A DNA stretch of 64,000 bases, from positions 195,585 through 259,584 of the forward strand of contig CAYFJV010000002.1 of NCBI GenBank assembly GCA_964343575.1, given 5' to 3'. A program made the position numbers and the translations under genes. The stretch is from an uncultured Methanosarcinales archaeon (GTDB taxonomy: Archaea > Nanobdellota > Nanobdellia > Woesearchaeales > GW2011-AR9). This document shows positions 1-64,000 of this stretch, piece by piece (within the stretch, counting starts at the first letter, position 1; every line of letters starts with the position of its first letter). The notes under the pieces were generated by a model. The model searched no databases and was not told the DNA's origin. It saw nothing but the letters and a program-made list of their open reading frames with translations.

Positions 1-2
1 CA

Positions 3-482
3 AAAGCAGAGAAAAAGTGGGCTCAAAAGATCAACAAGAAAGAGCGAAGAAAAGCTATTCGAAGTGCAATGTCTGCAACTCTAAACAAAGAAGTTGTTGC
101 AGGACGTGGTCACAAAGTCCCTGAAAATTATCCTTTTATCTTAGCAAGTGATGTTGAAACTCTTGCAAAAACAAGCGATGTTCAAAAACTCCTCAAAGAG
201 CTTGGTTTCGAAGCTGAACTTACTCGAAGTGCAGAGAAAAAAGTTCGTGCTGGTCGAGGAAAAACTCGTGGAAGAAAATACCAAAGAAAGAAAGGTGTTT
301 TAGTTGTGGTCTCTGGGGAATGTGCTCTTGAGAAAGCTGCTCGAAACATTCCTGGTATTGATGTACTTCACGCGAACTCTTTGGATTGTACTGTGCTTGC
401 ACCTGGTGCTCATGCGGGGCGTGTCGCACTTTGGACTGAAGCAGCAGTAAATAAAATTGAAGAAGGAAAACTTTATCTTTAA
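3..482 (+). CDS. rpl4: 50S ribosomal protein L4 (uL4), 5'-partial
   Basis: Frame open from the window start (KAEKKWAQKINKKERRKAIRSAM...). RAGRGKTRGRKY and LAPGAHAGR motifs of archaeal L4; first gene of the S10-type cluster. Confidence 0.95.
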   Translation, partial: KAEKKWAQKINKKERRKAIRSAMSATLNKEVVAGRGHKVPENYPFILASDVETLAKTSDVQKLLKELGFEAELTRSAEKKVRAGRGKTRGRKYQRKKGVLVVVSGECALEKAARNIPGIDVLHANSLDCTVLAPGAHAGRVALWTEAAVNKIEEGKLYL

Positions 483-501
483 GATTAATTAAATTTCAAA
501 A

Positions 502-837
502 ATGGCAGAAGCAAAAAAACCAGCAAGTGCAGGAAAGGAATCCTCTGAAGTTGCAAAGAGTTTGTTAGAGGAAGCTTTGGACCCTTACTTGGTAATTCGC
601 TCTCCATTAGCAACCGAGAAGTGTATTCGTGCTGTTGAGTTTGGAAACACTCTTACTTTTGCTGTTCATCCTCGCGCTACTAAGCGAGATGTAAAGAAGG
701 CAGTTGAGCAGTTGTTTAAAGTGAAAGTTGCTAAGGTAAATATGCAGAATGCGGTTAATGGGACGAAGAAAGCTTATGTGAAATTGGCTCCAAGTCATTT
801 GGCATCTGATGTGAGTGCTGACCTAGGGTTTATCTAG
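502..837 (+). CDS. rpl23: 50S ribosomal protein L23 (uL23)
   Basis: PLATEK, NTLTFAV and KKAYVKL motifs; lies between L4 and L2. Confidence 0.95.
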   Translation: MAEAKKPASAGKESSEVAKSLLEEALDPYLVIRSPLATEKCIRAVEFGNTLTFAVHPRATKRDVKKAVEQLFKVKVAKVNMQNAVNGTKKAYVKLAPSHLASDVSADLGFI

Positions 838-899
838 GTGTGAGAAAATACTATTCAGAAAAAATCAAAACAAAAAATCAAATAAAACAAAGCTGAAAA

Positions 900-1610
900 A
901 TGGGAAAACGAATCCTTCAACAACGACGTGGACGTGGATTTAGGTACCGCTCACCTAGTCATAGGTATAAAGGCGCAGCTAAACATTACGCTGAGTCGGC
1001 TGAAGGAGTAGTCCTTGATTTAGTAAACTGTCCTGGACACAGCGCACCTTTGATGGTTGTTGAGTTTGACACTGGTGATATGAACCTTACTTTGGCTCCA
1101 AAAGGGATCAAGGTTGGAAGTGCCGTTCGTGTTGGCTCTGTTCCCGAAGGTGGCGTGGTTTCAGATGGTACCGTTTTAGCTTTGAAGGACCTTCCTGAAG
1201 GGACTTTGGTCTACAACATTGAAGCTCGTCCAGGAGATGGTGGGAAGTTTGTTCGAAGTTCTGGCGCTTTTGCTAAGATTTTGGCAAAGACTGATGCTGG
1301 GGTTCGACTAAAGTTGCCTTCAAAACGAGAAAAAATCTTTTTACCGGATTGTCGTGCTGCCGTTGGTAGCGTTGCAGGGTCTGGTCGAACTGAAAAGCCC
1401 TTCTTGAAAGCTGGGAATAAATTTCATAAAATGCGAGCACGAAATAAGTTATATCCAAAAGTTTGTGGGGTGTCCATGAACTCTGTAGACCATCCATTCG
1501 GTGGAAGTAGCTCTCACAGTAAGGGAAGACCAACTCAGTCTCCTCGTAGTGCTCCTCCTGGAAGGAAGGTTGGTAAGATTGCTCCGAGACGAACAGGGAG
1601 GAAACGATAA
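900..1610 (+). CDS. rpl2: 50S ribosomal protein L2 (uL2)
   Basis: MGKRILQQRRGRG start; GVSMNSVDHPFGG and PPGRKVGKIAPRRTG motifs. Confidence 0.98.
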   Translation: MGKRILQQRRGRGFRYRSPSHRYKGAAKHYAESAEGVVLDLVNCPGHSAPLMVVEFDTGDMNLTLAPKGIKVGSAVRVGSVPEGGVVSDGTVLALKDLPEGTLVYNIEARPGDGGKFVRSSGAFAKILAKTDAGVRLKLPSKREKIFLPDCRAAVGSVAGSGRTEKPFLKAGNKFHKMRARNKLYPKVCGVSMNSVDHPFGGSSSHSKGRPTQSPRSAPPGRKVGKIAPRRTGRKR

Positions 1611-1990
1611 TGGCAAAAGAACTCAAGTGGCGTGGTATGTCTGAAGCCCAGGTTAAAGAACTCGAGTGGGATGCTTTTTTGAAGTTGCTTCCTGCACGAA
1701 GGAGAAGGAGTTTAACTCGTGAACGTACTGATGATCAAAAGGCTTTGCTTAAGAAGATTGAAGCAGGTGAGCGAAACATCAAAACTCATAGTAGAAATAT
1801 GGTAGTAATTCCTGCTATGCTTGGACAAACCATTCATATTCACAGTGGAAAAACTTTTGTCCCGATCACTATTACTTTAGAAATGCTTGGACATTGCCTT
1901 GGCGAATTTGCACCAAGTCGAAAGATGGTAAGTCACAGCTCTGCAGGGGTTGGATCTACAAGGTCAAGTAAGGCGGTGTCTGCACGATAA
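1610..1990 (+). CDS. rps19: 30S ribosomal protein S19 (uS19)
   Basis: IKTHSRNM, MLGHCLGEFAP and GSTRSSK motifs. Confidence 0.96.
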   Translation: MAKELKWRGMSEAQVKELEWDAFLKLLPARRRRSLTRERTDDQKALLKKIEAGERNIKTHSRNMVVIPAMLGQTIHIHSGKTFVPITITLEMLGHCLGEFAPSRKMVSHSSAGVGSTRSSKAVSAR

Positions 1991-2022
1991 GGAATGTTAA
2001 GGTAGCTAAGTTAACAACAAAG

Positions 2023-2628
2023 ATGGCAAAAACAACTCAAAAAGAAACTGGACGAGAAGCAGGACATGTAGCTAGGGCTAGTTCACGCTCTTTGTCTATC
2101 TCTACAAAGCACTCTGTTGAGATCAGCAGCCATCTTCGTTACAAGCGTCTTGGCGATGCAAAAAAGATCTTAGAAGATGCTATTGCACTTCGAAGAGCGA
2201 TTCCTTTCAAGCGATTTAAACGAGATATTGGTCACAAGCGGGGCATGGCTTCTGGGCGTTACATTCCAAAAGCGGCACGCGCATTTTTGGGCTTACTCAA
2301 ATCTGTTGAGGCTAATGCTCAAGATCTTGGTTTAGATGCTGCAAATTTGAAAATCACTAAAATTTTAGCAAACAAGGCTTCCATTCCTGGGGCTGGCGGA
2401 CGAACTCGTGGTTCTCCTAAGCGAACTCATGTTGAAATTGAAGTTCGTGAAGCTAAGGCAAAGCCCGCTAAGACTAAGAAAAAGGCAAAAGCGACTAAAG
2501 CTAAGGCTGCCCCTGTCAAAAAAGAGACAAGGGCTGAAGCTCCTGCTGAGAAGAGAGAGGAAGCTAAAAAAGAAGAAGTAAAGGTTGCAAAAGATGCTAA
2601 GAAGAAAAGTGAAGGTGCTTCCCAATGA
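2023..2628 (+). CDS. rpl22: 50S ribosomal protein L22 (uL22) with Lys/Ala/Glu-rich C-terminal tail
   Basis: ISTKHSVEI, GRYIPKAA and THVEIEV motifs; synteny. Confidence 0.95.
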   Translation: MAKTTQKETGREAGHVARASSRSLSISTKHSVEISSHLRYKRLGDAKKILEDAIALRRAIPFKRFKRDIGHKRGMASGRYIPKAARAFLGLLKSVEANAQDLGLDAANLKITKILANKASIPGAGGRTRGSPKRTHVEIEVREAKAKPAKTKKKAKATKAKAAPVKKETRAEAPAEKREEAKKEEVKVAKDAKKKSEGASQ

Positions 2629-3482
2629 TTGAGAGAGAATTTATTGCTCAAAAGACAAAAGAGTACTACATCCGAAAGCATATTGATGCTACCTTGCGTG
2701 GTGCAGAGATCTCTGATATTAAACTTAAGAAAATCCCTCTTGGAGAGAAAATCATTATCACTACAAGTAGGCCAAGTCTGATTGTTGGTTCCAAAGGGTC
2801 AAACATCAAGGCGCTTACTGCTCACTTGAAGAAAAACTTTGGATTAGAAAACCCGCGAGTAGAAATCGTTGAAGTAAAGAATCCTTATGCAGATGCAAGT
2901 GTTGTTGCAGCAAGGATTGCAAGCAGCTTGGAGCGATTTGGTTCTGCTCGTTTCAAGGGAGTTGGTCACAAGACTATGGCGAATGTGCTTCGTGCGGGAT
3001 CTTTGGGGGTGGAGATTAAGATCTCTGGAAAAATTCCTGGTGCTCGTGCTAAGAGTTGGCGATTTTACCAAGGGTATCTGAAAAAGTCCGGAGATATTGC
3101 AACCTCTGGAGTACAAACTGCGTACTCTTCTGCTCTTTTGAAGACGGGAGTTATTGGAATTCAGGTAAGGATCATGCCTCCGGGGCTTACTTTGCCAGAT
3201 CATATTGAAATCTTAGATGAAGTTCAGCAAGAAGAGAGTGTTCAAGATTTAGAAAAGGAGAAGGAAGTTAGCAAAGAAGTTGCTGGAGAGAAAGAGCCAA
3301 AGAAGGTTGCTCCAAAGAAGAAAACAACTAAGAAAAAAGCTGCTAAGAAGAAAGAAGCAGTTGAGGAAACTAAGTCTGAAGAAGCTCAAGCTGAAGCAAC
3401 TGAAGAGAAGAAAGAAGAATCTGAAGCTCCTGCTAAAGAAGTAGAAACTGAAGAGAAAGTTGGAGCACCTCTTGAAGAATAA
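2625..3482 (+). CDS. rps3: 30S ribosomal protein S3 (uS3) with charged tail
   Basis: KH domain RPSLIVGSKG; GVEIKISGKI and GVIGIQVRIMPP motifs. Confidence 0.97.
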   Translation: MIEREFIAQKTKEYYIRKHIDATLRGAEISDIKLKKIPLGEKIIITTSRPSLIVGSKGSNIKALTAHLKKNFGLENPRVEIVEVKNPYADASVVAARIASSLERFGSARFKGVGHKTMANVLRAGSLGVEIKISGKIPGARAKSWRFYQGYLKKSGDIATSGVQTAYSSALLKTGVIGIQVRIMPPGLTLPDHIEILDEVQQEESVQDLEKEKEVSKEVAGEKEPKKVAPKKKTTKKKAAKKKEAVEETKSEEAQAEATEEKKEESEAPAKEVETEEKVGAPLEE

Positions 3483-3493
3483 GGATCATAAAA

Positions 3494-3700
3494 ATGAAAA
3501 TCACAAAAGAATTGCGAACAATGTCCGAAGCCGACTTGAAAAAACGGCGAGAAGAACTTAAAAAGGAAGTACTTAAGTATAACGGGCAGCGAGCAAGTGG
3601 GACGAACCCAGAGAATGTTGGGAAACTTCGTCAGTCAAGAAAGAATATTGCTCGGATCAATACTCTTTTGAGACAAAAACAAAAGGAGTTGTTAGAATAG
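3494..3700 (+). CDS. rpl29: 50S ribosomal protein L29 (uL29)
   Basis: ELRTMS and RKNIARINT motifs; synteny. Confidence 0.93.
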   Translation: MKITKELRTMSEADLKKRREELKKEVLKYNGQRASGTNPENVGKLRQSRKNIARINTLLRQKQKELLE

Positions 3701-3704
3701 AGAA

Positions 3705-4010
3705 ATGGTTGATATCGATCCAATTACCGGGTTGCCTAAAGAGCTTGTCTCTTTTGAACAGGTTGTTCGGGAACATCAAAAAATCACCGTAAGTATCGAG
3801 AAGAAAAAGTTCGGGAAAAAGTATACTATTGTTTCCGGATTTGATAGTGGCGTTGACGTAAACGACGTTGCTAAGAAGTTAAAATCAAAATTCGCTTGTG
3901 GCGGAACTGGAAAAGATGGAAGAGTTGAACTCCAGGGAGATCACAAATCAAGAATTCGGGAAGCGCTCAGCTCTTTGGGCTTTCCAGCAGAGACTGTTGA
4001 AGTCAAGTAG
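3705..4010 (+). CDS. sui1: Translation initiation factor aIF1 (SUI1)
   Basis: LKSKFACGGT and VELQGDH motifs; archaeal position after L29. Confidence 0.95.
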   Translation: MVDIDPITGLPKELVSFEQVVREHQKITVSIEKKKFGKKYTIVSGFDSGVDVNDVAKKLKSKFACGGTGKDGRVELQGDHKSRIREALSSLGFPAETVEVK

Positions 4011-4052
4011 TTTGGCTTATTCGTGTCTTTGCGAAGTAAACGAGACATTGTC

Positions 4053-4295
4053 ATGAAAAAAACAAGCTTCGCAGGAACCCTCTTGGGGAAGACTGTTAGG
4101 GTAGTGGCTTCGAACAATCCAACTCAGCAAGGTTTGCAAGGAGAGATTGTTGATGAGACGCTTAAGACACTTTGCCTATCTATTGGTGGGGAGAGAAAAG
4201 TGCTCTTTAAAGTTGGACTTGTCCTTGAAGAACTTGACAGTGGAAAAAAGATCTCTGGCTTGGATCGTCGAGCTGAGGATCGCTTGAAAGGTTAA
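4053..4295 (+). CDS. rnp1: RNase P protein subunit Rnp1 (Rpp29/POP4)
   Basis: LLGKTVRVVASNNP..GLQGEIVDET and C-terminal RAEDRLK; canonical position between SUI1 and S17. An alternative GTG start is at 4023. Confidence 0.88.
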   Translation: MKKTSFAGTLLGKTVRVVASNNPTQQGLQGEIVDETLKTLCLSIGGERKVLFKVGLVLEELDSGKKISGLDRRAEDRLKG

Positions 4296-4335
4296 GATTG
4301 ACATTCAAAAATTAACACTCAAAACGAAATCGAAA

Positions 4336-4686
4336 ATGAAACAAACAACTAAGAAAACAGTACTTGGGGTTGAAGCACCTGCAAAACCAGAGCAGTACGA
4401 TAGAAACTGCCCCTTTTATGGAGAGCTAGCTGTAAAGCCAGAAACTATGGTTGGAACTGTTGTGAAAAAAGATACTCACGGCTCAGCAACTATTGAATGG
4501 GCCCGATCAGTTTCCGTTCCGAAATATGAGCGTAGTGAGAAGCGAACCAGTAGAATGCGTGTGCATAACCCAAATAGTGTGAATGCGCAAATTGGTCAAA
4601 AAGTGCTTGTTGCTCGAACAAGACCGATTAGTAAAACTAAACATCATGTTATCTTGAAAGTACTTGATGCGAACGCTGAAGCGTGA
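4336..4686 (+). CDS. rps17: 30S ribosomal protein S17 (uS17)
   Basis: CPFYG, PKYERSEKRTS..VHNP and TRPISKTK motifs. Confidence 0.96.
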   Translation: MKQTTKKTVLGVEAPAKPEQYDRNCPFYGELAVKPETMVGTVVKKDTHGSATIEWARSVSVPKYERSEKRTSRMRVHNPNSVNAQIGQKVLVARTRPISKTKHHVILKVLDANAEA

Positions 4687-4727
4687 GAAGAAAAAGAGAT
4701 GGAGAATCAAAGAGATTATAATCAAAA

Positions 4728-5129
4728 ATGAAAGCAATCAAAGCAAAGGTTACTCGTGGACTTCCAAGCCAAGCAGTTGTTCCTACTTGTGATAACTCTG
4801 GAGCAAAGGTACTCAAAATTGTTTCCGTGAAAGGACACAAAACCGTTAAGGGAAGAATGCCTGCTGCAGGAGTTGGAGATCTTGTCCTTGCTTCTGTTCG
4901 AAAAGGGAAGCTAGATATGAGAAAGACCGTGGTTCCTGCTGTGATTGTTCGTCAGAAAAAAGAATATCGAAGACCAGATGGAACTCGTGTAAAGTTTGAA
5001 GATAACGCAGCAATTGTTCTTAAAGATGAAAAAGGAAACCCAAAGGGAACTTTGATCAAAGGTCCGATTGCAAAGGAAGTTGTTGAGAGATGGCCGGCGG
5101 TTGCAAAGATTGCAAAGATCGTGGTGTAA
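4728..5129 (+). CDS. rpl14: 50S ribosomal protein L14 (uL14)
   Basis: CDNSGAK, FEDNAAI and KGPIAKEV motifs. Confidence 0.98.
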   Translation: MKAIKAKVTRGLPSQAVVPTCDNSGAKVLKIVSVKGHKTVKGRMPAAGVGDLVLASVRKGKLDMRKTVVPAVIVRQKKEYRRPDGTRVKFEDNAAIVLKDEKGNPKGTLIKGPIAKEVVERWPAVAKIAKIVV

Positions 5130-5166
5130 GTAAGGAATTAGAAATTAAAACTAAGTCAAAATCAAA

Positions 5167-5625
5167 ATGGTAATTAAAAGTTTAGCAAAGGTTCGTAGCA
5201 CCTTGAGTACTCAGGCTCGAAAGCAGCGCAAGGCTCGAAGGAAAGCTCGTTTGCACCTTCAGCAAAAGTTTGCTCATGCGCATCTTTCGCCGGATCTGCG
5301 TAAAAAGCACGGTTACCGAAATGTACAACTTCGAAAAGGAGACAAGGTAAAGGTTATGCGAGGTCAGTTCAGGAAGAAAGAGGATCTTGTTGAGCGTGTT
5401 GATCTGAAGCGTGAGCAAGTCTACGTTCGTGGAGTTGAACTTGTGAAGAAGGACGGGAGTAAGGTACTTTATCCTCTTCGAGCTTCAAATTTAATGATTA
5501 CTTCGTTAGATCTCTCTGATAAGAAGAGAAAAGCAAAGTTGCAGAAGACAAAGACAGCAAGTACAAGTGCTGGTAGCAAAGTTGCGGATAAGCCAGTAAA
5601 ATCGGTAAAAGGAGATTCAAATTAA
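5167..5625 (+). CDS. rpl24: 50S ribosomal protein L24 (uL24)
   Basis: HLSPDLRKKHG, KOW motif RKGDKVKVMRG, SNLMIT. Confidence 0.95.
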   Translation: MVIKSLAKVRSTLSTQARKQRKARRKARLHLQQKFAHAHLSPDLRKKHGYRNVQLRKGDKVKVMRGQFRKKEDLVERVDLKREQVYVRGVELVKKDGSKVLYPLRASNLMITSLDLSDKKRKAKLQKTKTASTSAGSKVADKPVKSVKGDSN

Positions 5626-5626
5626 A

Positions 5627-6298
5627 ATGACATCACATCTTAAGCGAATTGCGGCACCTCGAACCTGGGGAATGCTTGATAGAAAGGAGAACAAGTTTAC
5701 CTTGCGTCCTCACCCAAGTGGACACAGCATGGAATTCACTCTCGCTTTAGGTACTGTCTTGAGAGATTACCTTGGCCTTGCGGGAACTATGGCAGAGGCT
5801 CAAAAACTTTGCCATGCAAACGAAGTGCTTGTGGATGGGAAACGAAGGAAAGATCGTCGTGCTACTATTGGTCTTTTTGATGTGTTGAGTATCCCTACTT
5901 TAAAGAAGCAATGGCGAGTAACTCTTGATGCTAAAGGGCGTCTTATTGTTGAAGAACTTGCCGCTAATGCTGCTGGGCAGAAAGTTGCTCGTGTAGTCGG
6001 AAAAACCATGCTTGCTGGCGGAAAATTACAATTAAACCTTTACGATGGAAAAAACATCTTGGTTGGGAAGGATCAAAAGGTTCGTGTTGGAGATTCAGTT
6101 GTTATCTCTTTGCCTGACTTGAAGGTGAAAAAAGTGCTTGCGCTTGAAGAAGGTGCAACTGTCTTCCTTGTAAAGGGAAAGCATGCTGGAGCAACAGGTA
6201 CTTTGAAGAGTGTTGTTGCGGATACTGCAAAATATTTGAATGCAGATAAAGAAGAAATTGAGACCAGCAAACGTTATTTGTTTGTTGTTGAGAATTAA
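5627..6298 (+). CDS. rps4e: 30S ribosomal protein S4e (eS4)
   Basis: HLKRIAAP, VLVDGK, IGLFDV and GKHAG motifs. Confidence 0.96.
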   Translation: MTSHLKRIAAPRTWGMLDRKENKFTLRPHPSGHSMEFTLALGTVLRDYLGLAGTMAEAQKLCHANEVLVDGKRRKDRRATIGLFDVLSIPTLKKQWRVTLDAKGRLIVEELAANAAGQKVARVVGKTMLAGGKLQLNLYDGKNILVGKDQKVRVGDSVVISLPDLKVKKVLALEEGATVFLVKGKHAGATGTLKSVVADTAKYLNADKEEIETSKRYLFVVEN

Positions 6299-6331
6299 AT
6301 GAGAATTAAATGACTTAGGAATTAGTGGAAA

Positions 6332-6862
6332 ATGAGTGAAACAAAACAAAATACTTCCAACCCAATGCGGGAAATTAGGGTAACTAAAATTACTCTGAAT
6401 GTTGGGGCGGGAAAGAATGAGGAAATGCTCAAGAAGGGCCTTAAGCTTTTGGGTAAACTGTCCTCTGTTAAGCCAGTTACTACCACTAGTTCGAAAAGAA
6501 TTCCTGGTTGGGGATTAAGGCCAGGTCTTAAGATTGGAGTTAAGGTTACTGTTCGAAAAGAGGCTGAAGCTCTTTTGAAGCGGCTTTTGGAGGCTAAGGA
6601 GAATCGATTGAGTCCAAAGAGCTTTGATAAGAGCGGGAACTTTTCCTTTGGAATTCATGAGTACATTGACATTCCTGGATTGGAGTATGATCCTGATTTG
6701 AAAATTATGGGTCTGGAAGTTGCAGTGAGCTTGGAGCGACCTGGATACCGAATCAAGAAGAGAAGATTGGCTACCAAAAAGGTAGGAAAAAAGCACCAAG
6801 TAAGCAAAGAAGATGCGATTGCTTTTGTTCAAGAGAGACTTGGTATTACTGTTGAAGCTTAG
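6332..6862 (+). CDS. rpl5: 50S ribosomal protein L5 (uL5)
   Basis: NPMREI..KITLNVG and FDKSGNFSFGIHEYIDIPG motifs. Confidence 0.97.
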   Translation: MSETKQNTSNPMREIRVTKITLNVGAGKNEEMLKKGLKLLGKLSSVKPVTTTSSKRIPGWGLRPGLKIGVKVTVRKEAEALLKRLLEAKENRLSPKSFDKSGNFSFGIHEYIDIPGLEYDPDLKIMGLEVAVSLERPGYRIKKRRLATKKVGKKHQVSKEDAIAFVQERLGITVEA

Positions 6863-6893
6863 AGCTTAAAGAGGAAAAGATAGGAGATTTAAA

Positions 6894-7124
6894 ATGACAT
6901 CAAGCAAATGGGATAAACCCCTTAAACAACTGAAGCACAAGCCAGTGAAAATGGCAAAGTACATTAAACACAATAAGCCTAAGAAGCGAAGTTGTGGTAA
7001 GGCAAAGGTAAGTTGTAAGATTACTGGAACTCACCGTGGACTTATTCGAAAGTATGGTCTCGACATCTGTAGACACAGCTTTAGAGAAGTTGCTCAGAGT
7101 TTAGGATTTAAGAAATATAATTGA
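6894..7124 (+). CDS. rps14: 30S ribosomal protein S14 (uS14), Zn ligands partly lost
   Basis: GLIRKYGLDICRHSFREVA..LGFKKY; synteny between L5 and S8. Confidence 0.94.
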   Translation: MTSSKWDKPLKQLKHKPVKMAKYIKHNKPKKRSCGKAKVSCKITGTHRGLIRKYGLDICRHSFREVAQSLGFKKYN

Positions 7125-7176
7125 TGAAAACAGAATAAGATTTGATATTAATTTGAGAAAAATAGGAGAATAAAAA

Positions 7177-7566
7177 ATGCAAAACGATCCATTAGCAGCG
7201 GCATTAGCAAAGATTAACAATGCTGAGAAAGTAGGAAAGAAGGAAGTTCTGCTTAGTCCTGCTTCCAAGATGCTTCGAAAAGTACTTGCGCTCATGAACG
7301 AACACAATTATGTAGGTTCCCTTGAAGAAGTGCAAGATGGATCACACATCACTCTTAAAGTGCATTTGCTTGGAAATATCAATAAGTGTAATGTTATCAA
7401 GCCGCGCTTTTCTACTAAGCAACACGAGTTTGCGAAATGGGAGAAGCGTTACTTGCCAGCACGAGACTTCGGTTTCATTGTGGTTTCAACTCCACAGGGG
7501 GTTATGACCCATAGCGAGGCGAAAGGAAAGGGCATTGGAGGAAAACTCCTTGCTTATTGTTACTAA
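7177..7566 (+). CDS. rps8: 30S ribosomal protein S8 (uS8)
   Basis: DPLA, IKPRF, VSTPQGVMTH and GGKLLAYCY motifs. Confidence 0.97.
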   Translation: MQNDPLAAALAKINNAEKVGKKEVLLSPASKMLRKVLALMNEHNYVGSLEEVQDGSHITLKVHLLGNINKCNVIKPRFSTKQHEFAKWEKRYLPARDFGFIVVSTPQGVMTHSEAKGKGIGGKLLAYCY

Positions 7567-7605
7567 CTTTAAAGTTATCATACTTCAAAAATAGGTATAA
7601 AGAGA

Positions 7606-8151
7606 ATGAAAGAAAACATCCAAAAGGAACTTGCACTCCCACAAGGCGTTACTGCGACTTATGTTGCGGGCCAGCTTACTGTGAAGGGCCCTAAAGGAGA
7701 AGTTTCTCGCTCTTTATCTTATCCAACAATTGTGCTTGCTGTTGAGGATGGAAAGGTTGTTTTGTCTTCTCCTAAGGCAACCAAGCGTGAGAAACGGATG
7801 ATTGGAACTTTTGAATCTCACATTAAAAACATGATTAAAGGAGTTCAGGAAATGTTTGAGTATAAACTTAAGATTTGCTCTGGTCACTTTCCTATGAACG
7901 TTGCGGTTTCCGGTAACAAACTCACAGTGAAAAACTTCCTTGGGGAGAAACATCCTCGGAATCTTAGCTTTGATGCTCAAGCTAAGGTAAAGGTAAACGG
8001 TACTGAAATTTCAGTGAGTGCTTGTTCAAAAGAACTCGCTGGACAAGTAAGTGCAAGCATCGAGCAGCTTTGCAGAATAACTAACAAAGATGTTCGAATT
8101 TTCCAAGATGGTATTTGGATTACTCACAAAGCAAAGACAGAAAGGACTTGA
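7606..8151 (+). CDS. rpl6: 50S ribosomal protein L6 (uL6)
   Basis: VKGPKG, HFPM, NFLGEK and DVRIFQDGIWI motifs. Confidence 0.97.
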   Translation: MKENIQKELALPQGVTATYVAGQLTVKGPKGEVSRSLSYPTIVLAVEDGKVVLSSPKATKREKRMIGTFESHIKNMIKGVQEMFEYKLKICSGHFPMNVAVSGNKLTVKNFLGEKHPRNLSFDAQAKVKVNGTEISVSACSKELAGQVSASIEQLCRITNKDVRIFQDGIWITHKAKTERT

Positions 8152-8206
8152 AAAGGTAAAAGATTATACTCAATAATAGCATCGAAAAGAATCAGAAAAT
8201 CAAAAA

Positions 8207-8866
8207 ATGGCAGATAAAAAAGACGCATTGGCAGTACGTTTGGCTCAGAAGAAGCGCAAGCCAGCTTTTGTGGTTAAGGAGTCCTCTTTTAGTGCACGGG
8301 TAAAGAAGAGGTGGAGATTTCCTCGAGGAAAACACTCCAAAGTTCGACAGATGCACAAAGGAAGAAACGCACTTCCTAACCCGGGTTATGGTGCCCCGAA
8401 GCTTGTTCGAGGCGTAGATGCAAAATCTGGTCTTTACCCAGTTGTTATTGCTAGTGAGAAAGATCTTCTTGCCGTTGATAAAGCAAGCCAAGGTGTTCTT
8501 CTCTCCGCGAAGTTGGGGATTCGAAGGAAAATCGTACTTATTCAAAAGGTTCAAGAGTTGGGTTTAACTCTTCTTAATATTAAGGATCCGGCAGCTTATG
8601 TTAGGGGTGCTCAAAAAGCAGTTCAAGAGAGAAAAACTGCTGGTAAAGAGCGAAGCGCAGCTAAGCAAAAGCGAGATGCGAAGGCAGCAGCGGCGGCTGA
8701 GGCTCAGAAAAAAGAAGAGAAGAGTGCCCCAGATGTTTCAAAAGAAGAGAAGCAGACAAAGCAAGCAGATAAGCCAAAAAAATCAGAATCAAAAAGTGAA
8801 GCTTCAAAGGTGGAAGCTAAGAAGGAAGTGAAAAAAGAAGTAAAAACTGAAGGTGCTTCCCAATGA
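8207..8866 (+). CDS. rpl32e: 50S ribosomal protein L32e with long charged C-terminal extension
   Basis: RWRFPRGKHSKVR and PNPGYGAP motifs; synteny. Confidence 0.93.
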   Translation: MADKKDALAVRLAQKKRKPAFVVKESSFSARVKKRWRFPRGKHSKVRQMHKGRNALPNPGYGAPKLVRGVDAKSGLYPVVIASEKDLLAVDKASQGVLLSAKLGIRRKIVLIQKVQELGLTLLNIKDPAAYVRGAQKAVQERKTAGKERSAAKQKRDAKAAAAAEAQKKEEKSAPDVSKEEKQTKQADKPKKSESKSEASKVEAKKEVKKEVKTEGASQ

Positions 8867-9324
8867 AAGGAAAAAAACGATTAGCAGCTAGTATTATGAA
8901 GACCTCCCCTAAGAAGGTTCGTCTCGTAGCTGGAGCACTTGAAGAAGTAAAAAAGGCGATCACTCGGGCAGACATTCGTGGTTTGATTGCAGTTGGTAAA
9001 ATTCAAAAGGTACGCAGTAACGCACAATCTCGCTGCCGGGCTCGAAAAATTAGTGCACAGAAAAGTAAAGGAAGACAAAAAGGGAGAGGTTCCAAAAAAG
9101 GAAAAGCCCGTTCAACTCTAAGTAGAAAAGATGCTTGGATGCTTAAAATTCGAACTCAGAGAGCTTTCATTAAAGAGCTTCGTGCAAAAGGTTTAGTGAG
9201 TGTGAGTGATTATAGAAAGCTCTATAACAAGAGCAAGGGTGGTTACTTTAGGAACAAGCGTCACATTAAGTTGTACATTGCTGAACAGCAAATGGTACAA
9301 AGAGAGCAGAAGGTTTCAAAATAA
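8863..9324 (+). CDS. rpl19e: 50S ribosomal protein L19e
   Basis: KRLAA, AITRADIR, GRGSKKG, WMLKIR and LYNKSKGG motifs. Confidence 0.96.
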   Translation: MKGKKRLAASIMKTSPKKVRLVAGALEEVKKAITRADIRGLIAVGKIQKVRSNAQSRCRARKISAQKSKGRQKGRGSKKGKARSTLSRKDAWMLKIRTQRAFIKELRAKGLVSVSDYRKLYNKSKGGYFRNKRHIKLYIAEQQMVQREQKVSK

Positions 9325-9363
9325 GAAACTGACAATTAACAATTATAGGTAATAATAATAAAA

Positions 9364-9960
9364 ATGGCAAGTAGAAAAGCAAAACCTGTACACTATCGCC
9401 GAAAGCGAGAGCAAAAGACAGATTACAAAAAGCGTCTTCGTCTTTTAGTCTCTGCAAAGCCAAGGTTGGTTCTTCGTAGCAGTAACACTCGCTTCATCGC
9501 GCAAGTTGTGGTTTTCACCCCACAAGGAGACAAGGTTTTAGCTTCAGCTGATTCAAGTACACTCAAAAAAGAAGGTTGGGGATACTCTGCAAAGAACTTC
9601 CCTGCTGCGTACCTAGCGGGTCTTCTTTTGGCAAGAAATGCTAAGAAGGCAGATGCTGCGGCTCATGGTGAGCTTATCTTTGATACTGGAATGGTTTCAC
9701 CTTCAACTCAAGGAAAGTTTTATGCTTTCTTGAAGGGAGCTTTAGATGGCGGATTACAAGTTCGTCATGGAGATGCGGAGAACTTTTTTCCAGGAGAAGA
9801 TCGTCTCAATGGTAAGACAATTGAAGCTTACGCTACTGGGCTTAAGGAAAAAGATCCAGAGATGTTTAAGAAACGTTTTGCTGCAAATCTTAAGAACAGC
9901 GCGGATCCAACAAAGATCTCAAGTGTTTTTGAGCAGGTAAGAGCGAAACTTATGAAATGA
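9364..9960 (+). CDS. rpl18: 50S ribosomal protein L18 (uL18)
   Basis: RRKREQKTDY..RL, NFPAAYLAG and KGALDGGL motifs. Confidence 0.96.
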   Translation: MASRKAKPVHYRRKREQKTDYKKRLRLLVSAKPRLVLRSSNTRFIAQVVVFTPQGDKVLASADSSTLKKEGWGYSAKNFPAAYLAGLLLARNAKKADAAAHGELIFDTGMVSPSTQGKFYAFLKGALDGGLQVRHGDAENFFPGEDRLNGKTIEAYATGLKEKDPEMFKKRFAANLKNSADPTKISSVFEQVRAKLMK

Positions 9961-9998
9961 TAAAGGTTGATAGTTAATAATTATAGGTTATACAAAAA

Positions 9999-10763
9999 AT
10001 GGCAGGTCAAGAAAGAAGGAGAAGAAGGGGTCCGCAGAGAGATCGTAGGCCTCAACCGGAAGTAAATATCCTTGAAATTTGGAAACCAGTTACTGAGCTT
10101 GGTATGAAGGTAAAGTCTGGAGAGATTACTGATATTGATCAGGTGTTTGCTCAAGGTTACAAAATCATGGAGTCCGAGATAGTTGATGTTCTTTTCCCAA
10201 GCCTTAAGACTGACTTGCTCCTCATTGGTCAAGCAAAGGGTAAGTTCGGTGGTGGACAGCGAAGAATTTTCCGTCAAACTCAAAAGAAGACTCGAGAGGG
10301 AAACCGGATCAAGTTTGCGACCTGTGCTCTTGTTGGTAACGAGAATGGTTATGTTGGGCTTGCTTTTGGAAAAAGTAAAGAGACTGTTCCTGCTCGTGAC
10401 AAAGCAATTCGAAAAGCTAAATTGAACATGATCAAAATCCGAAGAGGATGTGGTTCATGGGAAGGGGTTGCTGACTCTAATAGTATTCCCTTTGCAGTAA
10501 GTGGAAAATGTGGATCAGTCATTGTTAAACTTATGCCAGCCCCAAAAGGAACTGGTCTTTGTATTGAGAAGGAGTGTGCTAAAATATTAGCAGCAGCAGG
10601 TATCAAAGATATCTGGTCTAAGACTGAAGGGCAGACTAAAACTAAAGTTAACTTAGTAAAAGCATGCTTTGAAGCACTTAAGAATTTGAGTGATGTAAAG
10701 GTGCAAGAGAAGCATATCGGACTTTTAGGGATTGAAGAAGGAAAACTGAGTGCTAAGGAATGA
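9999..10763 (+). CDS. rps5: 30S ribosomal protein S5 (uS5)
   Basis: WKPVTELG, RRGCGSWE and PAPKGTGL motifs. Confidence 0.97.
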   Translation: MAGQERRRRRGPQRDRRPQPEVNILEIWKPVTELGMKVKSGEITDIDQVFAQGYKIMESEIVDVLFPSLKTDLLLIGQAKGKFGGGQRRIFRQTQKKTREGNRIKFATCALVGNENGYVGLAFGKSKETVPARDKAIRKAKLNMIKIRRGCGSWEGVADSNSIPFAVSGKCGSVIVKLMPAPKGTGLCIEKECAKILAAAGIKDIWSKTEGQTKTKVNLVKACFEALKNLSDVKVQEKHIGLLGIEEGKLSAKE

Positions 10764-10811
10764 TTATCATGAATATGATGTGTTTGTTGAATTTAGGGAA
10801 TTTAATTTAAA

Positions 10812-11270
10812 ATGGCAAAAGAAACAAAGGAGAACAAGGACATGGGAAAGGTGCTTGTAGTATTGGTTCGTGGCCTTGTGGATGTTAGAGGATCTGTTAA
10901 AGAAACTTTGAGACATTTGGGGCTTACTCGAGTGAACCAGGCTGCTGTACACAGCGATAGTCCTATTCTTCGTGGAAAGTTGCAAAAGGTTAAAGATTAT
11001 GCTACTTGGGGTCCAATCGATGATGGCTCTTTTAGTGAACTTTTAGAAAAGCGAGGGGAAGCATTCCTTGGGAGAACTTCTGACTCTAAGGGCAAGTACA
11101 CATATACTGGTTTTTTTGAAGTTGCAGGTAAAAAATATAAGAAAACTTTCCGTTTAAACCCTCCTCGAAAAGGCTACGGAAGGAAAGGAATCAAAAAACC
11201 CTTCAAAACTGGTGGCGCACTTGGATTTAGGGGCGAAGCAGTGGTTGATTTGATGAAGAGGATGCTTTAG
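10812..11270 (+). CDS. rpl30: 50S ribosomal protein L30 (uL30, archaeal long form)
   Basis: KVKDYATWG, FRLNPPRKG and GGALGFRG motifs. Confidence 0.95.
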   Translation: MAKETKENKDMGKVLVVLVRGLVDVRGSVKETLRHLGLTRVNQAAVHSDSPILRGKLQKVKDYATWGPIDDGSFSELLEKRGEAFLGRTSDSKGKYTYTGFFEVAGKKYKKTFRLNPPRKGYGRKGIKKPFKTGGALGFRGEAVVDLMKRML

Positions 11271-11308
11271 TTTTGGCAGATTTAGATTTACAATTAGATA
11301 CATGAAAA

Positions 11309-11797
11309 ATGGTAGTTAACAAGCGAAAAAAAGTTACCAAGTACCGGTCACATACTACTCATGGTGGTGGACACCGTAAAAAGCGTCGTGGGGCCGGAAG
11401 CCGAGGTGGTCGTGGTAGAGCAGGGACTGGTAAACGAGCTAGTCAAAAAGTTGCTGGGATTACTGTAACTCTCGGGAGAAAAGGATTCACTTCTCATGCA
11501 GGTGCTAGTATTCGAAGTGTCAACTTGAACTATTTTACTCAAAAGCGTCTTGACCAACTAGTTGCGGCGAAGAAAGTGACTAAGAAAGGGGATGTTTATA
11601 GTGTTGATCTTGTAAAGGTTGGCTTTGATAAACTTCTTGGAGCAGGAGTTGTACAGGCAAAGTTGCAGGTAAAGGCAAGGCAATGGAGTGCTCATGCTGA
11701 ATCTAAAATTACTGCTGCAGGCGGTTCTATCGTTGCTGCGGGTGGTGCTGGTGCTGAATCTGTAAAGCAAGAAGAGAAAGCTGCTTCTAAGGAGTAA
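11309..11797 (+). CDS. rpl15: 50S ribosomal protein L15 (uL15)
   Basis: THGGG..KKRRGAGSRGGRG, KLLGAG and KITAAGG motifs. Confidence 0.96.
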   Translation: MVVNKRKKVTKYRSHTTHGGGHRKKRRGAGSRGGRGRAGTGKRASQKVAGITVTLGRKGFTSHAGASIRSVNLNYFTQKRLDQLVAAKKVTKKGDVYSVDLVKVGFDKLLGAGVVQAKLQVKARQWSAHAESKITAAGGSIVAAGGAGAESVKQEEKAASKE

Positions 11798-11861
11798 TTT
11801 TACATAGTTTTATTAAGGGAAGCTCTTTTGGAGACCTCTGAGATATATGACGTGATGATCT

Positions 11862-13250
11862 ATGAGTTTACTTGATACTTTGATGGGAATCTTTCCGGAA
11901 GTGAAGGGTCCGTCACAAAAAAAGCTTGGCTTTAAAGAAAAGCTCAAGTGGACCATGATTATCTTGGTCCTTTTCTTTGTTCTTGGTTTAGTTCCTTTAT
12001 TTGGTTTAGGAGAAAATGCCTTGCAACAATTTGAGTTTCTCTCTATCATTCTAGGAGCAAGTTTTGGAAGCGTTATCTCTTTAGGAATTGGTCCGATCGT
12101 TACTGCATCTATCGTTTTGCAGTTGCTTAACGGAACAGGTATTATTGATCTGAAACTGACAACTCCTGCGGGACGTCAGCGTTTTCAAGGAGTTCAAAAG
12201 CTTTTGACTGTGTTTTTCATTGTCTTTGAAGCTATTATTTATGTTATCATGGGCGGTCTTGCACCGAGTGCATCGCTTGCTGGCTCAAGTACTTATGTAC
12301 AATTGCAGATCCTTTTGATTATTCAGCTTATCTTGGGAGGAATGTTAATTCTCTTCATGGATGAAGTCGTAAGCAAATGGGGATTTGGTTCAGGAGTAAG
12401 TTTATTCATTGCAGCAGGAGTAGGTCAGCAAGTCTTCGTGCGTGCGCTTAACTTTTTGCCCTCTCCTACAAACCCAGAAATTGCGGCTGGAGCTTTGCCT
12501 AGTTTCTTTCAGTTTTTAGCTGGTGGAGATGTTACTAGTGCGGGTTTGCAGCTGGCGGCGATTGTCTCAACTCTGGTTGTTTTTGCTATTTGTGTCTATG
12601 GTCAATCTATGAAGGTGGAAATTCCGCTCTCTTTTGGAAGAGTTCGAGGACACTCTTTTCGATGGCCACTTAACTTTTTTTACACTTCAAACATTCCGGT
12701 TATCTTAGTTGTAGCTCTTGTTGCAAACATTCAATTGGTAGCAACCTTGCTTGCTAACTGGGGTCGCCCTTGGCTTGGAACTTTTTCAGGAAACGTTCCC
12801 GTTTCAGGTCTTGTTTATTGGATTAGTCCTCCAAACATTTCCCAACTTTTGATCACGGGAGGGTTTACTGGCGTACATTTGATTCAAGCGTTTTTGTATG
12901 CGATGATCATGATTGGTGGTTCTGTGATCTTTAGTGTCTTTTGGATGCAGACTGCTGGGATGGATGCAAGCTCTCAGGCAAAACAAATAATGGCATCTGG
13001 GTTACAGATCCCTGGTTTTAGGCGTGATGAGCGTGTGCTTGAGCGTGTGCTTAGCAGGTACATCTGGCCACTTACCATAGTTGGTGGAGCGGCAGTTGGA
13101 CTTCTTGCTGCGCTTGCGGATTTGACGGGGGCATTGTCTCAAGGAACAGGTATTTTGCTGGCAGTGATGATTGTCTACAAATTGTATGAAGAAATTGCTA
13201 AACAGCACATGATGGATATGCACCCCGCTATGAAGAAATTTATGAAGTAG
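11862..13250 (+). CDS. secY: Preprotein translocase SecY
   Basis: About 10 TM segments; LGIGPIVTASI, SKWGFGSGVSLFIAA, YTSNIP and IPGFRRD motifs. Confidence 0.98.
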   Translation: MSLLDTLMGIFPEVKGPSQKKLGFKEKLKWTMIILVLFFVLGLVPLFGLGENALQQFEFLSIILGASFGSVISLGIGPIVTASIVLQLLNGTGIIDLKLTTPAGRQRFQGVQKLLTVFFIVFEAIIYVIMGGLAPSASLAGSSTYVQLQILLIIQLILGGMLILFMDEVVSKWGFGSGVSLFIAAGVGQQVFVRALNFLPSPTNPEIAAGALPSFFQFLAGGDVTSAGLQLAAIVSTLVVFAICVYGQSMKVEIPLSFGRVRGHSFRWPLNFFYTSNIPVILVVALVANIQLVATLLANWGRPWLGTFSGNVPVSGLVYWISPPNISQLLITGGFTGVHLIQAFLYAMIMIGGSVIFSVFWMQTAGMDASSQAKQIMASGLQIPGFRRDERVLERVLSRYIWPLTIVGGAAVGLLAALADLTGALSQGTGILLAVMIVYKLYEEIAKQHMMDMHPAMKKFMK

Positions 13251-13341
13251 TTAGCTTGCTGCTTTTGATGAAACTTTTTCTAAAAGTTTCCTATGGAAAA
13301 GTTTATGAAGTGATTGTTTAGTTTACTTTTTTGGTTTTACT

Positions 13342-14115
13342 ATGGCACTTTTAGATCCGATTTTTAATCCAGTACTCTTGCCTTTGCTGAGTTGGAACCC
13401 TTTTTTGGGGATTGTGATCTTATCTTTTGCCATTTCTCTTCTCATTTCTCTTGCTTATAAGTACTTCACTGATCAGGATAAGATGAAGGAGCTTAAGGAG
13501 AAGCAAAAGGAGTTTCAAAAGCGTATGAAAGAGCTTCGCTCGCAGCCAGATAAAATGATGGCAGTACAAAAAGAAGCAATGGCAACCAACATGGAGTACA
13601 TGAAAATGTCTCTCAAGCCGACTTTGTACACTTTCTTGCCTATCATCTTGATCTTTGGGTGGATGACTGCTCACTTAGCTTATGAGCCGATTTATCCAGG
13701 AGAGACTTATAGTATCACCGCTGAAATTGCAGAAGGGATCACAGCTCAAGCGGAGCTTTTGCTTGATGAAGGAACAACACTTGCTAATGAAGGAGATAGT
13801 TTGTCTGTGGATCTTGTTGACGGATTTGCCACTTGGTATTTGAAAAGTGATACTGGGCTGCATGAGCTTGTGGTGCAAGTTGGTGAAGTACAGGCAAGCA
13901 AAGAAGTGTTGATCAGTACTGATTTGGAGTATAGTGTTGCTGAAGAAGGTTCTGGTAAAAGTGATATTGAGAGCATTAAAATTAATTACAATAAATTGCG
14001 TCCTGCTGGACAGAATTTTTCTATTCTTGGTTGGCAACCGGGATGGCTTGGCTGGTACATTATTTTCTCACTCTTTTTTAGTTTGAGTATTCGAAGAGTG
14101 ATGGGTTTGCACTAG
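13342..14115 (+). CDS. DUF106 / EMC3-TMCO1 (Oxa1/YidC superfamily) membrane insertase with inserted extracytoplasmic domain
   Basis: TM, coiled coil (DQDKMKELKEKQKE), MKMSLKP.. TM, then C-terminal GWLGWYII; canonical post-secY position. Confidence 0.88.
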   Translation: MALLDPIFNPVLLPLLSWNPFLGIVILSFAISLLISLAYKYFTDQDKMKELKEKQKEFQKRMKELRSQPDKMMAVQKEAMATNMEYMKMSLKPTLYTFLPIILIFGWMTAHLAYEPIYPGETYSITAEIAEGITAQAELLLDEGTTLANEGDSLSVDLVDGFATWYLKSDTGLHELVVQVGEVQASKEVLISTDLEYSVAEEGSGKSDIESIKINYNKLRPAGQNFSILGWQPGWLGWYIIFSLFFSLSIRRVMGLH

Positions 14116-14513
14116 ATTTTATTCTCTTCTTTAAGTTTGAGAAAGATTTTGAGCAGTTCTTTTTGTTCATATCCCCATTCTTTTTTGAGTGCTTCTTCTG
14201 GACTTAGCCATTCGAGCTTTTGTCCCTCATGAAGAGGTGTTGTTTTGAGATCGAGATCCTTCTTGAGGTAAAAGACTGCTTGCGAATTTGTGTTTGGGGG
14301 TTCGTAGGAGAGGATTTGTTTTGGCTTAGTGAGTTTTAGCTCAATCTCTTCTTTTATTTCTCTAATGATGGTTTCTTCTGTTGTTTCCCCTTCTTCAGTG
14401 TGTCCACCAAGAAAGCACCAAGTATTTTTGTAAGGGAGGTTAGGAAAGTTGTCTCTGAGATAAGCTAAGAGTTCTCCTTTGTTATTTTCTATGATGATAC
14501 AAGCGCCATCCAT
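14112..14513 (-). CDS. NUDIX hydrolase
   Basis: Nudix box GGHTEEGETTEETIIREIKEEI. Confidence 0.9.
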   Translation of the reverse strand: MDGACIIIENNKGELLAYLRDNFPNLPYKNTWCFLGGHTEEGETTEETIIREIKEEIELKLTKPKQILSYEPPNTNSQAVFYLKKDLDLKTTPLHEGQKLEWLSPEEALKKEWGYEQKELLKIFLKLKEENKI

Positions 14514-14636
14514 TCTTATCTAATTTGTCTATTTGTTAATAAAAACTTGTGAAACTTCCTACTTAGTTTTGGTTTTTTCCTACAGCAAGGTTTATAAATA
14601 AGCCTGGTTCAAAGAGAGTATCTCCCTTGAGGAGAG

Positions 14637-14694
14637 GATTAGTCGGCAACGCGGTCCAGAATGAGAGATTAATTCTGAGCTTTGCCACTTGATT
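14637..14694 (+). promoter_or_regulatory. Hairpin in the 5' leader of rpl34e-rpl14e
   Basis: gattagtcggcaa/ttgccacttgatt outer stem and cagaat/attctg inner stem, downstream of the TATA tttataaata (14591). Confidence 0.4.
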
Positions 14695-14721
14695 TGAAAA
14701 ATAATTTGAAAAGGTAAACAA

Positions 14722-15021
14722 ATGGTAAGTGGAAAACATAAATCAAACAGGCTTCGAAAAGTGTTTGTAAGAACACCAGGAAGCAGAACGGTGGTGCATC
14801 GCAGAAAGCGAAAGCCAAGTAAAGCAAAATGTGCAATTTTTGGGAATACCTTAGCTGGTGTTCCTCACGGAAGAGATAGTGCGGTGCGTAAACTCTCTAA
14901 GAGCAAAAGAAGGCCAGAGCGACCTTTTGGTGGCGTTCTTTCCTCTAAAGCTATGCGTTTTGTTCTCAGAATGCGTGCTCGTGAAGAATCTTCGGGATCT
15001 CAAGGTGGTGATGCACAATGA
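14722..15021 (+). CDS. rpl34e: 50S ribosomal protein L34e
   Basis: VRTPGSR and SKRRPERPFGG motifs. Confidence 0.95.
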   Translation: MVSGKHKSNRLRKVFVRTPGSRTVVHRRKRKPSKAKCAIFGNTLAGVPHGRDSAVRKLSKSKRRPERPFGGVLSSKAMRFVLRMRAREESSGSQGGDAQ

Positions 15022-15395
15022 GTTTATTCAATGTAGGAAGATTATGTCTCAAAGTTGCCGGGAGAGACGCAGGAAAACATTGTGTTGTTGTCCAAGAAAT
15101 TGATGATCGTTTTGTAGTTGTTGATGGTGGAACTCGGCGCAGAAAAGTGAATGTGAGGCACCTTGAGCCTTTAGCTGATACTCTGGCTTTGGCTTCTCAG
15201 GCAGATCATGCAGTTGTTGAGAAGTTGTTCAAAGAGCGTGGACTTGCTGTTTGGAACAAAAAGGCTAAGTCTGCTGGTGAGCGCCCTCGTCAGAAGAGAA
15301 AAGCTCATGCTAAGGCTGCTGCAAAACCAAAAGCAAAGTCAGCTAAGAAGACAGAAGCAGCTCCTGCAGCAAAAGCTGCTGAGCAGAAAGCTTAA
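15018..15395 (+). CDS. rpl14e: 50S ribosomal protein L14e
   Basis: VGRLCLKVAGRDAGK.CVVV and RRKVNVRHLEP motifs. Confidence 0.95.
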   Translation: MSLFNVGRLCLKVAGRDAGKHCVVVQEIDDRFVVVDGGTRRRKVNVRHLEPLADTLALASQADHAVVEKLFKERGLAVWNKKAKSAGERPRQKRKAHAKAAAKPKAKSAKKTEAAPAAKAAEQKA

Positions 15396-15430
15396 TTTTT
15401 TATTTTCTTTCTCTTTTCTTCTCTTTTACT

Positions 15431-16249
15431 ATGTCAAAAAAATATACTTTGTATCAAGTTCTAAAACGCTCCGGTTTGTTTGCTTCTCGTAGTGCTCTTG
15501 TGAATGCGGTTAATCATGGAAAAGTCAAAGTTGATGGTGTGGTAACTAAAGCACTTAAATTCCAACTCAATCCGAATTCTCGGAAAGTAACTTGCTTGTT
15601 TAAAGAGGTGGCTAAACGCAGTGATGGCAAGCTTAGGGATGGAGGAATTGTTGAGAAAGAAGTTGAAATGCTTCCTTTGCGCTATTTTATGCTTAATAAG
15701 GCGCAAGCTTATTCTTGTCAGAGAAATGATAGAAAACGTTATGTGCTTGACCTGATGAAAGTTGAAGATCGTTTGAAAAATAGTTTGTTCCCTATTGGTC
15801 GACTTGATGTGCCAACTCGTGGTTTGTTGTTAGTTACTAACGATGGTGAATTTTCTGCTCGTGTTTTGGATCCGAAGAGGAAGGTGGCTAAGACTTATTT
15901 GGTGCTCTGTAAGGGGGCTCTTGATGATGATCAGTTGGATGAGTTGAAAGATGGTGTGGTTATTCGATTAGATGAGCAGCGAGATTATCGCACCTTGCCT
16001 CCTGTTTCTGTTGAGAAGGTGAGTGACCATAAATTGCTGCTTACTATCATTGAAGGGAAGTATCGCCAGGTGCGTAAGATGCTCGAAGCTGTTGGCAATA
16101 AAGTTGTGGATTTACAGCGAGTTGCTATTGGTGGACTTGAGCTTTCTGGTGTTGGCGTTGCTGAGGGGAACTGGAAAGAGTTTTCTGGTGAAGAGGTGAA
16201 GAAATTGGTTTTTGGGGCAGCACTGTCAGAGCAGCAGCGTAGGCCTTGA
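15431..16249 (+). CDS. RsuA/RluB/E/F-family (bacterial-type) rRNA pseudouridine synthase with N-terminal S4 domain
   Basis: S4 motif SRSA..NAVNHGKVKVDG; YFMLNK; catalytic GRLDVPTRGLLLVTNDG; EGKYRQVRKM and LQRVAIG motifs. Confidence 0.92.
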   Translation: MSKKYTLYQVLKRSGLFASRSALVNAVNHGKVKVDGVVTKALKFQLNPNSRKVTCLFKEVAKRSDGKLRDGGIVEKEVEMLPLRYFMLNKAQAYSCQRNDRKRYVLDLMKVEDRLKNSLFPIGRLDVPTRGLLLVTNDGEFSARVLDPKRKVAKTYLVLCKGALDDDQLDELKDGVVIRLDEQRDYRTLPPVSVEKVSDHKLLLTIIEGKYRQVRKMLEAVGNKVVDLQRVAIGGLELSGVGVAEGNWKEFSGEEVKKLVFGAALSEQQRRP

Positions 16250-16398
16250 CTCGCCCTTATTTTTTCCTAGAAAAAATGCTCGTCAAGAATTCTTCATTGT
16301 TTCGTTGGCTCCCACACACCTCCCCTTTAAAGACAGTGTTGCCTTCTTTACTGAAAGAGTAATAATGTTTAAAAAGGAAATGGGCTTTGCTCTTCTTA

Positions 16399-17955
16399 AT
16401 GGTTTTGAAGGTCAAAAAAGCAGTTCTGCGTTTACATCCTTTAGAGAGAAAGGTACTTCCTTTCGTTGGTTTAGGAGAGATGGGTGCTATTGCTAATAAA
16501 GCGGGGCTTTCTTTAGAAGAAGTGCGCTCTGGCTTACAAATGCTTGAAGCTAAAGGTTATTTGATTCTTGATGCAAGTGAAGAGAAATTTATTGTTCTGA
16601 GTAAACTTGGTAAACAGTATGTTGGCGCTGGGAAAGATCTTCCTCATGTCGCTTTTTTGAAAGCTATTGTGAAGGGGCCGAAAAAGATGTCTCAAGTTGG
16701 TAAAGATTTGGGTCCAGCTTTCTCTTCGGCTCTCGGTTTTTTGAAGCGTGAAAGCCTTGTAAACATTGAAAAGAAAAAAGAGCTTGTCTTTAGCGCAGCA
16801 GAAGGTGCTGTTGATTTTCTAGAAGGTTATGTAAACCCGCTTGAACAGTTTGCAGATGGTGTTGCACTCTCTGATATTGGAAAAGAACAGAAGAAGCAGC
16901 TCAAGGAGCTGAGGAATTTTGTTCAAGAAGTTGTGCAAAAAAGTTTTAGTGTTGAATTGACTAAGGATGGGAAGGCTTTGCTTAAAGAATTACTTGCTTT
17001 TGGAGATGTAGATCTTACTGAAGCACTTAGTTCTGATATGCTCAAGGACGGAAGTTGGAAAGAGAAGGAGTTTCGTCATTATGATATCTCTGTGGCGGTT
17101 CCTTATCATGGGGTTGCTCGTCGTCATCCAATGCTTGAAGCAAACAATATTATTCGTGATCTTTTTGTTGAGATGGGTTTTCAAGAGATGCAAGGTCCTA
17201 TGGTTGAAGCAGCCTTTTGGAATATGGATGTGATGTGGATTCCACAAGATCACCCTGCTCGGGATGATCAAGATACTTTTTATCTAGAAGGCGAAGCAAA
17301 AATCCCTTCAGGGCTTGTTGCTGTGTACAAGAAAATGCATGAAGAAGGTATTGGTAAAAGTCACACACCTAAAGGACAATGGTCAAAGAAGGTTGCTGCC
17401 CGCCGACTTCTGCGGACACATTCTACTTCAACGACTTTTCGAACCCTCGCTCGCTTGGCTGCTGAGGCTAAGAAGCGAGGTGAGAAAGATATTCCAAATG
17501 GGAAGTACTTTTATGTTGCTAACGTCTTTCGCAACGAGGCAATTGATGCAACACACTTAGCCGAGTTCTATCAAGGAGAAGGTTTTATTGTAGGAGATGA
17601 TTTGGGCCTTGCTGATTTGATGGGCTTTGTCAAAGCTTATTATGCAAAGTTAGGGCTTCATAAGATTCGTTTTAAACCAACTTTTAATCCTTATACGGAG
17701 CCAAGTATGGAAGCGCATTATTATGATGAAAAGATGGGTAAATGGTATGCTCTCATCAACTCTGGGATTTTTCGTCAGGAGACCTTGAAGCCACTTGGTA
17801 TTAACAAAACAATCATTGCTTGGGGGATGGGAGCTTCACGCTTAGCAGCGTTGCTTGCCCGAAGAGCTTCTATGCGAGATATTACTGGAGCTACTTGTGA
17901 TTTTAAGTGGATGAAAGAGCGCCCAATGATGAGCAGAGACGTGGTGAGAAAGTAG
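16399..17955 (+). CDS. pheS: Phenylalanine-tRNA ligase alpha subunit (archaeal long type)
   Basis: PQDHPARDDQDTF, LLRTHSTS, FRNEAIDATHLAEFYQ and FNPYTEPS motifs. ATG 16399 follows a TATA-like tttaaaaa. Confidence 0.95.
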   Translation: MVLKVKKAVLRLHPLERKVLPFVGLGEMGAIANKAGLSLEEVRSGLQMLEAKGYLILDASEEKFIVLSKLGKQYVGAGKDLPHVAFLKAIVKGPKKMSQVGKDLGPAFSSALGFLKRESLVNIEKKKELVFSAAEGAVDFLEGYVNPLEQFADGVALSDIGKEQKKQLKELRNFVQEVVQKSFSVELTKDGKALLKELLAFGDVDLTEALSSDMLKDGSWKEKEFRHYDISVAVPYHGVARRHPMLEANNIIRDLFVEMGFQEMQGPMVEAAFWNMDVMWIPQDHPARDDQDTFYLEGEAKIPSGLVAVYKKMHEEGIGKSHTPKGQWSKKVAARRLLRTHSTSTTFRTLARLAAEAKKRGEKDIPNGKYFYVANVFRNEAIDATHLAEFYQGEGFIVGDDLGLADLMGFVKAYYAKLGLHKIRFKPTFNPYTEPSMEAHYYDEKMGKWYALINSGIFRQETLKPLGINKTIIAWGMGASRLAALLARRASMRDITGATCDFKWMKERPMMSRDVVRK

Positions 17956-17981
17956 TTTGTGTGATTTGGTGAGTTATTAGT

Positions 17982-19679
17982 ATGGTATATGTATACGCAA
18001 AACAATCGGAACTGAACAAGTACATTGGTAAGAAGCTTTCTGTAGACCAAATCTCTGACGCGCTCATGGATATGGGAATGGATTTGAAAGGGATTAGCTC
18101 TGATAAAGATCCTGAACTAAAAATTGAAATCACTTCTGAAAAACTTGATATGGTCTCTTTAGTTGGCATTGCTCGGGCAATTCGACATTATCTTGGCATT
18201 GCAAAGAAATTGCCTGAGTACAAAATTGCTAAGGCTAAGCATAAGGTTATTGTTAAAAAATCAGTGAGTAAGGTTAGGCCAAAAACCGTTGCTGCTCTTG
18301 TGACTGGTTTTTCTTTGGATGAAGATAAACTCCAGGAGATTATTGATTTGCAGGAAAAGCTTCATGATTCTTTTGGGCGCCACAGAAAAAAAGCAGCAAT
18401 TGGAATTTATCCTTTACGAGAAGTACATTTTCCAGTAACTTATCTTGCTGAGAGGCCAGGAAAGATTGTTTTCAAACCTCTTGGTATGGGCTCTGAGCTT
18501 AATGGTAAAGAGATTTTAGAAGAGCATGAAAAAGGGAGAGCTTATGCCCATCTTCTGGATGGCTTTTCTACTTATCCTGTGTTTCGTGATGCAAGGGGCC
18601 ATGTTTTGAGTTTACCTCCAATTATTAACTCAGAAGAAACTGGGAAGGTTACTATTTCTGATAAGGATTTTTTTATTGAAATCAGTGGTCACAACTTGGC
18701 AGTTTTAGATAGTATGCTCAAGATGCTCGCCACAACTTTTATCGAGATGGGTGCTGGTGTTGAGGCAGTTAAGGTAGAGTATGAAGGTGCAGAGAATTAT
18801 GTGCTTGATTTGAAGAATAGAACTGCTACAATTGATGTCAACTTTGTGAACAAGTTGATTGGAATTGCTATTAGTGTTGCGCAGGCAAAGAAGTTGCTTG
18901 AGAAGATGATGTATACTGTGCGTTCTGTGAAGGGCAGCGTTATTACTGTTGAGATTCCTTGTTTTCGATCTGACGTTTGGCATGATGTTGATATTGCTGA
19001 TGATATTGCCAGGGCTTACGGTTACAATAACATTGCTCCTCGTTTTCCAAACATTTCTACTGTTGGTGGCCATTTGCCTTTTTCTTTACTTCGAGAGCGA
19101 GTTGCAGAAAGTTTGGTGAGCATGGGTTATTTAGAATTGTACACTTACCTTTTGAGTAGTACTCGTGACCAGTTTGAGTTGATGGGGCGTAAGGCTGATG
19201 GAGTCAAGGGCAAGTATGTTCGTTTAATTGATAGTGCTGATGAAGGAATCAATATGTGCCGAACTTTGATTTTGCCTGAGATTTTAAAGTCTCTTCACAT
19301 TAATCGGAAGAATAAATACCCGCAATCTGTGTTTGAGAACGGTTTTACTTTGCAAGTTGACGATTCAGTTGATACTGGGGCTAGAAACGAAGCCCATGTT
19401 GCAGTAGCTTTTGCTGATCCTAAATCAAATTATACCATCATTAAGGGCGTTCTTGATTCTTTTGCCCGATTGCATGAATTAAAGTTATCTTTTAAAGAGG
19501 GTTCAGCTAAGAAGTATCCTTATTTTATTGAAGGCCGGGTTGCTGAAGTTGTGCTCGGAAAACAGGTCGTGGGTGTAGTGGGTGAAATACATCCCTTTGT
19601 GCTGAGTAATTTTGGTTTGCTTGTTCCAGTTTCTGCTTTTGAGCTCAATTTGGAGAAGATTTGGGAGTTGTCGAAGTAA
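17982..19679 (+). CDS. pheT: Phenylalanine-tRNA ligase beta subunit
   Basis: LQEKLH..GRHRKK.AIG, LPPIINS, RSDVWHDVDIADDIA.AYGY and GEIHP motifs. Confidence 0.96.
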   Translation: MVYVYAKQSELNKYIGKKLSVDQISDALMDMGMDLKGISSDKDPELKIEITSEKLDMVSLVGIARAIRHYLGIAKKLPEYKIAKAKHKVIVKKSVSKVRPKTVAALVTGFSLDEDKLQEIIDLQEKLHDSFGRHRKKAAIGIYPLREVHFPVTYLAERPGKIVFKPLGMGSELNGKEILEEHEKGRAYAHLLDGFSTYPVFRDARGHVLSLPPIINSEETGKVTISDKDFFIEISGHNLAVLDSMLKMLATTFIEMGAGVEAVKVEYEGAENYVLDLKNRTATIDVNFVNKLIGIAISVAQAKKLLEKMMYTVRSVKGSVITVEIPCFRSDVWHDVDIADDIARAYGYNNIAPRFPNISTVGGHLPFSLLRERVAESLVSMGYLELYTYLLSSTRDQFELMGRKADGVKGKYVRLIDSADEGINMCRTLILPEILKSLHINRKNKYPQSVFENGFTLQVDDSVDTGARNEAHVAVAFADPKSNYTIIKGVLDSFARLHELKLSFKEGSAKKYPYFIEGRVAEVVLGKQVVGVVGEIHPFVLSNFGLLVPVSAFELNLEKIWELSK

Positions 19680-19681
19680 GA

Positions 19682-20104
19682 TTAGTTTATTCTTTCTAAT
19701 TCGTTATCAAGCACAACTGGTTGCATGGCAATGATCTCTTCATAATTTCCTTGCTCTTTTGGTAATGGGTTGAGCGTGAATATTTTCTTTCCAACTCCAA
19801 ATGCATAACCCATCTCTAAGAAAGTGTTTGCTCCAATATAGTTTGCTTTTCCTTTCTTTTTGTAATTAAGGACTATTATTGCATCTGCCTTATCAATTTT
19901 TGAAAAATGTAGCAGGATCCTTTCTCCCTTAATTCTAGCAAACTCTGCTTCGTTCTCTGTTCTTAACGTTTGCCAGTGACTTTTATCTTTCTCCTCTTTG
20001 GCAGATTCTGGCATGAAAACAGTGTGCCCTAAGGAAGTGAGCTGGTTTTGTACGCTTTTCATTTCAGAAACAAACTGAAGACTTCCACAAATAACTATTT
20101 TCAT
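19682..20104 (-). CDS. Hypothetical protein, nucleoside 2-deoxyribosyltransferase-like Rossmann fold
   Basis: KIVICGS ... KIDKADAIIVLN ... YIGANTFLEMGYAF..GKKIF pattern resembles the NDT/DNPH1-like family. Confidence 0.6.
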   Translation of the reverse strand: MKIVICGSLQFVSEMKSVQNQLTSLGHTVFMPESAKEEKDKSHWQTLRTENEAEFARIKGERILLHFSKIDKADAIIVLNYKKKGKANYIGANTFLEMGYAFGVGKKIFTLNPLPKEQGNYEEIIAMQPVVLDNELERIN

Positions 20105-20206
20105 GGCTTCTTTCTTGGAGTTTGTGTTTATAATTATTTCTTATCAAGAAGGGTTGTTTGAAAAAAGTTAAGAAATAGAATAAAAAAGAGAAAATTTGAG
20201 CTTTTT

Positions 20207-21010
20207 CTACTTAAGCGTATTCCATACATGAGCAAACATGCCGTCAACGCCTTGTGCAAAATAAGGGGTTTTTACCCAAATGCCCAAGTCGTAAGAAGGG
20301 TGTACTTCCTTGTCATCGAGCATCATAAAAACCAAGTTCTCTCCGTCTACATTCATAAACCGAGAGTTTACCTTCTTATTATGTCGAACTTCAGCAACGG
20401 TTTTGAGACTGTCAGCAACATGTTTGTTCTCCTTGGTAAGCGGAGCTGCAATTTTGATCTTTACACCACGCTTTTTTGCTCGCTCAAGACTTGGTCGCAA
20501 ACCGTCAGCTTTTCTTAGAAAGCCCTTCTCAGTAGTCATAATATTGATACTCTTTTTTGCTCCTTTAATCATGAAGTCTAAATGGTTGTAGAGATTGTGT
20601 CTTCCTTTAAGAGAACCACTCATATCAGATGGATCAACCATTGCAACCCCGTTAGCATGTAAAGATTCTAACTCTGCAAGAAGAGGAGACTTTTTGATGG
20701 AATCTAGTCGTTGAATTTTAGTTTGCGCTACATTGTGCATATTCTTTTTTACACGATCAACCACTTCGGCAGGAGGAATTGCAATGTATTTGATTGGCTT
20801 TCCAGTTTTCATTACCACAAAACCTTTTTTCTCAAGACTTTCTAAAACGTCATAACTTCTACTTCGTGGTACATTGGCAATGTCAGAGAGCTCTCCAGCA
20901 GTAGAAACACCCCGGCTTAATAATGCAGCCCAGAGCTTGACCTCATACAAGTTAAGATCAAAGAATCTTCTTAAATCTGCTAGTAAATCTTCTTTAACAA
21001 TCATTTTCAA
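20207..21010 (-). CDS. TrmB-family regulator / chromatin protein (TrmBL2-like, HTH plus PLD-like domain)
   Basis: LNLYEVK...ELSDIANVPRSRSYDVLESLEKKGFV..GKPIKY; TTG start with a G-rich SD. Confidence 0.93.
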   Translation of the reverse strand: MKMIVKEDLLADLRRFFDLNLYEVKLWAALLSRGVSTAGELSDIANVPRSRSYDVLESLEKKGFVVMKTGKPIKYIAIPPAEVVDRVKKNMHNVAQTKIQRLDSIKKSPLLAELESLHANGVAMVDPSDMSGSLKGRHNLYNHLDFMIKGAKKSINIMTTEKGFLRKADGLRPSLERAKKRGVKIKIAAPLTKENKHVADSLKTVAEVRHNKKVNSRFMNVDGENLVFMMLDDKEVHPSYDLGIWVKTPYFAQGVDGMFAHVWNTLK

Positions 21011-21061
21011 AACCCCCCTTTTTGCGATGAATTAGTACAACAACACCTATCCTTAATTTTT

Positions 21062-21126
21062 ACTACTTATCGTAGTGTAACAAACATTTGCTACTGAGTT
21101 ATCAGTAAAAAAAACTACTATTAAAA
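21062..21126 (-). promoter_or_regulatory. TrmB gene promoter with two palindromic candidate operators
   Basis: Minus-strand TATA ttttaata (21119-21126); tactga-gtta-tcagta (21092-21107); actac-ttatc-gtagt (21062-21076). Confidence 0.4.
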
Positions 21127-21217
21127 GGTTGTGGTTTTCCAAAGGAGAGTTTCTACGACGAGAAGATGGTTGTTGTATGTTCTTTGAAGGCTCTTTTTTA
21201 CAAGTGGTTGAGCGTGA

Positions 21218-21556
21218 TCAGAGAAGCTTAAATTTGACCACTTTGAGAATTGTGTCTTTTGTGATTTTGATGTTATAGTACTTGAGATAAGTATCATACA
21301 TCTCTTCGAGACTTTGAAATTTTTCGTGTCCTTCCCTGTCTTCTTCAGATAGATTTCCAAAAGTTGTTTCTTTTACCCATAGAACCTTTGCTTTTCCAAA
21401 CTCTTTTAGGGTTTCTGCATGGATAAGTGCTAGAATATCTTGACAACTCAAACTCTTGTCATCATTGATTCTCCAAGTGATTGTTTTGCTTTTGTTAAGC
21501 ACAAGTGGGACAAGGTGGGCAGCAAATTTCAGTTTTTTCATTTCTTTTTCTTCCAT
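21218..21556 (-). CDS. ASCH domain protein
   Basis: LKFAAHLVPLVLNKSKTITWR (G.K..T.R-like) and EDREGHE.F..LEEM motifs. Confidence 0.8.
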   Translation of the reverse strand: MEEKEMKKLKFAAHLVPLVLNKSKTITWRINDDKSLSCQDILALIHAETLKEFGKAKVLWVKETTFGNLSEEDREGHEKFQSLEEMYDTYLKYYNIKITKDTILKVVKFKLL

Positions 21557-21579
21557 TTTTTTAGAAATTAGAGATGATC

Positions 21580-22629
21580 TTATAGTTTATACCTTGTAAT
21601 TGCTGCAATGCCACCCAAACCATCAAGCTTCTTACCGGCGTCGTGCTCACTAGAAATAATGTGTATATCTCCTTTAAGAGTATCAACCAACTTTAGTGCT
21701 TCATCTACTTGATCGTAGGATTGTTTTTCTCTTGCATCCTTAATGAACTTGTCTGAAAGAAGCAATTTTGCAACTGCTCCTGCTTGAATAGCATTTTTTA
21801 CTTCTTCCTTTCCATAGCTGCAAAGGCCATCCTTACCAATCTCAGCCAGAAGTTCTTCCACAACTAAGATTTCTTCACGATTCCTACTTTGTTTAAGTAC
21901 TTCCTTGAGTTCTGGTCTTCTCATGACTTCTTCAAGCGCATTTTGGCTGATTGAGGAACAAACGGCAAGCGTAGTTTTTTTCTTAATATCATCGTCTTTG
22001 ATCTTTTTGTAAAGTTGATCCTTGTAAAAGGCAGGAGATGCTATAATGATTTGTTCTGGTTCGTGGCGCAGGGCATAAGTTTCGATGCCTTTGGCGAGAT
22101 CCGTATAGAAATTCCCTCCTTTACTATTTTCGTCTCCTTTCTTTGGAAGGTCACTTTTGGTTTTAGCAAGAATTTCAAAACCAAATTTTTTGGAAAGGGC
22201 GAAAAGAGCTTCTTCTCTATCGAGAAGACAGATAAGGTAAGCATAAGACTTTTCGCTTGCTTCTTTGAGCTTTTCTTTTTGATATTTGAGCCAAGTTGGT
22301 TTTTGGATGCTGCATTCGTTCCCTTCTTCAAGAGAAATATTTTGATAACTGCCTTTTGGAAAATCTTCTGGTCCCTCAAGGATTTTTCCATTAATTCTCA
22401 GTTGATTCTTTTCAGGAACGTATTCTATCTTTTCTGCTTCAATGCTCAAGGTTACTTTTTTCTTCACCACTTTAGCATTTTCGCTATCACCAATCTTGAT
22501 TTTTCTGGTGGTGCTCCCTTTAATGATGTCTCCTGGGTCAATGAGATGACTCAGATACCAAAGATCATCGGCGTGTTCTACTTGTATTCTTGCAAACCCC
22601 TTTTTGAAATCAGTCTTGATAATTTGCAT
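21580..22629 (-). CDS. pelA: mRNA surveillance protein pelota (aDom34)
   Basis: DDLWYLSHLIDPGD, LRINGKI, IIIASPAF and SSEHDAGKKLDGLGGIAAITRY motifs. Confidence 0.96.
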   Translation of the reverse strand: MQIIKTDFKKGFARIQVEHADDLWYLSHLIDPGDIIKGSTTRKIKIGDSENAKVVKKKVTLSIEAEKIEYVPEKNQLRINGKILEGPEDFPKGSYQNISLEEGNECSIQKPTWLKYQKEKLKEASEKSYAYLICLLDREEALFALSKKFGFEILAKTKSDLPKKGDENSKGGNFYTDLAKGIETYALRHEPEQIIIASPAFYKDQLYKKIKDDDIKKKTTLAVCSSISQNALEEVMRRPELKEVLKQSRNREEILVVEELLAEIGKDGLCSYGKEEVKNAIQAGAVAKLLLSDKFIKDAREKQSYDQVDEALKLVDTLKGDIHIISSEHDAGKKLDGLGGIAAITRYKL

Positions 22630-22767
22630 GGGAAGAAGTAGGGCTGGCTTTGGTTAAAAAGATTCTTGTTTTTGTCTTTTTGTTTTCCTTTTTGTATTGT
22701 CTGTTAAAAAGCAATATTTAAATAGTGGGTTGCCCTTTTCTTCTGCTGAAAAAGAGGAGTGTCTTGT

Positions 22768-23985
22768 ATGGTTAAGGTGTTCAAAAGGTTATTTCGTTCT
22801 AAAAAGGCGCAGGCGGGAGCTGCTGCTGTGCTTTTAGCAATCATTGCTATGTCTTTGGTGATGTTTGTTGTTCTTTTGAACCCGGATGATCGTGACGCAT
22901 TGCTTGGAGAGTATTCTGAACTTGAGAGTAGTTTGGAGCGGGCTGATGAGGATGATGGTGTGCTCAAGGAGCTTTTGTTAGAAGAGTTTCCAGGTAGGAT
23001 TGATTACCTTCAATATGATGAGATAGAACACAGTTTGCCCTCGGTTTTCATTTACACGGAAGAGTCCAGTGAGATTCTTTATGAAAAGAGCGTGATCACT
23101 GTAAAAAATGGTCTTTTTTCTGAGGAAACCAGCACTTTTGATTTTCGTATAGAAAGCGTTTCTTTGACTGAAGATTTACTTTTAAGCTTTGCAGTTGAGG
23201 AACTTAGTGGCACGCTTTTGATTAGTTTTAATGGAGAGAACATTTACTCTGGGTCCCCCGAGGATGGGGCGACACCTATTATTACTATCCCAAACTCACT
23301 TTTGCTTTCTAACAATGAAGTGGAGTTCTCAGTAAGTTCTCCAGGTATCTCTTTTTGGAGAACTCATTATGCTACTCTTGCTAACATAAAGGTGGTTGCT
23401 GATGTTACTGATACCAGTTTCCAAGAGGCGACGAGTACCTTTTTGCTCTCAGATACTGAGTATGCTAACCTTGAGAATCTGGAGCTTCGTTTCCAACCGG
23501 AATGTGATTTTGCGAGCGTTGGACGATTGCATGTTTCTGTTAATGGAAGAGAAGTCTATGCTGGGGTTCCGGATTGTGGTTTAGAGTTTGTTCCTATTGA
23601 GTTTTCTAAGGAACTGACTTATGAGGGAGAAAACACTGTTCATTTCTCTACAGAGTCTGGGCAGTATAGCTTATTGCATGTTCGTGTGATCTCCGAGCTT
23701 GAGGATATTGTTTATCCTACTTATTACTTCGACCTTACTCTAGAAGAGTTCGAGAATGTTGAAGAATTTGATGATCTAGTGAAGGTGGTTATTGAGTTTA
23801 CCAATGATGATGAGCTCAAGACTGGTTATATCAATATCAATGGAGATAAAGAGCATTTTGATACTCGAGAACTTTCTGAGACCATTGATATTAGTGGAGA
23901 GGTGGTTGCGGGTAATAATGCTTTAGAACTTGTGCCGACTCGGACCATTGAAGTTCGTGAACTCTTGGTTGAGCTTCGTGATTAG
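22768..23985 (+). CDS. Acidic surface protein with class III (type IV pilin-like) signal peptide
   Basis: RSKKAQ followed by hydrophobic AGAAAVLLAIIAMSLVMFVVLL; beta-rich, very acidic ectodomain with repeated .NG...Y.G..GENTV modules. Confidence 0.7.
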   Translation: MVKVFKRLFRSKKAQAGAAAVLLAIIAMSLVMFVVLLNPDDRDALLGEYSELESSLERADEDDGVLKELLLEEFPGRIDYLQYDEIEHSLPSVFIYTEESSEILYEKSVITVKNGLFSEETSTFDFRIESVSLTEDLLLSFAVEELSGTLLISFNGENIYSGSPEDGATPIITIPNSLLLSNNEVEFSVSSPGISFWRTHYATLANIKVVADVTDTSFQEATSTFLLSDTEYANLENLELRFQPECDFASVGRLHVSVNGREVYAGVPDCGLEFVPIEFSKELTYEGENTVHFSTESGQYSLLHVRVISELEDIVYPTYYFDLTLEEFENVEEFDDLVKVVIEFTNDDELKTGYININGDKEHFDTRELSETIDISGEVVAGNNALELVPTRTIEVRELLVELRD

Positions 23986-24222
23986 TTTTTTGTGTTTTCT
24001 TTATCTTCTTTGAGTTTTGTCTGCAGCAAGCTTTTTATAGGCAAATGTATTTATTCTTTTATTAAAAATTTCGTCTAGATAGTGAAATTTTTAATCCCAA
24101 AAACTCGTGAGAGCGAGTTTTTGATATAAACATTGTAGTGCTTAGGTAATTAAAATTACTCTGTGCTAGTTTGTTTTGTTTGCTCTTTTGTTAAAGTGCA
24201 AGAATAAAGAGGATAAAAAGAG

Positions 24223-26244
24223 ATGACAGCTGCAGCGGCAAGTGCCGGTTCGGGAATTGGTTCTAAGATAAGTGGCGCTTTTGCTAACTGGGGAAAATCA
24301 TCTGGGTCAAACCTGGCAACTGGGGCTGCAGCAACAGCGGTTGCAGGACCAACCGCTGGAGCAGTAGCTGGTCCCGTTGGAACAGGAGCTCTTTTTGCTG
24401 GGGGCGCTGCAGTTGCAAATGATGCAGCAGTTGCAATGCGAGATTATTGGACTTGGGTAATGCTTGGAGGTTTTCTCCTAGCGTTTATGAAGGTCATTTT
24501 TCGTGATCCTTCCCTTGCACCCTTGTACACTATGTTTTCTCTTGTCCTTTTGGTGCTTTGTTTTGTTTCTTTATCTGAGAAAAAAGATGCAGTCACAACA
24601 ATCTTTCTGGGAATACTCTCTTTAGTGCTTGTTTCTCTTTTTGATTTTGGAATTGGCCTTATTGCTCTCTTGTTTGTTCTTTCCCTGTTTGGTTATGACC
24701 TCTCTCGTCATTTCAACGCTTTGGCTGGTGAAGCAAAGGGACTTTGGCTTTTGTTTACTTTTTTTCTTTCAATCTTTGGTTTGGCAAACGTTCTTGGCTT
24801 TTTTGGTTTGCCTCTTAATAACCAAATGATTATTGAAGCTTCTTTGTTCATGCCATGGTTTTTAGCTTACGGTGCTTGGAACTCTAGAAACCCTTCTGTC
24901 TTTGTAGGTATTGCTCGAATTTTGACTTTGCTTTGGGTTTTGTTCTTGTTTGTTGGAGTAGTTGATGTTTACGTTGAGGCTATTCCTTTCTTGGATAACC
25001 TTGGAAGTATAGAGGACTTACAAGAAGGTGTTAGGGCAGATCTGGAGTTTCGAGAACAACATGATGGGAAGGCACCAGGTGCACTTTTTGCAGCCCAGTG
25101 TTTCTATGATTCTTTCACGCAGATAGGGCAGGAAGACCCCTTGACTTATGATGAATGTATAGATGAGAGAGAATTTGAGTGGGAGATTGCCAATACTTGT
25201 GAAGCTGATTTAGGTTATGTCGAAGAAGTTGATCCAGATGGTTATGCCACTTGTTTGGATGAGCAGCGCAGTTTGCAAGGGAATCAAGAAGCTTTTGCAG
25301 TTGGTGGGGTAGATGATGAGATAACTGCTGTTACTGATTTGCAAATCATTCCGGATATTACTGATGCACAAAATAAGGTTTTCCAACAAGTGGGGGTGCC
25401 AGCATTCTTTGTAGTTGATTTAGTTTACGAGAACCCTTCTTGGAAGGAGAGTGAAGTTTTCGCAGAAATTTCTTGTTCTTTTGTTCCTTCGTATGGGAGG
25501 GGAGAGGTAATTGAAGGAGTGGTAAGTGGTGCTAGTTCTTTTGCTTTACACAAGGAAATGGACGACGATTTAGAGGTTGTTTGTAGCACACCAGATGGTG
25601 TTAACCTTGACGGTACTTATACTATGGAAGTTACAGCCTTGCTTTCTGGTTTAGAGACAAGCTCAAGGCTTGATCTTTTGTATGTTGACGAGTATGTCAA
25701 AGGGGATTCTTTGATCGAAGATGCGATTGCTGATAATCTCCCTCGTCAGCAAGGAGTATCTCTGGCAGCAAACGAATACGTTCGCTTGAATCTTAACGTT
25801 GATGAAGCGGTTGTTGAAGTAGGAGATATTGGGGAGGAAAGTTCTAACTTGGTTGTTTTAAGAACTTCCATAGAAAACGTGGGTCCTGGAACAATTACTG
25901 GGGTCCATGAGTACGATGTAAATACCGGAAGTGATCTTGCTTTTGTTGAAGGCTCAAGCGCCTGCCTCTCTAGTGCAGGAAGCGAACTTTATTTTCCCGA
26001 AGTTATGCGCCCAGGACAGGTCTTCCCAATGGGCGTTTGCTTTTTGGAAGCAGATGCCATTGTTGAGGATGCTTTAGCTTTGCCTTATGTTCCTCGATCT
26101 TACGATGCGCATATTGCTTATACTTATGAGTTGACTGAAAGTCTTCCTGGACTTGAGTTTGTTTTGCTTGGAGAGAGTCCTCTTGAAGAAATGGAAGATG
26201 AGATTGAAGAGGTGCCTGATGAAGGCGCTGCAGCGCAGGTGTAA
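24223..26244 (+). CDS. Multi-pass membrane protein with Gly/Ala-rich N-terminus and acidic Cys-containing ectodomain
   Basis: About 7 hydrophobic segments at aa ~75-255. The C-terminal domain shares IEN.G.G, Cys and Y.Y motifs with the downstream lipoproteins. Confidence 0.75.
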   Translation: MTAAAASAGSGIGSKISGAFANWGKSSGSNLATGAAATAVAGPTAGAVAGPVGTGALFAGGAAVANDAAVAMRDYWTWVMLGGFLLAFMKVIFRDPSLAPLYTMFSLVLLVLCFVSLSEKKDAVTTIFLGILSLVLVSLFDFGIGLIALLFVLSLFGYDLSRHFNALAGEAKGLWLLFTFFLSIFGLANVLGFFGLPLNNQMIIEASLFMPWFLAYGAWNSRNPSVFVGIARILTLLWVLFLFVGVVDVYVEAIPFLDNLGSIEDLQEGVRADLEFREQHDGKAPGALFAAQCFYDSFTQIGQEDPLTYDECIDEREFEWEIANTCEADLGYVEEVDPDGYATCLDEQRSLQGNQEAFAVGGVDDEITAVTDLQIIPDITDAQNKVFQQVGVPAFFVVDLVYENPSWKESEVFAEISCSFVPSYGRGEVIEGVVSGASSFALHKEMDDDLEVVCSTPDGVNLDGTYTMEVTALLSGLETSSRLDLLYVDEYVKGDSLIEDAIADNLPRQQGVSLAANEYVRLNLNVDEAVVEVGDIGEESSNLVVLRTSIENVGPGTITGVHEYDVNTGSDLAFVEGSSACLSSAGSELYFPEVMRPGQVFPMGVCFLEADAIVEDALALPYVPRSYDAHIAYTYELTESLPGLEFVLLGESPLEEMEDEIEEVPDEGAAAQV

Positions 26245-26249
26245 TTGAA

Positions 26250-27209
26250 ATGAGAGAGCTTAATCTTTTTAGTTTTGGGAAGGTACTTGTACTCTTATGT
26301 TTACTTGGCTTTTTGCTTAGTGCTTGTAGCTCGGGGGGTTCTGGAAGTGCAGAGGGAGTTTTTGAAACTGATTTTAAACAGGGTTATGATGGGATTATTA
26401 TTTCTTTAGTGGAAGGAAGCCCAAATGATGTTGTGACTGAGAATTCTGAATGGAAAATTGAGGCTGATATCCATAACGCTGGGGCTTATACTGCTAGAAA
26501 TTTGGTAGTTACTTTTGCAGGATTGTTAGAACAATATGCAGAGATTGATGCTCGAGAGAGGGTGCAAAACATTGTTTCTTTGGAAGGAAGGATGCTTGGA
26601 GCCGAAGATGCTGCGGGAGAGAAAGAGCGTGTAGAAGCAAGCATGGAAGTAAAAGAGCTGGATGCAGGAAGGCCTGAGAAGGATATGTCTTTTCATGTGG
26701 TTGTTGATTATGATTATAGTAATGAGTTTTTAGATACCTTCTGTGTGAACCCATCAACTCATGCCGTACATGATGGTGGTTGTAAAGTTCCAAGTGAGCC
26801 TTCTCGTTATGTTGGTGCGAAGGGAGGACAAGGATCTCCGCTTGCTGTTGTAGAAGTTGAAGAGATAATTAATGCTGGAGCTTCAACCCCTCTTGTAGAG
26901 TTTAAGGTTAGCATTGAAAATGAAGGAAAGGGAGTTGCAGGAGATATCCTTCTTTTAGAAGCTCGTTTAGGTCATGATGATCTTGACTGCGCTTTCAAAG
27001 GAGGTACCGCGAACACCTTTACTTTTGAAAAAACAGAGCAGGAGGTCTTGCTCATTTGTAGTAAGGTAATTGATGTTGCTTATTCTGTACCAAGTACTTT
27101 GTATATTAATTATGATTTCTCTTACCAAGAATTTGTTGCTGGAGAGTTTACCATTGAAGAAGGTATTGATAAGGAAGAACTTGAGCAAGCGGCACCAGGA
27201 ATTAGTTAA
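26250..27209 (+). CDS. Putative lipoprotein (paralog 1 of tandem family)
   Basis: Lipobox-like LLSAC; YDY..C..C..GGQGSP motif. Confidence 0.75.
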   Translation: MRELNLFSFGKVLVLLCLLGFLLSACSSGGSGSAEGVFETDFKQGYDGIIISLVEGSPNDVVTENSEWKIEADIHNAGAYTARNLVVTFAGLLEQYAEIDARERVQNIVSLEGRMLGAEDAAGEKERVEASMEVKELDAGRPEKDMSFHVVVDYDYSNEFLDTFCVNPSTHAVHDGGCKVPSEPSRYVGAKGGQGSPLAVVEVEEIINAGASTPLVEFKVSIENEGKGVAGDILLLEARLGHDDLDCAFKGGTANTFTFEKTEQEVLLICSKVIDVAYSVPSTLYINYDFSYQEFVAGEFTIEEGIDKEELEQAAPGIS

Positions 27210-27302
27210 TCTTGGTTATTGTTGGGGTTTGCTTAGTTTACTACACTTTTATTGTGCTGAGAAGTGCAAAGCTTTATATACGATTTTTCTTACTCTTTGC
27301 CT

Positions 27303-28241
27303 ATGAGGTGGAAGATAAGGTACCTATTTGTTGTGGCTGTGGTTCTCTTTAGTTTTTTGCTTAGTGCTTGTAGTGAGATCCCTCAAGGAGAAAGGCCTAC
27401 TGATACTGCCGCAGCGCTTAATCAAGTGCAGTCTGGAACTCAAGGGGTTCAAATACAATTTCTACAGAATTATCCTCCGCCAACGCTTTATGATATTGAT
27501 CAGTTTGTTGCACTTCTTGAAGTAAGTAACAAAGGGAATGATGATTTGCTTCCTCATGAATGTTTTATTCAGCTTAATGGTTTTGATCCAAACATTATTC
27601 GTGGCATTGATTATATCCAATCTTGTGGTGATGTTCCTGGGAAAAGTGTGTATAACTTGGATGGCGGATTCAACCAAATAGAATATGTGTCTAGTAATCT
27701 TGATCTTCCTTTGGGAACTTATGAGTATAACCCTACTATTAACGCAGTTCTTTGTTATGATTATCAAACCAAAACAAGCCCAAGTGTTTGTGTTGATCCC
27801 GTTTTCTACCAAATTAGCTCTGAACAAAAGGCGTGCATTCCTCAAGATGTGGGGATGGGCGGTGGACAAGGAGCTCCAGTGAGTGTTAGTTATGTTGGTG
27901 TGGATATGGTTGGGGATACTGCTATTTTTGAGATTAGTATTAGAAATTCTGCTGGCGGACGAGTCTTGAGTCCTTATTCTGATATTAGTGGTTGTGGAGC
28001 TGTTGCTCTTGATTATGATGATTTAGATAAGGTAAGTTATCTTGTTGAGATGACTGGTGGAAGTTTGATTGAGTGTAATCCTTCCAGTGGTATGGTGCGC
28101 TTGAACAACGAAGCAGGAAAAATTGTTTGTAAGTTTAAGATCAATAGTGCAAGCGCTTTTGAGACTCCACTGCAGATAACGCTTGATTATCATTACTTAG
28201 ATAGTATTCAGAAACAAGTAAAGATTATTGAGACGCCTTGA
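27303..28241 (+). CDS. Putative lipoprotein (paralog 2)
   Basis: MRWKIRY..LLSAC signal; YDY..C..C..GGQGAP motif; ATG 27303 follows the TATA tttatata. Confidence 0.78.
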   Translation: MRWKIRYLFVVAVVLFSFLLSACSEIPQGERPTDTAAALNQVQSGTQGVQIQFLQNYPPPTLYDIDQFVALLEVSNKGNDDLLPHECFIQLNGFDPNIIRGIDYIQSCGDVPGKSVYNLDGGFNQIEYVSSNLDLPLGTYEYNPTINAVLCYDYQTKTSPSVCVDPVFYQISSEQKACIPQDVGMGGGQGAPVSVSYVGVDMVGDTAIFEISIRNSAGGRVLSPYSDISGCGAVALDYDDLDKVSYLVEMTGGSLIECNPSSGMVRLNNEAGKIVCKFKINSASAFETPLQITLDYHYLDSIQKQVKIIETP

Positions 28242-28288
28242 TATGGTGTGTGAAGCTTTTAGTTACTTTTCCTTCTGGATAGTTCTTG

Positions 28289-28452
28289 TGACTCTATCAT
28301 AAGAGATAAAAGGCACGCGCCAAGCGACGCCTTAGGAACTCTTGTCCACCTTTAGATTTTCTCCTGGCGTCGAAAATGGTTCCCAAGAGCATTGCTTCTT
28401 TTTCCGGTTGTGGTCGCAAAGAGGCGCAGGTGCAATCTCTTATGATAGAGCA
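28289..28452. mobile_element. MITE-like non-coding element with terminal inverted repeats and 7-bp target-site duplication
   Basis: Perfect 16-bp IR ctctatcataagagat (28292-28307) / atctcttatgatagag (28435-28450); TG...CA ends; gttcttg flanks at 28282-28288 and 28453-28459; GC-rich internal stems. Confidence 0.6.
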
Positions 28453-28554
28453 GTTCTTGCGAAGGGTTTTTATAGCTGAAATGCATTTTTCTTGAGAGTT
28501 ACTGTTTTATTATTGCATTTGTATCGCATTAAAGAGAGATAGAGGTTGTGTAGT

Positions 28555-29469
28555 ATGAAAATCAAAAACATTCTTTTCGCATGTATTCTTTCTAGCATGT
28601 TGCTTCTGGCGGCATGTTCTGGAAGCGAACCAGCAAGCAGCTTTGAAGGAGCTTACATTGGTGGTGGAGAAGGTATTGAGCTGAGCTTTGAGCCTTTTAG
28701 TGTCTTAGAAGACGGGGTCTACACCATTTTTGATACTGAAGACTTTCCTATTGATGTGCTTATCAAAAATAAGGGTGAGCATACTGTTGCTGCAGGTGAT
28801 GTAAGTCTTACTTTACTTGGTCCTGCTCAGCAAGATTTTGAAAATATTCCTGCTTGGGAACTTGTTAATGTAGAAGAGATTGAAAAAATTTCAGAGTTTA
28901 ATCCAGAAGGTGATGAAGAACTTATCTCTTTTACTCCAGATGATTATGCGGTCTATCTTGGGGAAGTGATTGGTTTTTACGATATCCCTTGGACTTTAGA
29001 TTTTGAATATCTTTATGCAACAAATGTATTGATTGATAACGTTTGTTTCAAAGAAGATATCTCTGATGATCGGGTTTGTGAAGTTGAAGAAGCAAAGGGC
29101 TTTTCTGTTTCAGGAGCACCAATTACTGTTACTTCGGTTGAAGAAGATACTGCGGGGCAAGGCATTATGATGCTTCGTATCAACATCAGGAATACTGGGA
29201 CTGGTGAAGCAACCATCCCAGGAGAAGACTTTGATGATCGTTTTAGCCAAGTTGCTTACACTATTGATGAGCCTGACCTTTGGGAGTGTAAATCTGGTGG
29301 AAGAGAAGATGAAGCTCGGCTGGTAGATGGGGAAGCAGAAGTGATCTGTAAGCTTCGCGAACCACTTGCTGATGGAGAGTTGTACACCAAATCTGTGCAA
29401 CTTACTCTTGATTATGTCTACCAGGACTTGATTACTGAAACTTTGAGAATTAAAGAGAGTATTGAGTAG
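28555..29469 (+). CDS. Putative lipoprotein (paralog 3)
   Basis: MKIK..LLLAAC lipobox; C..C..SGAPITV, INIRNTGTG and LTLDYVY motifs. Confidence 0.78.
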   Translation: MKIKNILFACILSSMLLLAACSGSEPASSFEGAYIGGGEGIELSFEPFSVLEDGVYTIFDTEDFPIDVLIKNKGEHTVAAGDVSLTLLGPAQQDFENIPAWELVNVEEIEKISEFNPEGDEELISFTPDDYAVYLGEVIGFYDIPWTLDFEYLYATNVLIDNVCFKEDISDDRVCEVEEAKGFSVSGAPITVTSVEEDTAGQGIMMLRINIRNTGTGEATIPGEDFDDRFSQVAYTIDEPDLWECKSGGREDEARLVDGEAEVICKLREPLADGELYTKSVQLTLDYVYQDLITETLRIKESIE

Positions 29470-29538
29470 ATATTGGTTTACTTGCTCTTTTTTTTGTTTT
29501 TTCTTCTTCTTCTTTCTTTGTTTTTTGTGGGATGTTTC

Positions 29539-30519
29539 TTAGTTTGCGGTGTTTGCCATCACAAAAGCTAAGAAAGCTTCTAACTGAATATATTCATCGC
29601 TTCCTTCTACCATTCTAAACTCAATCTCTCCACACTTGTCAATGAGAAAGACCTTTTTACGATCATTGAGCTTATCGTCTTGGAGGTTCCAGATCTCTTT
29701 TTGCATTTGTTTGATCACATCAATCCCAGAAAGACCATAGTTTAACATAAGATCAAGCAGTTTTTTTCTTGCCATCAAGAAGTTTTGGTCAACTGCAAGG
29801 CTCAGCACTTCTTGTACTTCTTTTGGTTTTGCTGCAGAAGCCATACTGTAGATAAGCTCGGGATCAATGTTTTTTGAGATTACAGCGCAACTTTGTAGAA
29901 CATTCTCTAACTTTCTGCAATCACCAGAACAGACGTTAAAAAGTGCTTCTTTGCTCTCTTCAGAGAGAGAAAGTTCTTCTTTTTGTGCAATCTTGTCAAT
30001 AACTTCATAAATCTCTTCCTTGCTTAAGGGTTTAAAACGAAAAACTGCGCAACGACTCTGAATTGGGTCAATAATTTTACTACTATAGTTACAAGAGAGA
30101 ATAAAACGACAAGTTTTCGTGTAGTTCTCCATGGTTCTTCTCAGAGCTTGCTGGGCATCTCTAGTGAGTGCATCGCTCTCGTCAAGATAGATGATTTTGA
30201 AAGGAATATTTCCAATTGCTTTAGTTCTTGCAAAATCTTTTACTTTGGTTCTCACTACATCAATTCCCCTCTCATCGCTAGCATTGAGTTCTAGAATATT
30301 GTCTCTCCAGTTTTCACCAAAAAGTTCTTTTGCAATGACAAGAGAAAGTGTTGTTTTACCGACGCCAGCGGGACCAGAAAAGAGCAAGTGCGGCATGTTT
30401 TGTGAAGCAACAAATGCTTTGAGTTTGGCTAAGATTTCTTTCTGTCCCATAACTTCCTCAAATTTTTGAGGCCTGTATTTCTCTGTCCAAATGCTGCTTA
30501 TCATTTTTTCTTGCTCCAA
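29539..30519 (-). CDS. rfcS: Replication factor C small subunit
   Basis: WTEKYRP, GPAGVGKT, LELNASDERG, DESD and SRC motifs; no intein. Confidence 0.98.
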   Translation of the reverse strand: MEQEKMISSIWTEKYRPQKFEEVMGQKEILAKLKAFVASQNMPHLLFSGPAGVGKTTLSLVIAKELFGENWRDNILELNASDERGIDVVRTKVKDFARTKAIGNIPFKIIYLDESDALTRDAQQALRRTMENYTKTCRFILSCNYSSKIIDPIQSRCAVFRFKPLSKEEIYEVIDKIAQKEELSLSEESKEALFNVCSGDCRKLENVLQSCAVISKNIDPELIYSMASAAKPKEVQEVLSLAVDQNFLMARKKLLDLMLNYGLSGIDVIKQMQKEIWNLQDDKLNDRKKVFLIDKCGEIEFRMVEGSDEYIQLEAFLAFVMANTAN

Positions 30520-30901
30520 TTTTTTTTTGAATTCGTGTTTTTGTTAACTTTTGATTTTTCTTTTTTAGTTTCTTGCTTTAATAACTTTTCTTTTTTCTTG
30601 TATGTATGTTTTCTTTTTTCTTTTCTCAAAAACTTCTTTTTCTCATTTTGTCGACGAAAAAAAAGTTTTCAAAAATAGTTCTTAATGTTTTTCATTTTCT
30701 TTTTTGCCCTTTATTTTTTCTTGTTTATTTTTTTGTTTCAGTATTTTTTGTTTGCTTTGCTTGTTTTGCAATAATGTTTTTAGCATTTGCTTTTTTCTAA
30801 CTACTGTTTGTAAAACATCTGTTAAAAAGGAAACGTTTAAATAATAAAAATGCTTTTTCTGTTTAAAAATCAACAAGTTTCACAAATAAGAGGTGTGATT
30901 G

Positions 30902-31300
30902 ATGGCTGTAAGAAGAAAAACAACAAAACGTAAGGCAGTCAAGCGTAAAGCAACTCGGCGTAAAACAACTAAACGCAAAACTGCTAAGCGTAAGACTACC
31001 AGAAGAAAAACAGCTAAACGTAAAACTGCTAAACGTAAAACAACTAGGCGTAAGGCAACTAAGCGTAAGGCTACAAAAAGAAAAACAACTCGACGTAAAG
31101 CAACTAAGCGTAAGACTACAAAGAGGAAAACAACTCGGCGTAAAGCAACCAAGCGTAAAACTGCTAAGCGTAAGAAAGCTAAACGTAAAACAACCAAGCG
31201 TAAAACTACTAAGCGTAAGACTACAAAGAGAAAAACAGCTCGGCGTAAGACTACCAAACGTAAGGCTGCTAAGCGTAAAACAACTCGAAGAAGAAGATAA
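30902..31300 (+). CDS. Highly basic histone H1/protamine-like pentapeptide-repeat protein
   Basis: MAV + 25 x [KR]RK[TAK][TAV] + RRRR; SD GAGGTG at 30890-30895; T-rich terminator follows; the repeats are synonymously diverged at DNA level. Confidence 0.85.
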   Translation: MAVRRKTTKRKAVKRKATRRKTTKRKTAKRKTTRRKTAKRKTAKRKTTRRKATKRKATKRKTTRRKATKRKTTKRKTTRRKATKRKTAKRKKAKRKTTKRKTTKRKTTKRKTARRKTTKRKAAKRKTTRRRR

Positions 31301-31358
31301 TTTTTCTTTTTTTACCTTCTTTTTCTTTCTTTTTCTCCTTTTTTTGGCTTTTTCTTGT

Positions 31359-33341
31359 TTAGATAAATCTGTTTAGAAAGAGATTGACTTTGTCTCCGAA
31401 GTTTCTTGCCTGAACTGTTACTGGGATCTCTTCTTCGAGAGAATATTCTCTTCCTAGTTCATCGGTCCAAGTCCCAGTAAGGGTGAATTTATTCTCTTGA
31501 GCTAAACCTGCACTATCCAGCTCAAGGATAATCTCTTCGGCTTCTTCCAGACTTGAAATGGTCCAAGTGTTTCTTGCAAATTTGCTTTCAAGAACAAGTT
31601 CAAGGTCTTTTGGAGTCGAGAAAGAGGAACTCTCAACTTTGAAATTAATAAAGAAGGGGTCTTTGTAATAGATGTCTTTTGAAGTTTCACTTTCGATGTT
31701 AATGTTTGCTTCATCTAGTACTTTGATGTTGATAAATTCACTTTTTTTGAACTCTTCATTCTCCGCTTTTACTAGAACACTTTGCCAGCCAACCTCATCA
31801 AAAGTTCCCTCTTCTTCAAGCAGAAATTCCTGATTGATCGGAAGGCTTAGTGCTTGGCAACTGCTGTCTACACAGAATTGGAGATTGTTTAGTTGGGCAT
31901 TTCCTTTGTTTTTAAGTGTGCAAGAAAGTGCTGTTTTTTCTTCCACTGCAACGATTTCTGGATAGTCACAATCAAAACTCACTTGTCTTGTATAAGTTGT
32001 TTCTTCTTCTTCTGGGAGAAGGGTTTTAATTTCGTCAAAACTGTAACTTAATGAGCCTTCTTGCGCCTGAAAATTACCATAAGTTGTTGTATTTTTTTCG
32101 TTGTAAATGAGGTATGGAAAATCATAAATATAATTGTCGTTGAGTTCTTCTTGAACATGGACTACCCAATATATCTCTCTTTGCTCGCTTGGGGAGAGTA
32201 AAATACTTTGTCTTTTCTCGTCAAGAATCTCGATCTCAGGAGGAACGGCAAGAGAAACTGCGCTTGCAACATAATAATCCTCTACATTATTTACAGTTGC
32301 CTTAATAAGATTAAAGCTGCCAAAATCTACCAACTCTGCACTTGTTTCACTCTCAAGAGAGACTTGATCTCTTGCTTGTTGTCCAAAACTTTTGATTTGG
32401 ACTGTGAAGTCGAGCTCTTCTGTTTCAAGATCGACCTCTCTTGCTTTCCACTCATAAAATGTTGAAGCTGAAGTAGCATCAACGCTTTCTTTAAGTTTAA
32501 TATGGGTCACATCCACATAACCAAACTCACCAAATGTGGGATCAAAACTCACCCAACCATATTCTGGGAAGTAAACCTCTGCCCAACCGTGGGCTTGCCA
32601 AGGCTCTGTGAACAGTTCTGAGTTTGTATAAGATACTCCCGTTACAAAACGGGCAGGGATGCCAAGAGATCTACTCATTGCAATAAAAAGAGAAGTCATT
32701 TCATCACAAACTCCTTCTTTGTTTTGAAGAACCCAACTTGAACTTTGTGATGATTTTGCAGTTAGGGTGTTAAGATCGTAATCAATATTTTGGTCAACCC
32801 AAGATGCCAAAGAGAAGACAACTTCATAAAGATCGTCTTTACCTTGAGCAAGCTCATTAGCTTGAGCAATGACATTTTGGTTGCTAAAATCAATGTTTTC
32901 TGTTTCTTCTAGATATAAATGGAGGTCTGGTTCGTCTTGGATGTATTGTTCGATGTCTTGAATAGGAAAAGGGATTTTTTCTGAGATTTCATTTCTTATA
33001 TTGTTAGTTTGCACAACTGTGTTGTAAGAAAAGCTTTGTTCATTGAAGCTTTCAAGTTCTTCTTCGCTCCACTCAAAAAAGACTTTTGGCCCTTGGATTA
33101 TTCCTTGGCTGCTGAAACTTTCTCTTGACTGCTGCAAGCTGTTCTCTGGAAGGAGGTATAACTCTGCGCTTGCCTCTTCAACGAAAGAGGAGTCAGCTAG
33201 GGGGGTAAAGGAGAAGCTTCCTTCGAGATCTAACTCTATCTCCAAAGAGTCATAAAGATAAATGTTTTCTTCAGTTTCTGCTAGTGCAGTTACCGAACAG
33301 AATAATATGAAGAGAAAAAAACTTAGGATCCATAATTTCAT
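31359..33341 (-). CDS. Secreted transglutaminase-like domain protein with C-terminal Ig/CARDB-like domains
   Basis: Signal peptide; triad GVCDEM...LGIPARFVTG...HGWAEVY...WVSFDPT. Confidence 0.88.
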   Translation of the reverse strand: MKLWILSFFLFILFCSVTALAETEENIYLYDSLEIELDLEGSFSFTPLADSSFVEEASAELYLLPENSLQQSRESFSSQGIIQGPKVFFEWSEEELESFNEQSFSYNTVVQTNNIRNEISEKIPFPIQDIEQYIQDEPDLHLYLEETENIDFSNQNVIAQANELAQGKDDLYEVVFSLASWVDQNIDYDLNTLTAKSSQSSSWVLQNKEGVCDEMTSLFIAMSRSLGIPARFVTGVSYTNSELFTEPWQAHGWAEVYFPEYGWVSFDPTFGEFGYVDVTHIKLKESVDATSASTFYEWKAREVDLETEELDFTVQIKSFGQQARDQVSLESETSAELVDFGSFNLIKATVNNVEDYYVASAVSLAVPPEIEILDEKRQSILLSPSEQREIYWVVHVQEELNDNYIYDFPYLIYNEKNTTTYGNFQAQEGSLSYSFDEIKTLLPEEEETTYTRQVSFDCDYPEIVAVEEKTALSCTLKNKGNAQLNNLQFCVDSSCQALSLPINQEFLLEEEGTFDEVGWQSVLVKAENEEFKKSEFINIKVLDEANINIESETSKDIYYKDPFFINFKVESSSFSTPKDLELVLESKFARNTWTISSLEEAEEIILELDSAGLAQENKFTLTGTWTDELGREYSLEEEIPVTVQARNFGDKVNLFLNRFI

Positions 33342-33447
33342 AGTTCTCTTCTGGGATCTTTAGCACGAATATAAAGCTTTCTTTCTTCATCCTCCTTATT
33401 CTTTTTGTGCTAAATTCTTATAAAATGAGGGACTTTTTTGATCAGTT

Positions 33448-34137
33448 ATGTCTTTAAAGAAAGTTCCTGGGTCTGGAAAGCGTAATAGTTTGGCAGTTGC
33501 TCTTCTCTCTGGGGGTATTGATTCGCCAGTAGCAATCTCTCTTATGCAAGATAAGCTAGATATTGTTGCCGTACATTTTCACCAATTGCCATTAACTGAT
33601 GAAAAAGAAGTTGAGAAGGTAAAAAAATTAGCCGCCTTGTTGGGTTTGAAAAAGTTGTATTTAGTTCCTTTTGCTCGGGTGCTTAAGAAGTTAGTTGATC
33701 AGTGTGATCATCGTGATTATTTTATTCTCTCTAAAATTTTGATGTTTCAATTGGCTGGGAAAGTTTTGGAGAAAGAGAAGAAATTCGCTGAAAACAAGGG
33801 CGTTGGCGGCAGTGATGCAGATTCTTTCTTAATAACTGGAGAAAATTTGGCACAGGTGAGTAGCCAAACCTTGAGTAATTTAACAAGCATTAGTTCACTT
33901 GTTGATGCACAGATTTTGCGCCCACTTCTAACTTATGATAAACAAGAAATTGTTACTCTTGCTAAAGAAATTGGTACTTATGATATCTCAAAGGGGCCAG
34001 AAATTTGTGGACTTCTTGGACCCAAAGCTCCTCGGACACAATCTCATGTTGAGAAGATTTCTTCGGAGTTAGTAAAATTAGATCTTGCTCTTGTTGAAGA
34101 AGAAAGTTTAAATAAAGCTGAAATTCTTGAGTTTTAG
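33448..34137 (+). CDS. ThiI-like PP-loop protein (catalytic domain only, no THUMP)
   Basis: LLSGGIDSPVA, ITGENLAQVSSQTLSNL and ILRPLLTYDKQEIV..AKEIGTY motifs; only 229 aa. Confidence 0.85.
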   Translation: MSLKKVPGSGKRNSLAVALLSGGIDSPVAISLMQDKLDIVAVHFHQLPLTDEKEVEKVKKLAALLGLKKLYLVPFARVLKKLVDQCDHRDYFILSKILMFQLAGKVLEKEKKFAENKGVGGSDADSFLITGENLAQVSSQTLSNLTSISSLVDAQILRPLLTYDKQEIVTLAKEIGTYDISKGPEICGLLGPKAPRTQSHVEKISSELVKLDLALVEEESLNKAEILEF

Positions 34138-34167
34138 TACTTTTGTTATTCATTTTGATAGGTAAAG

Positions 34168-35583
34168 ATGGTAATTACTTTATTCAACACCTTAAGTGGG
34201 AAGAAGGAAAGGTTTGAGCCTTTGGAAAAGGGAAGGGCTAAGGTTTATGCTTGTGGACCAACCGTCTATCATTATGTGCACATTGGGAATCTTCGAAGCT
34301 TTATCTTTGAAGATCTTTTGAGAAGAGTTTTGGAATATAACGATTTTTCTGTAGAGTTTATTATGAACATCACTGATGTTGGACACTTAACTTCTGATGG
34401 AGATACTGGTGAAGATAAAATGCTTAAGGGAGCTCGCCGAGAGAAAAAGACTGTTTGGGAAGTTGCTGAGTTTTATGCTGAAGCTTTTTTGAGCGACATT
34501 GCTAAGTTAAACATTTTGCCTGCAAAGAAGTACACAAAGGCTACTGATCATATTAAGGAGCAGATCTCTATGATTGAGAAGCTTGAAAAGAAGGGTTTTA
34601 CTTATCTTGCTGGTGGAAATGTTTATTTTGATACTTCAAAATTTGAAGATTATGGTAAGTTGGTTAAGTTAACTGAGAGTGAACGGGCCAGAGTTGAACA
34701 AGATAAGAATAAGAAGAATGCAAGGGATTTTGTGTTATGGTTTACTAAATCAAAGTTTCAAGATCAAGAAATGAAATGGGATTCTCCTTGGGGAATTGGT
34801 TATCCTGGTTGGCACATTGAGTGTTCGGCTATGGCAAGTGCATACTTAGGAGAGCAGTTTGATATTCATTGTGGTGGAATGGATCTAGCACCAGTCCATC
34901 ACACAAACGAAATTGCCCAAGCAGAATGTGCTTTTGGAAAAACACCTTGGGTAAACTATTGGCTTCATGGTGAATTTTTAGTTCTTGCTAAGGGTGAGAA
35001 AATGTCTAAGAGTAGTGGTGAGTTTTTGACACTCGCTCGAATTGAGGAAAAAGGATTCCATCCACTCGATTACAGATATTTTACTTTAACTGGACATTAT
35101 AGAAAGCCGCTTACTTTTAGTTTTGAAGCATTAGAGGGAGCAAAGGTTGCTCGTAAAAAATTGCAAGAGCAGTATTGGTCTTTAGCTGAAACAATTGTGA
35201 AAGTTTTGGCTGGGGTAAGGGAACTTTCTTCTGCTGGGCAAGCTTATCGTTTACAGTTCTTAGAAGAAGTGAGTGATGATCTTGGTGTTACCAAAGGTCT
35301 TGCTGTACTTTGGGGCATGCTTAAAGATGAAAAGCTGAGCGCTGCTGAGAAATTGTTTTTGTTAGATGATTTTGATAGGGTACTTGGTTTGGATTTAGCT
35401 GGGCAAAAGCGTGTTGAAGTAATTGTTCCAGAAGAAGTGAAGGTCTTGGCTGAGGAGCGAGCTGCTGCCAGAGCAGCTAAAGATTGGAAGAAATCAGATG
35501 AGCTTCGAGAGAAAATCCGTGCTTTGGGTTTTGAGATCTCTGATGGGAGTGATGGCAGTTGGAAGTTGGAGAAATCGGTTTAA
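34168..35583 (+). CDS. cysS: Cysteine-tRNA ligase
   Basis: CGPTVY, HIGN, PGWHIECSAM, HHTNEIAQ and KMSKS motifs. Confidence 0.98.
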   Translation: MVITLFNTLSGKKERFEPLEKGRAKVYACGPTVYHYVHIGNLRSFIFEDLLRRVLEYNDFSVEFIMNITDVGHLTSDGDTGEDKMLKGARREKKTVWEVAEFYAEAFLSDIAKLNILPAKKYTKATDHIKEQISMIEKLEKKGFTYLAGGNVYFDTSKFEDYGKLVKLTESERARVEQDKNKKNARDFVLWFTKSKFQDQEMKWDSPWGIGYPGWHIECSAMASAYLGEQFDIHCGGMDLAPVHHTNEIAQAECAFGKTPWVNYWLHGEFLVLAKGEKMSKSSGEFLTLARIEEKGFHPLDYRYFTLTGHYRKPLTFSFEALEGAKVARKKLQEQYWSLAETIVKVLAGVRELSSAGQAYRLQFLEEVSDDLGVTKGLAVLWGMLKDEKLSAAEKLFLLDDFDRVLGLDLAGQKRVEVIVPEEVKVLAEERAAARAAKDWKKSDELREKIRALGFEISDGSDGSWKLEKSV

Positions 35584-35742
35584 ATTTAGATATTTCTTCT
35601 CTTCTTTTTTCTAAATTTTTTGTTACTTTTTCTTGTCTTACTTTACATTTTAGAAAAGGAGAAGTTATTCTCTCTAAAAATATGCTTCTAAACTAGGGCT
35701 TTGAACAGAATCTTTATAAACGAAAACACTCTCTTTTTGCCT

Positions 35743-37992
35743 ATGTTTAAAGAGAGGAAAGATAGAGTTTTTAGTAGTTCTAGCTCCGCTTCTCTAAAGC
35801 TTTCTTCTCAAGTCCAAAAAGGAAGAGTGCGCTTAACGCAAGAGGGTTCTGTTTCAAAGAAAGGACAAGTAACTATTTTTATCATTTTAGGAATCTTACT
35901 TCTCTTGATTGTCGGCTTGGTAATCTTATTACAAACTGAAGTAATCTCTTTCAAAGCTGAAGGGGTTGTCCTTAGTGAAGGAGGTAAAGTAGGTGATTTT
36001 ATTGGAAGTTGTATTCTTTCAGTTGGTGAACAGGCCTTGGTTTTAGCTGGACAACAAGGAGGATACATTGAAGTTCCAGAGCGTTACAGTTCTGATTTGA
36101 ACTGGCACATTCCACTCTCTTCTTTTTTGGATGTTCCTTTATGGGCGAATGGTTTGACTGTGGATAAACCAAGTTTGGATGAAGTTAAATTTGGGGTAGA
36201 TCGTTATGTTGAAGAACATGTGCGAGAATGTTTGTTTTCTACCGGCGTTTTTGAAGAAAGTTATAACTTGGTTGAGAATACGCCAATCCTTTCTGATGTG
36301 CAGTTTGATAATGGCAAAACTCGTTTTGAAGTAAGCTGGAATATTTTGGTTGAAGATGTTTCTGGTGAGTTGGTAACTGAATTGGTGAGCCATGTTGAGG
36401 ATTCTTCCATTCAATTCAAAGAGATGTATGAACTTGCTGATGCCATTTTGATTGATGAAATGAACACTTTGAAATTAGAAGATATTACTCAAGATTTAAT
36501 CGCTCTTGAACACGAATATGTGCCGGTGAGTGGTATTGCTTTGAGTTGTCAGCCGAAACAGTGGAAAGTTGATACTGCTGAGAGTACTTTACAAGATTTG
36601 CTTCGGGTGAATCTTCGTGAACTTCAAATTGAAGGAACAGATGTGATTGATTTTCCTGATACTTTGCCTTACTATCAAAACCATTATGTTTGGGATGTTG
36701 GAGCTGATGCAAAAGATCTTTCTGTTACCTTTCGCTATGATAATGATTTTCCTTTTACTTTTCAAGTGACTCCTCGAGATGGAGCTTATTTGCAGAGCAA
36801 TCAGCTTACTGCTAGTGACTATTTGCCTTTACTTTGTATACAGAATTGGAAGTTTACTTATGATGTAGTCTATCCTGTGATCATTGAAGTGCGAGATAGG
36901 ACAGGAACTGCTTTTCAGATAGCAACTTCTGTTAATTTGATTCGAAATTTCCCAAACAAGGGAGAAACTGTTGTTGCTCGAGCTTCTGGTGAGAGTGGGA
37001 TTGCTAGCGAAGAATTTTGTGAAGAGAGCGGCCATTATGTTCCTATGAATGTCCTTACTTACTCACTTGTTGAAAACCGAGAGACTGGAGTTTATGATAC
37101 GGAACCTTTAGAAGATGCTAACGTCAGTTATTCTTGTTTGAGTCATAGTTGTGAGATTGGAAGCACAGTGTATGATTTTGCTGCCAGAGGAGATGTTGCT
37201 GGTTTAACTGCAGAATTTCCTTACTGTGCTTCAGCTATTGTGCGTGCTGAAAAGGAGAATTATATCGAAGACTGGGTGCAAACTCCTGCTGAAGAAGGGA
37301 AAGATGTTGCTCTTTATTTGACTCCTTTACATGAAATCTCATTGAGTAATGCTCTTATTGCCGTACACGAAATGACAACTCGAGATTGTACTGCTGAAGA
37401 AGAGGCGGTTCACGGTGAGGATGCGCTTTGTTATCATGTTGGAGAAGCTCAAGAGATGGCTGCCGATCAAACAGCTTTAGTGACCTTGCGCTATATTGCG
37501 CCAACTCAAGAGACTTTGGAAGCAGAGCTCTACGGAGAAGTTGAAGAAGATGATGCTTTTGGTGAAACGGAGGGTGAGACTGTTGAAGAAGATGCCGAGC
37601 AAGAGCTTGAAGTGGAAGAACAAGAAGAATTAGGCAGCTTAGATTTTGGCTTTTCTGGCCTGGAAGGAAGTGGCTATGAAGAGCTCTTTAAAGAGGATAT
37701 TATTCTTTCTCCTAGTTTGGATGAGGGCTTTTTGGAAGAGTCTTCCTTTAGAATTTTGGCAGGCGCAGACTTTACTTATGATGTGACCATCTATCTCACT
37801 GATGAAGATGAACTTATCGGAGCTTACAGTGGAGAGTGGATTGCAGATTGGTCAACGCTTGCAGGACCTGGTGCTGGGGTGGTCTTTCATGTGATGAAAA
37901 CTAATCCTGCTGATGAAGAAGTCTTTTTTGATATGATCGCGAGAATGGATGATTTAAGTGTACTTCTCCCAGAAGTGGAGGTGCTTAGCTGA
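35743..37992 (+). CDS. Large acidic surface protein with class III (pilin-like) signal peptide
   Basis: KKG-QVTIFIILGILLLLIVGLVILL; Cys-containing acidic ectodomain; ATG 35743 lies ~23 nt after the TATA tttataaa. Confidence 0.78.
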   Translation: MFKERKDRVFSSSSSASLKLSSQVQKGRVRLTQEGSVSKKGQVTIFIILGILLLLIVGLVILLQTEVISFKAEGVVLSEGGKVGDFIGSCILSVGEQALVLAGQQGGYIEVPERYSSDLNWHIPLSSFLDVPLWANGLTVDKPSLDEVKFGVDRYVEEHVRECLFSTGVFEESYNLVENTPILSDVQFDNGKTRFEVSWNILVEDVSGELVTELVSHVEDSSIQFKEMYELADAILIDEMNTLKLEDITQDLIALEHEYVPVSGIALSCQPKQWKVDTAESTLQDLLRVNLRELQIEGTDVIDFPDTLPYYQNHYVWDVGADAKDLSVTFRYDNDFPFTFQVTPRDGAYLQSNQLTASDYLPLLCIQNWKFTYDVVYPVIIEVRDRTGTAFQIATSVNLIRNFPNKGETVVARASGESGIASEEFCEESGHYVPMNVLTYSLVENRETGVYDTEPLEDANVSYSCLSHSCEIGSTVYDFAARGDVAGLTAEFPYCASAIVRAEKENYIEDWVQTPAEEGKDVALYLTPLHEISLSNALIAVHEMTTRDCTAEEEAVHGEDALCYHVGEAQEMAADQTALVTLRYIAPTQETLEAELYGEVEEDDAFGETEGETVEEDAEQELEVEEQEELGSLDFGFSGLEGSGYEELFKEDIILSPSLDEGFLEESSFRILAGADFTYDVTIYLTDEDELIGAYSGEWIADWSTLAGPGAGVVFHVMKTNPADEEVFFDMIARMDDLSVLLPEVEVLS

Positions 37993-40900
37993 TGGTTAGG
38001 ATGAAAATGGCTAGGAAAACTTTCCTTCGTTATTTTGCACTCTTTGTTATCGTTTTATTCTTGAATCTTCCTGTAGTTAGTGCTTTGCAGATATCGGGAG
38101 TACAAAGTAGTGGTGTTACACATAGTGATGCTATCATTAATTGGGAAACAGATGAGGCTGCGGACAGTGTTGTTCGTTATGGAACTGATCCTGCTGCGTT
38201 GAGTAGTTTTGTTTCAGGAAGCAGCTTGGTGACTGAACATAATGTTGGTTTGGGTGGGCTTGATCCTGAGAGTGAATATTTCTTTGAAGTAGAAAGCGGT
38301 GGAGTGGTTGATGATAATGCTGGTGCTTATTACTCTTTTATGACTTTGGCTGATCCTGCTGCTGCTGTCCTTGTTGATGATACTGACTTAGATGTGGATG
38401 TTGAAGAGGAAGCTGCTGAGATTGATGATGAACCTACTGTTGTTGGTGATATTTTAGTTAGTTTGGATATTCCTGAGATTATTGCTGGTATAGATTTAGA
38501 TTTTAGTGGAAGCACTACTGAAGGAGCCGACGTTCGTCTTTATGTTAATGGGCAGTTTCACTCAAAAGTTGTTGCTGGAGTTGGAGGGGGCTTTTCTTTT
38601 ACACAGATAGATCTTCTCGCAAATGAGTATAATGTTATTGAAGTTGAAGCAACGCTTGGAGAGTCGGTTGCACTGGCTGTGGCAACGGTGTTTAGCGATG
38701 CAACTCGACCTGAATTGACTTTAGATCCTGTTCCTTTACATATTTTTGATGATGAGCTCGTACTGAGCGGTTCTGTAAGTGAAGAGACTACTATCGTTTT
38801 GGAGATTAATGGCGCGCGCGTTTTTGATACAGTTGGGACTAGTTTTTCTTTTGAAGTAAAACATCTTGATGAAGGAGAGAACGACTTTGTCTTAACTGCT
38901 ACTGATGTTGCCGGCTTTACTGCAGTGGAAGATTTTGTTGTGATTGTGGATACTATGAACCCTGATGTTGAGGCAGTAATCGAAAAGGGAAATGAATACT
39001 ACCAAGGAAGTTCTTTTGGCACTTTGAGTGATCCTAGTTTGGATAGCAGAACAACAACTGATATCTCTGGAACAACCGAGGCTGGCGCTGAGTTGTTTCT
39101 TTTTGTGTACAAACAGCTTGCTTATGAGTATGCTCCAACTTTTGATGATCCAGTTGCTAGTGTTTTTGCTGATGCTGAAGGGAATTTTGTTTTCGAAGAT
39201 ATTAATTTTGCAGTTGACTTACCGAGTTTGGATGACTTCACTGCCATTGTTGTTCCACCTGAATTGGAAGGAGTTTCTGTTGTCCCTGAAACTGCAATAG
39301 AGCAGGCGCAGACTTTGAATTATCATTTTTTTATTGTTGCAGTAGATGTTGCTGGAAGAACTGGATCTTGGAGAGAGATTGTGCAAGTGCATACTTGTTA
39401 TTCCGAAAACTTTGATTTTCAAATAACTAATCTGCCAGAATTTCAACGTCCTTACCGATTAGATCCAGGACTTCTTGACGATGGAAGAGAAGAAGCTCAT
39501 GCTGTTTTTGAGCTTGAATATCGAGGAGATGGTTATACTCCTTCTGGAGTGAGTGGGCCAACTTCTGATACACCTTACAAGATAAATAATGTTGAGTTTC
39601 AAGAAGCTTGTACACAATCTATGCTTGAAGGAGATGATATTTTTGCGCTTGGTTGTAACATCTTACCAAGCACACCAAGTGAAGTTTTAGCAAACCCTGA
39701 TGCAAGCGCCCATTATTTGACTTGGAGATTGTTTAGCTCAGAAAAATTTAGTGATACTGATGATGATTTTTGGAATGAATACCAAGATAGAACACTTAAG
39801 TTTCCTTTGAAGGTGAGCGTAAAATATCAAGAGTATGACGCGCAAGGAAATTTGGGGCCTTCACAAACGCAAAGCAGTTGTTATGATCTTGTTTATCATG
39901 TTGATATCCCTTTGGAAAGTGAGAAACTGATTCCTGATGTTTTAGCTGAGGATGCTGCAGCAGTTATCAATAAAACTTTGGAAGCTCTTGATACCATTTT
40001 GCCTTATGTAGAAAAGGCAGTCTTGGTCACTGGGATTAGTTGTTTTGTTTCTTTGGGAGTAAAAACTGTGGTTCGTTTTGCTCGTATCTTTGCTTCTAAA
40101 GCAGAAGTGATTAGTGGGCAAGCCGAAGTTGTTGCGGGTACAAAAAATGCAAATGAAGTTTGCCCCCTAGATCAAAGTGGCTTATACCTTGAGAAGACTA
40201 GAAACCATTGGGATGATTTGAAGGGCCAGAATGGTTATGTTGGTGGTAGTAAGCATGCAGTTAATGAAGAGAATGGCCTTCCTTCTGGTTTTGATTCTTC
40301 AAATAATGAGCAGTATCTAGAAGAGCGTTGTCCGCAAACCGCAAGCATGTGGAAAGCTGAAGCAATTCTTGATGATGCTTATCTTTGGACTTGTGATCGT
40401 TTCTTGTGCCGGGCAGTTCCTGCAAAGTGGACAGAAGATGAGCAAAAACCTCGAGTTGATGCGGCTTATTTGAGTCAGCAAGCTTGCGCTGTAACTGCTG
40501 GTTGTACTCCTCTTCGAAAATTTGAAAGTTGTGAAAAACATGTTAAAGACACCCAAGGCGGAGTTTTACCAGCGACGGTTCCTAGTGGAACTTATCAATG
40601 TTGGGAAAAAACAGGTAGTGAACTCCCCCTGGCAGGTGAGTTTGTTGCCAACCTTTACTACAAACCAAGTGATCCTAGCTTTCAAGATAATGCTTTGCTT
40701 GATAAAGGAGTTGTTCGTTTGCAAAGAGCGAGTGGTACTATTAGTACTTCTCCAGATCTGTTAGATAAAGATTCTATTCTTGCTTACCAGGAACCTGGCT
40801 CTGATAATTTATGTGGCGCGCAAGACTTTAGTTGTAGTCAAGTTTGTGCTCGAAACCAGGCGGGAAGCTACACTGCGGTGGAAGATGGTTGGAACCCAGG

Positions 40901-43568
40901 AAACCTTGATCCTACTGCCAGCGCCCCGGGAACTGTTGCAAGCACTGGTGCTTGTTATAAGCAAACGCTTGATGCTGCCACTGGAGAGACCATCTTGGTT
41001 GATGGAAAAGGAGAAGTGCTTAATGGTAGAGATAAGTATGCAGCAGGTTTTACTAACGATTGTTTTGTAGGTAATGATAAAGAAATGTATCAGTGTGTTT
41101 GTCAGGGAGAACCAACTAAGCAACTTCATGTTGGTAAAAGGACTGCGGCGCCGAAAGATACAGACTCAAATTTTGCTGAAAAGTATAGCTACAGGCAAGA
41201 TCGATTGTACCAGGAAAGTAATGGAGTTATGGGAACTTATTATCCTGAATGGCGTTATTATGTTGGAAGAGATGTTTCTGGAGCCTTTGGCTTTAATCAC
41301 ATTAGTGATTACTTCCGTCCTGATGAGCAAAAGAAGTTTCCAGAGATCAATCCAAAAACTCAGCCGATTTCAACTTGGCAGGCACTTTGTTTGAGCGGTA
41401 TTTACAATCAACTTCGTATGGTACAAAGTATTTTGCAAGGACTTGGTACTTGTATTGAAGAAGCGAAGTATACTGGGCTTAAGGATGCTGGTATGTGTAA
41501 AACTTTGTTCACGCAACATGTTTGTGGTTTGTTCTACAAAGTGATTGCAGCAGGTCAAAGTCAGTGTACGCCAAGCCACTTCCAGGATGCTAGTTTTAAA
41601 GGTGATGATGGTTTAGGAGCCTACTTTAGTGCAGGGACTGATTCATTCTATGAAGCACTTGATAGTGGCTTTGATGATTTAGAAAATACTTATGGAAATG
41701 CGCAGTTAACTAACTACTTTGGGGCCGGTGTGCAAGGATTTACTGAATCTATGTGTTTGGCAGCCTTTGGTTTTGATTTTCCAATTGGTAATGATTTTAT
41801 CATGGATACTGCCTATAGTGTTTCAAGTAAGACTAGTGCTTTGGTATTGCCTGCAACTCGCGAGTTCTCTCACTATAACCCAGCGAGTCTTACTGCGGTG
41901 TATAATTATGAGGTTGGCGCTGCAGTATTCCCTGGATGTAAAGTTGCTCGTTATGATACTTTACTTCGTTGTGTGAATACTGAGGATCTTCAGTATCCGG
42001 GAGTTGTTTGCGAGAGTGGGCAGTGTGATTGTTTGAACGCTTTTGAACAGTCTCCATTTGAGAGCGAGCGTGAAATTTTACTTCCAGGAGGTTCTGGTTT
42101 CCAAATGGATTCGGGAGCAATGATTGATCTTCCAATTGAAGTTCCTCAAAAGATTGACAAGCACTTCAGGTATGATCATGTTGTTGTTCGTATGACTTTG
42201 GAACCGGGCTATGAACAAGAAGATTGTTTCGAACCAGGCCAGTATTGGGGAGATAATGGGGGTGTGTTCTATTATCCAATCACTGATGTTACTCCTGGAA
42301 CGCTTAGTTGTCAGGTTGAATCAACAACTGGACAATACAGTTGCTCTGCGCTGAGTGATATCTTTTATGGAGGAAGCTTTGCTTTCTTAGAGGCACCTTA
42401 CTTGGCTTGTTATGATAAAAATAGTGGGCTTTATCGTGAATGTAACACTCCAAATTTGTTTACCTTGGATGGTGCGGATGATATTAAGTTCAAAACTTAC
42501 ATGAACACAGATGACAAAGGGTATTGCTTAGAAGTTGAGACTACTGGGACAGGCGTTACTTATGGTACGCAACGTATTTTGATTCCAAAAGGAAGCACTG
42601 GACAACGTCAACCAGAGATTAGTTTGGGACCAGTTACTTCAGCAATGTTTGGAGCGCAAATTTTGGGTCTTGAGGCAGAAAGTAGTAGTGCACTTACTTG
42701 TCCAGCTTTCTTAACTGGCACTGCAGTTGGAAGCCCGATTGGTGATGGAGTTCGTGTACAATTTACTTACGAGTACAACACTGGTGGCTTTAAGGTTAGG
42801 GAGGCTAGTGGAAGTAAAGATATTTCTATTCGATCTAGCGGCTACAGTTTCAAAACTGATGGAACTATTGTACGGGACATTGATGGGATCACTATTTTAC
42901 CTCTTAGTGAGATTAATGGGCTTGAGTTTGAAGTTGGTGGTGTTTCCTTTAAGGGGATACTTGGTAGTTCTGCAGTAGGGAACGGTGCTTGTAATTACCG
43001 GGTGCAAGATTCTGATCCTGCAAGCGGTGGCAATGAGCGAACGATCAGTGTTACTGCAAGACTTTTAGAGACTGATCCTTTGGGTGGTTGTTACTCTGCA
43101 AGTGAGCCAGTGGTGGCAAGCAGTTCACTCGGAAGGTCAAGCGCGGAAACTCAAATTTTGATTCAGCAAAGTGTGAGTGCAACAGGTGTTACAAGTCCTC
43201 TTCATACTGTCTTTGTTACTGGAGATTATGTACAAACACAAACGCTTGCTGAGCAGCAGATCTTAGCTAGCGATGGAACTCTTGATGAAGTAATTGGAAT
43301 TTATTATTTTGTAGCAGCTACTATCGCTCCTCATGGACCAGTTTGGGCAAGTTCTGCGCCAGTGGTTGATAGTGTTAAAGTCTTGCTTGATCGTTTCTTC
43401 TTGAGAAGAGATGCGGGAGGAGTTACACTTTCCATGTTTGATGAGACGACTGTGCAGAATACTGCGGAATTCCAAAGCGTTCGAATGTACCTTTGTAGCA
43501 TTGCTGATGATATTGGGGTGAAGGCAGAGTATGGGCCGGGTGCTGTGCCGGGGTATTATTGTCCTTAG
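37992..43568 (+). CDS. Giant (1858 aa) secreted protein: FN3-like N-terminus, Ig-like repeats, Cys-rich C-terminal region
   Basis: Sec signal; FN3/PAP-N motif (INWETDE...VRYGT...HNVGLGGLDPESEYFFEVES); Ig motifs (LDEGENDFVLTATDVAG, IVDTMNP); many Cys; start overlaps the upstream stop. Confidence 0.8.
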   Translation: MVRMKMARKTFLRYFALFVIVLFLNLPVVSALQISGVQSSGVTHSDAIINWETDEAADSVVRYGTDPAALSSFVSGSSLVTEHNVGLGGLDPESEYFFEVESGGVVDDNAGAYYSFMTLADPAAAVLVDDTDLDVDVEEEAAEIDDEPTVVGDILVSLDIPEIIAGIDLDFSGSTTEGADVRLYVNGQFHSKVVAGVGGGFSFTQIDLLANEYNVIEVEATLGESVALAVATVFSDATRPELTLDPVPLHIFDDELVLSGSVSEETTIVLEINGARVFDTVGTSFSFEVKHLDEGENDFVLTATDVAGFTAVEDFVVIVDTMNPDVEAVIEKGNEYYQGSSFGTLSDPSLDSRTTTDISGTTEAGAELFLFVYKQLAYEYAPTFDDPVASVFADAEGNFVFEDINFAVDLPSLDDFTAIVVPPELEGVSVVPETAIEQAQTLNYHFFIVAVDVAGRTGSWREIVQVHTCYSENFDFQITNLPEFQRPYRLDPGLLDDGREEAHAVFELEYRGDGYTPSGVSGPTSDTPYKINNVEFQEACTQSMLEGDDIFALGCNILPSTPSEVLANPDASAHYLTWRLFSSEKFSDTDDDFWNEYQDRTLKFPLKVSVKYQEYDAQGNLGPSQTQSSCYDLVYHVDIPLESEKLIPDVLAEDAAAVINKTLEALDTILPYVEKAVLVTGISCFVSLGVKTVVRFARIFASKAEVISGQAEVVAGTKNANEVCPLDQSGLYLEKTRNHWDDLKGQNGYVGGSKHAVNEENGLPSGFDSSNNEQYLEERCPQTASMWKAEAILDDAYLWTCDRFLCRAVPAKWTEDEQKPRVDAAYLSQQACAVTAGCTPLRKFESCEKHVKDTQGGVLPATVPSGTYQCWEKTGSELPLAGEFVANLYYKPSDPSFQDNALLDKGVVRLQRASGTISTSPDLLDKDSILAYQEPGSDNLCGAQDFSCSQVCARNQAGSYTAVEDGWNPGNLDPTASAPGTVASTGACYKQTLDAATGETILVDGKGEVLNGRDKYAAGFTNDCFVGNDKEMYQCVCQGEPTKQLHVGKRTAAPKDTDSNFAEKYSYRQDRLYQESNGVMGTYYPEWRYYVGRDVSGAFGFNHISDYFRPDEQKKFPEINPKTQPISTWQALCLSGIYNQLRMVQSILQGLGTCIEEAKYTGLKDAGMCKTLFTQHVCGLFYKVIAAGQSQCTPSHFQDASFKGDDGLGAYFSAGTDSFYEALDSGFDDLENTYGNAQLTNYFGAGVQGFTESMCLAAFGFDFPIGNDFIMDTAYSVSSKTSALVLPATREFSHYNPASLTAVYNYEVGAAVFPGCKVARYDTLLRCVNTEDLQYPGVVCESGQCDCLNAFEQSPFESEREILLPGGSGFQMDSGAMIDLPIEVPQKIDKHFRYDHVVVRMTLEPGYEQEDCFEPGQYWGDNGGVFYYPITDVTPGTLSCQVESTTGQYSCSALSDIFYGGSFAFLEAPYLACYDKNSGLYRECNTPNLFTLDGADDIKFKTYMNTDDKGYCLEVETTGTGVTYGTQRILIPKGSTGQRQPEISLGPVTSAMFGAQILGLEAESSSALTCPAFLTGTAVGSPIGDGVRVQFTYEYNTGGFKVREASGSKDISIRSSGYSFKTDGTIVRDIDGITILPLSEINGLEFEVGGVSFKGILGSSAVGNGACNYRVQDSDPASGGNERTISVTARLLETDPLGGCYSASEPVVASSSLGRSSAETQILIQQSVSATGVTSPLHTVFVTGDYVQTQTLAEQQILASDGTLDEVIGIYYFVAATIAPHGPVWASSAPVVDSVKVLLDRFFLRRDAGGVTLSMFDETTVQNTAEFQSVRMYLCSIADDIGVKAEYGPGAVPGYYCP

Positions 43569-43617
43569 GAAGAAAATATTTTTGGGCTTAGAATAAGAGA
43601 AAAAAATAGAAGAAAAA

Positions 43618-44205
43618 ATGCAAAGAGAACAAAGAAGGAAGCTTTTTTTTGGAAATAAAAATGGGGAATTAGCTAAAGAGGCTCTTTTGATGCTTGTTAC
43701 TGTTGTACTGACAAGTGCCCTGGTATTTTCCCTTTTGCACTTTGGAATTCTTAAAGTTGATGGAAGTGCGACTCATCAAGATATCTTGAACACAGAATTT
43801 TTACCTTTTGATCGTGGAGGTGAGCTTGCCGTTAAGAATTTTCGTTTTTGCAACGAAGTGAGCAGTGAGCTTGGTTGTATGAGTGTGCAAGAAAGCTTTA
43901 TTCTAGGGGAGGAAGTGCACTTTTTCTTTGAAGTGATGAGCACCGTGTACAATGGAGATCTTTTACTTGTTGAGAATTATGAATTGGTTGCTCCAGATGG
44001 AAGAGTTATTCTTGCAATAGATGAGAAGAATGATTTTTACTTTGAAACTACCAGCTCTTCGAGTAGAGAAATAGTTTATTTTGATGATTATTTTGTGCTT
44101 GGAGCAAGTGAAGATCCCGGGATTTATACTTTGAATGTTGTAATTAAAAATCCTATTATTGACAAGCAAATTGTTTTGAGTGAACAATTTAGTGCGGTAG
44201 GTTAA
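43618..44205 (+). CDS. Membrane-anchored protein with possible class III signal and Ig-like domain
   Basis: NKNG-ELAKEALLMLVTVVLTSALVF; C-terminal PGIYTLNVVIKN Ig-like strand. Confidence 0.65.
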   Translation: MQREQRRKLFFGNKNGELAKEALLMLVTVVLTSALVFSLLHFGILKVDGSATHQDILNTEFLPFDRGGELAVKNFRFCNEVSSELGCMSVQESFILGEEVHFFFEVMSTVYNGDLLLVENYELVAPDGRVILAIDEKNDFYFETTSSSSREIVYFDDYFVLGASEDPGIYTLNVVIKNPIIDKQIVLSEQFSAVG

Positions 44206-44255
44206 AGAGTATGTTGTTTAGTTGTGTTTACATGCTTAAACGAAGGTAATGAATT

Positions 44256-45560
44256 ATGGCTTATATTGAAGACATTAAGGCTTTGGAAATTTTAGATAGT
44301 CGAGGACATCCTACTTTAGAAGTTACTGTTTTTACTGAAGGAGGAGCGTTCTCTGCGTCTGTGCCAAGTGGGGCTTCTACTGGGAAGTACGAGGCGAAAG
44401 AATTGCGTGATGGTGGGAGACGTTATTTTTCTTTAGGTGTTCGTAAGGCGGTGCAGGTTATTGAGAAAAAGATTGCTCCTCGCTTGAGAGGGATGTCGGT
44501 GTTTACTCAGAGCGAAATTGATCTTTTGTTAGTAGATTTAGATCATAGTAAAGGAAAAGGGCGTTTTGGTGCGAACGCTTTACTTGCAGTAAGTTTAGCT
44601 TGCGCTAGAGCAGGAGCGCATCATCATGGTTTGCCTTTGTTTGCTTACCTTTGGCAATTGAGTGATTTTGGGGGCTCAGTTCGCGGAGGAAACTTGCGCA
44701 TGCCTCAATTGTATATGAATGTACTTAATGGGGGAAAGCACGCAGGAAATAAGCTTGCCATTCAAGAGTTTATGATTGTTCCTCAGTCAAGTAGTTTTGC
44801 AAAAAACTTGCAGATAGCATCGGAAGTGTATCATGCTCTTGGAAATCTGATTGAGAGAGAGTATGGTTCTGTCTATCGCTCGGTTGGGGATGAAGGGGGT
44901 TTTGCTCCACCGATTCGTGATCCTGAAGAGGCTTTAGATCTTTTGAAAAAGGCTGTTCGAAAAGCAGGTTATTCTTTGAGCAAAGTTCGTTTTGCTCTTG
45001 ATTGTGCTGCATCAGAGTTTTATTCTGAGAAACGGCGACCTGGAAAGGGAAGTGCTTACCTTTTGTCTTATCAGTTGCATAAGAAGTTTAGTCCTGGGGC
45101 TTTGCAAGAATATTATCTTAAGCTTGTTAAGAAGTATAAGCTGGTCTCACTTGAAGATCCTTTTGAGCAGGAAGATTTTTCGAATTTTGCGGAGCTTCGA
45201 GCTGCATTGCGAAAAAAGAAGTTGAAATGTCAAATTGTTGGCGACGATCTTACCGTTACCAATGTTGATCGTATTGAGAAAGCTGCTGATGCTGGAAGTT
45301 GTGATTGTCTTTTGTTGAAAATGAATCAGATTGGAACACTTAGCGAGGCGCTTGGGGCTGCTCGAGTTGCTCGTGATGCAGGATGGAAGGTTATGGTGAG
45401 TCATCGTAGTGGAGAGACTTGTGATAGTTTTATTGCAGATTTGGCTGTTGGGTTGGGTTGTGGTATGATTAAAGCAGGCGCTCCAAGTCGAGGTGAGCGG
45501 GTTGCTAAGTATAATCAGTTGCTTAGGATTGAGCGCTACAAAAAAATTCACTGCTTGTGA
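44256..45560 (+). CDS. eno: Enolase
   Basis: EILDSRGHPT, VPSGASTG, GDEGGFAP, DCAASEFY, GDDLTVTN and SHRSGET motifs. Confidence 0.98.
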   Translation: MAYIEDIKALEILDSRGHPTLEVTVFTEGGAFSASVPSGASTGKYEAKELRDGGRRYFSLGVRKAVQVIEKKIAPRLRGMSVFTQSEIDLLLVDLDHSKGKGRFGANALLAVSLACARAGAHHHGLPLFAYLWQLSDFGGSVRGGNLRMPQLYMNVLNGGKHAGNKLAIQEFMIVPQSSSFAKNLQIASEVYHALGNLIEREYGSVYRSVGDEGGFAPPIRDPEEALDLLKKAVRKAGYSLSKVRFALDCAASEFYSEKRRPGKGSAYLLSYQLHKKFSPGALQEYYLKLVKKYKLVSLEDPFEQEDFSNFAELRAALRKKKLKCQIVGDDLTVTNVDRIEKAADAGSCDCLLLKMNQIGTLSEALGAARVARDAGWKVMVSHRSGETCDSFIADLAVGLGCGMIKAGAPSRGERVAKYNQLLRIERYKKIHCL

Positions 45561-45639
45561 ATTTTTTGTTCAAAGAAGGCGTGGCCTTCTTGAACAAGCA
45601 ATCTGTGATTGCTTTGTTCCGAAAATGTTTACATTTTCG
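45540..45639. repeat. Array of four tandem palindromes overlapping the eno stop
   Basis: caaaaaattcac/gtgaattttttg; agaaggc-gtg-gccttct; aagcaatc-tgt-gattgctt; cgaaaatg-ttta-cattttcg. Confidence 0.75.
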
Positions 45640-45698
45640 TTACATTAAAGAAGGTCAAGAATCTTTTAGAAGAAAAAAGAGATGAGCTGGTGTAAGTT

Positions 45699-47456
45699 AT
45701 GAAGGGAAGGAGGAGTTTATTGCTTGGACTTTTGTTTTGTTGCAGTTTGTTCTTAGTTTTGCCTCTTGCGAGTGCTGCAGAGTTTTACTACAGTGATGAT
45801 GTTGCTGGTAACGTTGTTTTAGCAATGAGTGAGCTTTCTGATGGAGATTTATTCTTTCTCTTTCTTGGGGGGACCGAAGAAGTGTTTGATTCTTCCTTGT
45901 ATGAAGTGGGCGTTGATGGAATAGATCATCTTTCCAGTGATGAACTTCTTTCTTGGGGAGCTGATGTGACTGGAGTTGTTCTGAATCCGCTTTCAAGTGG
46001 TTATTTTATTCAGGATTATTTCGATGATTTTGGTGCAGAGATAATCTTCTTGGATAAGACATATGAGAGAGAAGTTTTTAGTGTCTTTTCAGAACATCGT
46101 CTTATCAATGGGGACAGATTTTATCTGGATGGTTCTTTGAGTCCCACATTTTATGATGGTTATGAAGGAACTTATGAGCAACAGGCAGAAGGGATGTATG
46201 ATCGCGACGGTGGATACTTGTATCTCTTTGGAGAGAGTGTGAAAGCAATTGTCTATGATCCTGACCCACACTGTAGTGATCTTGCTTGCCAGTACAATTC
46301 TATGCTTGTTGGTAGCTCAGAAGTGGAAGTTGTCTTTTTGGATGTTGACTGGGGAGAATTCTTTCTGGGAGATTATTTTCCTGAGGAACTTGAAGCTGAA
46401 TCTGGGGAGGAAAGCGTTCGTGGAGGAGCCGGTGCTTCGAAAAGTACAACTATGACAGGCACAGATAGTTCGATCTCTTTAACTACAAGCTCAACAAGTT
46501 CTCCCCCCCAAGCAGCAGTAGAAGAACCTGCTCCTCGAGAGTTTACCGGACTCCTTTGTGATAAAGTTGATATTTGTAGACAATTGCATGAAGTTTGGCA
46601 GGTATTGCACCGTGACGTGTTTCGAGCTCAAGGAGTTGATGAACTTTATTGGAAAGCAGAAGATAGAGATGGTGGTGAGTGGGTTTCTTGGACAACGCTT
46701 TATCCTATTGCTGCAACAGTGACTTATGATGTTTGTGGTGAGCCAGCAAGTGCTTCCTCTTTGGCAGCGCAATATCAAGATGAAATTGAGGCGGCGGTTA
46801 CTGCTCATCCCATTAATGGTTTAGAGCGAGAAGAACAAATTGCACTTACTAAAGCTATCATCGAGCGTGAAAGTAATTTTGAGCCACACGCTATCTCTTT
46901 GACTGGCTGTTCTGGTTTAATGCAAGTGTGTTGGCCTTCAAGTTATATTGCTAATGATAGAGAAGTTGCTTGTTGTCCTGGGGCAGAGCTTGGAGAAGTT
47001 GCTCTTCGTACAAATTGTTTGAATGAGAGAACTGCTTGTGGTGGTTCTATTGCCTGGTGTGCTGAAGGAGGTTATGATTGTAGTCCAAGTACCGATGATC
47101 GCTTGAGTGCAGGACCTAACATCATGGCAGGGACTCAAATCCTTGGAGAAAAGTTTTCCTCTATCGGTAACTGTGGAACTGAACGAGTAAAAGCAGCGAT
47201 TTCTGCCTATAACCTTGGACAAGCAGCCGTTAAAGAAGCAATTAACGCAAATGGCGGGAATTGTAATATCTGGAAAGACGTGTATGCTCATCTTGCGGAT
47301 AATTTTTACGAAGAAGAGAATCGACTTTTTGACCTTCCACCTCAGAATTATTACACTTCCTTTAAGATTGAGAATCAACGAGATGCTTGTGATGCTTATG
47401 TGGGAAGAGTTTACGCTAGTTATCTGGGCTACTTAGAGAATCCTTCTGTGAGTTGA
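45699..47456 (+). CDS. Secreted protein with C-terminal lytic transglycosylase (SLT/GH23-like) domain
   Basis: Signal peptide; S/T linker; motif I KAIIERESNF.P.AIS, motif II GLMQV, NIMAGTQIL, motif III AISAYNLG. Confidence 0.85.
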   Translation: MKGRRSLLLGLLFCCSLFLVLPLASAAEFYYSDDVAGNVVLAMSELSDGDLFFLFLGGTEEVFDSSLYEVGVDGIDHLSSDELLSWGADVTGVVLNPLSSGYFIQDYFDDFGAEIIFLDKTYEREVFSVFSEHRLINGDRFYLDGSLSPTFYDGYEGTYEQQAEGMYDRDGGYLYLFGESVKAIVYDPDPHCSDLACQYNSMLVGSSEVEVVFLDVDWGEFFLGDYFPEELEAESGEESVRGGAGASKSTTMTGTDSSISLTTSSTSSPPQAAVEEPAPREFTGLLCDKVDICRQLHEVWQVLHRDVFRAQGVDELYWKAEDRDGGEWVSWTTLYPIAATVTYDVCGEPASASSLAAQYQDEIEAAVTAHPINGLEREEQIALTKAIIERESNFEPHAISLTGCSGLMQVCWPSSYIANDREVACCPGAELGEVALRTNCLNERTACGGSIAWCAEGGYDCSPSTDDRLSAGPNIMAGTQILGEKFSSIGNCGTERVKAAISAYNLGQAAVKEAINANGGNCNIWKDVYAHLADNFYEEENRLFDLPPQNYYTSFKIENQRDACDAYVGRVYASYLGYLENPSVS

Positions 47457-47537
47457 AGGTGCTTGTGGTTGAGCTTGCTTGTGATTGTGACTTTAAGCAA
47501 GAAATCTTTTTAATTCTCTTTGATTTGCCAAGCTTCT

Positions 47538-49487
47538 ATGGACGTAGGTAAGGAAAGGAGGGTTGTTGATGCCCATGGTTTACTCTCTTTTCTTGAGCAG
47601 AAAGAGGATTTTTATTCCTCTAAAGATTTTTCTTTGTTCAAGAAAGCGATAGGTTTTGCAAAGGAGTATCTTTCTTCCCAAAAGCGTCTCTTTGGAGATT
47701 CTTTGTATGAGCACAATCTTCGTGTAGCTAAAATTTTGGCTGAGAACAAGGCTTCTCCGGAAACTCTTCTTGCTGGACTTCTGCATGGGATCGTAAAATT
47801 TGTTTCTGCTAGTGAGGTTGAGGAAGCTTTTGGAGCTGGAGTGAAAGAAGTTTTGGAAATAGTTCAAGGTGTTGAAGATATCAGTAAGATTAAACTTCGT
47901 AATGAACAACTTGCGGCTGAGGCGCTTCGAAAAGTTCTGCTTGCAACTGTACGTGATGTGCGTATTATCTTGGTTAAATTAGCTGATAAGCTTGACAATC
48001 TTTTTGATGTAGAAGTTTTAGGTAAGGAAGAGGTTCAGCGTATTTGTCAGGAGGTTCTGGAGATTTATGCCCCTCTTGCGTACCGATTGGGAGTTGAAAA
48101 GGTGAGGGTGAGTTTAGAAGACCTTGCCTTTAAGCGGCTCCATCCCAAAAAATACAGTGAGATTCAACACTATCTTGATGAAACTCGAGAGGAACGTGAA
48201 GAACACATTGCTTTTGTTCTTGATAAAATAAAGAAGGAAAGTCCTGTTAAAATACTCAAGATAAAGGGACGTAGTAAGCATGTTTACAGTATCTACAAAA
48301 AGATGACTGAAAGAGGAGTTAAGTTAGATAGGCAGTATGATCATTTAGGAATTCGTATCCTCGTTTCTGATGAGAAAGAATGTTACTCTCTCCTTGCTTT
48401 TTTGCACCAGGCTTTTGAGCCCATTGCTGGTCGTCTCAAAGATTACATTGCTCACCCTAAACCAAACGGCTATCAATCTTTGCACACTTCTGTCTTACTG
48501 GGAGAAGGAAGGGCAAAAGGTGCTGCGCGTCGTTTGGAAGTTCAGATTCGAACTTTGCAGATGGATGAGTTTGCTGAAGAAGGACTTGCTGCCCACTGGC
48601 GTTACAAGGGAATGAAGTCAGATTATTCTTTTGAGAAACGTATGGCTTGGCTTAAAGGCGTGCTAGATATGCAAAAGGATGCTAGTGCCCGCGAGTTTTT
48701 GGAAAATGTACAAGTAGATGTTTTTACCGATGAAATCCATTGTTACACTCCAAAAGGAGAGGTAAAATATTTCCCAAAAGGATCTACCGTCCTTGATTTT
48801 GCCTACTCAGTGCATGAAGAGGTTGGCAACCATACTTTTGGAGCCCGCATTAACGGAAAGTTTGTAAGCATTAAAGCCGAACTTGAGGATGGTGCCGTTA
48901 TTGAAATTTTGACTTCCAAAAAACAGTTGCCTCGGCGTAATTGGATAAAGTACGTGAAAAGCACTAGGGCGAAGCAGAAAATTAGAAAAGGCGTAAAGAA
49001 ATATCAGAACCTACCTGCACTTCATTATCGAACCTTTAAGCCAGTTGTTGATGAGAGTCATGCGAGCCTTGTACATTCTTTAGAGCACAGTAATGCTGCT
49101 TGCGTCCTTGCTAAATGTTGTTTGCCTGTTCCTTGCGAGAATATTGTAGGGATCATTACTAAACGTCGGCTTGTATCTGTACATAAACAAAATTGTAGGT
49201 TGGCGCTTAAGGAAGAGGAGCGTTGGGTTCCAGTAGAGTGGAAGGATATGGTCAGTAAAAAGATTGAGTTTTTTGTTACTGCTGGAGAGCGTTCCGGATT
49301 GCTTGCTGATTTGTTGCACACTATTGCTCAAGCTCGTTTTCAAGTGCAAGAAGCAAAGGCAAAGTTCTTAGGAACTGGGAACTCTGAATGTAGTTTTGTT
49401 ATTGTTCCAAAAGAAATGTCAGAGATTGCTTTATTGGTGGCCCGTTTGAAGAAAGTTAAGGGTGTGAAGCAGGTGTATTTCTCTTAG
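47538..49487 (+). CDS. Long RelA/SpoT homolog: (p)ppGpp synthetase with TGS, Zn-binding and ACT domains; hydrolase degenerate
   Basis: GRSKHVYSIYKKM, KDYIAHPKPNGYQSLHT, EVQIRT, AAHWRYK; TGS TVLDFAYSVH; AKCC.P...VH...C; ACT ERSGLLADL. The HD motif reads LLHG. Confidence 0.93.
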   Translation: MDVGKERRVVDAHGLLSFLEQKEDFYSSKDFSLFKKAIGFAKEYLSSQKRLFGDSLYEHNLRVAKILAENKASPETLLAGLLHGIVKFVSASEVEEAFGAGVKEVLEIVQGVEDISKIKLRNEQLAAEALRKVLLATVRDVRIILVKLADKLDNLFDVEVLGKEEVQRICQEVLEIYAPLAYRLGVEKVRVSLEDLAFKRLHPKKYSEIQHYLDETREEREEHIAFVLDKIKKESPVKILKIKGRSKHVYSIYKKMTERGVKLDRQYDHLGIRILVSDEKECYSLLAFLHQAFEPIAGRLKDYIAHPKPNGYQSLHTSVLLGEGRAKGAARRLEVQIRTLQMDEFAEEGLAAHWRYKGMKSDYSFEKRMAWLKGVLDMQKDASAREFLENVQVDVFTDEIHCYTPKGEVKYFPKGSTVLDFAYSVHEEVGNHTFGARINGKFVSIKAELEDGAVIEILTSKKQLPRRNWIKYVKSTRAKQKIRKGVKKYQNLPALHYRTFKPVVDESHASLVHSLEHSNAACVLAKCCLPVPCENIVGIITKRRLVSVHKQNCRLALKEEERWVPVEWKDMVSKKIEFFVTAGERSGLLADLLHTIAQARFQVQEAKAKFLGTGNSECSFVIVPKEMSEIALLVARLKKVKGVKQVYFS

Positions 49488-49514
49488 TTTTTCAAGAAAG
49501 TAGGAGGTGCTTAA

Positions 49515-49693
49515 TTGAGCTTTTTTATGCAAAAAAATCCAGAAAAGCTCAACCCCCTGAGAAATGTTTCATTTCTGGGACACAAGAAGGCAAAGCCTTC
49601 TTTGTGTTTAGGTTTGGGCATGAATGGATTCAGCTCACTGGATTTTTTGTACAAAAGGACTTTGTCCTTTGTACAAGAAAGCATAGCTTTCTT
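49515..49693. repeat. Nested tandem-hairpin array
   Basis: ttgagctttt/aaaagctcaa; agaaatg-ttt-catttct; agaaggc-aaa-gccttct; tgtacaaaaggac-ttt-gtcctttgtaca; aagaaagc-ata-gctttctt. Confidence 0.75.
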
Positions 49694-49875
49694 TGTATCT
49701 TCTGTTTAGAAGTTTGAAGGGTGTTATCTTTGAGCGTTTGGCTCTTAGATACTTCTTGGTTCTTGGGATGTTGTAGTTCATTGTATCTTCACTAATCTCC
49801 CGAATATTGTAAGATAATTTATAAATAACTCCTCCAATTTACTGGCCTTTGGTCAAAAAGAAGGAAAATTTAATA

Positions 49876-50613
49876 ATGGGTTTACAACTAACTGGAGAAA
49901 ATGGAAGTTCACTGCAGCCTTATAAAAGGTTCTATGGAAGAATTGCTGAGCAGATGCCTTTACTTATTGCTGAAGGAAGAGATCCTGCTTCAGTAGCATA
50001 TGTTATTGGGCGAAGAATGGAAGCTCCTGAAGATGTCAGAGGAACTTGGCAATTAGGTTTTGATACAGGTGATGGAATCGCTTATGGAAAGTTAGGGGAT
50101 GCCGTAATTGTTCTTGATTCTCCAAACCTAAGAGAATTAACTCCTGAAACTAGATTGAACAGGGGAGGAATGGTGCTTTCTGATAAAGCTTTCGAAGCTC
50201 TTAAAAAAAGAGATGGGGCTGTTTGCCTTTCAGCTGATGATAAGAGAGAAGCTCAAGGAAAGGGCTGGAAGAAACAAGGCAGTGTCTGGAGACCAGTTAA
50301 TGCAACTGTAAGAAAAGTTTGGGATGCTCTCGGTCGAGGAAGAGACCTTAATGATTATGCTGAATTAGTTGCTTCATCTTCTGGAAATGATCATGTACTG
50401 CAACTTTATTTTGATCAAGGAAATGAAGCCCATGAACCAATCGTGCGCCCGTGGTACCTCAGTAGTATCAATTACGACTCTGATGCTAATAGCTATCTAG
50501 ATAATAGTTGTTATGGTTGCTTGGTCGGGGTAGCGTCGGAGGTGCAATGCGCTCGAGAACAAGCACTCGAAGCCAGAATTGCAAGTGCTGTGGATGCTAA
50601 ACACCATTGGTGA
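49876..50613 (+). CDS. Hypothetical protein with DGR variable-region-like C-terminus
   Basis: C-terminal RPWYLSSINYDSDANSYLDNSCYGCLVGVA encoded by a run of NNY codons, followed by a GC-rich tract. Confidence 0.65.
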   Translation: MGLQLTGENGSSLQPYKRFYGRIAEQMPLLIAEGRDPASVAYVIGRRMEAPEDVRGTWQLGFDTGDGIAYGKLGDAVIVLDSPNLRELTPETRLNRGGMVLSDKAFEALKKRDGAVCLSADDKREAQGKGWKKQGSVWRPVNATVRKVWDALGRGRDLNDYAELVASSSGNDHVLQLYFDQGNEAHEPIVRPWYLSSINYDSDANSYLDNSCYGCLVGVASEVQCAREQALEARIASAVDAKHHW

Positions 50614-50643
50614 TTATGTTTGTCTTGCATTCCCAAAAATTTG

Positions 50644-51663
50644 TTAAAGTAGAATTTTAGCAATATCTACAAGTCTGTTGCTGTAACCCCACTCATTATC
50701 GTACCAAGAAACTATTTTTACTGTGTGTTTGTCAAGGACTGTTGTGAGTTTCCCATCAATAATTGAGGAGTGCGAATTTCCAATGATATCTGAAGAGACT
50801 AACTCTTGCTCGCTATAGGCAAGAACATCTTTGAGTTCTTTACTTGCTGCTTTCTTAAGTACGGCATTTACTTTCTCTTTAGTTGTCCCTTTCTTTATTT
50901 CTATGGTAAAGTCGGTGACACTTCCATTAATCACTGGAACTCTATATGCCATGCCACTAAGTTTTCCTTTCAATTTTGGCAAGGTGAGAGCTACTGCTTT
51001 GTTTGCTCCTGTTGTTGTTGGGATAATGTTTACTGCAGCAGCTCTTGATTTTCGAAGGTCTTTGCCTGGTCTATCTACCAGAGCTTCAGTTGCGGTGTAA
51101 GCGTGTACTGTTGAGAAAAAACACTTTTTAATGCCAAACTCTTTGTCAATTACCTTAAGCACCGGCGCAACACAATTGCTTGTGCAAGAAGCATTGGAAA
51201 TAATGTGGATCTTTTCTTTGTTTTTGAGATAGTCCTTTTCGTTCACTCCTTTGATGATGGTGACGTTTGGCACCTGGCAAGTATCATGGCATTTACTTGG
51301 GGCGCTGAGGAGTACTTTTTTTGCTCCAACTTTAAGGTGCGCCTGCGCATCAAAAGGATTTGTGAATCTTCCTGTTGCTTCAAGAACAAGATCCACTTTG
51401 TGTTCTCTCCAAGGAAGCTCATTGGGATCTTTGATCGCGTAGATTGGGATTTTCTCTTTCTCAACGATAATTCGGCTCTTTTCTGCCTTTACTTTTGCTG
51501 AAAAAGTTCCGTGTGTTGAGTCGTATTTGAGAAGATGGGCAAGTACTTCTGGACTAGTAAGATCATTGATGGCAACGATTTCTATTTTTTTATCGTTGTA
51601 GGAAGCTCGAAAGAACATTCGACCAATTCTTCCAAAACCGTTTATTGCAACTCTTACCGGCAC
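50644..51663 (-). CDS. gap: Type I (bacterial-type) glyceraldehyde-3-phosphate dehydrogenase
   Basis: AINGFGRIGR, LLKYDSTHG, SNASCTSNC and WYDNEWGYS motifs; GTG start. Confidence 0.96.
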   Translation of the reverse strand: MPVRVAINGFGRIGRMFFRASYNDKKIEIVAINDLTSPEVLAHLLKYDSTHGTFSAKVKAEKSRIIVEKEKIPIYAIKDPNELPWREHKVDLVLEATGRFTNPFDAQAHLKVGAKKVLLSAPSKCHDTCQVPNVTIIKGVNEKDYLKNKEKIHIISNASCTSNCVAPVLKVIDKEFGIKKCFFSTVHAYTATEALVDRPGKDLRKSRAAAVNIIPTTTGANKAVALTLPKLKGKLSGMAYRVPVINGSVTDFTIEIKKGTTKEKVNAVLKKAASKELKDVLAYSEQELVSSDIIGNSHSSIIDGKLTTVLDKHTVKIVSWYDNEWGYSNRLVDIAKILL

Positions 51664-51737
51664 TTTTCTATCACCTAGTCTAGGGAGCCTTTTTTAGTTA
51701 TATAAAGCTTTTTAAAAACAGAAGGATTTGACTTTTT

Positions 51738-52760
51738 ATGACCAATAGTATTGCTGCAAAACTTGTTCAGGAAACTGCTCAGAAGGGAATGAAAAGCTTA
51801 GCTGGCTTTGAGAGAATTCCTGGTAGCGATGAGCTTGAGTTCAAGAAAGGATTTGTTGAGCGCTATGGCTTGCTTACTGAGTGGGAGACTTTTCGTAGGG
51901 CATCACTCTCTTTTTTGCGCCGTTCTATTCGAGTAAACACGCTTCTTGCTTCTGTTGAAGAAGTAAAGAAAAGCATTTCTACTAAGGGATGGAAGCTTGA
52001 TCCTATTCCTTGGTGCAAGGAAGGTTTTTGGATCTCTCATCCCGATCGTAAGGATGTTGGAAATTTGCTTGAGCACAAAGTTGGAAAAGTGTACGTGCAA
52101 GAAGCAGCGAGTATGATTCCTCCACTTGTTCTTGATCCGCAGCCAGGAGATTTGGTGCTTGATATGTGTGCTGCTCCCGGGAGTAAAACGACGCAAATGG
52201 CGGCAATGATGAAGGGTGAAGGACTTCTTATTGCAAATGATTATCGGGGGCTTCGTATTCAGAGTTTAGGGATTAACACTCAGAGGAGTGTTTGTACTAA
52301 CGTTGTTATTACTTTAATGGATGGGATGTGGTTTAAGAAAGATGATATTCAATTTGATAAAATTCTGGTTGATGCTCCTTGCTCCGGAACAGGTACCATT
52401 CGTAAAAGTTTGAAAACTATTCGCATGTGGAATCCTAACATGGTCAAAAAGATTGCTGGACAACAAATCCGTCTTCTTGAGAACGCTTTCTCACTTTTGA
52501 AGCCAGGAGGAGTGCTTGTGTATTCTACTTGCAGCTTAGAGCCTGAAGAAAATGAAGGAATAGTGAGTAAGTTGCTTGAGCGGCACAGCGAAGCTTGTGT
52601 TGAGAAAGTTGATTTGCCCGGCTTAAAGTTGGGAGAGCCCGTTGTAGAGTTTGAAGGAAAAAAGTGGAATGAGCAGGTAAAGCATACCCTTCGTATTTGG
52701 CCACAGGATAATGATACTGAAGGATTTTTTGTTGCCAAGATTAGGAAGAAAAAGGAATAA
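51738..52760 (+). CDS. RsmB/NOL1/NOP2/Sun RNA m5C methyltransferase
   Basis: YVQEAASMIPP, LDMCAAPGSKT, DAPCSGTG and YSTCS..PEENE motifs. Confidence 0.95.
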   Translation: MTNSIAAKLVQETAQKGMKSLAGFERIPGSDELEFKKGFVERYGLLTEWETFRRASLSFLRRSIRVNTLLASVEEVKKSISTKGWKLDPIPWCKEGFWISHPDRKDVGNLLEHKVGKVYVQEAASMIPPLVLDPQPGDLVLDMCAAPGSKTTQMAAMMKGEGLLIANDYRGLRIQSLGINTQRSVCTNVVITLMDGMWFKKDDIQFDKILVDAPCSGTGTIRKSLKTIRMWNPNMVKKIAGQQIRLLENAFSLLKPGGVLVYSTCSLEPEENEGIVSKLLERHSEACVEKVDLPGLKLGEPVVEFEGKKWNEQVKHTLRIWPQDNDTEGFFVAKIRKKKE

Positions 52761-52791
52761 GAAGTAAAAAGAATAAAAGAAAAGATTAAGT

Positions 52792-53451
52792 TTATCTTTG
52801 GGAGCTTTGCCTGCTGTACACTCTTCTTTCTGAGCGTATTAGCCGCAATGGAGAATTTCCTGCTTGAGTCAAAACGCCATAGCCTGCAGTTTCAGGAGTG
52901 GTGTACACTCGTTCAGTTATATCGTCCCAAGCAGCGTCCAAAAGTTCGGTTCCATCTCTTGTGATTCTATCAACCAGTTCGCGCTCACTTGGATAAAAGT
53001 TTCCTCTGATGACATAACCAAAGGTATCTGGTCCAATGAAAGGAGTACTTTCTCTCATTTCCCTAGCTCTCTCTCCATTTCCTCTAGCTTTCCAAGTTCT
53101 TAGTTCTTGGACGAATCCTCTTCTTCCTCTAAAAAGAGTGATGTCATGCACTTCTTCCATTCTGTGGAAACTGATCTCTATTAGGTCTGCATTTCCATCT
53201 TTGTTGAAATCTCTTACAGTTACAAGTTCTGGCCTTCCATAGCCCCCATCACGAAGAGAACTATACTCTCCTTCTGGAACTGAAAGTCTGCAGACAATCT
53301 GGTCTTCTTGATTTTCGCAGCCAAGGTAGACCATAGTTCCATCATGGTTGAACTCATCTGTGAAACTTGCGGTTTCAAATGCTTCTGCTCTTGGAGCAGA
53401 TGTTAAGGTAAGGGCAGTTAGTCCACCCACAACATACTTCATTATAGACAT
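52792..53451 (-). CDS. Hypothetical secreted protein
   Basis: Signal-like N-terminus (ALTLTSAPRAEA); DFNKDGNAD Ca-binding-like loop. Confidence 0.6.
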   Translation of the reverse strand: MSIMKYVVGGLTALTLTSAPRAEAFETASFTDEFNHDGTMVYLGCENQEDQIVCRLSVPEGEYSSLRDGGYGRPELVTVRDFNKDGNADLIEISFHRMEEVHDITLFRGRRGFVQELRTWKARGNGERAREMRESTPFIGPDTFGYVIRGNFYPSERELVDRITRDGTELLDAAWDDITERVYTTPETAGYGVLTQAGNSPLRLIRSERRVYSRQSSQR

Positions 53452-53576
53452 ATTTTACTTCACCATATGTCATTTTCCTTGGTTGTTTTATAAGGGTTTC
53501 TTGGTATTTTGAACAGAATGGTTTTTTCTTCCTCTTTATAGCAATCTTTTTAAGTGTTTGAACTTGGGAAAAATGG

Positions 53577-54623
53577 ATGCTTTCCCTTCAAAAAGACGAG
53601 CAAGCTCTTGTGGAGCAGTACCTTCATATCTTTACTAAGATTCTTAAGAATTGTTTGAAGGCAAAAACTGAGCAGATTCTTATTGTAACTGATGAAGGAA
53701 CTGAGCAAAGTCGTTTGGCCCCGCTTCTTGCCTCTGGCTACTACGGTGCTGCGCAGAAGAAAGGTTTGAGCTCTACTCTTCTTGTGCAAGAAGTAAAGAA
53801 AGGTTTTATGCAAGCCGATATTCATGTCGTAAAAGCAATCACTTCTCTTCCAAGGGAAAGTGTTGTTATTGTTGCGGTGTCTAATAAGCTTGGTCGTTTT
53901 GGTGAGCACAAAAGTTTTCGACGTTTTTGTAAAGAACAGGGCCATCGTTTTGTCTCAGCTTCTGGATTAGGAGATGCAAAAAACAATCATTTTCAGCTTT
54001 TTATGGAAGCTATGAATTGTAATTATGCTCGTATGCGTAAACTTGGTGATAAAATCAAAAGGCAATGGGATAAAGCTAAAGAAATTCGGGTTGTAACTCC
54101 AGCAGGTACTGATCTTGTGGTTGATGTAGAAGGTATGCAAGCCATTGCGAATACTGCAGAATATTTTTTGCCAGGGATGGGAGGAAACGTTCCCGCGGGA
54201 GAAGTATACATTGCCCCCAGGGGGATGGAAGGCTGTTCTGGAGTTGTGGTGCTTGATGGAAGTATTCGTCATGAAAGTGGAAGTAAATTGCTTAGCTACC
54301 AATTGACGCTTCACGTTGAAAAGGGAAGAGTGGTTCGTATGGAAGGCCCGGAAGCAGAGATTTTGGAGAATACTTTTCAAAAGTTTGAAGACCGTGCAAA
54401 GTATCCAGAACGTGTTCGTTTGGTAGGAGAGCTTGGTATTGGTATTAATCAGGGCGCAGTGCTTATTGGTTTAGCACTTATGGATGAGAAAGTATCTGGC
54501 ACCGCGCATGTTGGGATTGGAAGCAATGCTTGGTTTGGTGGGGCTATTAAGACGATTTTTCATGGAGATATGACTTTTAAGAATCCGAAGTTTTATGTTG
54601 ATGGGAAAGAGTTGAAAATGTAG
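53577..54623 (+). CDS. Aminopeptidase, M29 (AmpS/AmpT)-like family
   Basis: GTDL, GNVPAGEVYIAP, VGELGIG.N, DEKVSGTAHVGIG and HGD motifs. Confidence 0.88.
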   Translation: MLSLQKDEQALVEQYLHIFTKILKNCLKAKTEQILIVTDEGTEQSRLAPLLASGYYGAAQKKGLSSTLLVQEVKKGFMQADIHVVKAITSLPRESVVIVAVSNKLGRFGEHKSFRRFCKEQGHRFVSASGLGDAKNNHFQLFMEAMNCNYARMRKLGDKIKRQWDKAKEIRVVTPAGTDLVVDVEGMQAIANTAEYFLPGMGGNVPAGEVYIAPRGMEGCSGVVVLDGSIRHESGSKLLSYQLTLHVEKGRVVRMEGPEAEILENTFQKFEDRAKYPERVRLVGELGIGINQGAVLIGLALMDEKVSGTAHVGIGSNAWFGGAIKTIFHGDMTFKNPKFYVDGKELKM

Positions 54624-54638
54624 TTGGATTTATCTCTC

Positions 54639-55208
54639 TTATCTCTCAATCACTTCTTTGGTAACCAAGTTCACAATCTTACTCGGTCTTCCACTGATCT
54701 CACCATCGTAAATCATAAAGTCTACTTCCCTTTCAATATCAGGATCAAGGTCTTCTAAGTTTTTCATGAAGCGCTCTCCATGTTTATTCACAGAAGTGGT
54801 TACAATTGGAAGGTCTAATTCTTCTAGGGCTTTGTTTAGATAATGATCTGGCATACGCACGCCAATGTTTTCGGTTTCTGGAATAACATTTTTTGCAACC
54901 GCTTTTTTGTTCTTAAGTTTTACAATGAAGGTGAATGGACCTGGAAGTTTGCTTAAGTGTTCTTCTTTTTGTTCTTTGCTGAGCTCACAATTTTCTTCTA
55001 TCCACTGTTTAGAGGGGACCCAGATAGAGAGGGGGCTTGTTGGTCTTTGTTTTATTCTTCTAATTTTAGCAACTGCCTTTTCATCTTGCGCATTACAACC
55101 AATCCCATAGATGGTGTCTGTCGGGTAAATGAAGACTGCCCCTTCTCTTACTTTCTCAAAGAGCTCTTGCTTTCTCATTAAGAGTTCTCGTTTTGCTAAG
55201 ATTTCCAT
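54639..55208 (-). CDS. L-threonylcarbamoyladenylate synthase (single-domain TsaC/YrdC/Sua5)
   Basis: YPTDTIYGIGC, IKQRP, LPGPFT, IGVRMPDH and TTSVN motifs. True start is MEILAK at 55208. Confidence 0.92.
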   Translation of the reverse strand: MEILAKRELLMRKQELFEKVREGAVFIYPTDTIYGIGCNAQDEKAVAKIRRIKQRPTSPLSIWVPSKQWIEENCELSKEQKEEHLSKLPGPFTFIVKLKNKKAVAKNVIPETENIGVRMPDHYLNKALEELDLPIVTTSVNKHGERFMKNLEDLDPDIEREVDFMIYDGEISGRPSKIVNLVTKEVIER

Positions 55209-55258
55209 TGCTAGCGCGAGACATTTTGTGTTGCTTAAAAAAGTTGTGGAGAATAAAA

Positions 55259-55441
55259 GAAGGAGAGGTTGCCGTGCGTAGTGTCCTACGCACAGCTTGG
55301 GTGTAAGAGGTGTGTGGCGGTAGTAAAGTAATGTGGCCAAGCTATGGCGATGTAGCTTAGCCTGGCTAGTGGATACTAGCAAGTTGAGGATCTGCGAACA
55401 GAAAGTCGTCAAGATCAGTTTGCTGGTGGCTTCTTTGTTCT
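55259..55441 (+). ncRNA. Candidate structured non-coding RNA (family unknown)
   Basis: GC-rich multibranch fold: closing stem gaggttgcc/ggtggcttc (G-U rich), gtgcgtag/ctacgcac, agcttgg/ccaagct, gctagt/actagc, gatct/agatc. Confidence 0.5.
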
Positions 55442-55520
55442 AGAAATGCGTATTTCTCTAGAAGAAATCTGATTCTGTCTTTTGTTGGAATGATCATTTC
55501 CGGGATTTGTTTTGTTTCCA

Positions 55521-55679
55521 TTATACCCACGCTCCACTCATTTGAAAGTCAAAGATGTCTGCTGCTTGCCGTTCTAGTGATTGTGTTGATTGTACTGGCT
55601 GTCCTACTGTTCTTCTTGTAAGGTCAGCTACTTGCTGCTCAAAAAGGTGTTTAATCGTTTTATGACTCATATCTACCAT
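55521..55679 (-). CDS. Small hypothetical protein (~52 aa)
   Basis: SD GGAGGT upstream of MVDMSHK; upstream TATA tataaata near 55750. An alternative start is at 55727. Confidence 0.5.
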   Translation of the reverse strand: MVDMSHKTIKHLFEQQVADLTRRTVGQPVQSTQSLERQAADIFDFQMSGAWV

Positions 55680-55910
55680 TGTGGATACCTCCGTTTTGGC
55701 CTTGATTCTTGTTTGACTTTGTATCATGGCTTATTTTTGGCTTGGGAGGTATTTATACTCTGACCAATGTTGTCCAGTGTCCAGTGTTTGGCATTGAGGT
55801 TGAGAAAGGAGAAAATTTTTTGGAATGGGCCAGAGAAATATTGGCTAGTGGCTAAGAAGATTTAGAAGGAATGTTAAAGAAAAATATGTAAGAAATTGTT
55901 GTTTGTTGCT

Positions 55911-56288
55911 TTACTCAACAAGTACGCCGCTCACTACTGCTTGCTGGCCTGGCCTGCTGGTAACTCGCACTTTTCCAAGATCAGTTTCTACAATAGCCCC
56001 TTTGGTTAAGATGTTACGTCGAACCAAATGTGGATTAGCTTTGTTCTCAATTACGTTTTTGATGGTAGTTTTTTGTACCTTTCCATCTTTGCTAGCCACG
56101 TTAATGGTCTTTTCTGAGAGTAAGAATCGCTTAATGTTTCCACCTAAGACTCTAAGAACCTTCGCTTTTCGCTCCGCAAGCTTGGTCATAGTTGATTGGC
56201 GAGCTAAGTGTACTTTTCGCTTAGTTTTGATGTTTGTGTAGCGACCACCGCTAGCCTTCCTATTTGATCGTTTTTGTAATCGTGCCAT
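55911..56288 (-). CDS. rps8e: 30S ribosomal protein S8e (eS8)
   Basis: RKASGGR, RVLGGNIK, NPHLVRRNILTKGA and VTSRPGQ motifs. Confidence 0.97.
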   Translation of the reverse strand: MARLQKRSNRKASGGRYTNIKTKRKVHLARQSTMTKLAERKAKVLRVLGGNIKRFLLSEKTINVASKDGKVQKTTIKNVIENKANPHLVRRNILTKGAIVETDLGKVRVTSRPGQQAVVSGVLVE

Positions 56289-56410
56289 TTTTTGCTTTTG
56301 AGAGCTGTCCCCTTTTTAAAGGTTTCTTCTTCTTGGCTTTCATCGGGGACCTAAAAAAGTTACTCCTTGTCTGGGACAATTTTTATAAAAGCGCAGCGTT
56401 TTTGCCTTCT

Positions 56411-57232
56411 ATGATCTTAGAACAGCTCCTTGGTAATTCAATTTTTACTGAGGCAGTTAATGCTGCAGCTCTTGCAACAGAAGAAAAAGATAGAGAGTGT
56501 CGTTTTGCTGTTTATCTCTCACCTAAGGGAGATTTTTACTTTGATGATGTAGAACTTCGATCGCCTGACTCTACAGAGATTTCTCCCGAGCAAGTTCAGA
56601 TAAGGGTTGCTTTATCTGAGGAGAGTCGTCGTTCTGCTCCACCTCTCGAGAGTACAGGAGATAGTACTATTGACGATTTGAGACAGAGGCTTCTTGGAAC
56701 CTTGGGCATGATTAGGGCCCCTTCTTCTCATGCCCAAGGCCTTTTGAGAAGGGACAGATCTTTCACAGTTTATTCTATACCACCTGGTTTTGATCCTGAG
56801 AGTTGTGCTGAGGCAAGGTTTCTTTTGGGAGTTCATACACACCCAGTAAGTGGAGATTCTTTTATTGGTTACCCTTCCTGGACCGATTTATGCACAGAGT
56901 ATAACTTTTTTACCTCGAGGTCAGATCCAGCAAAAGGATTACATCCGGGTTCACTCTCAATGATTGTTGGTTCTAGAGTTGGAAAACCTGTCCTTACTTT
57001 TTATCAGTTTGATAGGACAAGGAGTGCTCTCCCAGATGGGGAAAACCCTCCTGGAGAGCTTTTTGTTCCAAGTTTTGAGGGAGAATACATTGAGCAGATT
57101 GGTAGTCGGGATCTTCAAGCAGAAGAAGTAGCGGGGCTCCTTGATTTTTATGGGTTTTTGCATGCAGAAGTTCCTTTTCCAGTTCCAAAAGGTTATGACC
57201 TTGCTGGGGCCATTTCTCACTTTCAATGTTAG
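56411..57232 (+). CDS. Hypothetical protein with JAB/MPN+-like metal motif
   Basis: DRE..F ... GVHTHP-x9-PSWTD resembles E...HxH..SxxD; ATG 56411 follows the TATA tttataaa. Confidence 0.6.
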   Translation: MILEQLLGNSIFTEAVNAAALATEEKDRECRFAVYLSPKGDFYFDDVELRSPDSTEISPEQVQIRVALSEESRRSAPPLESTGDSTIDDLRQRLLGTLGMIRAPSSHAQGLLRRDRSFTVYSIPPGFDPESCAEARFLLGVHTHPVSGDSFIGYPSWTDLCTEYNFFTSRSDPAKGLHPGSLSMIVGSRVGKPVLTFYQFDRTRSALPDGENPPGELFVPSFEGEYIEQIGSRDLQAEEVAGLLDFYGFLHAEVPFPVPKGYDLAGAISHFQC

Positions 57233-57260
57233 TAAGTTGTTGTTGTCTAGAAAGAAGTGG

Positions 57261-59114
57261 TCATTTCTTGCAAATGATCTTCTTCAGCTTTGCTTTGCCT
57301 TTCCAATCAAGCGCATGCTCAAGTACTTCTTCAAGAGTTTTCACTGGAATGATCTTAACTTTGCCTAACTTTTCTTTTTTGATGACAATATCTTGTAAGT
57401 TGCTGTGAGGAACAATAACTATTTTTACTCCGCTATCAATTGCAGCTTCAACTTTGTAAGAAACACCGCCCACTGGAAGCACTTCTCCTCGAACTGAAAG
57501 AGAACCTGTCATTGCCACTGATTGTTTAATTGGAATTTCTTTGAGCGCAGAGATGATAGAAGTTGCCACCGCAATGGATGCTGAATCTCCTTCTACTCCT
57601 TCATAGGTTTGCAGAAATTGAACAAAAATATCTTTGGTTTCTCTAATATCTTCACCGAAAAGTTTGAGAATAATTGCTGAGACGTTTTTGATTGCTTCTT
57701 TTGCAATCTCTCCAAGCTTACCAGTTGCAATCACTTCGGGTTTTTTGCCACCAAGAGTTACTGTGGATTCAATTGGAAGCATAATCCCTGAATGTGCTGA
57801 GCCTGAACCAATGACTGCAAGGCCATTTACCCTTCCAACCCTGGTTCCTTCGGTCACAATCACTTCATAGGATTTTTTGTTCTCAATATATTTGTCAGCA
57901 ATTTGCTGTTCAAGCGGTCTTGCTAATTTTCTTGCATTGTTCACGTGCTTTGTTTCTACAAGCTCTTTGCCTTCTTCTTTAGCAAGATCTCCTGCTGCTC
58001 TTACAAGTCCTCCGAGTTCTCGTAGGCGCACCGTAAGTTTGTTTTTTCTGCTTGCTCTTCGCTTAGCTTCCTCAACAATTTCTTTGATTGCGCCAACTGA
58101 GAAATGAGGGATTTTTCCTTTCTCTTTCTTGACTTCTTGAGCAACAAACCTCGCGATTTTGAGGCGGTTCTCTTTGTTATCTTCCATGGTATCATTCATG
58201 TAGATCTCGTAACCATATCCTCTGATTCTGCTTCTTAGGGCAGGGTGCATATTCTTAATAGTATCAAGGTTTCCTGCAGCTACTAAGATGAAGTCGCAAG
58301 GAACTGGCTGGGTTCTTACCATAGCCCCACTGCTTCGCTCTGATTGGCCAGTAATTGGAAACTTTTTTTCTTGAATTGCTGAGAGTAATTCTTGTTGTGT
58401 TCGTAGATCAAGAGTTGCAATTTCATCTATGAAAAGTACACCTTTGTTTGCTTTGTGAATCATTCCAGCGATGACTCTTTGGTTTGGTGGTGTTCCTAAG
58501 CCTCCACTTTGCAAAGGATCGTGTAGTACATCTCCTAAAAGAGCTCCTGCGTGCGCTCCAGTTGCATCATAAAATCCTGCTTCTTTGTCTTGGTTATCTA
58601 CAATTACTTTTGGTGCAATGACTTTTGCTCCACCTCCAAGGGCTCGTGGGCCCATATTCATAAGCACCGAGAATGCTACTAAAAACATCATTCCTCCAAG
58701 AAATAATGCAGCAAACATCACATCTGATTGGTAATGTGTTCTTGCCCACCAAGGAGCAATCATCACAAAGATTGCTAGAACAAATGATAAGAATCGTACA
58801 TTTTTGAAAGCATTTTTGGCATCAAGTTGAGCTCGTCTTACGGTCTCTTTTCCTTTTCCTGCTCCAACTGTCTTGATAATTGGTTCATTGTCATCTTCAG
58901 CGTTAGGATAAGCAATGACATCTTGGAGAGCAGATTTTGGTAACAGTTCTGAGAGAGCAATTCCCAGCATGGATTTCCCTGTTCCTGGTTCACCGATAAG
59001 CAGTACGTGTCTTCGCTGTAAGGCAGCTTTCTTGATGATGTTCACTGCCTCTTCTTGACCGATAACCTGATCTACTACCTTTTGTGGAACAGTGATATTT
59101 TTAGTAGATTTCAT
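57261..59114 (-). CDS. lonB: Archaeal membrane-anchored ATP-dependent Lon protease (LonB)
   Basis: GEPGTGKS, two TM helices, LFIDEI, catalytic EGDSAS and GGVSYK motifs. Confidence 0.97.
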
Positions 59115-59187
59115 TGAGAACAGGTGCCCTTATCTTGGCTCTTTTATATATCTTCTGGAAGAAGGGGTGGGTAGAGAATTAATTGAG

Positions 59188-59958
59188 TTATTGTGCAGGA
59201 GGTGCTTGTCCTTTCTTTGCCTTTTGTTTTTGCAAACTCACATAAATCTCAGCAAAGGTTTTTTCTTGCTCAAGATGAATCTTTTTCTCGTTTTCTAAAT
59301 GCAGCATTGGGATAAAAGTGTAGGCTTTCTCTTTTTTCCCGGCTCTTGGTGGGAGAAGTTTGGTAAAGGTAAGTTTCTTTTTTTGCTCCTTTTTTGAGTA
59401 ATAGTTAATCTTATTGTAGACTTCATTGATGAGATCAGTGATATCTATCTTTTTATCTGGGAGAAGAGTCTTGAAGTTGACTGGTTTTTGTTTTTCAAGC
59501 ACCTTTTTCTTGCTCTCCATTGCACGTTGAAGCGCCTCGACAAGATCATGAATAGAAACTTTTCTGCTTCTTGGTTGTGGATTTCTTGGAATAAGTGTGT
59601 ACTTTTGTTTCTTCTGTTTGTCCAATGCTCGTTGGTCTGCATCGTCCCAATGTTCGTCATCAAGTTCATCATCTTCGGCTTCCATATCGTTGATCAGTCT
59701 ATCGAGATTGGAGATGTCGTGGTCGAGAAGATGTGCCGATTTTACTTTAAGCAGAATTGCTGCTGCCAGGAAAATCTTTCCCGAAACAATGAGGTCTGCT
59801 TCTTGCATTTCTTTGATAACTTGAATGAATTTTTGGGTCAGTTTTACAAGGTCAATGTCCCAGGGATCCATGCCTTCTGCTTTTACAAGATCGTAGAGCA
59901 TAGTTCGCCAAGTAACGTCGTCGTGTTCAAGAAGCAATTCATAAATTCGATCTTGCAT
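59188..59958 (-). CDS. scpA: Segregation and condensation protein A (kleisin)
   Basis: MDPWDIDL, FLAAAILLKVKS, LVEAL and TFIPMLHL..LEQEKTFAEIYV motifs. Confidence 0.92.
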   Translation of the reverse strand: MQDRIYELLLEHDDVTWRTMLYDLVKAEGMDPWDIDLVKLTQKFIQVIKEMQEADLIVSGKIFLAAAILLKVKSAHLLDHDISNLDRLINDMEAEDDELDDEHWDDADQRALDKQKKQKYTLIPRNPQPRSRKVSIHDLVEALQRAMESKKKVLEKQKPVNFKTLLPDKKIDITDLINEVYNKINYYSKKEQKKKLTFTKLLPPRAGKKEKAYTFIPMLHLENEKKIHLEQEKTFAEIYVSLQKQKAKKGQAPPAQ

Positions 59959-60090
59959 GGAGGGAAGTGGATTTTTTTCGTTTATAATGCTTTTTGTTTC
60001 TGTTTTGTCTTTTGCTGGGCTATTTTGTGGTAGAAAAGTTAATAAAGAGCAAGGCGGGATCAGGGGATAGCAAAGTGATTGGTGGAAAAT

Positions 60091-60195
60091 GGGCTTGTGG
60101 TCTAGTGGCTATGACAGTGCCCTTACATTTTTCCTGAGTGATTGGGAAAATAAGTGAGGCATTGATCCCCGGTTCGAGTCCGGGCAGGCCCACCA
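60091..60195 (+). tRNA. tRNA-Val(TAC) with 29-nt intron at 37/38 (60128-60156), CCA encoded
   Basis: Acceptor stem gggcttg/caggccc; T-loop ggttcgagtcc; anticodon stem gtgcc/ggcat; BHB ctta/taag with cat and tga bulges. Confidence 0.95.
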
Positions 60196-60234
60196 TATTT
60201 TTATCAGGTGGTTTCTTTTGTTTGAATAATAAAA

Positions 60235-61455
60235 ATGGATGCACAAGATATTTACGAGCCAGCAGAAGATTCATATCTGCTCAAAGAACAAGTACAATCA
60301 CATGCTTTTGGTCGCGTGCTTGATATGGGCACAGGCTCAGGAGTGCAGGCACTTTCTTTGGTGAAATCAGAGAAAGTCAAATCTGTTCTTGCAGTTGATA
60401 TTAATCCCAAGGCAGTTAGTGTTTTGCGTGAGAAGATTGCTAGTGGGGAACTTGGAGAGTTGAAGTATTATTCTGTTTTAGAAAGCGATTTATTCTCTAA
60501 TGTTGAAGGCTTGTTTGATACGATTATTTTCAATGCACCTTATTTGCCACAAGATTACATCGGTGGAAAGGCAGTAGTTGATCCAGCACTTTATGGTGGG
60601 AAACAAGGTTGGGAGATTTTGGAGCGTTTCTTTTTAGAAGTTGGAGATCATCTTGCTTATGGTGGACAAATTCTTGTTCTTTTCTCCTCTTTAACGGACA
60701 AGGGGAAGGTTGATGAAATCATTGATCTTGGTATGTATTCTTCTGAATTATTGATCGAGAAAAAGTTGCCGATGTTTGAGACTTTGTATATCTATAAAGT
60801 GAAAGCAAATGATGTACGTAATGCTTTGCAGTCGAGAGGAGTACATTCTTTGAAGTATTTTGATAAGGGCCGACGTGGCTTGGTTTATACTGGTCGATGG
60901 GATAAGAACTCTTTTGCAAAGAAATTTTTAGCGAGCAAAGAGGAAGTTACTGTTGCTGTTAAAGTTAAGAACAAGGAGAGTTTGGCGCATGGTCGGATTC
61001 GTAATGAAATCTATTGGCTTCGTAAGTGTAACGCAGAAGGAATTGGCCCTAAGTTGTACTTTTATGATAAAGAGTATCGTTATGTTGTTCGTGAGTTTAT
61101 TGAGGGAAAGTTTTTTTCAGATTTTTTGGAAGAGCATGCTGGGGATAAAGCTAAAGTTCTTGGTGTTTTGAAAGATGTTTTGCATCAGTGTTTTCTTCTC
61201 GATAAAATGAAGGTTACTAAGGACGAATTTACTCGTCCTTTGAAGAATGTTATGGTAAACGGGGGAGCTAAGGTTGTTCTTTTAGATTTTGAGCGTTGTA
61301 GAAATGATGAGCAGCCAAGTAATGTAAGCCAATTTGTGAGTTTTCTTGCTAATCAAGGTTATGTTGATAAAGAGAAAGCAATCTTGTTGAGTCAAGAATA
61401 TAAGAAAAGCTATGCTGAGAAGGAATATTCGGCTTTAGTTGCTTTACTTTGGTGA
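60235..61455 (+). CDS. HemK2/Mtq2-like methyltransferase fused to a kinase-like domain
   Basis: IYEPAEDSYLL, VLDMGTGSG, FNAPYLP; C-terminal GRRGLVY, VAVK, NE..WL, GPKL and LLDFE motifs. Confidence 0.88.
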   Translation: MDAQDIYEPAEDSYLLKEQVQSHAFGRVLDMGTGSGVQALSLVKSEKVKSVLAVDINPKAVSVLREKIASGELGELKYYSVLESDLFSNVEGLFDTIIFNAPYLPQDYIGGKAVVDPALYGGKQGWEILERFFLEVGDHLAYGGQILVLFSSLTDKGKVDEIIDLGMYSSELLIEKKLPMFETLYIYKVKANDVRNALQSRGVHSLKYFDKGRRGLVYTGRWDKNSFAKKFLASKEEVTVAVKVKNKESLAHGRIRNEIYWLRKCNAEGIGPKLYFYDKEYRYVVREFIEGKFFSDFLEEHAGDKAKVLGVLKDVLHQCFLLDKMKVTKDEFTRPLKNVMVNGGAKVVLLDFERCRNDEQPSNVSQFVSFLANQGYVDKEKAILLSQEYKKSYAEKEYSALVALLW

Positions 61456-61459
61456 TTTG

Positions 61460-61837
61460 TTAGGTTAAGGGTTTTAGGAGATAGATCCCTTGACTCCTTG
61501 TTTCTTCACAGAGCGCGCTTACAAAATCTTCTCTTTCTTGTCTTGAAAGCTCCCTTGGATGACAAACTCGGGAGTGTCTTACTAGCCAAGTAATGTTAAT
61601 TCCTGGAGCGGATCTAAACTCATAACTCCAGCCGAGGACTGGAGAAACTCCATAAAGAGTGTCTCTCCCAGCTATCCTCCCAACTCGAATGGCTGATCCT
61701 CTTCCAAAACTTGCACAGATCCCTCCTTCTCTCCTTCTAAAACCTACGCCAAGATACTCTCTTGATCCATCTTCTTCTCGAAGCATTCGTAGACCAAAGA
61801 CACTTATCTTTGGGGGGAACTCTCTGAATGTGTTCAT
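61460..61837 (-). CDS. Hypothetical protein
   Basis: Open frame of ~125 aa with an SD-like gggag before the ATG; no recognised motif. Confidence 0.5.
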   Translation of the reverse strand: MNTFREFPPKISVFGLRMLREEDGSREYLGVGFRRREGGICASFGRGSAIRVGRIAGRDTLYGVSPVLGWSYEFRSAPGINITWLVRHSRVCHPRELSRQEREDFVSALCEETRSQGIYLLKPLT

Positions 61838-61956
61838 GTTTTTTCTCCCTGCTGTCACTTTATAGATTTTTCTCCTAAAAACTCGATTTTTCTCTCAAAT
61901 TTCAGAAAAATGTGCCTATTTTCCAACAAACCATCAAGTATTCTTCTTGGGGGGAG

Positions 61957-62604
61957 TTAATAGAATTCCAATTGGTCATTAAGATAAGTTCCTTTCTTAA
62001 GCTCCACTGGACGCCAATCGTCTTGCACTAAATCTGCTTCTAGCCAATCGGCGAGCGCTTGGGGGTTGCCAATGGTTGCAGAAAGTCCTACAATTTGTGG
62101 CTGGATAAGCCTTTTGAGAAGTGTAAGGATGATTTCTAGGGTTGGGCCCCTGCTTGGATCATTAAGCAGGTGGATTTCATCAATGACAACGAGCTTTACT
62201 TCGGAAAGCCAAGCAACTTTGTGGCGAATAAGTGAGTCTAGTTTTTCTACTGTGAGTACAAGAAGATCGTTGTGGGCAAGGTAGGGGGAGGGTGAATCAA
62301 TGTCGCCAGTTGATTTTGCGACTTTGTAGCTGGTGCTTTCTAGAAGTTTTTGAAATTCCTTGTATTTCTCATTGGCAAGTGAGCGCAGAGGCACCAAGTA
62401 GATGGCTTTTCCTTTGTCTAAAGTGTTTGCAATAGCCATGCTTGCAACAAGGGTTTTGCCCGAAGCAGTTGGCGCGCAGATGAGCTGGCTTTTGTTTTCA
62501 AGAAGTCCGGCTTGCACTGCTTTTGCTTGGATGGGAGTTAAATTTGGGAATTTGTTATAGTTTGTTTTGAAGTACCCTGGCAAGTCTAGTTTGGCAATTT
62601 CCAT
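61957..62604 (-). CDS. Stand-alone RecA1 domain of a Ski2/Hel308-like helicase
   Basis: Q motif LTPIQ, APTASGKT, PLRSLANEK, TVEKLD, DEIH, SAT; ends just after the WRPVEL linker. Confidence 0.85.
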   Translation of the reverse strand: MEIAKLDLPGYFKTNYNKFPNLTPIQAKAVQAGLLENKSQLICAPTASGKTLVASMAIANTLDKGKAIYLVPLRSLANEKYKEFQKLLESTSYKVAKSTGDIDSPSPYLAHNDLLVLTVEKLDSLIRHKVAWLSEVKLVVIDEIHLLNDPSRGPTLEIILTLLKRLIQPQIVGLSATIGNPQALADWLEADLVQDDWRPVELKKGTYLNDQLEFY

Positions 62605-62999
62605 TTTCGTTTCTCTTTTGCTTCGCTTCTGTGGGTAGAAAACATTTTATAATTTTGTTGCCTGTTGGGAGGTGAAGGTTTGTTTTCCTCCTGTTTGTAC
62701 AGGGAAAGCTTGCTTTTCTAGAACTTAGTTCTAGTTGTCATTTCAATGTGATGAACTCCTAAAATCAAAAAATTTTGTTTTTTTAGAGCGAAGTTACTGT
62801 TTTTTGTGCCGTTTTCTCGTCGATTTTGCGAAAAGCTTATAAACGAAAATGGGGGTTTCGTTAGCAATTACGCTATATTTCCGCTAGATATCCGTCTGTG
62901 AAAACGAAAAAGGATCTTCGCCTTGGAGTCCTTTTCGGAATTTTTGTGGGTGGAAGTCTGAGGAAAGAGAGGTAAATTGACACGAGGTGTATGTAAGTA

Positions 63000-64000
63000 A
63001 TGAACGCAAAAAAAACTTTTAAACGGCTTACGGCGGTTGCTACCGGTGCAACTTTGCTAGGAGCTACAATGATGGGTGCGTTGGCTGCAGATTTGAGCGA
63101 GTATCCAGATATGTTTGTTTCAGAGGGAGCATTCGATGGAGCATTGGTTATTGGATCAATTGCAGATCCAGTGGACAACATAGCTATCACTGACATCGCG
63201 ACCAACATGTGGGTTGCAGGGGCAGATGCTACAACAAGTACTTCTGTTGAAGGAGATTCCTACAAGTTTGGTGAAGGCGGAAACATGCTTGAGTTCGAAG
63301 AAGGTCTTGTGAACTTGACAACCTTCCTAGATTCAGATGATCTAGACGCTCTTGATGCTTGGACAGTTGATACTTCCAAAGGATCTGGAACTTATGATCA
63401 GTATCTTCGATTCTCTTCAGACTCGTCTGCAAGGGTTGTTTTTGAGGAAGCTGATGATGAGGATGATACCACTGCACTCTTCCTGAAATTGAGTGATAAC
63501 GAGCAGTTTGCTCAGTACCACATGGATTTCACTCAGGATATCGAGTCAGACATCGTTTCCGGTGAGTGGGAAGATCTAGAAGATGAAGCTTTCTACATCT
63601 TAGGAAAAGAGTACTCTGTAGTTTCCACTTCCAACACTTCCGTTAGAATGGATCTTATGACTGGTACCGTTAAAGGGCTCCTTCAAGAAGGAGAGGCTCA
63701 AACCTACACAATTGATGGAACTGAATATGACATCGAGCTTCACTCCGTTGACTCCGACAGCGAAGCGAAGTTTATCATCAACGGTGAGCTTACTCGATCT
63801 CTTGCTGATGGTGAGACTGAAAGGCTTGATGGCGGTATCAACTTTGGTGTTAGCGATGTGACTAACCAGCAGATTACTGGTGGTATTCGTGATGCTGAGT
63901 TCTGGCTAGGTGCGGATAAGATTCGAATTGAAGACTCCGCTACTATGCAAGTAAACGATGAGTCTATCAACGGTCTTGTGTCTGAAATTACTAACTCTCA
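63000..64000 (+). CDS. S-layer protein, 3'-partial
   Basis: MNAKKTFKRLTAVATGATLLGATMMGALAADLSEYPDMFV...ALVIGSIA..VDNIAITDI, typical of DPANN/Methanococcales-type S-layer N-termini; very acidic; SD GAGGTG. Confidence 0.82.
   Translation, partial: MNAKKTFKRLTAVATGATLLGATMMGALAADLSEYPDMFVSEGAFDGALVIGSIADPVDNIAITDIATNMWVAGADATTSTSVEGDSYKFGEGGNMLEFEEGLVNLTTFLDSDDLDALDAWTVDTSKGSGTYDQYLRFSSDSSARVVFEEADDEDDTTALFLKLSDNEQFAQYHMDFTQDIESDIVSGEWEDLEDEAFYILGKEYSVVSTSNTSVRMDLMTGTVKGLLQEGEAQTYTIDGTEYDIELHSVDSDSEAKFIINGELTRSLADGETERLDGGINFGVSDVTNQQITGGIRDAEFWLGADKIRIEDSATMQVNDESINGLVSEITNS

Follow-up and report, generated by a model that had tools for sequence, protein, structure and literature searches.

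We studied a 64,000-nucleotide stretch of an uncultured archaeal genome (the window) in which one gene carries the motifs of a peptidoglycan lytic transglycosylase (SLT), and asked what an archaeon would do with an enzyme of the bacterial wall. A preliminary description of this gene had read it as an exported, disulfide-stabilised SLT acting on bacterial walls and long domesticated in its host. The protein, P0001, proved to occupy a position that is kept across a whole archaeal family, in which a constant module is combined with interchangeable putative wall-cutting domains (see below). All features described here lie on the plus strand and are given in window coordinates.

Genome and authenticity of the locus

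The genome comprised 1.21 Mb in 6 contigs, 95% complete and 0.6% contaminated, and the window held archaeal ribosomal, LonB and RFC genes. For both the SLT and the giant protein encoded upstream of it, the named records among the nearest homologues were mostly labelled Woesearchaeota, Nanoarchaeota or 'archaeon'; several records labelled Methanosarcinales sat in the same clade, and those labels are doubtful. PF01464, the Pfam family of SLTs, matched 41 of 61 sampled genomes of the order, this one included, so that an SLT is ordinary in this order. A search of the 95%-complete genome for a Mur ligase (C domain) and a transpeptidase found neither.

That the locus is an assembly chimera or a bacterial contamination is hardly credible. 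Bacterial-type genes (RelA/SpoT and GAPDH) do flank it, but the contig is 485 kb long with archaeal ribosomal genes, contamination is 0.6%, and the GC3 of the P0001 gene (0.285) falls within that of its neighbours (0.28-0.35). The same gene cluster recurs in dozens of family genomes, which argues against a chimera; RelA is present in 102 and enolase in 92 of the 114 family genomes, and the nearest SLT domains are archaeal, P0001 grouping with SLTs of the same family with support 99/89 in a 60-row tree. The P0001 gene is native to this Woesearchaeota-type genome. Its neighbour-like GC3, synteny and tree placement also bear out the long domestication proposed earlier. The acidic style ascribed to it was found in the neighbouring proteins as well (D+E 14-18%, K+R 6-8%), with Cys at 3.1% in P0001 versus 1.0-2.3% in the neighbours.

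Layout of the SLT protein

The gene (45699..47456) is a stop-free ORF for a modular protein of 585 aa. The signal peptide, acidic N-domain and Ser/Thr linker of the preliminary description were all present. The sole hydrophobic stretch of the protein (aa 6-24), ending in ASA/A according to the hydrophobicity profile and a cleavage fit by eye, fits a predicted Sec-type signal peptide at aa 1-26 (45699..45776). It is followed by an acidic orphan N-domain at aa 27-240 (45777..46418; 47 D+E vs 6 K+R; C192/C197), which occupies a variable accessory slot. This domain had no homologue in the protein collection, the Atlas, the PHROGs or the slot proteins described below, gave a single weak match (E 0.007) against 400 other genomes of the order, and yielded an unusable structure model (pLDDT 33.6). 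A linker with 40% Ser/Thr spans aa 241-283 (46419..46547) and precedes a short module at aa 287-345, named here the W-module, and the catalytic domain. A Pfam scan of P0001 matched PF01464 alone and no known wall-binding domain; by eye and by hydrophobicity the protein had neither a pilin-type (class III) signal nor a membrane anchor.

The SLT/GH23 catalytic domain

Pfam, profile and fold matches placed the catalytic domain at about aa 355-580 (46761..47438). The PF01464 HMM search suggested in the preliminary description matched in two stretches with 49 bits (E 5.4e-13), where the cut-off is 21.3; this is far beyond chance. The motifs IIERES, GLMQV and AYNLG start at aa 387, 406 and 503; the catalytic Glu391 (46869..46871) aligned with MltE E64 and Slt70 E478, and sequence and alignment agreed on motif III, AYNLG (47205..47219). 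In motif IV (E-T-x-x-Y-V in Slt70) the Tyr-Val was retained, and Slt70 Glu583 was replaced by Ala563, a position held by Gln in MltE. Goose-type lysozymes carry an Asp directly after the position of GLMQV, which separates them from lytic transglycosylases (LTs); the corresponding residue of P0001 is Cys411, and the second catalytic Asp is absent there. Residues E391, S400, T402 and Y567 aligned with MltE E64, S73, S75 and Y192, which were placed in the QM layer and modelled as the catalytic set in the available text of PMC5841429.

A single-sequence search of the PDB with the SLT part found no match at E 0.01. A profile of 60 homologues matched 47 PDB sequences, with MltC on top (E 1e-21) and then Slt70, MltE and MltF. 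The structure model of aa 280-585 (pLDDT 83.6) was most similar to MltF (Z 16.8, rmsd 3.1, 173 aligned residues), MltC (Z 14.7) and MltE (Z 14.6), and all of its top 15 Foldseek matches were LTs; a GH124 cellulase (Z 11.1) and a GH23 chitinase (Z 9.4) were weaker fold matches. HMM, fold and catalytic residues agree with the intact SLT motifs and exported SLT of the earlier reading, and P0001 is a predicted secreted LT, likely cleaving the glycan backbone of bacterial peptidoglycan.

The cysteine clamp and insert

The preliminary description had noted an insertion of about 55 aa with several Cys between motifs II and III. The cysteine pattern stood: six Cys (C425, 426, 440, 447, 454 and 461; CC..C..C..C..C) lie in the segment at aa 412-465 (46932..47093), with putative pairs 425-461, 426-440 and 447-454. 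The size did not, since this 54-aa segment corresponds to about 21-22 aa already present in E. coli MltE, MltC and Slt70, for a net insertion of about 34 aa; the distance from motif II to motif III was 91 aa in P0001 versus 52-60 in E. coli LTs. A further pair, C404 and C411, flanks GLMQ and would clamp motif II (46908..46931) by a disulfide; it had been overlooked before.

A representative search gave 97 SLT homologues, of which 87 could be parsed by motif and 10 could not. Among the 87, both C404 and C411 were present in 70, neither in 17 and one alone in none, counts that come from related and not independent sequences. Other cysteines co-occurred in a 60-row alignment of likewise related sequences: 426/440 with phi 0.90, 425/461 with phi 0.82 and, in the W-module, 287/293 with phi 0.93. 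From this pattern we infer disulfides in P0001, including C404-C411, and the earlier proposal of a disulfide-stabilised enzyme gains indirect support from the paired gain and loss of Cys and from a VKOR gene in the same genome. Further putative pairs of the protein are 192-197, 287-293, 346-564 and 492-522. The Cys segment is a sequence mark of an SLT subfamily with the C404/C411 pair around GLMQ. Searches of the literature, largely open-access text with few supplements, found no description of this clamp.

Scanning 185,579 genomes for the motif yielded 37 loci, of which 21 carried archaeal and 16 bacterial labels; the set is biased by the scan pattern, which itself required the clamp. Eleven of the bacterial loci were labelled Myxococcota, Bradymonadales or Lujinxingiaceae and five carried other labels; the clamp and a Cys-bearing insert were present in 16/16, and four Bradymonadales/Myxococcota loci had upstream genes in common. 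These Myxococcota and Bradymonadales are predators. In the 60-row tree, the 10 bacterial rows fell inside the Cys clade, where they grouped with an archaeal SLT (100/98). As judged from motifs and tree, the subfamily is common to archaea and these bacteria; the largely open-access literature searched held no description of a clamp shared with Myxococcota. A transfer from archaea to Myxococcota would fit the nesting, but archaeal monophyly was not rejected in an AU test (p 0.165), and no direction is claimed.

The W-module and its gene cluster

The W-module (46557..46733; consensus Cx5CxEIDEVW..VWD..W), which the preliminary description had passed over, is the constant part of the slot protein and contains conserved Trp/Tyr residues. 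It was found in 96 of 114 genomes of the same family and in 63 of the 67 high-quality ones, in one or two copies each. Outside the family it appeared in 3 of 393 other genomes of the order, two of these three matches containing stops, and, in a phylum sample, in a single one of the 265 genomes not belonging to the family. Its profile had no meaningful PDB match and no consistent Pfam or PHROG match, and our searches of largely open-access text and few supplements found no description of it.

Upstream lies a conserved cluster. It begins with an acidic 763-aa protein that has a pilin-like (class III-type) N-terminus and no Pfam match (35701..37992), followed by a secreted, Cys-rich FN3/Ig protein of 1,858 aa, the co-conserved 'giant' (37992..43568), and by P195, a pilin-like protein of 195 aa (43618..44205). 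Pilin-like signals were judged by eye against a consensus. Enolase (44256..45560) and a RelA/SpoT homologue (47520..49487) are flanking markers, the former outside the system. In relatives the order was the 763-aa pilin-like gene, a giant of about 1,850 aa, P195 and then the W-module gene, with enolase between P195 and the slot gene here and in a few close relatives. A definition of the slot by enolase and RelA was dropped, and the held-out set (see below) ties the slot to the giant and P195. P195 was present in 104 of the 114 family genomes and stood no more than three genes upstream of the W-module gene at 74 of 89 loci (directly upstream at 67, within three genes at 7 more); of the remaining loci, nine lacked an ORF on the upstream side within the DNA retrieved, and six showed other genes. 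A T2SSE-family (secretion/pilus) ATPase is encoded elsewhere in the genome.

The P195 profile had no meaningful PDB match, a profile comparison found no relationship between P195 and the W-module, and a complex prediction for the two scored 0.00 with an uncertain partner fold, an outcome that speaks neither for nor against binding. Two fusion proteins fit the idea that the parts form one device, fused in some lineages and split here: in G228, a genome of another family, a W-module stands near the C-terminus of a giant homologue (E 5e-8), and in P0079, a distant homologue of the giant, aa 1977-2183 are a Cys-clamped SLT. An SLT or a W-module was absent from all 120 of the nearest giant homologues listed.

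Swapped catalytic domains in the slot

Slot proteins were scanned from loci chosen in two ways, 59 by enolase and 42 by the module only; one giant fragment and one giant fusion were dropped, leaving 99, of which two were contig-end fragments and three had been included by position or SLT match. Since the genomes are kin, slot and module counts are not independent. A named wall-hydrolase Pfam domain was present in 57 of the 99, only DUF2272 in 9, only accessory domains in 20 and nothing in 13; the held-out set picked by module only (n=41) gave 20, 3, 11 and 7, respectively. SLT was found in 19 proteins, and M15/VanY, Amidase_2, M23, M74, Phage_lysozyme2, Hydrolase_2, glucosaminidase and GH25 domains also occurred. 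Accessory domains were SGNH/GDSL, metallophosphoesterase, EEP, DUF218, FGE-like and deacetylase. DUF2272, a putative CHAP-like peptidase, returned no match in a PDB search and was therefore counted apart.

With local profiles, a hydrolase other than DUF2272 was recognized in 81 of 97 slot proteins (72 of 86 complete ORFs), a partly circular count because the profiles were seeded from the same proteins and partly by eye; 3 of the 97 had DUF2272 only and 13 had no hydrolase match. Two of the added types were confirmed by searches of known structures, a lambda lysozyme by PDB 1am7 (E 3e-9) and phrog_90, and a phage lytic transglycosidase by PDB 9udh (E 5e-38). About eleven types were distinguished: SLT, amidase, M15, M23, M74, GH25, GH73, SleB-type and three phage-type lysozyme domains. 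Different species of one genus carried four glycan-cleaving types (phage-tail lysozyme, lambda-type, SleB-type and GH73). Two other gene fragments located before RelA came from genomes of the same genus as P0001, one ending in a lambda-lysozyme-like and SGNH region and the other, by eye, in an M15-like motif. On a 68-row P195 tree the presence of SLT changed 12 times, four of the changes being forced by starred branches, against a mean of 16 in shuffled data.

These comparisons establish the slot, its constant W-module and the swapping of its predicted catalytic domains; literature searches, again largely open-access, found no description of a fixed polymorphic slot. Because amidases, stem-peptide peptidases and glycan cutters share the slot, peptidoglycan is indicated far more firmly than by one SLT, and the proposed action on bacterial walls is strengthened by this company and by the lack of a Mur ligase or transpeptidase match in the genome. 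O-acetyl groups block LTs, and the SGNH partners, present in 21 of the 99 proteins, would fit a role in removing them.

Proposed function

We consider it reasonably probable that P0001 is the replaceable component with which a surface apparatus, common to the family and directed at bacteria, breaches their walls. The protein would be exported by the Sec route and form its disulfides, C404-C411 locking the hairpin of motif II and three pairs holding the inserted lobe. Glu391 would act as acid/base in cleaving MurNAc-GlcNAc, leaving 1,6-anhydro ends as in MltE. The W-module would hold the enzyme at the giant/pilin-like complex or, alternatively, bind the wall, which would be opened locally for attachment or feeding. 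Exchange of the catalytic domain and of accessory esterase and phosphoesterase domains would adapt the device to walls that differ or are chemically protected. We infer activity, docking and host of P0001 from these features, and the family-wide slot suggests that the whole archaeal family attacks or lives on bacteria. A bolder version is possible but tentative: in a core machine of the family that has not been described before, the giant scaffold and pilin-like subunits would load a polymorphic warhead, taken from about eleven unrelated enzyme types, through a dockerin-like W-module, tuned by de-acetylating and phosphoester-cleaving partners. These archaea would then depend on bacteria as parasites or predators, the type of host wall could be predicted from the warhead, and the Cys-clamped SLT would have been exchanged with predatory Myxococcota/Bradymonadales.

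Other roles were weighed against this one. P0001 might be active on peptidoglycan and serve scavenging, digesting dead bacterial walls for sugars, peptides, acetate or phosphate with no live host attacked. The SGNH esterase, phosphoesterase and deacetylase domains of the slot could free small nutrients, and recycling of cell material by DPANN archaea is discussed in the available text of PMC9723730; we nevertheless find scavenging rather unlikely, given that each genome, instead of a full digestive set, has one or two slot proteins comprising between one and three types of hydrolase, that the hydrolases are swapped among close relatives and that the slot goes together with genes for pilin-like and giant surface proteins. 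An improbable alternative is a weapon against bacteria that is secreted freely, as are the haloarchaeal hydrolases of Strock et al. The W-module would then be a new domain for binding peptidoglycan, and the pilin-like genes would be bystanders. The haloarchaeal weapons are patchy or plasmid-borne as far as the accessible text describes them (PMC12352652), whereas this gene occurs in nearly all genomes of the family at a fixed chromosomal place, and its module is fused to a giant protein in G228; the Sec signal without an anchor, the Trp/Tyr of the W-module, which suit sugar binding, and a constant module with replaced catalytic domains, parallel to the history of PG_binding_1 in the same text, are what such a weapon would lead one to expect. 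Less probable still is a target other than murein, that is, a non-bacterial glycan (chitin, or the surface glycan of an archaeal host or of the cell itself) that is bound or cut, or binding only. In its favour, the fold is common to chitinase and cellulase, the motif IV Glu is missing and the insertion puts a large lobe close to the cleft. Against it, murein LTs make up all the best matches in structure and profile, and in other genomes the slot is filled by enzymes whose names refer to MurNAc-Ala and stem-peptide bonds.

Comparison with known systems

With P0001 read as the wall-breaching part of a surface apparatus, life of DPANN archaea on bacteria, a question so far resting on scattered GH23 annotations, becomes a matter for concrete tests. 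A wall hydrolase would be a near-universal and positionally fixed feature of one archaeal family (module in 96/114), and the slot a marker for host-pairing surveys. The parts are small enough to be expressed: the enzyme has 235 aa and a defined catalytic Glu, the module 60 aa and the partner 150 aa. Surveys that demand a known wall-binding domain would overlook proteins like P0001.

P0001 resembles the family 1 LTs (MltE, MltC, MltF and Slt70; GH23, PF01464) in fold, catalytic Glu, motifs I-III and the equivalents of S73, S75 and Y192. It differs from them in C404/C411 around GLMQ, in about 34 additional residues with six Cys, in the Ala at the motif IV Glu and in an archaeal host without detectable murein synthesis. 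VirB1, EtgA and PilT are specialised LTs of secretion and pilus systems that open the wall of the producer or of a mating partner. As with these, the SLT gene of P0001 is co-located with a surface-apparatus cluster and a local opening of the wall is proposed; here, in contrast, no wall synthesis was detected in the producer, and its catalytic domain is of a polymorphic kind.

Woesearchaeota and Pacearchaeota have murein-like LT domains in large extracellular proteins, for which bacterial hosts were proposed in the available text of Castelle 2021 (PMC8204110), and GH23 was reported in five Woesearchaeota MAGs in that of Vigneron et al. 2022 (PMC9723730); because such SLTs were already published, surprise at an archaeal SLT would be overstated. 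The protein family fam00969 comprises 201 proteins, with a listed length of 1,947 aa, lengths up to 3,000 and GH23 in 53% (PMC8204110, Table S3, in the part available). P0001 is like fam00969 and the Woesearchaeota GH23 proteins in lineage, secretion, GH23/SLT domain and proposed target, the bacterial wall and possibly that of a host, but has 585 aa and is separate from the 1,858-aa giant gene; from its size and one fusion, the giant may be a fam00969-type protein. No W-module, fixed slot, hydrolase swapping or Cys clamp is described in the accessible portions of PMC8204110 and PMC9723730.

Archaeal hydrolases kill bacteria, according to the available text of Strock et al. 2025 (PMC12352652), whose survey was restricted to proteins that carry a known binding domain. 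The modular archaeal peptidoglycan hydrolases Woldo and Danwoldo described there are, like P0001, secreted, domain-shuffled and prominent in Nanoarchaeota. P0001 has no known wall-binding domain, which that survey required, and its slot is a family-wide chromosomal fixture, whereas the surveyed genes are patchy and often plasmid-borne in the portion of the paper available. P0001 itself adds one more member to a class already in the literature; what is new is the family-wide slot, with its constant module and interchangeable wall-cutting domains.

Gene neighbourhood and additional wall-hydrolase-like genes

Next to the gene of P0001, the 585-aa predicted secreted SLT protein, lies a long RelA/SpoT homologue (window 47520-49487) in which Pfam identified HD, synthetase, TGS and ACT domains, here in an archaeon; it was matched in 102 of the 114 family genomes, one of these matches being weak. 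A transglutaminase-like gene (PF01841) maps near the cluster on the negative strand (window 31359-33341), and the same domain is fused to homologues of the giant FN3/Ig Cys-rich protein in 5 of the 120 listed. Five co-directional ORFs of 307-673 aa (window 22759-29469) gave no match in a Pfam scan.

The genome under study also carries a second SLT-like gene, of 382 aa, on the negative strand (G000:C1:587394-588542; locus L031, 3395-4543), which matched PF01464 at the cut-off and phrog_669 with an E value of 7e-5. Its product presents a membrane helix at the N-terminus and a large helical insert, and a gene for a thioredoxin/DsbA-like exported protein, identified by eye, is located ~1.5 kb away. 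Three short M23 peptidase genes were found on the same contig (L300-L302; G000:C1 303473, 326261 and 326787); the two inspected encode 162-163 aa, in tandem, without an obvious signal peptide.

Variation of slot proteins and relatives of the SLT domain

A Pfam scan revealed an FGE-sulfatase-like domain in 18 of the 99 slot proteins, i.e., W-module proteins and their positional equivalents (e.g., L169, L170, L175 and L260). Because this fold is used elsewhere among DPANN archaea as a variable domain for ligand binding, it may have a role in host recognition in these proteins. Some genomes presented W-module genes in tandem pairs (L204, L214), with a ~280-aa predicted secreted protein encoded between them. 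Genome G002, a 77%-complete bin, had two divergent genes resembling that of the pilin-like protein P195, on separate contigs (L163, L289), reflecting either a duplication or a mixed bin.

The archaeal SLT nearest to the Myxococcota clade, L168 (G060:C40), is encoded by the last gene of a long run with pilin-like N-termini. Both the GC.GLMQ.C clamp around motif II and the Cys insert behind it, as found in the archaeal enzymes, are also present in a bacterial SLT clade (L101-L107, L109, L111-L114 and L116-L119), labelled mostly Myxococcota/Bradymonadales and with mostly hydrophobic N-termini.
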